The translations under genes and the position numbers were made by a program. This document shows positions 1-64,000 of a DNA stretch of 64,000 nucleotides, piece by piece (positions within the stretch are counted from its first letter, which is position 1; each line of letters begins with the position of its first letter). The notes beneath the pieces are model-generated. The model saw only the letters and a program-made list of their open reading frames with translations, ran no database searches and had not been told where the DNA came from. The DNA comes from Octopus bimaculoides (taxonomy: Eukaryota). The stretch is from positions 51,728,921 to 51,792,920 of the forward strand of contig NC_068988.1 in assembly GCF_001194135.2 (NCBI RefSeq), written 5' to 3'.

Positions 1-82
1 TAAATCATCCTCAAAATTAGTGCCTTCCATGACACGACGACTTTTCAAGTCACAGTTCTGCTCCTTCCAATCGAATCTGTTC
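1..82 (-). CDS. ODC1: ODC coding exon 10 (terminal, truncated by window edge): (W)[27 protein letters not shown]...
   Basis: Acceptor tttgttgttttccatttgattgtag|G completes the phase-2 TG|G Trp codon from the previous exon; frame is open to position 1. Sequence is not conserved enough to confirm by homology. Confidence 0.75.
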
Positions 83-3000
83 CTACAATCAAATGGAAAA
101 CAACAAAAATTAATAAATGTTTCAACACAACATTTGCACACAATACTCATCCCCCATAGTTACAGAAATTTCAAATCATTTCACCAACAATCTCATAACT
201 AATAAACTACTGCCACAAATTTCTCATGAAATTCTTGCATTAGATTTGAACTCGCATGCTATTGGTCCAACACATCTACTTCACCCAATTCACTTCTTTA
301 ATGAAAGTGGAATCAACTTATTTCACCCCTCCTGTATCTATGTAAAACATTTGTTCTTCTATAGAACTGTATCGTTTCATAAATCCAGTCATAAATGGGA
401 CATCAATTATGTTCAGACAATGAATTTTTCCAGTTTGCCATTTGTAAAGCAGTAAAATTAGATTTGATAATCCAAAGTTATTTGCTACACCAGCTCCAAA
501 TTGAACTGAAAAATTTCAGATTACAATTAAAATGGTCTGATTGATTAAATACATTTTGATATTTAACTTTCTCTTCACCATTCTGAATTCAAAACCTTAC
601 TGGGATGAATTTAGCCTTCCACTTTCCTGAAGTCAATGCAATAAGTATCAGTAAAGTTGCGGTCCATGTAAATTTTGTGTTGATGCTCATCTCAGAAATC
701 TTTGTTAGAACTTTTAGCAGAGTATTAACTGACAGTAAACAATGGACAGAGAACATCAAGTACAATTAAGATAATGAAGTTTATTATATCACTGCAAAAT
801 CGCCCTCCCATGAAAATGCTACAATTAGAAGTCAAGTCCTTACCAAATCTCCCGATCGCAGTAGTAGTAGTGTATTGGTTCAGGCATACCATTGAATTGA
901 GAAGACACACAGAAAGTGTATGCTCCCATATTCTCAAAGTAAAGCCAATCACCAACTTTCATAGCTGGAAGCTGACAGTCTGTCAGGATACAGTCCAAGC
1001 CATCACAAGTAGGGCCCCAAACGCTAGAGCTGTACAACATATCGACATCAGACAGGTCCTGCAAGAAACAAAATGTATGTTATTAGATAAATGTTCCAGC
1101 AATGATGTTAAATATTAAGTCAGTGGGAAGAGGTTTTCCACAACCATAAAAAGTAGGATCATTGAAAAAAGGGAAAAAGCAAGCTCAGGTATGAAGGTTA
1201 AGAAATAAATATGAAATACTGGCTCTAATATTATGTGAAACGTTTTCTCCCCATTTGATTTTAATCCAGTATTGCAAGGCATTACTTTTGAAGATGCTGA
1301 ATGAAAATCTGAAAATAAGCACCTTATACATGAAATGAACATGGGATCCAGATGTACATACAGATCAATCATTGCAGCAGAAAATAAAAGATGTTTAACA
1401 TTGGCCGTGAAAAATTACAAAATACACTCGTTTGATTAGCAGATATTTACAGGTGTAGAGAAACCCCTGATATATCCAATTACCTAACCAATTTCATTCT
1501 AATAGTGTCATTTCCTATACCATGCACCAAATACTTTGGTTATAATAAAGTTTCATGAAGTAAACAAAAAAAGGGAGAAATAAACAGCTATAGAAGTCAG
1601 GCAACTGATTCTAGGAGTCTCACACATTTGCTCAACCTGCTAGAAATAGCATTCAAGTCTGCTTCAAATTACACCCTGTTGCTTTGGAAGTTGAGGGACA
1701 CATTGGATAATGCACTCCTAGATATGTAATGCCTAAAGAGGAGGATAGCAAAAGCATAGCTTGAATGTCAAAAGGTAACTTTGAGATAAACAATTGATGA
1801 AATCAATTAATAGTATTTTTTTAATTAGATCAACTAAATACACAACCTTCAATGAATGTTTAACACTTTAGAAGAGAAGTAACCATAGTTGTGGATGAAA
1901 TGGAGACTTTTAGATGAAATTTTCAAAAATGAAATTATAATGTTAGTAGACTTTAAATGATGGAAGATAGGATCTAGGAAGATACAAAGCAATCAACTTC
2001 GTCCACGTTTTCAGAACATAGATGTAATAATTAGGGTATTTAACATCTTTGTTATTGCATTCAGTGGTCAAAAACCCAATTCCTACAACTAGTGTCAATC
2101 TGAACCATGGGTTCAAATTTTGCAACAGCCACTGTGTTTTAAGCAACATACATAATCAGTTTGTGTCATCCCAAATAGCTGAGAAATAATATCTTTTTCC
2201 CATTTTATAGTTGTATAATAGTGGCCATTAGGTCATCTAGTTGTAAATAAGAATGCAAAACTATTAAAAATATACAAATTTGGTTTGCAAACATCTTATG
2301 TTCTGTTTCACTGAGACCCCATGTTCTCAGGCCTAAAGGGTAAAGAAAGAAAAGAGGAAGACAGAAGGAAGAAACATTTAGTTTAAGAAATAGGGATCAC
2401 GTGGACGGATTTGGGAGATTACAAAGCAAGTGGAAACTAAAAGGGACATCTCACCTTATCCTTGTTCCATGATGAACAAACCTGAGAAAAAGCAAGTAAC
2501 TTGCTTCAGAAATGCTAAACGGATGAAGAACTGAAGGTAAATTTCATCAATAAAACTTATTCAGTACTCTGTACCATTTTGTCAACATGGCAAAGTTCAG
2601 TACATTTTTTTCGATGCATGCATGTTTTTGTGATGCTATAGTAATCTATCTAATGGCAATGTGATGTGCAGCTATGATAATTCCTAACTATCTTTTTTTA
2701 TCCAAGAAGATAGACCTAACTTTCATTAGATAAAAATAGGTACTTTATATATGAATACAGAGGAAAAGAAAATACATATAAAAGAGAAAGAGATACAAAG
2801 ATATTTACCTGGATTACACTCGGAAACACTTTGGCATGGTCCAGCAAGATACAGTTGAAGGAGCCATAAACACCATCATTGACATAGTACATGAAATGGG
2901 GTTCGTCATTTGCATCCGGCTCCCTGTCTGCACCTTCAAAGAAAAGAGCTTCTTTATTAAGCAAAATAGTGACAGTAGATGAAAAGAAACAAGGAAATTT

Positions 3001-4749
3001 TAAAAGATTCAGCATACAATATAACCCAGTACATTTATTTGGAATTGTTTTTACTTAGGTCAATTATTTTAAATCTGAAGTCATTTCATCATTTAACTTG
3101 GGCCTAAAATTCTGTATTTTCTTATGGATAACCAAAATCAGTGTGCAAGTCACGACAGCTTTGTCTCAAGCTGCAAATGTTGATGTTATATTCGGTATCA
3201 ATGTAGGGAAGTAAACGGGGCCATATAAGAAGTCAGCACTTGTAATTGTGATTAAGGCTAGGTTAAGCAAAAAAAGACTTCAGTTTGAGAAGGGATCAAT
3301 CGATGAAAGTGCAACAATCAACGTCTATAGCATTTGCATTATAATCTAGTATTATTGTGTGTAGAGCTTGCAGAAACTAAAAATTTTTTTAAAAAAAAGT
3401 TGATCCTTACCAAGCGCATTCTCATCTCTACTTGTTACCCTCATAGCTATGATATTCACTCCAAGGGTATATGCTGAAGATACAAAGTACCGGCCTGGTT
3501 CAGCGATGATGTCCACCCCACATGAAGGAGGGAAGTAAATATCCAGTGACTCATTTATAACTTCAGCAATCTAGAAAAGAGAGAAACCACATTTAACAGC
3601 ATTCAAAGTCGACTGAAATGATTAAGAGATGGCTCATGTCACTAGAGCGGCTGCTGCTATTACAACTACTAAGTAATAATACAGACTTAAAACAATAAAA
3701 CTATTGGAATTAAATACAAACATTTCAACATCTTCAAAGACAAAAATATTGGCTCGACATGATATTGTTACAAGCATTACAAGGATGGAGATACACACAC
3801 ACAATCACAGTATAGACACTTGACAAATAATTACTTGAAGAGTCCAGCTTTTCAAACTGTCTTTCAAAGAGGTAAAATTATTCTTCTTCTTGTCCAATAC
3901 TTTGAATCCAGTTTTGTCCCCGTTAACAGGGGTGGTTGGATCTACCTCACTCCTACAGCAACCGCTCTCACACCATCTTGCCCAGTTTTGGGTGTTCTCC
4001 CTCTTCAAGTCAACCCTCCTAATCTCCTCCTCCATGTCCCCTCCATGTTTTCTTTGGTCAACCTCGCTTTCATGGTTCATTCACTCTAAACTCAAAAGCA
4101 GTCTCCTCAGAACATGATCCACATCCCTCCTCAACACATGTCCATACCACTGCACTCCATTCGTCCTTGCCAGCTATTCCACCGATTCCTCCAACCCCAT
4201 CTATCTCAGCCTGAACTCAAATTGAAGTTTTTATTAACACAATGCAGGGCACAATCTCGTGGTTAAGATGTACACTTTGCAACTACATGTGCTGGAGTTT
4301 GATTCTACTGCATCCTACTATGTCTCCCTTTGGGCAAGTCTTGAGTCAACCAATGTAAGTGAAATTTGGTAGACTGAAACCAAGTTGAAGTCAGAGGTGG
4401 GAGTTTATGTTGTTCCATTGCTTAATTTAACCACTTAGCATTCAGATTACTGTCAAATGTAATGCTTATTTATTCACATAGTTTAAATTTAATCATACAT
4501 TATCTTGTAGCCTCAAGATTTTGATGATGTGATTGCTTATTTTTAGAGTGACATTGTAAGGTAGGAGTGAGAGGCTAGATCAAACCAGTTCTATAAAACA
4601 GATAGAGAATTTCAGTCCAATAGGGCACCTGAATATCATCTATAAGTATTCCAACCAAGATTGTAGTTTGAGGTTAACTTTCTTCTACTGATCTCAAAAA
4701 GATCATGGATGGTGCCCTTCTTCCATTGAGTAAGCCATTAATAGTATAC

Positions 4750-4780
<31 letters not shown>

Positions 4781-7700
4781 AAAAGACAAGAGATTGGATA
4801 TACAAACTTACCTCATCAAAGGTTATTTCCGGAATTTCATGTCCAGGAAAGCCTCCTCCTATATCTAAGAGTGTTAAATTGTAGCCAAACTTTTCAGCAA
4901 CATCAAAGACATGGCGTGCATCTCTGATAGCAACTTCATAGGCTGCTGCTTCTTGACATCCACTGCCAACATGGAAGCTGGAACCAGAATAAATTTATCC
5001 GATTGTTATTACATTTTTGGCAGAATAAAAGAAAAGACATGTAAAATATAGACTGTTAATGGTCTAACAAGGAAAAACTAATGACTTTAAAATGGCAGCA
5101 ATTTTTGAATCCATCACATACTTGTATCTACCCTATACCAAATCAAGTTACTGCTACTTACTACTCAAACAATCATGTAATAGCTCATCATCTGAGTCAT
5201 CCAGGCTACACCACCCATACAATTGTAGTAATTGAAGTGTACAAACAATGAGCCATTTTCATCCACAAGTGGTTGGACACAAGATTCTTTCTGCTCATAG
5301 GCGCTTGCAAATTTCCTTTGTGTCATTGGATTTTCACTTCTTTATATCCAACATAAGCTCCTTTTCTTCTTGCAATCGCCACAGCACTAGTATACATTGC
5401 TACAGCTTCTAAGCCCACAAATTTGTCTGAAATATCAGTCGAAAAATGATATATGGCTTTCAGCCACATCGTATGGAAATGATGATTTCCAGCTCATAAT
5501 ACATACTATGCCATACTGATTGACCATTGTCTTCTTTATAAAACCAAATTGCAACAATACTCAGTGTCCACTTCACAAATCTTCCAAACCTTCATCCCTT
5601 ATTTTATGGCTTATCTGGCATACATTGCTTGAAAGCCTTTAAATTCTACCATCCCTTCATCAATGGACAGTCTTTCTTGGTTGGTAATAGGACTTACATT
5701 TACTTTGAAAAGTATCCAGGTCTTAATTTAAAGACATCTCCTGGATACTGGAAAGAACATTATAATCATACTTGTTAAATTAAGGATCATAATGTTCTTC
5801 TCCATGTATTGCTGTTGGTGTTTTGCTCATGTGATAATATTAGAAAATACCCATTATTATATTTACTTAAATACCTTTATGATTAACCCAATAGTACTCA
5901 TACATACCTGACACCAACGACTTTTAAGTCGAGGTCTTTCGCTCTCTTCAGTAGAGATGGCACTGTTTTCAGCAGGCACCCAAACTTCAGGCTTAGTTCA
6001 CACTGAACCTTATAGTCATTTGGAGGAAGGATCCTGATAACCAATCTAAGAAAGAACGATAAAGGAATGACAATTAGCAATGTTGTTTGAGATTTCATAA
6101 TTGCCATTTTGCAAAGACATAGCTTTTATTGGATTATTTATACTATCTTAAATATGTTATCACAAATTTGGCAAAATCATCTCCCACATGCACACAAAGT
6201 AAATGAAAGAAAAAAAATTAATAAAACCCCATTATGGAAGAGCTATAAATAGTGATGATATTACATCGGTCTCTTACCATCTTACACTTTACCATTTAAA
6301 TTACTCTCTCAAATGCAATGCTTAATTATTCACATTGTTTTGGATTAACTATGATTCATAATCTCATAGCTTTAAGATTTCAATGTTATTATTGTTTATT
6401 TTCAGAATGACATTATAGGATGGAGTGAGAGGCTGGATCTGGCCAGTCTGAATATAAAACAGGCACAAAATATGGCCAATTTAAATGCTAAAAGGTAGTT
6501 AATGATGTTCTATGTTAGCACTAGTTAGACAAGAGTGAAGGTATGAAGAGAAACTGATTTAAGAGGAATGTAGCATTAATCACAAGCAGTTTTAAGGTCT
6601 TTCCTGCAAGACAACTATCTAGAAACTGAAGGGTCATAAAATCAGTTCAAATAAGATTTACTATAATGAAAAATAATCGCACAAGTTTATGCAAACCTCA
6701 AATAGTTACATTAAAAACTGAGAAATAAGATCAAAATAGTGTAAAGGACATTTACTTGGCATCTGGATAGAGTTCTTTGATCTTGTACAGTTCTGTTTCA
6801 TTGTCAAATGTCATCAAAGAGACATTATTCTTTGCAGCATATCTTATAAATGATTTTTGCTTGCATGGGTTGGCATAAATAATGTTGTCACTAGATACAC
6901 CGAGTTTCAAGATTTTCGAGATTTCAGTCTGTGAAAAAAGACAAAAGATTTGATATTTAAGATATTGACAAAGAAACAGCTATCTTAGCATATATTTCTT
7001 GATAGTAAATTATGGTCTAAAAGAACCTAACAAAATCACAAACTTTTAAGAGGAGCTTTTGAGTAACTAAACATAGCAAACAATATCTTGATATTCTGTG
7101 GCAGTTTCAGTCTTTTCACGCCCCACTGTCACAGTCAATTAAGTAAATGAGGGAGAGTATTTAAGTGTTGCTACTGTACTAAGGATGGTACTGTGACATA
7201 ATTCTACAAGACATTCAACATACTGACTATGTTGTAAAATAATAAACTGAAAGCTGGGTCTCACAGAGAAAAGAAATGGCTGAATGATTGATTTTCTTAG
7301 TAATGGTTCTTCAAAGATTTCGATTTTTGTCATACAAGAAATATATATTGTATAAACATGACATTATAAATAGGAATTGTTCAATTCTATGAAATACATT
7401 TCTCAAATACAATTTTTATGCAAAAAAACTGAAGATTAAACAGATGCAGCATTGTAAATATCTAAAACTAAGTCCTATAGTCTTATGTTTACAGTGAGGA
7501 ATGGCCTTGATGTTTTTTATCAAAGAATTGTGTGTCGTGTGAAAAACAGTATTATTACAAATTGTAACACGTAAAAATACAAAACATAATTCAAATATCA
7601 GTACCCTTACAGTTCCAAATAAACAGTCTTCTTATGAAATCTTTAATATACATTATAAACAAGTATTCATGATCCTAGATTCTATAACATATCTTTACCT

Positions 7701-10700
7701 CCAATTTTCGTAAGTCCTGCTTGCTAACATTGCAAAGACTAAAGTACAGGGAATAAATACAGAGCAGTTTTTTTTATTGTTATTGATCATTCAACCACAA
7801 ACTCTTCATTGACAAATCATGTGCTATCACACAGACATCTAACAATACCTAAATTATGTTGCATGCACTGTCTGCACCACGACCATGTGATTCTGGGTTG
7901 ACCCCATTGTACAGCTGCTTGGACAAGTGTTTACTTATAATCTTGGGTTGGCCAATATATTGAGTGGAATATGGTAGACAGAAATTGTGCAAAACCTTGT
8001 TGTGTGTGTGTGTGTGTGTGCAATTTTTACAAGGAAAAGGTTGATTGAGTTTTGAAATTTCACCATGGATTGATTTCTTGAAGTGTGTACCTGATGAAAC
8101 TTTGGGGAGAGGAAGAGAGAGAGAGCACCCCAAAAGATCCCTCAAATGCATGGGGTGACGCTTCAGTTAATATTTGACTGTTTTGATGCATGACTGCACA
8201 CACACACACACACACAGAAGTATGTGTATATGTCTGTATCTATGTGTGTGTGTGTGTGTTTACCAATGCTGTCAGTTTTTAAAAAAAATTGTGTTGTGTC
8301 AAAATATTATCTTAGCCACTTAAAAAAATATAGATCAACAAAATAAGTACCAGACTGAAATAAGTACTGAGGCTGATATGATCGACTAAAAGTTCTCAAA
8401 GGCAGTGCCCTGGCATGGCCACAGTCCAATGACTGAAACCAGTAAAAGAATAAAAAGAAAAAAAAAAAAATCAGAGAAACAACATTGAGAGGGAATTAGA
8501 AACAATAAAAAACCCACAATGTCAGAGACAAATTAGAAGGTCAACATCAGATTTTGAAAGCAACTGACACTAAATACAGGTTGACCTCAAAAATCTAATC
8601 ACAAGACATCCAACAAAGCTAAATATGGAAGCAAAGCAAATGAGCTACTGATCTACTTTAACAAAGTTAATGATGAAATTAATTGGGATAGAGTAGTTGA
8701 TAAATTTATCTAGTTTAAAGGCAGTGAGTAGTTGAATACAACCAACACTACTGCGTGACCTTTACACCGTGTTATTTAGTAGAATACTAAACCTGCTACA
8801 TCATTCAATACTTGATGGAAATATCCAGCCAAAGCTTTAATGAAAACATTGCAATGCTTCTCATTTCAAAAAATGTTAATTTGTAATAGTGAGAGGCAAC
8901 AATGTGTGATTATACCGTGTAACATTTAGATGGGTGTGAGAGATGGAGCAGAGAGAAAATATGAAGTGATGGAAAGCGACAATGATGTCAGTGAACAACT
9001 AAAAAGCTTTAAGAGTGGGAGAATGTTAAGATCAACTCACCATACTGGCACAATCAAATCCTGTTCCAAGGCTGACCAAGGTCTTCAGAACCACAGGATC
9101 ATCATTGCACTTAACAGCTGAAAGTAAACCGAAAGATTACACTGAAGTTTCCTCTATGTTGCAATGGTGGCAATTATTTACACAATAATATGAGGTTAAC
9201 TGGCGTTTTAAAAATTAATTTATAGATTCATCCATTAATGAATATCTTTAACCTTTTAGTAGAGTTACTTCAATTGTAAGATTTGATCTACTGGATCCAG
9301 GAGTCATTTCTCTAAACAATAGAACCATAGCAAAATTTGATTCTTGGTTCTTGTATAAGAGATAAATAGATCTATACCTATATTTTGGACATTTACACAA
9401 TGTTGGAATAATTAGTTTAAGAGTTACATCGCCCTTTGTATCATGAACTACTCAACAATGAAGCAATTGTAGTAGCAACACATTTTGCTGAGTTAGGCAG
9501 AGAGGTGAGACACAACACAAAGGTTGCAGCAAAATTAGAACACATGACCCTTATACTATCATGAAGACTTTCCTCTGTCAACATAAACAGTTGTTAATAT
9601 TTTCTAATATAATGAAATACTTGGAAGGATTCATTGTCAATAGATTCTTTACATACAGTACCAAGGTATCATCATCATCATCATCACCACCACTACCACC
9701 ACCATCAGACATCTGTTTTCCATGCTGGCATGGTCTGAACTGGTAGGGCCAGGGGCCACACCAAGTTCCCACAGTCTGTTTTGGCTTGGTTTCTATAGCT
9801 GGATGCCCTTCCTAATGTCAACTACTCCACAGAGTGTACTGGGTGCTTTTTATGTGGCACCAGCACCCACACCAATGCTTTTTACATGGCAGCTTGTTTT
9901 TAGGACATGCAATATATTCTCAAGTATAAAGTACTTACCATAAAATGGCTTGATTCTTGGTAGTTTGACATTCCAGTTACAATACTTTTCAATAATATCA
10001 CCAATGTTGCAAACGGTGAAAGCATCTTCACATCCCTGTAGAACAAAATAATTACTGTTAGAACTACAATTTACTTGCTGTTACATAACAAGAAGAGGCG
10101 AATTAATTCTATAGAAATAATAACAGCTAACCAAGATGCTTTACAATCACTGGTTTTGCAATCTTTTATTATCAGGAGTAATATTTGACCTAGTATTAAG
10201 TTACTGAATGAAACATTTTTTATTATGTGTATCTCATTTGTATTTGAATGTATTTTGCATCACTAATATCCGAAAAAATACTATATTCTGCTTTGTATCT
10301 ATGGGTGTCAATGTAGAGTTTTCATAAAAGTTTTGCAATTTGTAGCTTTCTCAACAAACAGCATGTAAAATAGAGTAGAGCTGCATACTCAATAACCAAA
10401 TAATCTGCTCAATATGCAAGACAAACAAGTAGGCAAGGATGACAAAAACTGGCACATAGTATAACCAACTACCCTAATAAGTGCTGCTTTGTCATTACAT
10501 GTAGTAGTGGCTCACAAAATATAAAACCTTTCTTAGAGTGAAGTGTTTTATACAAATGTTATATATGTGAATCACTGTATTGTACCACATGTCCATGAGA
10601 AAATTTAAAAAAACCTAAAGCTAGCATCAAGAGCAAGTATGCAATGAATATTTTTCATTGGTTATAGCTTACAGCTTGACTGCTACTCATGTTATCTATT

Positions 10701-10981
10701 CAAATATGAAAAGCGAAGTTGACCCCCAACAAGATTTGAATTTAGAATGTAGAGACATCCACCAACATATTGGTAAGGCATTTTGTCAGCTGATCCACAA
10801 ATTTTGACATCTACCACTTTGGGTTTTAAGAACAACAAATCAACTATAAAGAACTTACCGTTTTTTTGCGATCTTCTATCAGTTGAGCTACAAGCTCCTT
10901 GTGGGAAGGATTGGGAAGCAGTTCTGGGACTACGATGTTCATTTGGCGTCTCATAATTTCGGAGGAATCTTCAAGCGGCAT
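1..10981 (-). CDS. ODC1: Ornithine decarboxylase (fold-type III PLP enzyme), 10 coding exons, 3'-partial; join of exons listed separately; >=452 aa
   Basis: Manual splicing gives one open frame with GT-AG introns of matching phase. Motifs: PFYAVKCN (PLP Lys), [71 protein letters not shown]. The residues equivalent to K69, D88, H197, E274, C360, D361 and Y389 are present, favouring active ODC over antizyme inhibitor. Confidence 0.96.
844..1058 (-). CDS. ODC1: ODC coding exon 9: [22 protein letters not shown]...[27 protein letters not shown](W)
   Basis: ttgtttcttgcag|GAC ... ATT TG|gtaagg; contains WGPTCD (catalytic Cys). Confidence 0.95.
2809..2933 (-). CDS. ODC1: ODC coding exon 8: (G)[41 protein letters not shown]
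   Basis: ttttctttgaag|GT ... CAG|gtaaat; [13 protein letters not shown] motif. Confidence 0.95.
3411..3570 (-). CDS. ODC1: ODC coding exon 7: [53 protein letters not shown]
   Basis: ctctcttttctag|ATT ... CTT G|gtaagg; AEPGRY motif. Confidence 0.95.
3860..4210 (-). mobile_element. RTE-clade LINE 3' fragment
   Basis: Minus-strand translation [24 protein letters not shown]...[20 protein letters not shown] resembles the RTE ORF2 C-terminus (RWYGHV.R....GRP); frameshifted. Confidence 0.7.
4427..4625 (+). mobile_element. Dispersed MITE-like repeat (TTAACC-start); further copies about 6290-6503 (+) and 16936-17150 (-)
   Basis: Three recognisably similar ~200-bp copies (agcattcagattact..tcaaatgtaatgcttatttattcaca..gagtgagaggct.gatc); ends resemble ttaaccc../..gggttaa (piggyBac-like, inference). 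Confidence 0.6.
4812..4977 (-). CDS. ODC1: ODC coding exon 6: (S)[55 protein letters not shown]
   Basis: attctggttccag|C ... GAG|gtaagt; FHVGSG and DIGGGF motifs. Confidence 0.95.
5908..6045 (-). CDS. ODC1: ODC coding exon 5: (K)[45 protein letters not shown](S)
   Basis: gttctttcttag|A ... GTC AG|gtatgt; LSLKFG motif. Confidence 0.95.
6756..6928 (-). CDS. ODC1: ODC coding exon 4: [57 protein letters not shown](K)
   Basis: cttttttcacag|ACT ... GCC AA|gtaaat; IIYANPCK and MTFDNETEL motifs. Confidence 0.95.
9041..9117 (-). CDS. ODC1: ODC coding exon 3: (A)[25 protein letters not shown]
   Basis: gtttactttcag|CT ... ATG|gtgagt; PLP-binding VKCN and GFDCAS. Confidence 0.95.
9710..9880 (+). repeat. 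Dispersed repeat (ccatgctggcatgg...gctggatgcccttcctaa...gtactgggtgcttttta); second copy about 23138-23305
   Basis: Two similar copies in the window; retroposon 3'-tail-like. Confidence 0.65.
9939..10035 (-). CDS. ODC1: ODC coding exon 2: [32 protein letters not shown]
   Basis: ttttgttctacag|GGA ... TAT G|gtaagt; resembles the ODC DAFY..DLGDI...W...LPR..PFY segment. Confidence 0.93.
10859..10981 (-). CDS. ODC1: ODC coding exon 1 (coding part; exon acceptor at 11014): [41 protein letters not shown]
   Basis: catcttgctttcag|ATT at 11014; first in-frame ATG at 10981; ACG|gtaagt phase-0 donor matches the next exon. The start could instead be Met10 or Met14. Confidence 0.85.
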
Positions 10982-12419
10982 AGAGAGGAGTGATCAAGTA
11001 ATAATACAAACAATCTGAAAGCAAGATGGAAAAAATATTAAAATGGAAATACTCGAAGGAAAAATAAAAAATAAAATTACTCTGAAATTTGAAAATGAGT
11101 AACAGAAATTTGGATTTATTCTTATTCCAATAAAACTGCATCAAAACTAATATTTCTGTTTGGGACCAGGAAAGTTGCACTATTTTGCAATTGCTTACCC
11201 TCTCTGAAATAAGACAATGAAATACTACTCATATTTGGGATGGTGTTTCTATTGTATATGGACACATTCTAGCTAGGAACCAACTCCAGCCCACCTCACC
11301 CCAAGGCAATGTTTCATTCACCCTTAGGTTATGTCAGATATGTCATTTCTTGATTATGTTATCCCTACTGCAATTAGAACAATCTCTGCTCTCTGAACTA
11401 TTTAGCAGGATGTACTCTCTACTCAGACCAATCAGTTTTCTGTGTCTCACTTTTCAAACCTGTACTAATTGCTTCATCCAACCTATCATTTTTTGGAATC
11501 CCACCCTATTTTTCACATTTTGTCTAATTCTTTTGTTACTGTATTTATTTTGAGATGCTCTGTGTTTCTTTCAATTACTTTAAATATAACAAAGAATTTA
11601 GTAAAATAACTTAGTTATCATTCAGCTAGTGTTAGGAACATAAATTGTGACTAAGGTTTGGTGGAAGATTTTAATTCAAAATCTATGTAAACAAGATATT
11701 TTTACTCAGAGCTGAAGCCAGTTTCAGCCGGGTTGGTAACAAAAGGGTTAAACATCTCATCCAACAGATTTTCAAATCGAATATCAACTGCATGTAAACT
11801 CTCTAGTCGCTTTAGAGGTGGGCACTGCCACTAACAAATTATTCCTCTTACTGTGAGCTCTGCACAGTAACAAGTGAAGGTGCCTGACCTTTCAACGTCA
11901 ACTCCAGTTCTGCTGTACCCCTACACAATATTTGGTTTACCTTACTAAAACGGTAATTGCCTTTCTCACTGAACTAAGTTTCAACTGATATTAGGCAAGT
12001 TTTTTAGCTATAACTTCTGCAGACAACTGGAAACTTCAAATCTACCCAATCTGTGTAAATCTGAAATACAGACAGACATATTTTATATATAATGTCAATT
12101 TCCTATTTCAGGATGTGTGTTTATTTTTTTTATAGAGATATGACAGCAAGACAAGAAAGACAAGATCAAAGGAAAAACAAGGTATTTATTTTATTGTCCT
12201 ACAATGGCGAATAAAATGTTTAGCCTCCATCTAAGCAAAACAAATATATTATAGAAGTTTTTTTTTGTTTGTTTGAAATGAGCTTTTTCACTGATATCTA
12301 CACTTTCCACCAGTATTTTTAATTGGTTTGACCCCAAAAGAAAGAGTCCTGCATATAGCCTTTACAAGCTGAAATCTGCATTTCCTGGATAGGATGGAAA
12401 TTCTAGAGAGGCAAGGTTC

Positions 12420-14480
12420 TGGAAAGCAAGGACTAGGCATATTAGTAAATGCAGAGCTTGCAGGAGAGATATAATATGAGAAACTAAAGGAAGAAAAACG
12501 TGTGAGTGCCTGAATGAAGGTGATATAAAATCAGTAAGCTGTGTGGAGAAGTCAATGTATTACAGCAAGGACACAGCACATCCATAAGCCAGAGGTTACA
12601 GTGTAGTTTCAAGTGCAACTTCATGCCAATCAGTCGTGTGGTCTTTTGTGTGGAGGGAGGATGAACTCAAGAACATAGTGTAGCAGCAGCACCATCCCAG
12701 ATGTGGGAATAGTATTCCCTTATGGATTTCATTACAGCTTTGTAAAGGAATCACTGGTTGTTGGGGAGCTGAAATATTATCAAATACTGAAGAGGAAGGC
12801 CAGTATTTGTGATGTAGTTTTTTTCCTATGTTGAGAGTGTGTGCAAATGCCAAGACAAATTTGTAGAAATGGTGAAGACTAGCTTTAGTAGTAACCTTGA
12901 GAGTTCTAATTATATGCCGTTTGTGTTTAAGGATGGGCTACAATACTGTAATGATTGTGTCCTTGAAGGGGACAAAATTGGCATATCATTAGAGAGTGTT
13001 TGAGGTCTCTATAAGAAGTTGTCAAAACTGAATGTAAATGATGCTTCTTGTAAATGTTAAGCAAAACTGTAAGGTGCTGTAATCAGCATATGAAATTTAG
13101 AGGTGATAGTAAGCTATCCATTGGTGGATAGAAGACAGAGTGGGGAGAAAAAGAAACATGAGGTACACCAAAGTTGATCAGAATGCAAATGAGAGAGAGA
13201 GAAACACATTTCACAAAATTTCTTTTGAGTGTGGGTTTGATGGTGAGTAAATAAGAGAGTAGGTCACCAAGAGTTCTAGTTTTATGAATGCTATACTGAT
13301 GGTCATTAAAGAAGGAAAGGAATATAAAGAATTGGAATGTGTGATTTTTAATGATGGTCCTCCTCACCTTTGGGATAGCTGGCAGGTAAGAGGGGCTATG
13401 TTACTTGATAAGGGGACACACTGTTGAATGCTTCTTAAGATTAGGATAGATACTTGTAGAGAGAGAGCAAGGACAGAAGCTAGCTCTGGGAAGCATTGTT
13501 TGAGGGCAATGGCACATTTTCAAACCCAAAATTTGGGGTTAGTTTGAAGTGATTGGAAGTACTTTTCCGCTTGGTAAGCATGTATCTGTGGTGATGGTGG
13601 GGCCTGGTATAGTGTATAGAGATAGCTTTTGATATCTACCAAGTATGCACAGTGGAGAGATGGATGCAAAGCAGCCAACAGAGGTAGGGCTTTTTCTAAG
13701 GACTACTTAAAAAAAAAAACCCATCATGGTTGAAAAGTACAGGGATGGCAATACCATTAAATTGGTAGACATTACTTTTGAAAGGAATCAGAAAGAATGG
13801 CTGCCGCTCAGAGGCAACAAATTTTAGAGCAGTGATGCAGAGCAGGTATCTTTTGTATTGGGAAGATAGTTATAAATAAGTTGTGGTAATAGGTAAATGC
13901 CATCTAGTTTGTAGGGCAGGTGATTTTCTCCAAGTGTTGCAGGCTGTACTCTGTTTGTACAAGTAAAGTTTTGAGCAAAATGAACCAAAAGTGTATAAGG
14001 ATCCATGTAGGAATAAACTAACTGTAAAGTGTTAATTGCAAAAGAATTGGTTACTGTACTAATGAAATCAGTATGAAGTGTGTGAGAGAGTTAGCAACAG
14101 ATGGCTGAAGTGAGATATGTAACATTAATATGAGGAGAGCAACAGTGGTTGAAGGTGTTCAGAAAATGGTTAATGCAGCAGATATATTCAGAAGAGTGGA
14201 GGAGTGAGACTGAACCAGAGTAACTGGAAGACTTTGTTACAGACATCAGAGTGAGAAGTCAGAGGCAGAGAGAGCAAAGTCTATATTTGTATAGAGAGTA
14301 GCCTGGACAGCAGAGATGGGTTCAAATAAGAAGAATGACATAATTAAGTCTTGGTGAAAAATAAGAAGTTTGGTTTATGTGTTAGAGGGTCTAAATTGAG
14401 TAAGAGTCCACAGATATCTTAGGGAAGAGGAAGAAGGACTGTGCTGTTTCAGTCAAGATATTTTAGGAGTGTAGCAGGTA
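12420..14480 (-). mobile_element. Degraded CR1/L2-group LINE (RT domain and 3' end)
   Basis: Remnants PISLTC..., DHQYSIHKTRTLGDLLSYL (cf. QYGFRK.RSTGDLL), EAFNSV (cf. KAFD.V), L*PLAYGCAVSLL (cf. LQPL.HRR.V.SL); many stops and frameshifts. Confidence 0.7.
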
Positions 14481-15211
14481 TTGGCCCCACCATGTGGTCA
14501 TGATACGATATCCTTGCTGAGAGTTTGGCTCAAGTGGCTGTAATAGAGACCTGATTAATGCACTCACAGGCCTAAAGCTGGTATTATCCAGGAAACAGAA
14601 TAGGAGCTTCTACACATTTAACCAACCTTGTGCCTCACAGGTAACAAAACTACACAAGAAAGGTAGTAAGGTTACAAGGTAGTAACAGGGTCAAAACAAG
14701 CTTGATCAATAAGAGAGTGGGAAGGTGTGTGCTGGGAAAGAAATCAGAGATTGAAGAAGTAAATAATAGAGACAGAAAGTGAAAACAAGGGCTCATATTT
14801 GGTGATATATACCAGCAAAAGATGTAGATATTATCTTTTACCTCCATTTCTGTCACACACACACACAAGCTTTGACAGATTCCATCTACCATATTACAAT
14901 GCAAGGTATTGGTCAAAATGAGGCGCTGGTAGAAGACACTTGCCTCATGTGAGGTGCAATGGGACTGAACAAGACAATTGCAAAGCAAACTTACACGAAC
15001 ACATTATGCTTGTGAAATTCATGACCAAAGGAGATGAAATGAAATAAAAAGTATACTGATAAGGTCAGAGAAACAAGCCATGTGAATAATTCTGAATTAA
15101 AGCAATATATTCACAGATAATGTCCCTCAAGCCTGAACCTAAAGTGTAATCTATACTTCTTCAGAGACTGAAATAACATCCACTTCAATGAGAAAACAGA
15201 GGATTACTCAC

Positions 15212-15301
15212 TACCTCTCAGTCAAATATATATCTAAGTATCAACTAGATCAGGTGTGGAGAGCCTGCTGGCTTCTAAAGGGCTGGGCTAAGTGCAGCCG
15301 T
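15212..15301 (-). other. Candidate 90-nt non-coding leader exon
   Basis: ggccttctttcag|A ... GTA|gtgagt, GC-enriched, no AUG. Confidence 0.3.
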
Positions 15302-15677
15302 CTGAAAGAAGGCCAACGTTTGAGAAAATCATTATACTGGTCAATGTTTGATTTGATTTGATTTGAAGCCTACACTTCCAACCAATTGCAAATTTTAGAA
15401 CACCTATTTATACATTTGTTTACACTAGTAGTTATTTGTTTAAAGTAAATACAATTGTATTTAAAATCTAGAAAACTTAAAGAATTTGATGGAAAAATGC
15501 CAGGGATGTTTGTGCTTATTTCAAAATTATTGTTTTTTCATATTTCATTAGAATTTTTATGCACAATGTTTTATAAAATAATAGGTTTAGCACCACAAAA
15601 ATTTTGAAATGTTAACTTGTCTGATGCAGCCTTCTAACATAAAAATGTTCTCTATCTCTGAACTTGGTAACAATTAA

Positions 15678-15892
15678 TGGTTTCAAATTTTAGCACAAGG
15701 CCTGCAATTTCAGGGGAAGAGGGAAGGTCAATTACATCAACCCCAGTGTTAATTAGTACTTATTTTATTGAACCTGAAAGGATGAAAGGCCAAGTCAACC
15801 TTGGTGGAATCTGAATTCAGAAAATAAAGACAGATGAAATGTCACAAAGCATTTTGCCTGGTGTGCTAACAATTCTGCCAGCTCACCACCTT
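15678..15892 (-). mobile_element. SINE family A copy (CpG-decayed)
   Basis: Reverse complement of the family with ...ggtcgataaaataagtaccag...ggggtcgatgtaatcgac...gccttgtgcc; many copies in the window. Confidence 0.8.
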
Positions 15893-18425
15893 TGAACTTG
15901 ATGAAAATTAGTGAAAGATATCAAGGAGAGAGGAAGGAAATTGCTAAAGTTTCATATGCAATTCTTTCCTCCTCTATTCCAGCACATGCAGAAAACAAAA
16001 ATCTATTGTCTAAATTTGCAATGCTTTACATATTGGCATAGGTTGGAGGGGTTGTTATGATCCAATTCCTTGTTTGAATTAACACTCTTCAAGTTCAGAT
16101 AGGAGATAACAGTTCTTTTGTCTCTTTTCAAATAAGGAAAACAAAACTTATCCACCAGGAAAAATTAAAAGACTTGTGGCAATTATTAATAACATGTAAG
16201 AAAATGGTATTTTGTTATGCAACCATAATATACTACAATGTATATTAAATGTTTTTTGTAAGTCAATAACGTGTTCTACATCAAGCATCTCAGATATGAA
16301 ATGTAACAAAATCAGTGCTGGCTTTAATTTCTATAGAAAACCTGAACAAATGTTGTAGCAATTATATATACAGAAATGTAGAATACCCAGTAATGAAAAA
16401 TAGAGGGACCAAGGGAAGAGTTCTAATAACCAGATGTTTAACATTGACAAGGTACCTTATTTTTGACTTGGCTGAAGAGCTTCTCACATTGATAATGGAT
16501 TCCTGATTCAGATAACTGAGTTATCACAAAAACTCATATATTATTCAACAGACAACTGTACAACAAACCTTGTGCAATATTAGCAATTACTATATATAAA
16601 TAAAATTGCAAAAAATTTCTAGCACTCAAGAAGATGCAGGTTTTAAGATTAATCAGCTCTAGTGTGCTTGGTATTAGCAGAATAAAATCATTTTTGTAGA
16701 AAGCTGATTTACAAGTCGAAATGAATAATGTATAAAAATTAAAATAACAAGGTAAATGTATGTGTAATTGTGTTTTAAGTATTAAAAAGAATGCTAAATA
16801 ACACAAAATTTGTTCTAGGCAGATCATTAATGTGATGAAAGATGGCAAGAATTTCATATTGTACATGAATTTTTAACAAGTCATGATTGAAAGACAAGAG
16901 GAATGACTGATGGCAGTACATTAAACAGTGTTTAGACTTTAACTCTTCAGCATTTAAACTGGCCATATCCAATGTAAATATTCTGCCTTGTTTTATGTAT
17001 AAACTGGCCCGATTCAGCCCCTTATGCATTCGCTACAATGTCATTCCGAAAATAAAAACACTCATATCATCACAATCTTGAAGTTACAAGACAATACTTG
17101 GTCAACTGAATACAATGTGAATAAATAAGCATTACATTTGACAGAGTAGTCAACCATATTATTCATATTTAGCCAAAGCCAGCTCATCTGTAGCATATTT
17201 CTGGTACTTGCTTTATTGACTCAAGAGTGATAACAGTCAAGGTCAGTTGCAGAGGAATAAGTAGTAGAATCAAACACAGAATGATGAGTACTACTAATCA
17301 GACACAAACAAAAATGTGTATTCTGATGAGTTAAGATTTGTCCATACAGTTTCTTTATGGCCAGATGCTTTTTCTTTTGCCAAACTTTATGTATTCCCAA
17401 GCAATCTAATATTTTCCCCTAGCTTGGACTGCAAACAAACATCACTGATTATATGATGGTGAAATTTGTTTCTTATTAGATTGCAATGTTAAGACAAGGA
17501 AACTCAGTCTCTGTCTTCGAAATTCACTATAATCATTAGTAAACAATTTAGTGGGTGTACTTAGGAATGGGATGCTACCAAGATTGTTCCAATCCTAAAG
17601 TAAAATTCTGGCGACATTCTTAACTTGAAAGAAAATTCACTATTAGATTAGGTAAGGTATCCGAGCAGCACTATCCCTAACCACATAGGCAAACATCTAT
17701 ACAATTACCTCAAACAACTAGCATTGAGGAATGAGTGCAAATTTGTAAAGAATACAAACTAATATTTATTTATCACGGAATATTACTAAATAGTATTTAT
17801 TGTTGCAGAAACTGTTGTGGTAGAATTAAACTCTTCTTTTGGGAATATAATAAGATATATTCAAGGATACAGACATATACTTATATATGTAAACACATTG
17901 CACATACACATACATAAATACATGCTTCACGACAAATAAGTGTGTATATTTACAAGACTGTAAAAGAAGTGTCTTTAAATGTATAAAAACATTGTCTGAA
18001 TGAAGGACTCAATACATGTGCCAAGTCTATATTGATTATAATTCAATTGATAGCAACTTCAAACAATTTTGTGGGTGTGTGTGTAGACATACACACATAA
18101 CTTTTATGCCTGCTCTCTCTGCTGGCAAGAGTAGGATGAATCATCACAATATGAGTCAGTTCTTATACAACATTACTGCTTTTCCACATTGATCATGCCT
18201 CATTCCAGTGTTCTGTTTCGGCATTATTTCTACACCTGGGTGTCCTACAATAACATCAACCAATTCAAAGTGTGCTGGATGCACTTTATCATGGCACTGT
18301 ACAGGAGATGTCAAGTCTTCGAACAAATTTAAGAATCTTCTCTACATTATCTCACTTTACAGAGTGTATTGAGTCCATCTTTTCATGGAACTAGTACTAT
18401 TATTATTATGTTGTTATTATTAATA

Positions 18426-18650
18426 AGACAGCAAACTGGCAGAATCATTAGCACACCGGGCAAAATGTTTAACAATATTTCATCTGTCTTTTTGTTCTGA
18501 GTTCAAATTCTGCCAAGGTCGACTCCACCTTTTATCCTTTCAGGGTCAATAAAACAAGTACCAGTGGAACACTGGGGTCAATGTAATTGACTTAACCCCT
18601 CCCGTAAAATTTCAAGCCTTGTGCTTTTAGTAGAAAGTATTATTATTATC
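18426..18650 (+). mobile_element. SINE family A copy with (TAT)n tail
   Basis: tRNA-like head (ctggcagaatcattagc...gagttcaaattc), conserved body, tattattat tail. Confidence 0.8.
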
Positions 18651-19079
18651 ATCAAGTGTGTTTTGTGCTCTGCAGTGTCTCCATTCATTCAAAGCAACAT
18701 GACCATGACCATGAGAGTGAATAGAGAGTGGGGAGCGAGGAGGGAAATAGTGGTTTAAAACAATGATAGAGGTGAGAGCATTGGAACAGATACAAAACTG
18801 CAGTGAGAGTATGATGGAGAAATAGAGAGAGAATTCAGTGGATGAGAAGTTAAGCTGGTTAGTGAAGGAGAGATTAGCGACAGAGATAAAAAGTGTACCA
18901 GAGAGCTTAAAAAGAGAAATAAGCTCAAATGTAGTGAGGAGAGGAGCAGCAGATGGCAGCTTAACAGAGATATACTAAACAATAGCTCAAATATAGACAT
19001 AAATATCATGTCACCATCACTACCACCATTCATAATGCTTACTATTCCATGCTTGCATAGATGGGTGAGGGCCCTCTCT

Positions 19080-19470
19080 AGCAATGCATGCTATCAACCA
19101 TTAGTCCTTTGTCATTTTTATGAGAACACTCTCCTAATATCAATCTTCAATGTCTCTCATGTCTTTCTAGGTCTCCCTTTTTCCACATGTTCCATCCACT
19201 TCAAGTCATCTTTCATATGTACCACATGCCCATATCAATGTGGTCTTCTCTCTTGCACACTATATCTAATTTCTTTTTAACCATTTTGCCCCAGTTGTAC
19301 TACGTGGTTCATGTAATCTAAAATTACAGAACAGAACATGCTCACTACATTTCTTTCTAGTCTTTGTAAATCATCTGCATTCAAGCCCCACATTTCACAA
19401 CTGTTCAGCATTCCTAGTTTACACACAAGCACAATACAATTTGCTTTTTAATCAGAGAAAAATCGCCTTT
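19080..19470 (-). mobile_element. RTE-clade LINE fragment
   Basis: Remnants MLNSCEMWGLNADDLQRLERN, VQERRPH*YGHV, GRPRKT* (cf. GSETW...RLER, RRLRWYGHV, GRPRKTW). Confidence 0.65.
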
Positions 19471-20131
19471 TGTTTTGTTTATGTGTATATGTCATTTTTA
19501 TTTTTACACCCATTTTTTTTCCATACAGGTTTGAGTTTGACACAAGTTATTGAGACGGTATTCTACAACCCTTTCAGTAACCAACATTCATTTTTCAAGG
19601 TATTGTTATTCCACTATTTTCACATATAATAAAACCAGCCACAACACAGGTAGGGTAGGGGTGAAGGTAGTTGAGAAATGCTTATTACATGACTTATGTT
19701 AAATATTTATTTTTACTATTCATTAGAGGTTATCTCAACATCTGCAAGTTTTGTCTGTGTAAAAGAAGTTAAGACAACAAACTGGCGGAGTTGTTAGAGC
19801 AATGAATAGCATACCCTGCAGTGTTTGTTCGGGTTATCTGCACTCTTCGAGTTCAAATTCATTCAAGGTTAGCTGTGCTTTCTATGCTTTTTTGGGTTGA
19901 TAAAATAAAGAATCTCAATCTAAAGCAGTGTCTAGCAGATTGCATTGGTCTTTGCTTGTCTCATGGGAAACATTAGTCACAGAGATGGAAGGCTTCAATG
20001 AATGGGTCTACCACTAGAAGCATTATCTAGGAGACCTAGACTGAGAAAAACTTTCCAAGTACAATCTATAGTCTCACGAGATACAGCCTCTGTGCATATA
20101 TGTGTGTGCGTGTGTGAGGAGAGAGAGAGAG

Positions 20132-20162
<31 letters not shown>

Positions 20163-21088
20163 GAGAGAGAGAGAGATAATTCACAAAAAAAAAAACGAAA
20201 AAAAAAAATGGTGAAGACAGGTGGTGTAGACAACAGATGTATTAGTTTAACGATCAGGAAGTGAAGTCTTTAATGTTTCGAGTGTACACTCTTCCACAGA
20301 AAGAAACAGGGTGAGAAAAAAAAGAATGTATAGTGGCTAGCGATCTATCATGGCGAATGCCAGACAGAGGGGTAAAAAGCAGAAAGTACAAAAAAGTTAA
20401 GAAAAGTTCAAAAGCTTCAAATGTCGTGGTGTATTGGAGTGATACAACGGATGTTAAAAGATGGTGAGATATATACATATAAAAATTTGTTGACTGTGAC
20501 CAAGTTCCACCCGAGGGTTTGTTCAACTGTGTGAGTGTGTAAGTGTGCATCTATCTGTGTAGGACTGTCTATCTTTATTTATTGCTATGTATATCATTTT
20601 ATGTGTGCAGCATGTATATGTGTACAGATGTATCTGTGTATATACATAAATACTTACATGACTTTACAGTAGACTGAGGCTCAATTAAAAAGATCAGAGT
20701 TCAACACATTACATAGAGTATATATATTGAGTTATAAGTTGAAGATCTCAATTGAAATTTTAGCCGGTATACTTAGACCAAATCATTGCCTTTTATTTGC
20801 ATATATAAAAACACAGATAGACATACATAAATTGTTTGGTGTGGAGGTAGAGGTATACATGCACACATACACTAAATCTATATGCTTTAGTTAAGTGAGA
20901 GATTCAATGATCTCATTCATTTTGCAATAATCTCATTAAGATCCATTTACAAATGTGAAAACATGGTTTTGGTACAAGTAGGAAGAAAACAGGGTAGAAA
21001 AATTATAAATGATGAAACTAAAAGTTTGAAAACCCTTCATTTACTAATAAAACATCTCAAACAACAAATGTGTAATATAACATCTCAC

Positions 21089-21223
21089 CTGGCCAATAGG
21101 AACACCTGCACTCAGCCGATGCTAGCTGGGATCCCACGGTGGCTCTGCGTTGAAGTTGAATTTCCGCTTGAAATGGCAGAAGCCTTCGGGATTTTCTATG
21201 TAATAAAGACCAGAACAGCCGCC
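21089..21223 (-). other. ODC1: ODC 5' leader exon 2 (carries uCC stop)
   Basis: Strong acceptor and GTGAGA donor; no AUG in the 66 nt between the uCC stop and the main AUG after splicing to 11014. Confidence 0.88.
21122..21223 (-). CDS. uCC (upstream conserved coding region) 3' part: GGCSGLYYIENPEGFCHFKRKFNFNAEPPWDPS*
   Basis: Leader exon 21089..21223 (tgtttttttcag|GGC ... CAG|gtgaga). The C-terminus FNFNAEPPWDPS* matches the AZIN1/ODC uCC end FDFNAEPPWEPS* (recalled). Confidence 0.92.
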   Translation of the reverse strand, partial: GGCSGLYYIENPEGFCHFKRKFNFNAEPPWDPS

Positions 21224-24200
21224 CTGAAAAAAACACAAGAAAATACATTAAAATGGGAACTGGCCCAAAGAATTATTCCACATGCCCTGAATTAACCCTT
21301 TTGATACCGACCCACCAGAAATCATGTCTGTTTCTAAAATACAAAACTTGCAGTTTTAAAAATGTTTATATGAAATTAAAACCTGCTGTAGTTTAAATTA
21401 ATTAATTGTTATAAATTAATTTCCATAGTTGCTTTCATATCATTTCCAAAAGTAATTGAAGTATATAGACAGTGAATTTTATTAGAAATACAGTCATGAA
21501 TTGCTTAAGGTCAAAATCAGAATCATTTCTAATCTGTCAGCATATCGAAGTTGACCATTCTTGGGTATATATATATATACAAAAAAAAAAAAAAAAATGC
21601 TTGTAATCAAGACGTAGGTAAATAAAAATACTAAAAATATAAATATACATGAAAAAGCTTCCATCAGTTTAAACTAATGTCAAAATATCAACCATTTTAG
21701 TTGCTGTGATCAAAATTTTATTTTCTATATAAACATGTTATGACAGAATTTAGGTAAACAGACAGAGCAATATTCTAAACAGTAAGCAGTCAGAAAGACA
21801 TGGAAAAACTGATATAATGTTAAAAGGTAGAGAGGACAGTGAAGTTATTTTACTAGTTGAGTCAATGTTAAACACTGCATAGCTTTTAAAGCAGCTATAA
21901 ACTATGCAAGCAACTCTAATTAGACAAGTATTATTCAGTTATGTAGATATACTTATCTTGATGTTTAACAATCATAAATGATACATTAGAGTAAACAGAA
22001 AAGCAAAAGGAACCCACATTTTAAATATATTTACATTTTAGCTTATAGAATCACATTACCATCATCAATTAATAAGCCGGTTGGTTGCGCTGTTTACTTT
22101 CAATGAGGTAAAGTATAAAGCAGTTAACAGATACCAGCCATCAATAAGTTTTGGTGTCCGTAGCAGTATATGGTAAAATGTTTTATTGAATTATACTGCC
22201 ATGCTAGGTTTTAAAAAAATTAACTAGTTTGTAAACACAGTAGACAAAGGATCTGTAGTGTCTCAGAAAATATATAAACGTTGCATTTGTTTTGAGCCTA
22301 AAACACTATATATCAAATTTGTTTGTAAGATGACACTAGTTATATTAAGGCATCCACAAGAAATATCATGAAGATAAACTGACAAAATAATCTCATGAAC
22401 TCGAAAAAATGTGTATACCTATAAGATTAGCAGCCAAGGCTTTTGATCACACATAGGTTTGCTCAATCTAAACAACACATACATTCATTATGTTAATTAA
22501 ACTCAAAATTCTCAGCTCAAGGAGCAAATAGGAAGGACAGCCAAATCAGCCTTTTTGCTTGAACATCAAGATTAAGTAACGATTCGCATGCCACTGAAGA
22601 TATAACTAATGGAATGGTCATTTTTGTAAAATATTTTGAATTAATAATATAATCAACTTCTCATCCTATATATTATTTTTTCCCATTTAGTCATGGAGGG
22701 ATGAGCAGTGCTCTTGACTGTTAATTGTTCAAGGACTCCCAAGATTGGTAGAAAGAAAGGAGGAAGTTATCTTCAGACTGGAGACATGGCTTGAATCACT
22801 GCAACTGAATGGCCTCTGCCAATAATAGTACTACAGAGCAATGGATTGAACAACCACACAGGTGGGTGAAATAGTAAAACTGTCTTCAGAAATACATTAG
22901 ATATTTTTGAAAATACAAATCTATTTTTCACATAATACAATGTATGAACATTTATAGGACAAAAACTCATTAATTAATTAATAGCTTAATGAGCTGTGAA
23001 AAAAAAATGAGTAAAAGTTCAACCATGCAATCTTTCTGAAATATTGAAAGTTAGGTTAGATGAGAGTCCCTTGTACCAACTTTAATGCATTTAGTTTTCT
23101 GCCTAAACAAGTTGTGGGCAGTAACATCATCATTTGACATCTGTATTCCATGCTGGCATGGGTTGGACACTTTGACAGGAGTTGGCAAGCCAGTGGACAG
23201 TGCAAAGCTCTATTGTCTATTTTGGCATGGTTTCTATGGCTGGATGCCATTCCTAAGGCTTAACCTTAGTGTACTGGGTGCTTTTTACATGGCACCAGTA
23301 CCACTGTGGTCACAAAGTAACTTGCAAGACAAAGACCCTCATGACAGGGAGTGGGAGTAGTATTGGGGGAGGTGGCTTTGTGCCAGTTGATAAGAGGTTT
23401 AAGTATAAAAGAGCAATAGAGATAGGTGTCTTGCTATAGATGAAACACATGGCTACCCCAGTTGGAAATGAAAGAAGAGAAAGGAAGCTGGCAGTGAAGA
23501 GTGTTGGACGTACTTTCAAGGTACAGTGGAGATGAAGATAAGTGAAGTGGTAGAAGGGATTGGACAAGGTGAGTGGGCAGGAGGATGCTTCAATAGAGTG
23601 TGAAGAAAGATGGCTAGAGATGAAGCAGAAGTGAGATGTATAGGAGTGGCTCAGAAAGGGCATTGACAGTGATAAAGAGGTATAAGGTGTAGCAGAAGGG
23701 GGAGAGAGAACAATGAATGAAGGCACTGAAAGGGGATGATGTATGCATGTGTGTATAATAGTGGAATAGGTTGGATGGTTTGACAGGATCTGATGAACCA
23801 CAGGGTTGCATAGAACTCTACCGTTAACTTTAGCATGCATGTGTGTGTGTATATATATGTACACACACATACACGTTTATATATATATATATATATAACT
23901 ACAAGTGTAAACTATAAAACCACTAGATTTATTACTGAAAAACTACCAAGTAGAATGAAGTAAGCAAGTCTAATATCATTAAAATGTATTGCTAATATTT
24001 TACTTGGTGTGACTAGCTATTAGTTACCATAGCAACTTAGACCAATAGTGCTTCTTTGTTGAAATTGGAAACTAGAGAGAATTAGGAGAAAAGCAGGATT
24101 CCCAGTTTCTACTTAGAACAGACAAACACTTTATAAAGTGAATAGAAAGAAGAGATTGCACATATCAAAAATGATCAGAGAGAATTCTCTAAGACAATGA

Positions 24201-24999
24201 GGGAAAATATAAGTACTGGAGTTGATTCATTAAATTAAAACTCTTCAAAGTATTGCTCTACCATGGCTGCAGTCTAACGGGTAAAAAATGTGAGATAAAT
24301 TGTGTTTTGGCCTTGATTGTTTTTGTTTGTGTGTAATAATGAATTTAGGACCACATCATTCAATATACAGTTTTGTTTTTGAGATGGCAGGATATAATTA
24401 AGATTTGACTGCTCTTTCTAGCAGATCAAGCAAACACATAAGCCCCTGCTTTGGTTAGTTTTGGCTACAAGCTATGTAAAATTTTAATAGAATGGAACCA
24501 CCTAGTAGATTTTGAATTACATTTCAGTTGCACATGGTTACCTCTTAACTATTAAGTCTGACTTAATAAAATAAATGACTGAGGTTATAATTAGAGATAC
24601 CAACTGAAAGAAAAAAGAATTTCATTGTGAAAAATCTAATCAGAAATACTATGCTGTGAGTGAGGGGGGGGGGAGACTTCACTGTTGTTGATATTAATCC
24701 ATCTAAGAATTTAGAACAAGTATTATTAATGAGTCAGTTATAGACACCATTTTACAGAAATAAAGAAAATTCATCCAAAATAATTCTATTTGATGTTTAG
24801 AAAAACAATATTCATTTCTTACAATGTATATAAAAACAAAATGGTTGATTGAGAGAAATAAAAGCTACATAACTCACAATAGGAATCTATTGTAAGCTAT
24901 GTATCTTTAATTAACAATCCACTACCACCATGGTGAACACCATAGGGAAAGAGGTAAGCTTCCAGCAAACTGAAACCATAGATAATTCACTTCACTTAC

Positions 25000-25181
25000 A
25001 CTACTAAGCTTTTTGGAGAGGACTTTTGTGCCTAGTCAAAAAGTAAAGCGATATTTCATCACGTCTTGCGTTAGCTGCTGCAGAAGTTCCATCTTTTCCT
25101 TCGTCTTTAAGCCCCAACTACCACCTGGTGCCTGGTGATGAATAGAGAGCTTTGGCCGTGCGTAAATGGCAAGTACAGAAG
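25000..25181 (-). other. Candidate alternative (cassette) leader exon of ODC, 182 nt
   Basis: ttttccatactctctgcag|C acceptor, AGT|gtaagt donor, more GC-rich than the flanking intron; no transcript evidence available. Confidence 0.5.
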
Positions 25182-25364
25182 CTGCAGAGAGTATGGAAAA
25201 TACAAACAGGTAGAGATGTGGAAGTTACCAAATCTATCAACTTTCAAGCAAAAGCAAAATTACAAGTATATATTTCATTTTCCCTACATCTCACAAACGA
25301 ATCCCAACAAGCTTGCCTGCTAAAGTGATTCATAAGCCATGCTGTATGTATGTATATGTGTGTT

Positions 25365-25420
<56 letters not shown>

Positions 25421-27526
25421 CACACACACAGCATGGTACATTTGGTTTCCTTCACTGGTTATGCTATTCTCTGATAAAGATTACAAAACAATAAGACTTA
25501 AATAGAAAGTGAGTGCATTTCCCTGATAATTCACAATTGAAATCACTGCCTACATTTTGTTTTAATAGATAATATTAAAAATGTGATTGCACAACATTCT
25601 GAAATAGCTTACTTGATATGATAATCGTGCATATATACTTGACATATAAATAAAGTATTATTATATATTCAACATAGTTCTTCATAAAAATACCAAAGTC
25701 TTCCCAAAATTCCATATTCCTAGCCCACTTTCACATGAAAGCTTACACTTAAGACTTATACTTTATGAAAAACTATTGCAGCTTTTAAATCTGCAGCACT
25801 GCCTAACTCGGCAAATAGTTTTAGGTAATTGCCACCTTATAAGGTTGGCAGAAGAAAAGGAAAAGTACACATCTACAAAATTCCTTCACAATATCAATGC
25901 TAGCTTCTAAAATCAGTCTCAGCTAATTCCTTTGACACTTAAACTATAATACTACTACAATGAATACAAACTAGATCTTTAAAATATACTTATAAAAAGC
26001 AATATTTACATAAAGCAAAACTAGAAAGTATCTTATATTCTAGGTTTAATTACATTGGTTTACTGAGATACCATGAAAGTACCCTAACACTGTTACTTTG
26101 TGTAGCCATTGTTCCTACCTTATCATACTTGAACAAGCTGTTGCTATTGAAAAACTGAAATTCCAACCATCAACAGTGAAAGAGCAACAAGTGGTCTATT
26201 CAAACTTACAGAAAGAAAAACAGCAATGGACTCAGTAATAGGGTAAGAAACAGGCAGTGCAAATTCAGCATGTACATGCTTCTAAGTGGTACTAAGAGCA
26301 CTAACATAATAGTATACACAATCAATTTGAAACCTACAAGTTTTGATTGATGGTCATTGTTTAGACCAGGTCATATCTGAAGAAGCAGATCTGACAAAAG
26401 GCAATATAGGCCATAACAGTTCTGTCTTTCTTCATCAAACTATTTTATCCAATATGTACCTCCATTTTTAAGACACTGGGAGGCTTGTTAGTTAAATTTA
26501 GCAGATCGAAAGCTATCATCTTGTGAATGTTGATGGCTCTGAAAAATGTGATTTGATAAGGACGGAGTAAAGGGCCAAAAGAAACTTGTAGATGAAATAT
26601 GATTCAAGTTCCTATTTTCCCTTTATATCATATCATTTCAAGCCTATGACCCTAATTATATATATATATTTTTATCAAAACTTTTGTCTATGCTGTCAAT
26701 ATCACTTGAATATGCCTTGAACGTGAGGTAGAGATAAGTGTTCACAAACACAAAAGAATAAAGTTAGAAGATTCAGGATAGAATCATTTTATTGTTATTT
26801 ACAAAACTATAACAGATGCAATTAAATTTTAAACAAGTTGAACACGTAACACATGAGAATACAATCAAAGCATTAAAACAAAAAAGCTAATACTATTATG
26901 GACATTCATTTTAGCAATCAGCAGTTAGCTTCCATATAACTGAAAGATTTCCAACTTTGGCACAAGGGTATAAGCTAACTTTACTCGACATCAGTGCACG
27001 ACTTATTTTATCGACAGGAGACGAATGAGAGAAAACTGACATAGTAAAGAGATAAAAGAAAGAACAACTATGTTATTCAATAAAATTCTGTCTATTTCTA
27101 CAATCAGACTTCACAATCAGACTTCAAATAATTAAATAACGAGTTGATTGATACTGGATAAAACGTATTTTTGAAATAGGCAATCTTGTGATTAAGGATT
27201 AGTTAGTACTACAGGCAAAACACGGAGGCAGAAAGAGAAAAAAATAAAGGTAGTAAATAAGTTGTATTTATAATCATAAAATGAGTAAAGGAAGACCATT
27301 TCGAAAGCACATGGCAGCAAAAGCGGAGATAAGTGCTTTAATATTGGGAAAGAGATCAGGCTGTAACTGAAATACCATTTCATTTAAGGCAGTGGTAGAA
27401 TAGTCGAATAAAGCGTTTCCAGGTTCCTCTCCGTTGTAAAAGAAAAAAAACTCTCCACAGCTACTACTACTAGTCATATGCGGCATTATCTACTGCTATG
27501 AAACTAGAAATTGAGGTGGACTTGTT

Positions 27527-27695
27527 TCACGCATTTACATGCACTTTCGGAGAAACGAATACGTACACCGACACTAATAAAAATGTCTTCAGAAATGGCT
27601 TCTCCATCCAAGAATTTCCGAGACAGATGGACGCGACTAAACAGCCATGGCTATCTGACATTATCTTAGCCGAGAATTTGTGTTGAAGCTAATGC
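27527..27695 (-). other. Candidate leader exon with 44-codon AUG ORF (27661..27527); 3' boundary uncertain
   Basis: Strong acceptor ttcttcctgtttctctaccttgcag|G; ORF MSDSHGCLVASICLGNSWMEKPFLKTFLLVSVYVFVSPKVHVNA*; only moderate donors (CAT|gtaaat). Confidence 0.3.
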
Positions 27696-27940
27696 CTGCA
27701 AGGTAGAGAAACAGGAAGAACTCAACACAATTTCATAACAAGACAATGTGTGCCAATGAATGTGTGTATATGTGTGTGTATTAAAAAAATCAATATGGTC
27801 ACCTTGACACATAACCAAGGTAGAACGTTAATCAGATTGACACACACTACACAACTCAATCATAACGACTTACACACACAAAGCTCAGCCGGACTGACAA
27901 TACACCACAGCTTAACTGGATTGTACACACAAAATTCAGA

Positions 27941-27972
<32 letters not shown>

Positions 27973-29157
27973 TAAACAGCCTTACTATGGAGACAGATAA
28001 AATGCCCAATGCCAAAGACATCATCTAAACGCATTGTCTTGCTTAAGGTATTGAGAGAGAGAGAGAGCGAGTGGGGGGTACGGTCAGCTGGTAATGAATA
28101 AATACATTTCTAGAAATGTCACGCAGTAGAAAGCAGACGATGTTAGAACGTTTACGAATGATTTTATAAGATTGAAGCATTCAGGGAAGTAATAAATCCC
28201 TATAACTTGGTGGATAGTGGTTTCTTTCCATGAGCAGGGAAGATAAAGTTTCCCCAAGGACTTCAGTAAATTATTCTAGTATGAATCGAAAATCCTCAGT
28301 TTACGAAGAAGTCTCAATTTACAGTTCTCGATAACCATAAGGCTTCGATTTAAATCAATTTTAAACCAACCTTGAAGCAACTCACCCGTCACAAGAGCTT
28401 CAGTCCATACGAAACTAAAAATTACAGCATAGACTCTAGAATCGGGACTTTAATCGGAAATAATAATTAATAATAAATATATGTAAGCAACAGATGACTG
28501 TTAGATGCTAACGCATGTACATAAAAGGATATTTTTGATAAGAATTGCTGGTTATTGAATGTCCATTTAACTATAAATGTTCAATATAATCAATGAAAAA
28601 TAGTAAAGGGTTGCAGAGACTGGCAATGGCCAGAGAGGAGATAACGCAGTGGACAGCAGAAACTAGCAGACCATCGTTGTGTCTGTCCAACAGCATAATG
28701 ATGCGTTTTATAGCACGCAACTATTCGAAATTTCATAAGCAACAAGCAAGCCGGTTTATTTTAATATTGAAGCACTTTCTGAAAGAGACATATTTTGAAC
28801 ATTAAATATTTCTTTTATTAGTAATTACTCATTCGTAGTGATTAGCTACTATTTCTAACTGGTTGAGAGGCTACATAAAACTTACTGTCTGAAGAAATAG
28901 CAGTCAAATCTTCACTAAATCACATACCAGTCTTCAAAAGAGGGATGCATTAAGGATAATGTAGTTCTCGATTTTGTCTACATTTAAAGATGTAATAGCC
29001 ACGGTTTGCACTCCCTAAGATTAAAGCTCATATCATATAGAGTACAAATGAAACACATTGCTATCCAGACTCAGCAAAGTGAAGGAAACATTATCTATTT
29101 ATCAACTGTTATAGACTGAAAATAATAAATGTTACCAAAAGTAGGTGAGAATTAAAA

Positions 29158-29531
29158 GGTAGAGATGGACTATATGTAATCTGAACCTTTCCCCCCCTTA
29201 TTTATTAATTTTTTTTACGGAATCCCACGTTTTAGGCTATGGAGATTCCGATTCTGAAAAAAAAATTTTTGAAAAATTTCAATCCCCCCCCCACCACCAC
29301 CACCAAGCAGGCTATTTACATGCTAGAAATAACAGCCAAATCTCACAAAACTAGTGTTAGGGTTAGGTTTACCCTGTGGATCTATATAAAAACCGGGGTG
29401 GGGGATCGAAATTTTGAAATTTTTTTTTCGGAATCGGATTCTCCATGGTCTGAAACATAGGATTCCGTAAAAAAAAACAAATTTTAAAAGGGGGGGGGGG
29501 ATACCCAGATTACATATACTCCATCTCCACC
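29158..29531. mobile_element. Foldback MITE, long imperfect TIRs starting GG, 8-bp TSD AATTAAAA (Merlin- or MULE-like)
   Basis: Left GGTAGAGATGGACTATATGTAATCTG matches the reverse complement of right CAGATTACATATACTCCATCTCCACC; AATTAAAA at 29150-29157 and 29532-29539. Confidence 0.8.
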
Positions 29532-32361
29532 AATTAAAAGGTTGTTTTTATTAAACTGTCACAATTCCGATTTGTAGTCATGAAACTAGACATAAATAAT
29601 ACGTGAGCACAAGAGAAAAGTAGAAACAGGTAAGAAACTAGAGACCAATCTAAATAATAATAAACATACAGCGAACATATTTCTCGTCACGACTGAAGAT
29701 GGAAATGAATAAATAATGAGTAGATTCTCTCCACACACAGAGATTTACAAAGCCTCTAAACATTCGCTCGAACTGCTTGAAACAAGAGCTAAAATCTCCT
29801 AAAAATTGAAGCCTATTAATTTTTAAAAAGGACATTGGACAGTGTGGTCCTAGAAAAACAAAAGAGAAGACTGTCATGGTCGGAACGCTTCTGACTGTTA
29901 GTCGACACAATCAGAACTGAACACACACACACAAACAATCTGACATGGCCGACAGTTAATCATGTAAGCAGGTGGTGGTGGTGGTGGTGATGGTTGCCAC
30001 GTGTGGTACCAGAGATAAAGTCAATGTTGGTTTTACTGTCACGCTAATAATCAACTGAAGTGAAGTCATCAGTATAAAATTAGAAACAACAGTCGCTCGC
30101 TGTTTGAAATAACAATAAAATGATTTTGGTAAAAGTAGTAGATATAACGAAGATACCGCAGAAGTATCAAACCGGAGAACACCAGTTTGCCCCAGCCAAC
30201 GTGAGATTATCTAAACTCACAATCGACTTGCTATAAAAAAAGATTTTCCTCAGTTTTTTTTGTTTGCAAAAGTAAAGATATTGGATAATATACATAGTGC
30301 ACTGCCTTATAAAAAAAGATGCGATAGTCGTGGTTCGGAGCAGGTGTGTGACCAGAGGTAAAAACCGTCCCACGTTGCTAAAACCACTGGCAAAAATCTT
30401 ACATATAGCTAGGATTTATGTCATGTGTTAAGAAACTGATCTCATCTGGAACAAGATAGGATGGTCTTGACTGGAACATTTTTGATCTAGGACTAAAACA
30501 ACAGGCCTTTGACCAACTCTAACACTGTTCTATCTTTTATTTTTCTAGTTTATAAACAGCTTGCGAGAGAGAGAGGGAGAGAAAGAGAGATTTGTTACGC
30601 TAATAGTACTAAAGTAAACTTGATAATTATATGCAACAAAAAGAACTGCTACGAATTCAATGCTTGGCTGGCTAGTAAAGAACGAAAAAATTAACAACAT
30701 TGGGGAAGAGGGTCAGAGGTCGGATAGAAATTATATGTAAACTACTGTCCGAAACACAAACACATCACATGGTTTAGAATTTAACCAAAGTAAGACATGA
30801 AGCCAAAGAATGATTGTGATTAAGTGGAGGTAGTAAAAACCAACGATTCTAAGGCGAAAAAAATCGACATTCTGCAGAGTGAACAGATTGTGGGACACGA
30901 AAAATTACTGGAAACACAATGTGATGTATAACATGCGAAGCAGAGTATATAAACAGTGATATAAAGAGGAAAAAAGAAAAACGCCTACTTAACTCGCAGG
31001 CTTAAAAAACATTCCAAATATCAACACAACCAAACGCTCTAACGGAAGGAAGAAAGTACGTAAACTATTTTAGTATGGATCTAAGGAATAAGATTGAGTA
31101 TGACCCCTCTTAAGATCTGAAAAGCCGAGGTGCCAGGCACACACAAATTGTAGTAGAATAAACACTCCGCTAAGGTATTATTCAAAGTGCGAATGAAATA
31201 ATAAAAAGAGTACTCAATAGAAATGCCATAATTTAAAAAGAGTAAAACATAAGTCTATCGAGCAGTTCTCACTTCGTATTTTGTAGACATATCCATCACA
31301 CACAGGCACGTGGCATTGCGGTTAGATTAAGGCCACGGGCTTCGATTGCTGTGCTAATTTATCTTGAACGAATCGTCCCTCATTCCATTTCCTCATCGAG
31401 TTTACTACCGTCGGCGTTCTTATTTAGGTGTTGAAGCTGTTCACCTACTGAGCAAAACGGTTCATTTCACGTTGCTCCAATGGGCTGGTACAACCCTCTT
31501 TTTCCCCCTGTAGTTATCACATCTTGGATGCTTCCCGAGGATCAAGAGGCAGAGCGGTCTTTCTGTCTGCTCAAGACGACATAGGCACCTAAAACAATTA
31601 GCAAAAGTGCATGCGCACGCACACACATGAACCATCGCATTTCTCGAAGTAATTTGCATATATCCCACCCCGTACTGGGTTAGCAAAAGAGAACACAATA
31701 AACAATGATATACAAAAGGGATGATGTACACAACTGAAACGACAGATCATAGATCTGCTCGGTTAAGTTGAACGGGGTTAAACAACATGCATGTGTATTA
31801 ACCAAATTCGAAGCCAGTTTAATCATAAATATTCATCAGGCTGACCCGATTAAATAGTTTGGCCAACAAAAGTGCCCCAGCTAAAGCTTTCTACAAATGT
31901 CTTAAAGACTACGTCATTCAAGGTTTCCTTTCTTTCAATGATCTTATTCGTAGGCATTGTGAAATCGATGAGATCAACATGGCTAGTGCTATTAGACAAA
32001 AGCAGGGACTGCAGGCGAAGAATTTCTGAGGACTCACGTCTCTAGGAAGGAAGAAAAGATTGAAATGTGATTAGTGAGGGACTATGGATGACGAATACAC
32101 ACTATGCGTTATGACCAAGTCGGATGGGCCGAAATAGAGATAACACGAGATTAGTCAGCTATATATTAGCAGTGAATGAGACAGAAGTAGGAATTGCTAT
32201 CTTTTAGCAGATCAGGCAACCTCGCAGAAGCTCTCTCGTTTGCTCGATGAAGTTAGCATATTGTGTTACAATATTATTTGAAAACAGACGACAACCATAA
32301 ATGAACAGTTTTCAGTAAGTAATACCAATCGACAAAAGTATTACTTATCTGGATCTGAGTT

Positions 32362-32579
32362 ATTCTTTTCTACTCTAGGCAGAAGGCCCGAAATTTTGGG
32401 AGAGGGGGGGGGAAGTCGATTAGATCGACATCAGTACGCAACTGGTACTTAATTTATCGACCCCGAAGGATGAAAGCAAAGTCAACCTCGGCGGAATTTG
32501 AATTCAGAACGTAAAGACAGACGAAATACCGCTAAGCATTTCGACCGGTGTACTAACGTTTCTACCAGCTCGCCGCCTT
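32362..32579 (-). mobile_element. SINE family A copy (CpG retained)
   Basis: Same body as 18426 copy, reverse strand. Confidence 0.8.
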
Positions 32580-35154
32580 CTGGATCTGAATAATTGCTGG
32601 AAGTGTTAGCTATATCTCTCTCAAATTACATCCTACTGTCTAGTACATGATATACAAAAAGGTGGGATGATGAACACGATCAGAATGCTTTGATCAATCG
32701 GCCTGCTCGATCAGATTGACCCGAGGGACTAAACAATAAACATGTGTGAATCAGACAGCGGGGGTCCAATTCTTGTTTAGGAGTGTAATAGCAATCGACA
32801 TCATTACTGCCATATACAATAGTAACAGTGGAATGATGTAACAGAACCTCTGGTAGCAGTATTAAAGAAACCCAACTATGGAATCAACAAACACACATTG
32901 CCTGTTGAGTAACAAATTACTTTTACAGGTTGTAGCAGCTTCGTTGTCAAGGAAACAAAGATTGCAATTAACGGAGGTATATTCCTCGAACAAGCCAACA
33001 AATTCTACCATCACTCACAAGCCGTAGTAAGCAAGGTGCACACAGTACACACTGCTGTAAGCTGAAATGAGGATTACTGTATATCATCAGCTAATTAGAC
33101 ATGGAGAACAGACAGGCAACTTTTACTCTGACTATTCAGATTGCTACTGCAGGCGATGGACTAATTAAATATTGTAAAATAATCCTGATTATTATTATTA
33201 TTATTATTATTATTAAGGGAGCTCTCTAAAACGATACAGTCGAAGTATTTGCCCTTAAGCAGACCCTTTCTCACAGCAGGAGGTCTGTCAGTTAGGGAGG
33301 GCAATTCAATTGATAAAAAAACATGCAGTGGGGGACAGCTTTAACACCCACATAAAAACACCGATGATAGTAAGCTACGTTGGTGAGGATATGGAGCGAG
33401 GGGGGTGGGATTTGTACAAGATAAATTAGGACAGGAAGGCAAGGAGACCAGTTGGATCTCATTCATAACTTCTAACAATAGACAGTAAGAGAAAATGTTT
33501 CTTCATTGGGTAGCTTAAGTGGTACTGAAGAGGGAGACTAAATTTTGAAGTAGGGATGGTAAAGAGATATTAGTACAAGGCTGTAAAAGGGGACGTATAT
33601 ACTAAACTAGTTTACACGCAGTACGAAACTTAACATTTTCAAGTGTTTAACACTTCAGCGATTTATTCATCCACCTGCCTCCAGCTTTCAGCCCAAACAA
33701 AGTGAACTGGTTGGTATTGATATAGATTTAACAAAATGGTGTTAGAAATAATGAAATAAAGCTGGTTTAATCCACGTAGATATCACCATAAAGGAATGTC
33801 TGTCGAGAGAGGAGGGGCAGTTAGTAATAATCGAAAGATAAAACGTACAGAAAATTAAGAAATGATGATAACTATAACGTCAGAAAGACATTGGTTAACA
33901 CAATATAAATAATTGTAGGTGATTAACTTGTATTTTAGATTAATCATCCCCCGCACTATTATAGCGCTGGAATATGTGACGATGACAGCAAATAAATTTA
34001 GATGAGCTATTTATTTAGACATTTCATTAATCAAGAAACAGATAATAACGATAGAGAGGTTGACGTAAATAAAATTCGCCCTCACCGCCAAAGGATCGTA
34101 GATTGGGAAAATTGAAAACGACATGTGATGAAATAATGGCGACTGGTCCATGCGTAGTTGGTGCAACAACAGAACAAGGCGGATAATAGGAGGCAACTGA
34201 CAATTTCAATGAGATTGGAAGATATAAACAGCATTATTTATATATCACACACGTTAAATAAAAATTTAACAGCACAACCATTTTGCTACATTGAATTATA
34301 AATGAAAAAAGATGAAGACAGAAAGCTAAAAACGAAATGCGTTCTAATGAGTTATATACAAGAGCTGGAGGTGAAAGCTAGTAAAGAGCCATGTAACCAA
34401 ACCATCTCTAAAATAACTAATGTTAAACGTGATTACAATTATTTTAGTTATTATAACAAAGCTAACAGAACAAAAGAGATAGCCAAAGATGGTCTTCTAT
34501 AAGATGACAAACCATATAAAAAATACTGTCAGGTCTTAAAACCTTGTTCAAGAAGTAAATTATATTTTTCCTTTTATCTACCGTTTCCATTACCAAAATA
34601 TCAATAGTATGGCGATGTTCTTTTTTTTTTTTCTTTTAAATATACTAAGAATAGTAGGAAAGTAAACCAAACGGATTATTAACGATTGGAACAAGAATCT
34701 GAAAGTAAAAGAGACTAAACAGAAAAAAAAAAAGAAAAATTACAGATGGTGACAGATCGAATCACAAGAGTCGCAATGGCACCACCAGCAATATTAGTTA
34801 GCTACAGTAGTAGCAGAAGCAGTATCGCGGTAATAAGAACATAGTAAATGAGTTTAGTAGTAGATGTCTATATATAGCCAAACAGTGAGTTACATACACC
34901 ATGGCGAGAGATAGATAGATGTACAGCTCATTACAGTCAGACTAGACAGACACAATCAGACGATATTCCATTGAGAAAAAGTGTGAGTGTGGGAAAGACA
35001 GACATTAAATGATAATGATGGTAATGATTTCTTGCCCAATATAAAATAACGTTTGCGTTTTGCAGTATGTTTACACATGCACACACATGTGTATAGGGCT
35101 GTATGTCAGTGTCTCATCTCATCCCCTCTGTAAGTAGAGGGTAGGAACAAATAC

Positions 35155-35201
<47 letters not shown>

Positions 35202-35545
35202 CATATGTACGTATGTATACACACACATTATGTACTCATAAAAATAAGAGCCAGCAATAAAAATCAATAATGCTAAATGGCTACGTAGACAGAGAGAGAG
35301 AGTGAGAGGCTCTCAGCAATTACAATCTGACCGATCACACATACATAAGTATATGCAGGTCTGTCTCTCACATANNNNNNNNNNACACATTATGTACTCA
35401 TAAAAATAAGAGCCAGCAATAAAAATCAATAATGCTAAATGGCTACGTAGACAGAGAGAGAGAGTGAGAGGCTCTCAGCAATTACAATCTGACCGATCAC
35501 ACATACATAAGTATATGCAGGTCTGTCTCTCACATACGTACGTAC

Positions 35546-35594
<49 letters not shown>

Positions 35595-36643
35595 CACGGA
35601 TAAATTGATTTCTTGTAGTTCTTGAATCAGTAAGAAAAAAAAATTACCGTAGAATAAAAAAAAACAACATATTTAATACCTGTTGAGGAAATTAGTTGTA
35701 TTCCATCACTTAAAGAAGGTAATATTATATACATATAATGTATGTGTGTGTATGTATGTATACACACTTCGCATATTTGTGTTGTATGCGTTTGTTCTGT
35801 ATATACGCACATATGCGAATGTATGTGTGTGTATATATATACATATATATATATACATACATATATATGTGTGTGTGTATGTATGTATACACTGGTGTAT
35901 GCATTTAAGTCTCAAATTGCGTGTTTAATTCAAAACATAATTATTGTTTTGGATCATAGTTCACTGAACAATGGATGATTTGAGTGAGAAGATAATATAT
36001 TGTTTTTATCTGGACATTAGAATCACCCAATTAAACTGACCTTACTCAGAGGTCGGGTTTAATGTGCATTGAAGGTGTGAGATAGGGTTAAGAAACCAGA
36101 ATTTATAATATATATATTCCTGTAGCCAACGTGTAAATGCGTTTATGTGTATATGTTTAGCCCCAAATCAGCACTGATTACGCTAGAAATATCAGCCAAA
36201 TTAAAGACGTTCCAGTCGCAACCATCGCGAACGTTTGTACATTTAAGACCATAGAACAGAATTGTTTAATGAATCCCTTAAGGAAGAGGGAGGATATGGT
36301 GCGATGTGATATGAGGACTTCGCTGCTGTTTCTAGCAAATCGAGCGATCACACAGAGACACCCGTCATATGTGGTGAAAACACATTCAGGACCTGGTAGA
36401 TTGCTTATACATGAATGTTCCCGTCAGTAAGAATTATGGGGGTAATATAGATTATATAATGCTGTAGGTGTTTTCAGTAACAACAGATTGGATATTACAG
36501 AACAGTGTACATGTATGTGTTCTATGGCTAAGTGCATGTACGTATATACGTACGTAAAACTATAGATCTTAAAGCAAATATCAACTGGCTAATCAATAAT
36601 TAAACTGAGCTATCAATGAAACCACACTTTGAGATATATATAC

Positions 36644-36685
<42 letters not shown>

Positions 36686-37265
36686 GTATATATTAGTACA
36701 ATGATTACAGCTCGATGCCAGACACAACCAAACCGTGATTGTGCCCCATTATATGTAATGTGTACAGGTATCTGTATTTGAATAGCAGGAGTTATTGAAA
36801 TGGGAAATACAAGACTTTCTTTCATACTATCCCAAAATGGTGATGATGTAACGTCAACTGAACAGAAAAAACCCCCCAGAAATACAGTATACTACTGTAA
36901 CTATGTATGAACAAGGAGCATATACAAGGGCCTTCGAATTACTAGATATAGCAGCCAAAACAGGATGTGAGAATAGTCATAGACAGTCACAACTTAGGTA
37001 TACTAAACTAAGATTGATGATTTAGGACTAACAGACAATAGATGATCAAACAACGATGTCAACTACAAATTTGTACCCAATCTACGGACTATGTCGTGAA
37101 CAACTTCAATATACCCATTATCTTCAATATATAGACATACACACTATGCAATTTTTAGAAATATGAAGAAAAAATACAGCAAAAGCAAGTACCGTTAAGT
37201 GAAGCTAGGTAACGGTTTAACTAAAAAATATATATTTATATTAAATATATTATTTATATATTTAC

Positions 37266-37313
37266 CTGAACAGAAGCTCCACAACCGTTCTCCTTACTGT
37301 TTTTCCCCGGAAT
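37266..37313 (-). CDS. uCC 5' part, AUU-initiated: IPGKNSKENGCGASVQ
   Basis: aagATTccg (-3 A; ATT-CCG start as in the AZIN1 uCC); 16 codons then CAG|gtaaat phase-0 donor, in frame with 21223; in-frame TAG 6 codons upstream, so no AUG can start it. Confidence 0.82.
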
Positions 37314-37328
37314 CTTGCTGATTGTGGA

Positions 37329-37345
37329 CTAACACATTAAAGCAT
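37329..37345 (-). promoter_or_regulatory. Two overlapping minimal uORFs ATG-CTT-TAA / ATG-TGT-TAG (TAATG overlap)
   Basis: Read directly; they are in the mRNA only if the TSS is upstream of 37345. Confidence 0.55.
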
Positions 37346-37467
37346 AATACAGCCAAAGGAAAAATTGACACACCGGCGTTAGAATGTAAAGCGTAATTGA
37401 TTCGCCTTCGACTTCCTATCAGAGTGTGACACCGGTGAAACAGGCTGCGCACAGGTCATGTAAAATG

Positions 37468-37474
37468 TTATATA
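37468..37474 (-). promoter_or_regulatory. Putative TATA box (TATATAA) of ODC
   Basis: gcgcggcgtcgTATATAAcatt in a CpG-rich patch about 160 nt upstream of the uCC AUU. Confidence 0.5.
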
Positions 37475-38280
37475 CGACGCCGCGCATGTATACAAATGTG
37501 AGTAGTCTAGCGGAGGAACAAAGTGGTTGAGGAGGTGTAGGAGATAAAAACATATATCTGAGAGAAATTTTAGAAAAATATTAAAACGAGAGAATGTTGG
37601 TAAAAGTTCTAACAGGTAAAAGTAATTGTAAAAAAAATTAAAAGCTTATGATACATTGCACTACGTGACTATAAGCGTGATTATGTATGTAAGAATGTGC
37701 TACTTTTCTCTCTTTCTCACTTACTCATTTTCTTTCTTTATCTCCCTCAACAGTCTTTCCCCACCGACTCACTTATCTCATTTGCTGTCTGTCCTCTCTC
37801 TTTATCCCAGTGTGTTCTTCCTCATTTTCTCTCTTTATGTCTTTCTACATTTCTCTCTCTAACTTCCTCGTTTTTCTCTCTTCCGGTCTCGCTTATACGT
37901 ACGCACACACATACACACACCCTACTTTGATCTTAGACTATCAGACTTTGAAATTTCCTCTTCTCTCTCTTTCTCTCCTCCTCTCTCTCTCTCTTTCTCC
38001 CTTTCCTTCCCTCTCTCTTTTTATAATAATTCGGCTTTCCTTATCCTAATTCAGATGTCCCTCCTTATCTCACTTGTAACACTCTACAATTTCCCTTCTC
38101 TGTATCGGTCACTTCTAGTATACCACAACTTTCTCGACCTTTTTAATTCCCACCCCCTTGTTTCTCCAAGTAAGTACTTGTATACATTATTTTATACATG
38201 CATACACAAACACAAATACATATGTAATAAATATCGATAAATTATGAATTAATATAATTTAAATGATACACACACCTACA

Positions 38281-38314
<34 letters not shown>

Positions 38315-38374
38315 CACATTTTTGCGTATGTATTTATATGTGTATATGAGTGTGTGTATATTATATATCTTTTA

Positions 38375-38665
38375 TCTTTTTACTTATTTCAGTCATTTGA
38401 CTGCGGCCATGCTGTAGCACCGCCTTAAATGGTTTTTTGTCGAACAAATCGACCCCAGGCCTTTTTTTAAAGCCTGGTATTTATTCTATCGGTCTCTTTT
38501 ACCGAACCACTAGCTTACGGTCGTCAAGCGGTGGTGGAGGACAAACACGCGCAGGCACACACGCACACACACACACACACACGACAGGCTTCTTTCAGTT
38601 TCCGCCTACCAAATCCACTCACATGGCTTGGGTCGGCCCGAGTCTATAGCAGAAGACATTGCCCA
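38375..38665 (-). mobile_element. SINE family B copy; other copies about 4250-4390(+), 14840-14990(-), 40045-40200(+), 41975-42100(+), 43995-44120(+), 56005-56158(+), 59715-60070(+)
   Basis: Shared gtgtggtaagaag.ttgcttcccaacca...ttgggcaagtgtcttct..tatagc...gtgagtggatttggtagac.gaaactga body followed by (TG)/(TA) microsatellite. Confidence 0.8.
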
Positions 38666-39195
38666 TTTTTTAAAATATATATTTGTACTTCTTTCTGTCA
38701 TTAGACTGCGGCAATGCTATGACACCCCCAGTACCTATACATACATACANNNNNNNNNNNNNNNNNNNNNNNNNNNNNNNNNNNNNNNNNNNNNNNNNNN
38801 NNNNNNNNNNNNNNNNNNNNNNNNNNNNNNNNNNNNNNNNNNNNNNNNNNNNNNNNNNNNNNNNNNNNNNNNNNNNNNNNNNNNNNNNNNNNNNNNNNNN
38901 NNNNNNNNNNNNNNNNNNNNNNNNNNNNNNNNNNNNNNNNNNNNNNNNNNNNNNNNNNNNNNNNNNNNNNNNNNNNNNNNNNNNNNNNNNNNNNNNNNNN
39001 NNNNNNNNNNNNNNNNNNNNNNNNNNNNNNNNNNNNNNNNNNNNNNNNNNNNNNNNNNNNNNNNNNNNNNNNNNNNNNNNNNNNNNNNNNNNNNNNNNNN
39101 NNNNNNNNNNNNNNNNNNNNNNNNNNNNNNNNNNNNNNNNNNNNNNNNNNNNNNNNNNNNNNNNNNNNNNNNNNNNNNNNNNNNNNNNNNNNNNN

Positions 39196-39255
<60 letters not shown>

Positions 39256-41464
39256 TATATTATACTGTAATCTTTATCTACAGGAAGTAAGAGAGACTCA
39301 ATACAATGTAGAATAATTGTATTACATACATACATACACTACAAAATAGAAATAGTGTGCTACATTAAAGTATCACGAGTTGAATTGCAGAGGTCATACT
39401 TTTAATTCAGAGCCACGTTGGCAGTTGGAATTTATACTGATAAGCTATAGCCAGTGATCCTCCGAATTACTGGTCTGACCTAGAGAGTACTATGCAGTTA
39501 ATCTGGTGAAACTTTGAAGTTGCATATAATTTCAGTCTCGTACTATACATGCACACATACATACATACATACATACATACATACATACATACATACATAC
39601 ATACAATATATACATATAGTAAAACACACAGGCACAAACACATACACACACTCATACTCGCACGCACACACACACACATACACACACACAAACACATATC
39701 ACTGTATCTACTGGCCTATCGGACGTTGTTATACACTGCTGGTCACAATGCGCTTCTTCACATTATAGTAGCTTAGTAGCTTTCAAATGATGCCATCCCG
39801 CTGGCAAAGCAGGCAGACGGGCCAACATTATGCTTGAAATGAACGCCAATCCAACGCGGGGAGTTGACTGGAACAATGTGAAATGAAGTGTTTTGCTCTC
39901 AAGAAAACAACGCAACACCTTAAATACAAGGTCACAAGCCTTCATGCACATACAGTACAAACAGACAGACACACACACACACACACATACGCTCACACAT
40001 GCACAAACACGCACACATCCAAACAGACACATACAGGTGTAGCTGTGTGGTAAGAAGTTTGCTTCCTAACCACATGGTTCCGGGTTCAGTCCCCTGTGTG
40101 ACACCTCGGTCAAGTGTCTTCTAATATGGTCTCAAGCATACCAATTCCTTGTGAGTGGATTTGGCAGAGCGAAGAGGAAAGAAGCCCATTTTCTGTCGCG
40201 ACTCAATCTCTTTCTCTATCACTTTTCCCCCTCTCGTTCTTCCTCTGTTACTACTACGTATCTCTCTTTACCCCTCTCGTTCTTCCTTCTGTTACTACTA
40301 TATCTCTCTCTTTACCCCTCGTACTTCCTTCTGTTACTACTATATTCCTCTCTTCCTCTCTTTATCTCGTTGCTCACCTATTCTTCTACTCCTCCCTTTG
40401 TTTCTCCCTCTACCACTCTCTCTCTCTCCCTTACCCCTGCATGGTCACATGCATCCGGTCACTAATCCTTTTCTTCCTTGGCTATCGCCGAGCAAACACG
40501 TGAACTTACTTCGTCCTCACTTTCAAGTTCGTGCCTCACAGCGTTCATATACACATAATTTTTCACGTTTGGCCGCATAGCCTTTTCCGTTCGCTTTCCT
40601 GTCTTCTTTTCTTTTCCGTTTGTTTTCCTGTCTTGTTTTTTGTCCGCCACTACATTCCTCCATGGCACAGGTTTAATTTGTGCATACAAATTTAATTTGC
40701 GGTCCATGGGAAGAGCCGTTTTAACGATNNNNNNNNNNNNNNNNNNNNNNNNNNNNNNNNNNNNNNNNNNNNNNNNNNNNNNNNNNNNNNNNNNNNNNNN
40801 NNNNNNNNNNNNNNNNNNNNNNNNNNNNNNNNNNNNNNNNNNNNNNNNNNNNNNNNNNNNNNNNNNNNNNNNNNNNNNNNNNNNNNNNNNNNNNNNNNNN
40901 NNNNNNNNNNNNNNNNNNNNNNNNNNNNNNNNNNNNNNNNNNNNNNNNNNNNNNNNNNNNNNNNNNNNNNNNNNNNNNNNNNNNNNNNNNNNNNNNNNNN
41001 NNNNNNNNNNNNNNNNNNNNNNNNNNNNNNNNNNNNNNNNNNNNNNNAATAAAGTATGTTCTTTTGCACAACTCTTTTTTTAATATAAAAATAACCTCGA
41101 AACCGAGGTCGGGTTGCACAATTTTGAGGTCTTTAGCTTAGGGAGGCAACTCTGCCTGAACAATCTACGTCTTAGAGCATAATGAGAAAATGTTTAAAAT
41201 ACATGGAGTTTTCCCAAGGAATGAAATTTCGAAGATATACTGTCGACTTTATTAGTCTTATTTAGTAGATAATCATTTAATGTGAAGTATGTTTGCTTGT
41301 GTTTTGGTTAGCCCAGAGTTGCCTTTGAAGTGGCAGACCAATCACATAGTTTTTTTTTTTTTTCCTGAAATACTGTAAATCTGTGTCTTTCTTTTGATGA
41401 AAGGGTGTCATTTTAAGAGAGATTTGGCTATCTGTAGTAGCTCAAGTTAGCAGAGACACACTTC

Positions 41465-41496
<32 letters not shown>

Positions 41497-42875
41497 CGTG
41501 TGTGTTCTGTTGTGGAGAAAAAATACAATTTCTCAGAATATTTTGCATAATAATTTTAAAGAAATCTGGACACCTATCTTACTGCTAACCATTCAACTTC
41601 AAATTACAATTGTTAATTGTTGAAAGTCAAGTAGACTGAGATGTACATATAGTGTTATCGTATGGAGTGGAAGTTCAATACGAAGTTTTGAACTCCTTAT
41701 CTTGTGTTTAGTAATCCATTACCTTAAATTTGAAGCCAGTACGTCTTTAAGCATTATTTTACTGGGTTTAGTTTTTCGACCGTCTTCATGATGGGGTATC
41801 ACTTTCAAAAATTTAATTGATCATACTGACCTCAGTACATATTTCAGTCTGTCATTTATTTTACAGATTGCTGCTTGATGAACTGCTAACTTTGAGACAT
41901 AATGGGACACAATAGTTGATTTAACAACAAATGTAAACACACATCGACACACACACGCATTAGGTGCCAGAATGACTGTGTGGTTGAGAAGTTTACTTCC
42001 CAACCACACAGTCATTCTGCATGGTACCTTGTGCAAGTGTTTTCTACTATAGCCTTAGGTCAACCACAAACTTGTGACTGAATTTGGTAGACGTAAACTG
42101 CAGCGTTGTTCATCAGAAAATGACCGAAAAACATGTTTATAAAGAAGAGCTGCTTGCTTCATACTCCTCGTGTGCTGATTGAAAGGAAGAAATAATACAA
42201 TATGGCTGTAGGTCATAACATCTGGGCAACGCCGGGGTGCATTGGTAGTGTGTGTGTGTGTGTGTGTGNNNNNNNNNNNNNNNNNNNNNNNNNNNNNNNN
42301 NNNNNNNNNNNNNNNNNNNNNNNNNNNNNNNNNNNNNNNNNNNNNNNNNNNNNNNNNNNNNNNNNNNNNNNNNNNNNNNNNNNNNNNNNNNNNNNNNNNN
42401 NNNNNNNNNNNNNNNNNNNNNNNNNNNNNNNNNNNNNNNNNNNNNNNNNNNNNNNNNNNNNNNNNNNNNNNNNNNNNNNNNNNNNNNNNNNNNNNNNNNN
42501 NNNNNNNNNNNNNNNNNNNNNNNNNNNNNNNNNNNNNNNNNNNNNNNNNNNNNNNNNNNNNNNNNNNNNNNNNNNNNNNNNNNNNNNNNNNNNNNNNNNN
42601 NNNNNNNNNNNNNNNNNNNNNNNNNNNNNNNNNNNNNNNNNNNNNNNNNNNNNNNNNNNNNNNNNNNNNNNNNNNNNNNNNNNNNNNNNNNNNNNNNNNN
42701 NNNNNNNNNNNNNNNNNNNNNNNNNNNNNATAGTTAAGTTATTTAAAAGAAAGTTGGTCGTCTTCTGTTTGGTTGTTTTTCCTCGCATTCGGTACTAAAT
42801 GTGGTTATTTTGAGAAGTCCAGCGTGTGGCATTATTATTTTTTCTGTAGTAATGCCCATTATATAAATATAAACG

Positions 42876-42913
<38 letters not shown>

Positions 42914-43321
42914 ATTCTTTTACTTGTTTCAGTTATTTGGGAATATTCTTTGTAAGCCTAGTACTTATTCTATCGTCTCTTATGCCGAACCGCTAAGTTA
43001 TGGGGGCGTAAACTCACCAACATCGGTGTCAAACGATGGTGGTGGGGGACAAACACAATACATACATACAAACATTGTGTTTAACGTTTTTTTGTGATGT
43101 CCTGTTTCCATATATGCTTGTATGTATACATATAGATGTCGGTATGTACATATATGATGGATATATGCATATAATTATATATTATTTATGTTATTATATA
43201 TATATATATATATATCTTCTGAATTCTCACAACTGTCAGATAAACGGTTATGTGAAACTCTGAATAACTTTGTGAAGTATTTTACAGCTTCAATAAAACA
43301 GTACATACATACATACATACA

Positions 43322-43531
43322 TGCTGAAAAGTTCTTGGCTTTGAATAAAAGAAAATACGGGAGGATCAGTTAATTATGATTTTATTTAACATATTACCCT
43401 CTCAGATTAACACACTTTTTGCAGCGGTCATTTACTGTTTCTAAGACCTGGAAAAGAATTCGGAAGTTTGGGCCGTCAACCAGGCCTTTCACAACACCCT
43501 TAAAGCCAGGAACTTTTCAGCACCCCTAGTA
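43322..43531 (-). mobile_element. Mariner-derived MITE (internal deletion)
   Basis: TIR gctgaaaagttc.tggcttt / aaagccaggaacttttcagc; minus strand reads RCKKCVNLRG*YVK* (cf. mariner C-terminus W.KCV...G.YVE). Confidence 0.75.
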
Positions 43532-43548
43532 TACAGATAGATAGATAA

Positions 43549-43602
<54 letters not shown>

Positions 43603-44121
43603 GCATGCACGTATGTATGTATATATGATGTATGTATGTATTTTAGAGATATTTTGCATATTTTCATTTTTCTGTTTAGATGGGGTTTTTAGAATAGATA
43701 ATATAGGGTCCCTTTCTTTATATGAAGAGCACAACTTTTCGAGATTAAATACCTAATGATATAATTAAGTTTGCTATTGAATATGGGCATACAAGTAAAT
43801 TTAGAACTAAGAAAGAGAAATTGTGTTTCGAAGCATATCTAAGGTTCTCTTTCTTGCTGAGTGGCTTCTCTCTAAAGCATAAATTTTGCTTTATGTCCTA
43901 AATATGTCCTAAACAACTACATCATCAGGTCAGCAGGTTTACATTCGGTGGAAGTTTTGATTGAAATATTTCACGTAAATATAGAAATTTGATTTGCAAT
44001 TATGTGGTTTCGGGTTCAGTGCCACAGCGCAGCATTTTGGGCAAGTGTCTTCTACTATCGCCCCGGACCGCCCAATGTCTTATGGTAAATTTGGTAGATG
44101 GAGACTGAGAGGAAGCCCGTC

Positions 44122-44225
<104 letters not shown>

Positions 44226-46619
44226 ATATACACTTGACTGCTTACTAAATATTTGTCTTAGTTACTTTAAACAGCCTGCTGCCTTTCTGTCTGTCATTCA
44301 GTCATGCTTTCACTTGATCAAGTATAATTACATGTTTTGTAACATTTAATGCTTCCTAAAATATTGTTTCGGTTCTGATTTATAATGAACAATATCTCAT
44401 AAGGCTTGCTGCTAGATAAAGCTTGTCTGTGACTACAAACAAACATTGCATAGATCAGTTACTGAAAATTTACCGGTGAGATCAGTGTTCGCGTATAGAT
44501 AAGATAAAAACAAAATTACTTCTTGTTTCTCTTGTCATGAGAGAGCAATTAGTATATATGAAGAATTTATTTAAGATAACAGCGGAAAACATCCTTGTTG
44601 GGAAGTTTCATGCATCAACTGCATTTAGAATCAGGACATGCATATAAAATAAGACAATTTCAAAGATCTCTTTCTTTTCTCTTTGACAGATAATGAGAAA
44701 GATGTTATTCTTAAAGCATTACCTTGATGATAGAAAATATCAGAGTTAGATTTGTTGTTGCCGCCATATTTGATTCGACTGTGCTGGAATACTTTTCTTT
44801 TTAAGAAGGAAAGTTCCCGTTCATGACCTTGTAATTAAGTAGTTCCGGTAATCACATGCATCTGGGTTCTACTACCGGCTCAGGTCGGCGCAACCTTTGT
44901 TAGTTAAACTGAGTAAACGGATACCGTGATAAAAGCCTGTCGGATAGCTTTAATAGTTCTTGAGTGGAAAATTCAATCCGTCACCCGGTTTAACACAACC
45001 ACTTCTCGTTAGGTATCTTTAGCATAATCCACTCCGATGCAAGTATTCAGATCGAGTGTCTGAGTTGAGGATACCAGTGACTCGTGGTTTATTCCTACTT
45101 TTCTTCCTACCAGTTTCAAAGGCTCTGCAAAATGGTAATAGGCATTACCCTTCTTCTAAGTCATAAAAAAAAGCAAATTATTATGGATGAAATAAGGTAT
45201 CTCCATGCCGAGATCTCTCTGTTTGGTCAAGTTAGTTAATCTTTAAACAGAGAAATTACAAATAAACCAAAATCTCATTTTTATAACCAGAAGAGATATG
45301 GAAAATTTTAAATGTCTATTTTCTGTGATTGTTTTTAATCGACGGTAACCACGAAGAGATGTTAAGAAACAGAAATGAATGTTGTGATGTTTATACTTTT
45401 CCTTATCTCTTATACTACATATTATGTTGAGTTTTCGACAAATCCGTTACGCTACTTGGTCTTAGTTCCTGCCTAGATTCGCTTTATTTTTATTGAGAAA
45501 TTCACTGGGAAAAGTATGAACGCTCGCAACTCGCCATCACATGAGAATCAACAGCACTGCAGTCTGTGTAAAAATCAGTTGTCAAAATAATTTTGTTAAA
45601 AATTTATTATTTTGTAAATTTATTTTATCTGAAGCTATCAGGTTTTGTATCTTTCCTCACTTACGAATACGGATTGGTTTTGACAATTCAATTTAATAGC
45701 AGTTTACACTGCTAGAAGTTTTATATAGTAAATTGCACTACTGCAAGAAGGAAACTAGCCATGCTTGCCATGGCACACTACTTCAGAATATAGGGCCAAC
45801 TGCTAAGAAATGAAATTAACAATTTACCCCGAAGACATTTTTGTTCATACGCACGCACGGAGCTCGAAGTTTTTAAGACTGGGAAAACTTTTAGAGCTAG
45901 GGAAAGTTGTGCATTCGTGCATTTCCCAAAGGCATCAATGACGTAAGTGAAATGAAGCTGTTCAAAATGGAAAATGAAATAAGTTCGCAACCCTAGCTGA
46001 TCGAAAACATTCTGCCATGCTGTCAGTAAAATACTGACGCATAGGAGATAGGCATAAAGCTTAAGCATTTTGAAGAACTAGAAAAGATGGCGACTCACCA
46101 TGGTTAGTCAACATTTTGCAATAGTTTAGCTAACGGCACACACACACACGCGCGCGCATGCATAGCTTTTAGCAGCATAAACTGTTATTAAATTAAATTG
46201 ATGAAAGCTTTTCATATCAAATGGGTAAAGACACAAAACCTGACTTCACTTGATACCTTTATTCGTTTCCTACATTCGTTTCCTACAGTGAGGAAGCCTC
46301 TAAGTGGCTACTCCACCCGCAAGAAACAGCAGCTAATTTCGCTTCAGATTACACTAGGACATCTTTAACAAGACAAATAACTTTTTTCCGCTAACGCGAA
46401 GAAAAATTAATAAAGCGGGTATGGAAACATGGTGTTAACCTGCATAATTAAAATAGCGAAATAAAGTGAGATGTGACATGCGCATTTCATTTTTATTATT
46501 CTCTGCCGTTTTACGAATCTAGTGTGCACATGCACATATTTCTCTTTTCGGTTCCTATGTATGTATGTATGTATGTATGTATGTATGTATGTATGTATGC
46601 ATGTATGTATGTATGTATA

Positions 46620-46850
46620 AGGACGCATGGTCTAGTGGTTAGCATGTTGCACTCAGGACCGCGAGATGGTAGTTTCAATTCCTGGACCGGGTGGTGCGTT
46701 GTGTTCTGGAGCAAAATACTTCATCTTACGTTGCTCTACGATCACTTCGACACCTGACGTGTGGTACGCAGTGCACCTGTTCAGGTAACACTGATTTGAT
46801 GAAGGGAGTGAGCTAATGCACAGTACATTCATTTGATCACTATAAACAGT
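46620..46850 (+). mobile_element. tRNA-derived SINE (related copy about 57650-57780)
   Basis: A-box tggtctagtgg, B-box-like gtttcaattcc, followed by gcgttgtgttc..gagcaa..acttcat body; not a foldable tRNA. Confidence 0.65.
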
Positions 46851-46937
46851 CATTTGTGCAGTTTCTTCAGCAACGAACTGCAGAATCGTCTCGGACTACG
46901 AGATACTACCACTGCCTGGAATTGAACTCGTGTAAGC

Positions 46938-46938
<1 letters not shown>

Positions 46939-46995
<57 letters not shown>
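46939..46995 (+). repeat. (AAT)n microsatellite; others at about 33186-33215, 47491-47517, 49255-49318
   Basis: Read directly. Confidence 0.95.
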
Positions 46996-46997
<2 letters not shown>

Positions 46998-47000
<3 letters not shown>

Positions 47001-47490
47001 AGCTAATAAACCGGATATTATCATAAAAGATCAGACAAAGAAGACGTGTTTATTAATTGACATGAGTATTCCCTGTGATCATAATATAGCGGCGAAAGAA
47101 TTTGACAAGATCAGTAAATATAAAGACTTGCTAATAGAAATTGAAAAAGTGTGGCACCTCAAGGCGACTACCATACCAGTGATTGTAGGATCTCTAGGAA
47201 TGATAAAAAAAGGTACTGAAATCTATTTGAAAATGATACCAGGCTTACCATCTCTACAGGAGGTGCAAAAAAATCGTGCTAACTGGAACGACTCATGTAC
47301 TAAGAAAAACATTATCGCTGTGAAAACAACATCCATTCATGATTTTTTTCTTTTTTTTCTTAAATACATGTTTTACCTATGAATTTGCGTGTGTAAATTG
47401 GGAATGCATACAACGTTTCTCTGCCCTAGGTGTACGGAAAACAGTCGGCGAGAAATGGGAAAAAATTTGAAGAAAGAAGAAAAAAAAACA
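46998..47490 (+). mobile_element. 5'-truncated R4/Dong-like non-LTR retrotransposon, REL-endonuclease end
   Basis: KANKPDIIIKD..CLLIDMSIP..KEFDKISKYKDL..IVGSLG..(frameshift)IVLTGTTHVLRKTLSL*; flanked by (TAA)n on both sides. Confidence 0.8.
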
Positions 47491-47517
47491 TAATAATAAT
47501 AATAACGATAATAATAA

Positions 47518-49253
47518 GCTGGGTATGTATTCAAAAGCCGCCAACAAAAAGTCAACTATTTGTTATTCATGGATGACCTCAAACTTTATGGTAAAGATGA
47601 AGCTCAGGTCAGTTCCCTCGTTGATACGGTGTATACCTTCAGTGCTGATATCAGAATGGAGTTCGGACTGAGAAAGTGTGGTGTGTTAGTCTTGAAGAGA
47701 GGCAAAAACAAATGTATGAACGAGCTAACGATACCGTCGGGAGAGGTTATGAAACAGATAGAAGAGACGGGCTATAAGTACTTGGGGATTTTGGAAATGG
47801 ATAAATTGATGGAGAAAGAAATGACAGAAACATTTAAGGTGGAGTACTTGTGCAGACTGAGACTGATCCTTAAATCGAAATTAAACAGATGGAATAAGAT
47901 TGAAGCTATCAACATTTAGGTGGTTTCACTCTTTAGATATGCAGCAGAGGTAATCGCATGGGCAGTAGACGAACTAAACAGCTTAAACAGAAAGACAAGG
48001 AAGTTGCTAACTAGATATGGGACACTCCACCCAAAAAGTGACACAGACAGACTGTATGTACCAAGAAAAAGAGGGGGAAGAGGACTTATTGGATGTGAGC
48101 ACAATATTAGAGTAGGAGAAAACAACATAGTATGGTATGTAAAAATTGTCACAGAACCGCTAACATTAGAAGTAAGACGGTCAGGCTTGTGTAGGATGAA
48201 AGATTGCAAAGATAAAGCACTGTACAAGCAATTGAAAATGAATGAAACTGAAAATAGGTGGGCAAAGAAAAGAATGTATGGACAATTTCATAGGGATGTT
48301 GAAGATAAGACATACAGAGAAAAAAGATGGCTGTAGATGACTAAAAGTGATTTAGAACCGGAAACGGAGTCTCTAATCTGTGCTGCTCAAGAGCAAGCAC
48401 TAAGAACAAACTACATAAAATACAGAATAGACAACAAATCAGAAAGTGATAAGTACAGAATCTGTGGACAAAAGAATGAAACCGTATGGCATATTACCAG
48501 CCAATGTACGCCACTAGCCCAGAAGGAATATAAGAGACGCCATGACAATATAGCAAGGCTTGTCCATTGGACACTTTGCAACAAGTATGGACGTGACAGA
48601 GCAAAAAATTGGTACGACTATAAACCCGAAGGCATCATAAAAAATAATAATGCAAAGATCCTATGGGATTTTATGATTCAGTGCGACCATAAGATAGAGA
48701 ATAGGAAACCAGACATAGTCTTAATTGAGAAAGAAAACAAACTATGCTGGATTATAGATATAGCATGCCCAACTGAAAACAGGGTATGCGATAAGGAAAA
48801 AAGAAAAGTCGATAGATATGACAGGTTAGCTTGGGAGGTTAAGCAGTTGTAGTCAATGAAAAAGGTAGTAGTAGTACCAATAATTGTCGGAGCCCTGGGA
48901 ACAGTGAGTAAAAATTTTGAGAAGAACATGGAACAAATAGGGGTCGCAATAAGGGTGGAGCACTTGCAGAAAACNNNNNNNNNNNNNNNNNNNNNNNNNN
49001 NNNNNNNNNNNNNNNNNNNNNNNNNNNNNNNNNNNNNNNNNNNNNNNNNNNNNNNNNNNNNNNNNNNNNNNNNNNNNNNNNNNNNNNNNNNNNNNNNNNN
49101 NNNNNNNNNNNNNNNNNNNNNNNNNNNNNNNNNNNNNNNNNNNNNNNNNNNNNNNNNNNNNGTGCTCGAAAAATAAGAGGTGTTACCTTAGTTCACTGGT
49201 AGTGAACAGCTGACACCATAGTACATCTCCAGCGTTAGAAACTGTGCAAAGGC

Positions 49254-49254
<1 letters not shown>
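47518..49254 (+). mobile_element. 5'-truncated R4/Dong-like non-LTR retrotransposon (RT end, CCHC knuckle, REL endonuclease); 3 in-frame TAG stops; gap 48975-49161
   Basis: LLFMDDLKLYG, FGLRKC, YKYLG, RLYVPRKRGGRGL, RICG..NET.WHI.SQC, KRRHD, KPDIV..IIDIACP, K..RY..L; begins after (TAA)n and ends at (AAT)n. Confidence 0.9.
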
Positions 49255-49321
<67 letters not shown>

Positions 49322-49373
49322 CAACATCGAAAAATACCTTAGGAATGAGAACCCAGGTTCGAAATTTCTCCAA

Positions 49374-49419
49374 GACACCTGATGAAGGCTGGAGGGTCTA
49401 TCAACCGAAACGTTGTGTT
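49374..49419 (+). ncRNA. Minimal type I hammerhead ribozyme motif (Penelope-type)
   Basis: GACAC-CTGATGA-A-GGCTGG...TCAACC-GAAAC-GTT-GTGTT: stem I GACAC/GTGTT, core CUGAUGA and GAAA, stem II with one mismatch, palindromic AACGTT stem III. Confidence 0.65.
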
Positions 49420-49499
49420 AACAACAAACAAGATGAGGACAAATATCCGTCAAATGTAAATAATGTAAATAATGTTTATAATCAACCTATTCGTAAATA

Positions 49500-50112
49500 A
49501 TGATTTCAAATTTTTGCACAAGGCTAGAAGTTTCGGAGGAGGGAATAAATTGATTATTGATCCCAGAGTTCAATTGGTACTTATCTTATCGACCCCGAAA
49601 GGAGGGAAGGCATTTGAATTCAGAACATGAAGTTGAAAAAAAATGCCGCTAAGCATTCTTCCCGGGGTGGTAACTTTTCTGTTAGCTTGCCGCCTTAACC
49701 AACCAATAAATATTGATTTCAAATTTTGGCACAAGGCCAGCTATTTCGGGGAAGGAGGTGAATCGATTGCATCGACCCCAGTACTCAACTGGTACTTATT
49801 TGTCGACCCCGAAATGATGAAAGGTAAAGTCAACCTCGGCTTAATTTGAACATAAAGACGGACAAATATCGCGAAGTATTTTGCCCGGCGTGCTAACGAT
49901 TCTGCCAACTCGCTGCCTTCCTACCAGTAGATATTATTTTCTACCATAGGCAATAGGCCTGACAATTTTGGGGGATAGGTGATAGTCGATGTAATCGACC
50001 CCAGTGCTCAAATGGTACTTAATTTATCGACTCGTAAAGAATGTAAAAACAGACGAAATGCCGCTAAGCATTTTGACCGGCGCAGTAACGATTCTGCCAG
50101 CTCGCCGCCTTC
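49500..50112 (-). mobile_element. Three tandem SINE family A copies; other copies about 53858-54030, 56805-57020, 62430-62845 (two tandem), 59550-59635
   Basis: Repeated ttt(g)gcacaaggc...tcgacccc...actggtactt..tttatcgacccc.gaa...gccgctaagcatt..g.ccgg. Confidence 0.8.
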
Positions 50113-50323
50113 CTAACAGTAAATATTATAATGAAAAACCAAATAAAGAAGTTTTTACGCGGTTGCTTGACCTGGCAGAAATAACCGAATTTCCTTCAAG
50201 TATCACCGCCATGAAAGTGTTTCTGAACCATTTTTTTCTTTTTTTACCTATGGATCCATTTGATTTTTATTTTACTCGGATGGACCCTCGTAGCCATTCA
50301 ATGTTTTAAAACATCATAAATTA

Positions 50324-51021
50324 CAGACTGTCCTCATTTAACGACCGAGTTACGTTCCAACAGCCCCGTCGTTAAGCAAATTCGTCGTTAAACAAATATT
50401 CATAGGGTACGTATTTTTTTTTTTATAGGCATAGTGTACTGTACGTACATATAAAAACAGAATACCGTACTGTATAAAGTATATGCAGTATAGGGTCAAG
50501 AATCACTAACATAAATTGTTGAAAAATTAATAAGTAACAGTAAGATTATCACAAGGAAAACCTTAAAAGTTAGGATATGGATGCTGTATTATTGTAGCTC
50601 AGACATCGTAAGTATGTTTGTGATTCCAGGCCCAGTACATAAGATGCCTAATAAACCTTTCTCGGGATTATATAGAAAAGGTGAAAAGGTTTAAAGGAAA
50701 CTCAAACAATAACTTTGTTTTACTTTGGATAAAGATTACAAAAGCAACTCATTCTTGACATCGAAATGCATGAAAAATCCCGTCAGTGTTGTTTGCTTTG
50801 TTATCTTCTTTTTTCGTCATAAATTTCTCGATAACATCGTCATAAATTTCTCGATAACATCGTCATAAATTTCTCAATAACACGTTCTCGTACAGCGCAC
50901 AATACGACAGTCAAAGTTTTTAAGTTTTTATACTTTGTAAAATATGTAATGATGGCGCGTAAAGTTCGTCGTAACTCCGAGTGGTCGTTAAATAGGTAGG
51001 TCGTTAAATGAGGACAGTCTG
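50324..51021. mobile_element. Tc1/mariner (pogo/Tigger-like) MITE, TA TSD
   Basis: TA|CAGACTGTCCTCATTTAACGACC ... GGTCGTTAAATGAGGACAGTCTG|TA perfect 23-bp TIR; internal 23-bp triplication cgtcataaatttctcgataacat at about 50815-50883. Confidence 0.9.
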
Positions 51022-51555
51022 TATAATTATTATTACCAGGGATTGTAGAAAAAATTGTATAACTGGGAATTGTATAAAAAAATTTTAATAACTTATTAAT
51101 TGTAGAAGTATAACCAATTTATTGCAGTTAACTTGTAGCAACAAAATCTTATATCGACCCTGGTTAAGAATCGCCATCCTAAACAGACTTTGTCTAAGAA
51201 GAAAAGACGAAAATGATATAGTGACAATTGAAACGCCTTTCATCATTGATAAGTTTGCACGATAGGACTGAACGGACTACAGTAAAAAAATAAATAAATA
51301 AATAAATAAATAAATAACTTAAAACGATAAAAGAAAAACACGTCAGCTAATGTCAAATATAGAGTATGACGAAATAACAGAGACATGCTAGAAAAATAAG
51401 TACACGACACTTTTATCAGTGTCTGTGTGAAGAAATACTTCCTGTATAAATATGGAAATGTCGCGTGTTGTAAAAGCATGTGACATGATAGTGAAAAGAA
51501 TCACTAGGTAACCTACAATAGAGCATATTATTATCATTTAGATAAAGACTGTCCT

Positions 51556-51960
51556 CATGTTACAGAATCAAAGCGTTTCTGAAAATCTTGACGTAACGGG
51601 AAATTAATTTTCCTGATGGCTTTCAAGGTACAGGAACTCCCACATGTTACAGAATCAAAGCGTTCCTGAAAATCTTAACGTAATGCGAAATTAATTTTCC
51701 TAGTGGCTATTATGGTATAACTATAGATTATATTGTTTAAATACAGGAATCCCTTCACGTTACGGAATCAACGCGTTCCTGAACATTTTGACGTAACGCG
51801 AAATTAATTTTCTTGCTGACTTTTAAGCTATAACTATAGAGCATATTATTGTTTAAATACAGGAACCCCCTTATGTTACGGAATCAATGCGCTCCTGATA
51901 GTCTTGACGCAATGCGAAACTAATTTTCCTATTGGTTTTCATGCTATAACTATAAAGCAT
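51556..51960 (+). repeat. Minisatellite, 4 units of about 87-116 bp
   Basis: Units start at 51556, 51643, 51756 and 51872 (catgttac.gaatcaa.gcg...ttgacgtaa.gcgaaattaattttc). Confidence 0.85.
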
Positions 51961-52235
51961 AAAATGAATTATTAGCGACGGAAGCAGTATTAATATCAAA
52001 AAGTAACCTTTATATTCTAATTAACATGGTTGCCTGAGTGCTTGAGAGTCTCTCAAGGCTAATAACGCAGTATTCGGTATTCTATCAAGACGCCCATGTT
52101 AAGTTGTATATAGGGCATATTATTATTTAAATACCGGAATCTCATACGGAAACCTAGAAAACTCATGTCGTAATGAATTTTTTTTTTTTGTAAGTGAATG
52201 GACGGCAAAAACAACCGTAACAATAAGAATAAAAC

Positions 52236-52485
52236 GGTGATCTTACTGTATGAGTCCTAAATATCGGCCTTTTCCGTAAAAAGTGTTTTCGGCGATCTTT
52301 GCGAAAGATCGGCCTTTTCCGTAAAAAGTGTTGGAGAGAAACAGGGAAACGACGTCATAAAAGCGAAAGACATACAGAGAGCGCGATTTATTTTGAAGGG
52401 TTTAGGGTTAGGGTTAGGGTTAGGATTTGGTTTTTAGGGTTTGGGTTAGGGAATTCCGTCCCTAACAGTAACCGTAACCCTAACC
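52236..52485 (+). mobile_element. Non-autonomous element with inverted telomere-like repeats, copy 1 (cut by gap)
   Basis: Closely similar to the reverse complement of 63056-63435. Confidence 0.85.
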
Positions 52486-53237
52486 NNNNNNNNNNNNNNN
52501 NNNNNNNNNNNNNNNNNNNNNNNNNNNNNNNNNNNNNNNNNNNNNNNNNNNNNNNNNNNNNNNNNNNNNNNNNNNNNNNNNNNNNNNNNNNNNNNNNNNN
52601 NNNNNNNNNNNNNNNNNNNNNNNNNNNNNNNNNNNNNNNNNNNNNNNNNNNNNNNNNNNNNNNNNNNNNNNNNNNNNNNNNNNNNNNNNNNNNNNNNNNN
52701 NNNNNNNNNNNNNNNNNNNNNNNNNNNNNNNNNNNNNNNNNNNNNNNNNNNNNNNNNNNNNNNNNNNNNNNNNNNNNNNNNNNNNNNNNNNNNNNNNNNN
52801 NNNNNNNNNNNNNNNNNNNNNNNNNNNNNNNNNNNNNNNNNNNNNNNNNNNNNNNNNNNNNNNNNNNNNNNNNNNNNNNNNNNNNNNNNNNNNNNNNNNN
52901 NNNNNNNNNNNNNNNNNNNNNNNNNNNNNNNNNNNNNNNNNNNNNNNNNNNNNNNNNNNNNNNNNNNNNNNNNNNNNNNNNNNNNNNNNNNNNNNNNNNN
53001 NNNNNNNNNNNNNNNNNNNNNNNNNNNNNNNNNNNNNNNNNNNNNNNNNNNNNNNNNNNNNNNNNNNNNNNNNNNNNNNNNNNNNNNNNNNNNNNNNNNN
53101 NNNNNNNNNNNNNNNNNNNNNNNNNNNNNNNNNNNNNNNNNNNNNNNNNNNNNNNNNNNNNNNNNNNNNNNNNNNNNNNNNNNNNNNNNNNNNNNNNNNN
53201 NNNNNNNNNNNNNNNNNNNNNNNNNNNNNNNNNNNNN
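52486..53237. other. Assembly gap (N); other gaps 35375-35384, 38750-39195, 40729-41047, 42269-42729, 48975-49161, 60259-60571
   Basis: N runs; most abut microsatellites or repeats. Confidence 1.
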
Positions 53238-53297
<60 letters not shown>

Positions 53298-54589
53298 TGT
53301 CACTTAGACATATATGCAAGAAAATACATGAGAACACACCTTTACTCTCGATTGTTTGCCTCAAAGCTTGAGAGCTATGCCAGTAGAGCACAAGCTTCTG
53401 GTCCCATATTGGACAGGTCAAAGGATAGAAGCCAGACTAATGTGGACTACTTCTTCCCAGAGATAAAAGTGAGTATGTGTAGGGCCAACATCCCTCACTA
53501 GAAAAAAATAATGCTAAGTTACCGAGGCTATGATGACAAATCAAAACCAACATGACCTGGGACAGGAAAACTTCTCGTAACGAAACATATGTCGCGGTGC
53601 AACAAAATCTGAAAGGAAGTTGTAAGAAGCCAGGGATCGAACTGGAAAGAAGCGGAAAAGTCAGTCCAAAGTCGAAAGCAGGGGAGAAAAGTGGTCGATG
53701 GTCGATGAATTGTAAGGAATGAGGGATTCAAGTAAGCGAGGGAGCAAGTATGTAAATAAATGAAATACAAATAAAGGAACCAAAAATTTTAAAGAAAAAA
53801 TAAAAAGAGTACAAAAAGAAAATTAGATTAGTTGCACATATTGTCAAGTATTAATTAAGATAATCTTTTCTACTCTAGGCACAAGACCCGAAATTTTTGA
53901 GGAGGGGGCCAGTCGATTAGATCGACCCAGTACGCAACTGGTACTTAATTTATCGATCCCGAAAGGATGAAGGAAAAGTCGACCTCGGCGGAATTTGAAC
54001 TCAGAATGTAAAGACAGACGAAATACCACTAAGTATAAAAATAAAGGAACCAAAAATTTTAAAGGAAAAATAAAAAGAGTACAATAAGAAAATTAGATTA
54101 GTTGTAGTAGTTGCACACATTGTCAAGAATTAATTAATTAAGATAATCAGTAGCTGTCCGGTTGTGTTTTAATATAATGAATTAGAAATGAATTGAACGG
54201 AAAAACAAGAGACTAGAAGAAGGCAAATTATGTTATGAATTATATAACCTGTCAATTGTATTTGGATGTTGAAAGGATTTAAAGAATCAATATGGGTATC
54301 CAATCTCTTTGTCTTTGGATAAAGATGCTTCTTTTTCTCTTTCTTGGAGTTCTCATCACTTTTCAAATTTCTAAAATCTGTCCCTATTTTTATGAGATAC
54401 ATATTTAATACTCTTATAGTTATTTCTAATTCTGGCTTTCAGTTACTGTTGCAATTTTCTGCCACAGAAAAGAAACTAGAGCAAATTATGAGAATATTAA
54501 ACAAAAAAGAAAGAAATGTTTATTCAGAGATTTTTCGCTTACTTGCTGGGTCTGGAGGAAGGGGCAACGCTCACGGCCTTCGCTTCCCC

Positions 54590-55030
54590 CTATCCCCACT
54601 TGACTGGTGAGATTGATGGGCTTTATTGTTTCTCTTGAACGTCAACGCCAGTAGGAAACATGAGCAGGAGGGAATTCCGGAGGGTCGATAATCTGGGAAA
54701 GAAGGACTGGTTTGAGTGATTAGTGAGAGACCTAATGTAGGGTAGGGTTGGTCGCACATAACAAGAGTAATGAGAGGAAGAGAAACGAGTATAAAAGTAA
54801 GCCTAAATGGAGATGGCATGAGTCCAGTCTTGTTTGAGGAGTAAAGGCCTATTGTAGTCGAAATAGGAAAAAAAAAGCAGAGAGAGGAGGCAGCACGCCC
54901 GTAGGCCAGAGGTTAGATAGTATCTGTAAGTGACTTTATAGCAATCAACCGGATGGCCTTTTACAATCTAGGATGTTTGTATGAGCAGCAGCAGATAAGT
55001 AAAACATATACATCAAAGAAACTGGGAATT
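54590..55030 (-). mobile_element. CR1/L2-group LINE 3' fragment (resembles 12420-12850)
   Basis: AAAHTNILD..AIRLI-like, LTDTI*PLAYGRAASSL, QSFFP-like remnants. Confidence 0.6.
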
Positions 55031-56156
55031 TAGAATATAATTAAAACACATGAGATAAGAAAACGAAAATTACCATTAAGATAACGACAATGAAATATGT
55101 AATGACAAACACTTGCATGGCCTGAATTCAGCATAACTAGAACAAGGACTGAAATATGTAAATGGACACGGCCACGGCTGTTGTGTTCTATCACACTGCA
55201 CGAAATATTGTATAAATCAGAGCCGGATAGAGGCCCTAAGCACTTAAAAGATTTTGATGCATTCATATATATGTAATTTAAAATATAAATAATAATAAAC
55301 CGTAACATTGGTTTTTATCTTTCAAAATGAAACAAAACTAACAGTCCGATAGGAAATAACGTTTATTTTTGTATACTTCCACTTTATTTATATTCGAAAA
55401 GTCTTCTCCTACTTATTTTTTCTTTTTAATTGCAAAGTCTTTTCTCAGATCCTCATTTTGACAAATGAACACTTCGAAGTTATATTTCACTTCGAATATT
55501 ATTTTAGCAAGTTTAAAGTGATTTCTTTTGTGCCGTAAACCTTTTACTAATTCTGTGGTACCTTTTTCCCTTAAACCTGGAACATAACTGAGAACCCATA
55601 GGGTGTCCGTCCGGATAATGTATACCTCCAAACTCACATTAATACACACACGCACACTCATACATACATACATACATACATACATACATACATACATACA
55701 TACAGATATCTTCCGCGTTACGACAACTTCAGATTACAGTATTTCATGCTGGGGACAGAATGGAGATATAGATCGCATCTAGGTGACCTTAGGAGAGGGG
55801 AGGGGTGAGCCAGAAGAAAGCGAGCAAGATACTCGGGTGTAATAGACTCAATGCTAAGGGTAGTGGCGTCACGATTATCATCAAAGACTGTGCTCTTTGC
55901 ATTACGTTATATTTCACCTTTGGACTGCGGTGGACCCATGTGCTCATGCGACAGTGAGACATGCGAGTAATATCTGAGTCGAAACCTGAATCGTATAATT
56001 GCAAGTGGCTGTGTGGTAAGAGGCTCGCTTCCCAACCAAATAGTTCCGGGTTCAGTCCCACTGCGTGGCGCTTTGGGCAAGTGTCTTCTTCTATAGCCAC
56101 AGGCCGACCAAAGCCTTGTGAGTGGATTTCGTAGACCGAAACTGAAATGAGCCCGT

Positions 56157-56198
<42 letters not shown>

Positions 56199-57834
56199 AG
56201 AGTGTACGAAAAAAAAAACAACAACAGACGAGGACAGGTGGTGTAAACAACAAAAGGATGTATTAGTATGACGCTCGGGAATACGGAAAGTCTTTAACGT
56301 TTCGAGCTACGCTCTTCAACAGAAAGAATACGGAGAAAACAAGGAGAAAAACACGGGGGGAAAAATGAATAGTCACTGGTCAACGATCTATATGCATGCA
56401 TGTATGTATGTATGTATGTATGTAAGTATGTATGTATGTCTAAATCGAACTTCACCACCACCACAATGCATCAACACCAATATAATCACTGCCATTACCG
56501 ACCCACCAACTAAAGAGCAAGAAAAAAAAAACCAGACACTAAAAACTTGGGACATAATCACACAAACAGCAGTCAATAAGGATGCCTTAATGTGATAGCT
56601 CTATCTATCAGAAAGAACAGCCAATTTGCCTTTGAATTACATTATACTGTTTAAAAAAATTGGTTACAACGTACATTGTATAATATACCTTAAAGGATAG
56701 ATCGTATAATGCAATTCGAAATACACTATGGATTGTTATAATTGAAACACCGTTGGTCATAGGTGTACTTAATAAAGGATGACTTGGTACTTAACCACAA
56801 TGATTAATTTTTGACATAGGCACAAGGCCAGAAATTAGAGGGGATAATTGTTAAATCGTCCCAGCATTTGAATAGCACTTCACTTTATCAACCCCTGACA
56901 GGTTGAGTGACAAAGCTAGCCGTTGACTTCAAGGAATGAGTGGAGATTTGAAATCAGAATTTAAAGAGTCAGATGAAATACTGCAATGCATTATCCGTCT
57001 CTCTAACGATTCTGCTAAATCATCTAGACATCATCCTTAAGGACATGAGAAGGAATTATCATGTCTTTAGAAGTGTTGCATTAAATTCTCTTAATCGGTA
57101 CTGCATGGCCGCAGTCAAATGACTGAAACAAGTTAGAGAATAAAAGAATAGCTCAGTAGCAAGTCAGACTATCAAAATACAAGGTATGATACATAAAGTT
57201 AAAAGACACCGGATGTGGTCGATCAAATCAACACCATTACTTTTTCTATTTGCCACATTTTGCTGAACGCTGAAGTACAGAGACGTAAGTAAACTAACAC
57301 TGTGTATTTTCCCACTCTCTCCCTCTCTCTCTCCCTCTCTCTCTCTCTATCACACACACACAACATTAACCTGTGAAGCCAACAACAGAACTTCTCGCAG
57401 GTTGTAGACCTGCAAGAATTAGAAACTAAATCCCCTTGAAATCACACCCTATCTTCTTTTAAAACGGATTGGATTATAATTGTGCCCTGAGTGCAATGTC
57501 TTTAGGAAAAAAAATAAAATAAAATACTGGGTATTCACGGCTGAATTGCTTTTGATCAATAGACCTGGTCAATTAGGGCTGATCTTGGGTTAAAAAGCAA
57601 TAATAGTATCGATTAGTTCATTGTAAAACGTGAACTCTGAGAAAATGTGTAGCCTAGGGGCTAGGGTATTCGGCTCATGATCACAAGATCGTGGGTTCAG
57701 TTCCTGGACATTGTGTGTCCTTAATTAAGGCTCTTCATATCACGTCCTTTTATTCTACTCAGCTGTAATGTGTACCAGCTAGATGCTGGTGCATCCCCCT
57801 CCCTGACATGATCTTTATTGTAGGTGTTCTAGAG

Positions 57835-58101
57835 CAGGGGTTTTCAAACTTTTTGACTTGCGGACCCCTACCTTATAAACGCTTATGAAATTTATACATA
57901 AATATTTGCTTAAAATAACATATTTTTACATTTGTTTATTTAACAGTATTTAACAAATAGGTTTATTGTCAATTAAAAGATTTCGATTAAAAAACATATA
58001 TAAAATCAAATTGCCCATAAAAAGTATTTGCTGTCTACGGACCCCCTGTCTTGTCCTTGCGGACCCCCTGTGGTCCGCGGACCACAGTTTGAAAACCCCT
58101 G
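57835..58101. mobile_element. hAT (Charlie-like) MITE with 8-bp TSD TTCTAGAG
   Basis: TIR CAGGGGTTTTCAAACT / AGTTTGAAAACCCCTG; TTCTAGAG at 57827-57834 and 58102-58109 fits the NTCTAGAN target preference of Charlie elements. Confidence 0.92.
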
Positions 58102-59842
58102 TTCTAGAGAATTAAAAAGGAGACCTAGAATGACAAAGTCGTTCCTACAATAAACATCCTAACTTTTTTTCAAGTATAGTGTACCTTGAATACAAGGGCA
58201 TAGACAGGTTTTAAAGTTAGGCAGAGCGAGTACATAAAAAAAGGTGCCGTGATAGATACTAAACAATTTTTTACTCATTGATTATACATTTATAAAAGGT
58301 ACCAATTTTGAAAAAAATATGCTCGAGGGGATGAGGAGCGATCATTCTCCTTGTTCCTCTATTAGCCACGCGACTGCTTGTATATTATACCATCGTATGC
58401 GTCTTTATTTTGAAGGTGAAGGGGAATAATTCGTAGCAGATATGACTGCTATTTCTAGCAGATCGAATGACTACGTAGGACTTTTTGATTATAACGGCGA
58501 TAGTGATGGGAGGATGGTGCATGACGGGTAAAAAAATTGAGATCCAATAGATGACGATAATTGATGATGATGTTGGCGAGAAGGAGGAGTCTTCGCAGGA
58601 GGAGGGAAGAAAGGACAAAAATAATAAAAATGAGAAAATAAACACAAGCACGAAAGCAAAATGCAAAACAAGAAAATGAAAATAATACGATAATATTCGC
58701 TACATACCTTAACCGTTTTCCTTTCTAGCACAAAATCATGTTATTAGCTACACCAGCAACAAGAGCAGTAGTTTGCAACGTATTTTATAAATCATAAAGA
58801 AAGTGGTGCGAAAGGAAACAAAAGTCCATGTTTACAGATGAATGAATGAATGAATGAATAAATAAATAAATATATATATGTATATATATATGATAAATAA
58901 ATAAATTTATATGTTTGTTTGTATATGTATATCTGTAGACAGATATAGATAAATAGATAGATAGATAGAGTCACTAGTAAGATACGTGGCAGTTGGTTAC
59001 GCTGATTCGAACTAAAACGTTCAGAAATGTAATGTGACTTAAAGATTTTGTATCCGTGTTCTTATATAAGTTTTTGTAATTTCTCTTTCTATTTATAGTA
59101 CCTGATGAAATTGTGTTTTAAAGAGGTCACACAGGAAGATGATGTCAACTTCGTCCTTAGATAATTTTGTTTCTCTTTTCTTGCATTTCGTCTTCCCCTC
59201 CAACGCTCTTGTAAGAGTTGCCGCCATCCGGCACAGATGATTAACTTTTCTACGGGTCGAAGTGTAGACAGTTCGGGCCTCTATAAAGGCGAAGTTTTTT
59301 TTCTTATGTCTAAAAGAACTCAGTTAAGTGTGGAATACATTTAAATCTAAGAAGGACTGTCCGAAACTATAACCAAACCTGCCATGCATCAGAATCCAGA
59401 GTAAGAAGACTCAGGAAAAAACGTCCCAGGAGAAAAAAATCATAGGGAAAAGTTACTAGCAATACACAGAACTACAGGGCTATAACAGCGTTTCTCGTGG
59501 AATACTTGTCTTAGTCATCAACATTAAAAATACTAAATATACATGTAATGCGATGGGGTCGATGAGCACTGGGGTCGATGTAATCGACTTACCCGCTCTC
59601 CCGAAATTGCTGGCTTTGTGCCAAACTTTTGAAACCAATATGTACATGTCATTTATTGTAAATAAATGACTGAAAATAAATGACTGACTTGAATTTTTTG
59701 TTTCATGGGCGTGGGTGTGATAAGTTTGCTTCCCACTGCGTTGTACCTTGGGCAAGTGTCTGCTATATCTTCGGGTCGACCATAGATTTTTGAGTGGATT
59801 TGGTAGACGGTAACTGAAAGAAGACTATCGTGTGTGTGTGTT

Positions 59843-59873
<31 letters not shown>

Positions 59874-62800
59874 TCCCCACCACCGCTTGACAAACGATGT
59901 TGATGTGTTTACGCCTTCGTAAATTAGCGGTTCGGCAAAACAGACTGATAGAATAAGTACCAGGCATTTAAAGAGAGAGAAAAAAAAGTTTTGTGGTAAA
60001 TTCGTTCGACTAAAATACTTCAAGGTGGTGCCCCAGTACCCCAACACAGTTGCAGTCTAATGACTGAAACAGGTAACAGGTGAAACATTGTCTTTGCTTA
60101 AGAAACTCATTAAAAGGGGTTTTTTTTGTTCACACTTGTAATGCCATCATACATAAATTGTGTACAAGTCATACACTGTCAGTAACTGATTTAAAATATA
60201 TTTTGTTTTATTACTTTAGTTGTTTCTAGTATTGAATAAAATGTAACTTTTTTTCCTANNNNNNNNNNNNNNNNNNNNNNNNNNNNNNNNNNNNNNNNNN
60301 NNNNNNNNNNNNNNNNNNNNNNNNNNNNNNNNNNNNNNNNNNNNNNNNNNNNNNNNNNNNNNNNNNNNNNNNNNNNNNNNNNNNNNNNNNNNNNNNNNNN
60401 NNNNNNNNNNNNNNNNNNNNNNNNNNNNNNNNNNNNNNNNNNNNNNNNNNNNNNNNNNNNNNNNNNNNNNNNNNNNNNNNNNNNNNNNNNNNNNNNNNNN
60501 NNNNNNNNNNNNNNNNNNNNNNNNNNNNNNNNNNNNNNNNNNNNNNNNNNNNNNNNNNNNNNNNNNNNNNNTAAAGCTCCGCGAGGCTCCGTTAGGGGAG
60601 GGGGGCGAACCCTGCTGTACTCTTTCACTTCAACTTTCTCTCTTTTTTCCTGCTTCTGTTGTACCTGTATTTCTAAGGGCCAGCCTTGTCACACTCTGTG
60701 TCACGCTGAATCTCCCCGAGAACTACGTTAAGGGTACACGTGTCTGTGGAGTGCTCAGCCACTTGCACGTTAATTTCACGAGCAGAGTGTTCCGTTGATC
60801 GGTTCAACTGAGACCCACGTCGTCGTAACCGACGGAGTGCCACGATACTATGCTTGGAAAAACAAAAATAAGAGATGATCACGGCTGGAACGCCACCGAT
60901 CATAGATCAGTTGGTTAGGTTAAACAACGTAACTGAACGAAATGAATTCTCTGAGCAGTTCGTTTCACTGATAATGCTGATTTTAAAACCTACCAAAATA
61001 AGTTCCAGTTGAGTATTGAGGTTATCTAATCTGGTGTTTCTGATGCCCCACCACCACCACCACCACCACCACCATCACCACAGCACCCCCAGAAGAGGTT
61101 GCGAGAATTGAAAAGAGGGAGCGGACAAAATATTAAATTTGAGGAAATCATGACGGACTCCAACTTTCTAAACTTGTCAAACATGTTGGAGAAGAAAAAA
61201 AAGTTATAAGGATGCGAATATTATTAATAACTAGCTTAAAAACCGTCCTAGCTCCTGTGGAGGGCTCTTCGTAGGGCCTTGAGCCCAATAATGACACGTC
61301 ATGCATTGAGTACAAATTAAATTCTATTAAACCTGACACATATTTTTCAAGCAATGAACAATTTTCGTCAAAAGAATATATGTCGACTTGGAGCTTATTG
61401 CAAAGCTTCGTGATGAACAGCATTTTTTGTCTTCCCATTCGGGGGTCAGTACAATTTTTTTTTCTGTCTAATCTCTTTCTTACTCTCTCTCTCTTTTCTG
61501 CTGATTGTTTTCAACCATCACCATCACCAGTACCACCACCATCGCCACCACAACTGCCATACACACATCACTCAGACTTCTGACGCCACCAGCATCAACA
61601 CCTTTGACTTCGTCGCCTTCCCCTCCACCACTATCACCATTGTCTTTCACACCCCTCACTATCACCGTCGTGCTTGACCGCCTCAGCTACCTCCACCACA
61701 ACCACCACCATCATCGCCGTCACCTCCGTCTCTACCACTACAGCTCATACTTTTGCTACCACCCCATTATCATCTCAACTGTCAATCTACTATCGCCTTC
61801 ACCGTCTCTATGCCTACTATTACTCTCACCTCAGTAAAACGAGTAGAAGTGTCATTGAATAGTGAGAGAGGGGGTCAAAGTGTGACACACTGACACACGG
61901 AAATTCGTGCTGGCATTTTTTGTTATAGAAGAGAGGGAGAGGTAAGGTAAAATTTCTCCAATGTTCCTTGGAGAACCGCTTTTTCTCAGTTTGAGAGCAA
62001 CTGATCTAATTAGTGGCACCTGATCCTCGGCATTTGCGGTCTTCTTGTGCTTATGTATGAAATCGGATGTTTTTTTTTTTGCGTGAATCATTCAAAAGCT
62101 AACGAGAAATGTATGTCAGTAGGGCAAAACCGATGTTATCAGTCTGTGACTCAGGGTAGTCACAGGATGGAGCACCAATTATGCCTTTATCTATTACAAT
62201 CCCATTGACCATTAGGATGTTTTATAAGAATATTTAGGTTAAACCCAATATACGAACCCGGAAGATGTGTTGTATCGTAGAGTGTGTACGCAATTAACAA
62301 TTTAATCGCATTCCATGCTTAATTACGTAGATGTTTTAATGCAGCTGAATAACCAAACTTTTTCATTGAAACACAGTATCTTCAACAGTCCCGCTCACGT
62401 GCAACCACGTGAAATTGTGTTCTAGTATTGCTCCAAATTTTGGCACAAGGCCATCAATTTTAGAAGTGAGGAATAAGTCGATTACATCGATCACGGTGCT
62501 TGACTTGTATTTATTTCATCAATCTCGAAAGTCTGAAAGGCAAAGTCGACCCCGGTGGAATTTAAACTCAGAATGCTAAGAGCCGGAAGAAATGCCGCTA
62601 AGTATTTTGTTCGACGTGCCTTAACACATGCCATAATATTGGTTTCAAATTTTGGCACAAGGCCAGTAAGTTCGGGTGAGGGGTTAAGTCCTTTACATCG
62701 ATTCCAGTAATCGAACGGTATTTATTTTAGCGACCCCGAAAGGATGAAAGGCAAAGTCGTCCTCGGCGGAATTTGAACTCAGACGGATGAGATGCCGATA

Positions 62801-63055
62801 AGCATTTTGCCCGGTATGCCTACGATTCTGCCTGCTCGCCGCCTTAATACATGTCATTATATTAGCATAACATGAATTATCTCCACTTCCAGAAACGAAA
62901 TTATTTAATTTTTCTTCTTATTGTATAACTTCATCTGAAAATCATTGCAATTGTTTGGCTCTGTATTTAGTCCACCATGAATATCTGTATCATTATTTAT
63001 TTGATCTGCATGAGCTTATATACTGTGTTCATTCTTAAGAATCGCAGCTGCATTT

Positions 63056-63435
63056 GTGTCTTCGGCGATCTTTACGAAAGATCGGCCTTTTCCCTAACAC
63101 CCGCACGATCTTCACTACGGTGTTAGGGTTAGGGTTTTAGTGTCAGGGTTAGGATTTTAGGGTTAGGGTTAGTGTTAAGGGTTAGGGTTAGGGTTAGGGA
63201 CGAAATTCCCTAACCGAAACCCTAAAACACAAACCCTAACTCTAAGCCTAAGCCTAAGCTTAACCCTAAACCCTTCAAAATAAATCGCGCTCTCTGTATG
63301 TCTTTCACTTTTATGACGTCGTTTCCCTGTTTCTCTCCAACACTTTTTACGGAAAAGGCCGATGTTTGGTAAAGATCGCCGAAGACACTTTTTACGGAAA
63401 AGGCCGATATTTAGGACTCGTACCGTAAGATCGCC
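63056..63435 (-). mobile_element. Non-autonomous element with inverted telomere-like repeats, copy 2 (appears complete)
   Basis: 38-bp IR 63056-63093 / 63351-63388; (TTAGGG)-like 63123-63199 facing (CCCTAA)-like 63208-63273. Confidence 0.85.
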
Positions 63436-64000
63436 TGAAATTTTAGTACTGTTTGTGGTCCCATCTTCTTTAGTTGTTCTCTTTGACAAATTAAAAAAAG
63501 AAATTGTATTGGGTGCCCAGACAGAATGATCCTAGTATGAAGGGGCTGGTTGCGTCACTGAACATTCAAAAATGAGTGATAGTTCTGGCGTAAATTAAAT
63601 CAACTATACATCTCTTCAAAAATTTGTGACCTAGAACCCATATTAGAAGCCTTATTTTAAACATGTCTTTACCATTTAATAAAATTGAAGTCTTGATGTG
63701 ATTTGTTGTCTTTTAGGCTCTTCTCATATTGAACAACGCTGTTAAATACATATATACAATCGTACATACGTATATACAATCACACATATATACATACACA
63801 CATATACACACATACGTATACATATACATGCATATATGCATACATACAGACAGACACACACACATACATTACATACAAACACACTTTTACATACACTCAC
63901 ACGTACATACACATACATACACATACAGACAAATATATACACACACACACGTACGTACGTATATGCATACATACATTGATGTGTTTCACAATATATATAT

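Follow-up and report, generated by a model that had tools for sequence, protein, structure and literature searches.

In the ODC gene of Octopus bimaculoides, a 182-nt segment of the 16-kb intron between the two uCC exons, E1 and E2, is probably a conserved, alternatively included 5' leader exon of octopods that would rewire upstream translation. It lies in a 64-kb stretch of genomic DNA, hereafter the window, which carries ODC on its minus strand. The anatomy of the segment and its conservation were observed directly, and are described below together with the gene in which it resides.

The ODC coding exons were located by tblastn with human ODC followed by manual splicing, and they lie on the minus strand between 10981 and the start of the window. 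Positions 20981-1 are 100% identical to the ODC locus (L002) of O. bimaculoides chromosome CM046608.1. The ODC product of the window is 96% identical to Callistoctopus minor ODC and agrees with the O. bimaculoides RefSeq isoforms. Four RefSeq mRNA variants share the protein XP_014767555-7 / XP_052826063. In an O. bimaculoides RNA-seq contig identical to the window (L003), E2 (21223-21089) is joined to E3 (11014 onward), the exon that holds the main ODC AUG. An N-terminally longer ODC, P0131, was considered as a novel isoform and rejected; its TTG start in E2 was chosen by the gene caller.

We also observed the following at this locus. A 27-nt coding micro-exon, VCSSWNKDK (2455-2481, minus strand), lies between the exons 2933-2809 and 1058-844. 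It makes the difference between the ODC isoforms X1 (469 aa) and X2 (460 aa), and is found too in the C. minor, O. sinensis and Argonauta proteins. In O. vulgaris (OX597821.1; L019:1-9972), a separate same-strand gene model of 126 aa is annotated just upstream of ODC. The TGA that terminates this model (frame ...LITPLYAA) overlaps the region where ODC starts, and the O. vulgaris ODC model begins at an internal Met and has 444 aa. The likely origin of the 126-aa model is an ORF call on the ODC leader exons. When the alternative frame of E2 plus E3 was searched against a protein database for this model, no match was returned; short ORFs are evidently unindexed there. SINE-like dispersed repeats (families D6, D8, D9 and D11) are present in many copies, both here (window positions 15673-15893, 32461-32580, 49496-50112, 53958-54036 and 62474-62846) and at the O. 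sinensis locus. Runs of N, which are assembly gaps, occupy 35375-35384, 38750-39195, 40729-41047, 42269-42729, 48975-49161, 52486-53237 and 60259-60571.

Among nascent peptides that sense a metabolite, the uCC of ODC and AZIN mRNAs is a textbook case; its input comes from a leaky start codon. Judged by its sequence, the octopus ODC leader element is an animal-type uCC as described for ODC homologs: it is located in the ODC 5' leader, has adjacent prolines and a Pro-Ser end, and has a near-cognate AUU in good context. The uCCs of ODC and antizyme-inhibitor mRNAs have a non-AUG start (usually AUU), adjacent prolines and a Pro-Ser end, and their C-terminal peptide is the polyamine-sensitive part (PMC2811004). 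The O. bimaculoides counterpart of E1 is at ~37344-37266, with the donor CAG/gtaaat after 37266. The uCC frame in this exon opens after an in-frame TAG (37331-37329), continues through S T I S K, and reaches the putative AUU start at 37313-37311 (context agcaagAUUccg), after which PGKNSKENGCGASVQ follows to the end of E1. After the TAG this frame has an AUC, then the AUU, and is devoid of in-frame AUG. The sequence AGCAAGATTCCGGG is the same in three species. The frame crosses the 16-kb intron, enters E2 in phase 0 at 21223 and, ~49 codons from the AUU, ends in PPWDPS (PPW 21142-21134; TAG stop 21124-21122). The ending AEPPWDPS, followed by the stop, is present in O. bimaculoides, Argonauta, a C. 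minor-like octopus and two more cephalopods. Exon mapping, product identity and leader contigs all bear out the ODC gene and the AUU-uCC of the original prediction, and the uCC is canonical.

Two other features of these leader exons were noted. Just upstream of the AUU, E1 has two minimal AUG uORFs, AUG CUU UAA and AUG UGU UAG (37329-37345, minus strand), the second of which terminates at the same TAG that opens the uCC frame. In related cephalopods (L020-L029), a 10-codon AUG uORF terminates at the equivalent TAG. The minimal uORFs may bear on the delivery of ribosomes to the AUU. In E2, the 33 nt past the uCC stop (GCATCGGCTGAGTGCAGGTGTTCCTATTGGCCAG, 21089-21121, minus strand) are near-invariant in five cephalopods and conserved like the uCC itself, and this sequence conservation suggests that a further element under constraint separates the uCC from the main AUG.

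The candidate cassette (Table 1) begins at 25181, after the acceptor ...ttttccatactctctgcag/C (...ctctctgcag/), and its final base, 25000, precedes the donor (AGT/gtaagt). Inside it, an AUG in optimal context opens the uORF MELLQQLTQDVMKYRFTF, and the stop codon of this uORF is followed by CUAG. When the cassette is placed after E1, the AUU-uCC frame continues into it for 24 codons and reaches a TAA well ahead of PPW. There is no AUG between the cassette uORF and the main ODC AUG, and the distance from the UGA to the main AUG is 204 nt. Read on the minus strand, the coordinates that the original prediction had given for the segment proved correct to the base. The aagATGg, the uORF and the TGA-CTAG were all found at the positions it gave, and the TAA that it expected to truncate the AUU-uCC upon inclusion was found too. 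Frame derivation also bore out its twelve stop-free codons and a phase-0 donor in frame with the PPW exon. As a separate observation, the cassette acceptor and first exon bases (cag/CTTCTGT, 25172-25183, minus strand) echo the end of E1 (gAGCTTCTGTtcag, 37269-37279), and the 9-mer AGCTTCTGT is common to the cassette start and the E1 end; this may be a coincidence.

Table 1. Features of the ODC leader and of the candidate cassette exon (window coordinates)
Feature	Position	Strand	Basis
Leader exon E1, 3' part	37266..37331	-	E1 of related cephalopod transcripts, 86% over 80 nt
Conserved block: cassette, 116 nt of upstream intron and 44 nt of downstream intron	24956..25297	-	Argonauta alignment
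Candidate cassette exon, 182 nt	25000..25181	-	AG/.../GTAAGT borders, also in Argonauta
TAA closing the AUU-uCC frame when the cassette follows E1	25107..25109	-	Frame derivation
AUG uORF, 18 codons plus UGA	25036..25092	-	ATG 25092-25090, context aagATGg
UGA-CUAG stop context	25032..25038	-	TGA 25038-25036, CTAG 25035-25032
Twelve stop-free codons LGTKVLSKKLSS to the phase-0 donor	25000..25035	-	In frame with E2
Leader exon E2, C-terminal part of the uCC (GGCSGLYYIENPEGFCHFKRKFNFNAEPPWDPS, then stop)	21089..21223	-	Transcript contigs L003, L004
Exon E3, main ODC AUG at 10981-10979	10859..11014	-	Exon mapping and transcript contig
Predicted E1-cassette junction: GCTTCTGTTCAG / CTTCTGTACTTGCC			
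Predicted cassette-E2 junction: AAGCTTAGTAGT / GGCGGCTGTTCTGG			

The comparison with orthologs covers one genome, that of the distant octopod Argonauta hians (L018); the O. sinensis (L001) and O. vulgaris (L019) loci end short of E2. The 10-kb upstream flank of the Argonauta ODC extends past E2 because the E2-E3 intron is short in this species (~420 nt, L018:9528-9948, compared to ~10 kb, 21088-11015, in O. bimaculoides). For the cassette-E2 intron it is the reverse, with 6.4 kb in Argonauta and 3.8 kb in O. bimaculoides. When the whole 64-kb window was compared with the sequence upstream of the Argonauta ODC (L018:1-10200), only three conserved blocks were observed. Two of them are E3 (90% identity) and E2 (96%), and the third, window 25297-24956, contains the cassette. 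The latter aligns to L018:2698-3030 with 86% identity over 345 nt. By segment, the identity is 84% in the upstream intron, 90% in the exon before the AUG, 91% in the uORF, 97% in the linker after the stop and 89% in the downstream intron. Just outside the block it falls to 41–51%, so that the flanking intron is unalignable. Perfect runs cover the polypyrimidine tract with its AG (23 nt), the surroundings of the AUG (28 nt), the surroundings of the UGA-CUAG (25 nt) and the donor region (20 nt). Spilling of conservation into the flanking intron is usual for regulated alternative exons. We consider it very likely that this block is under constraint.

The Argonauta cassette is 177 nt long and retains both splice sites and the aagAUGg context. 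Its uORF, MEREQQLTQDEMKYCFTF, has 18 codons as in O. bimaculoides and ends in the identical UGA-CUAG. The linker that follows has 11 codons, LGTKVLSKKLS, to a phase-0 donor in frame with GGCSG...PPWDPS, and differs from that of O. bimaculoides by one synonymous change and one 3-nt deletion. Orthologs without the UGA-CUAG or without the frame would have spoken against the original prediction by its own terms, and A. hians retains both. The E1 frame of Argonauta is likewise closed within the cassette, by a TGA 21 codons into the exon. The indels of the Argonauta cassette are a 2-nt deletion upstream of the AUG, which disrupts any long frame on the opposite strand, and the 3-nt deletion after the stop, which falls in a slippage-prone TAGTAG repeat. 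As read from the alignment, these indels are consistent with a constraint on the frame that acts downstream of the AUG only. Each of the five substitutions in the uORF is non-synonymous, and therefore the uORF peptide is not conserved at the amino-acid level. As the exon is 90–97% identical between the two species, the retained motif and frame are largely to be expected and say little beyond the exon being constrained.

Splice sites were scored with a crude position weight matrix. Scores were 7.8 bits for the cassette acceptor (real ODC exons: 6.5–12.1) and 6.2 bits for its donor (real ODC exons: 4.5–12.2), both towards the bottom of the range. Acceptor-donor pairs that score equally well or better occur at about seven further loci of this 16-kb intron. 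The strength of the cassette splice sites is at chance level and is no evidence for an exon. The interpretation offered in the original prediction was supported for the gene, the uCC, the position and the retention in an ortholog, and not supported for its strong splice sites, which are ordinary. We also estimated, post hoc, how often the uORF arrangement arises in 200,000 dinucleotide shuffles of the 182-nt cassette. Of the shuffles, 0.11% contained an AUG-uORF with TGA-CTAG at its end, and 0.014% the full arrangement, which in addition is in frame and free of stops up to a phase-0 end. Repeat copies of the cassette were absent from the window and from the O. sinensis and O. vulgaris loci.

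In the transcripts of two related cephalopods, whose ODC is 79% identical, the upstream exon E1 is spliced straight to E2 (contigs L005-L011 and L020-L029). None of the 20 leaders with upstream sequence from these two species includes the cassette; all of them join E1 directly to E2. Inclusion is therefore at best minor or condition-specific. The starts of three other RNA-seq contigs bear on the same question. The contigs from O. bimaculoides (L003), from a C. minor-like octopus (L004, whose ODC has C. minor-specific residues) and from a third cephalopod (L012) all have base 1 of E2 as their first base. Contigs of a de Bruijn assembly start where two paths merge. E1 and the intron share the 3' end ...TTCAG, and paths from these two would therefore merge 5 nt upstream of E2. 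A start exactly at base 1 of E2 thus needs a predecessor whose final base is not G; the final base of the cassette is T. These starts are indirect, sequence-based evidence for an alternative upstream partner of E2 in these samples; the cassette is a candidate, not a proven one. Searching 1.84 billion representatives with HMMER for the cassette frame gave one match only, which was spurious (E = 9e-4). A protein-database search with the conceptual cassette-plus-uCC peptide gave no match. Short ORFs are evidently unindexed in this database, and therefore the empty search says nothing on absence. Two ORFs of the window that overlap the cassette had no database record. Overall, it is likely that the conserved block acts as an included leader exon.

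The splicing-in of the cassette and all of its translational consequences are predicted from sequence, as follows. In the common E1-E2 mRNA, rare initiation at the AUU in E1 would feed ribosomes into the uCC, the PPW...PS end of which would serve as a polyamine-sensitive stall, as in the ODC and AZIN1 homologs. In an mRNA that includes the cassette, the AUU frame would stop inside the cassette, so that the leaky-start route to PPW would be closed. Nearly all scanning ribosomes would instead begin at the optimal-context AUG and translate the 18-codon uORF. Most of these would terminate at the UGA, and then either leave the mRNA or resume scanning. Those that resume would reinitiate at the main AUG, 204 nt away; the absence of any AUG in this interval would favour reinitiation. 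A small fraction of the ribosomes could read through the UGA-CUAG into GGCSG...PPWDPS and stall there; some readthrough into the stall peptide is expected because the stop is a UGA-CUAG and is in frame with E2. The net result would be less ODC synthesis, largely uncoupled from the uCC. The cassette isoform may also be subject to NMD (EJC-dependent).

A stronger proposal is that the leaky stop is itself the selected function, with readthrough at UGA-CUAG, possibly raised by polyamines, metering AUG-initiated ribosomes to the PPW stall in place of the AUU. We regard this reading as a live hypothesis, but less likely than not. It draws on the retention of the UGA-CUAG, the frame and the stop-free linker in Argonauta, where a single indel, of 3 nt, follows the AUG and the one substitution beyond the stop leaves the amino acid of the readthrough frame unaltered, as well as on the rarity of the full arrangement among the shuffles (0.014%). 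It also draws on precedents: a preprint presents UGA-CUAG as a recognised readthrough context (bioRxiv 10.1101/2021.04.18.440353), and PMC8831848 describes the order readthrough, stall and queue in the polyamine gene AMD1. However, at 90–97% identity the retention of the motif and frame is about a coin-flip and not independent evidence, the 3-nt indel lies within the TAGTAG repeat, and the shuffle p-value is post hoc. The nearby donor and splicing enhancers would explain conservation of the linker equally well. RNA folding of the 111 nt from the uORF stop into E2 showed nothing unusual (z -0.43), and hence a readthrough-stimulating structure 3' of the stop is absent. To our knowledge, there are no data on readthrough efficiency for molluscs. 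The corresponding broader view is that the cassette defines an ancient octopod ODC isoform in which a leaky stop, instead of a leaky AUU start, gates entry to the PPW stall peptide; splicing would thereby select a second recoding control for the same sensor, and this control might itself respond to polyamines. This view appears doubtful to us at present.

Alternatively, the block could be functional outside the ODC mRNA, as an intronic enhancer or silencer, as a decoy pseudo-exon regulating E1-E2 splicing, or as an undescribed non-coding RNA. That no inclusion junction was found, and that every complete leader recovered is E1-E2, speaks in favour of such a role, and so do the exclusively non-synonymous uORF substitutions (5/5), which imply a constraint on nucleotides rather than on the peptide. 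Yet the edges of the highest conservation match splice sites on the strand of the gene (polypyrimidine-AG acceptor, GTAAGT donor), and Argonauta retains the AUG, the stop and the reading frames. The contig starts point to a second partner of E2 ending in a base other than G. A non-coding RNA is not suggested by Rfam either: no family was matched within the conserved block, and matches were confined to the neighbouring TG/TA microsatellite (25355-25442), where they were below the gathering scores. We regard a role outside the mRNA as improbable. That the segment is a pseudo-exon arisen by chance, the intron being long and AT-rich and the uORF and stop context a coincidence, would accord with the seven or so equal or better acceptor-donor pairs in the same intron, but is very unlikely indeed because the block is conserved in Argonauta (86% over 345 nt), where it is the only non-canonical conserved block and the surrounding intron is unalignable.

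The reading that we prefer, a conserved cassette exon of the ODC leader, may now be compared with known systems. It shares the gene family and the leader element with the ODC/AZIN uCC, and cephalopods conserve the AUU frame ending in PPWDPS. Known uCCs are entered by one route only, the leaky non-AUG start, whereas the octopus cassette would shut the AUU entry and offer an AUG start that is separated from the stall peptide by a stop. In the literature we found no account of a cassette exon inside a uCC, or of cephalopod ODC leaders. If the leaky-stop proposal is true, the same stalling module would be fed by a different recoding event, an AUG and a leaky stop replacing a leaky start, and alternative splicing would be linked to the translational sensing of polyamines. 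Even without readthrough, a conserved uORF-bearing leader exon in cephalopod ODC would be a new regulatory element.

In AMD1, as described in PMC8831848, a minority of ribosomes pass a leaky stop and reach a conserved in-frame stall, and the resulting queue is proposed to block the followers. Both AMD1 and the octopus ODC are polyamine-pathway mRNAs, and in both an in-frame stall site lies downstream of a stop that is leaky in AMD1 and a candidate for readthrough in octopus. The leaky stop of AMD1 terminates the main ORF, with the stall in the 3' UTR; in octopus ODC, both would be in the 5' leader, and in the alternative isoform only. By analogy, the octopus cassette may work like AMD1, though it is not a member of the AMD1 type. 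If true, it would be the first readthrough inside a 5' leader that feeds a regulatory stall, a 5' counterpart of AMD1.

UGA-CUAG is given as the consensus of mammalian readthrough genes in the preprint (bioRxiv 10.1101/2021.04.18.440353). The octopus cassette has the identical seven-base motif, conserved in an ortholog and followed by an open in-frame extension. The mammalian UGA-CUAG readthrough genes reportedly include OPRK1, OPRL1, AQP4 and MAPK10 (Loughran et al. 2014). In the mammalian cases the main protein is extended, whereas the octopus cassette would extend a uORF into a regulatory peptide. Lastly, the 'exon X' of SSAT/SAT1 is said to undergo polyamine-regulated unproductive splicing (Hyvonen et al. 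2006). Both it and the octopus cassette belong to polyamine-pathway genes, and in both a conserved cassette exon leads, or in octopus would lead, to premature termination and lower productive expression. SSAT exon X, however, interrupts the coding region and acts via NMD, whereas the octopus cassette is in the 5' leader and would act, if at all, through upstream translation.
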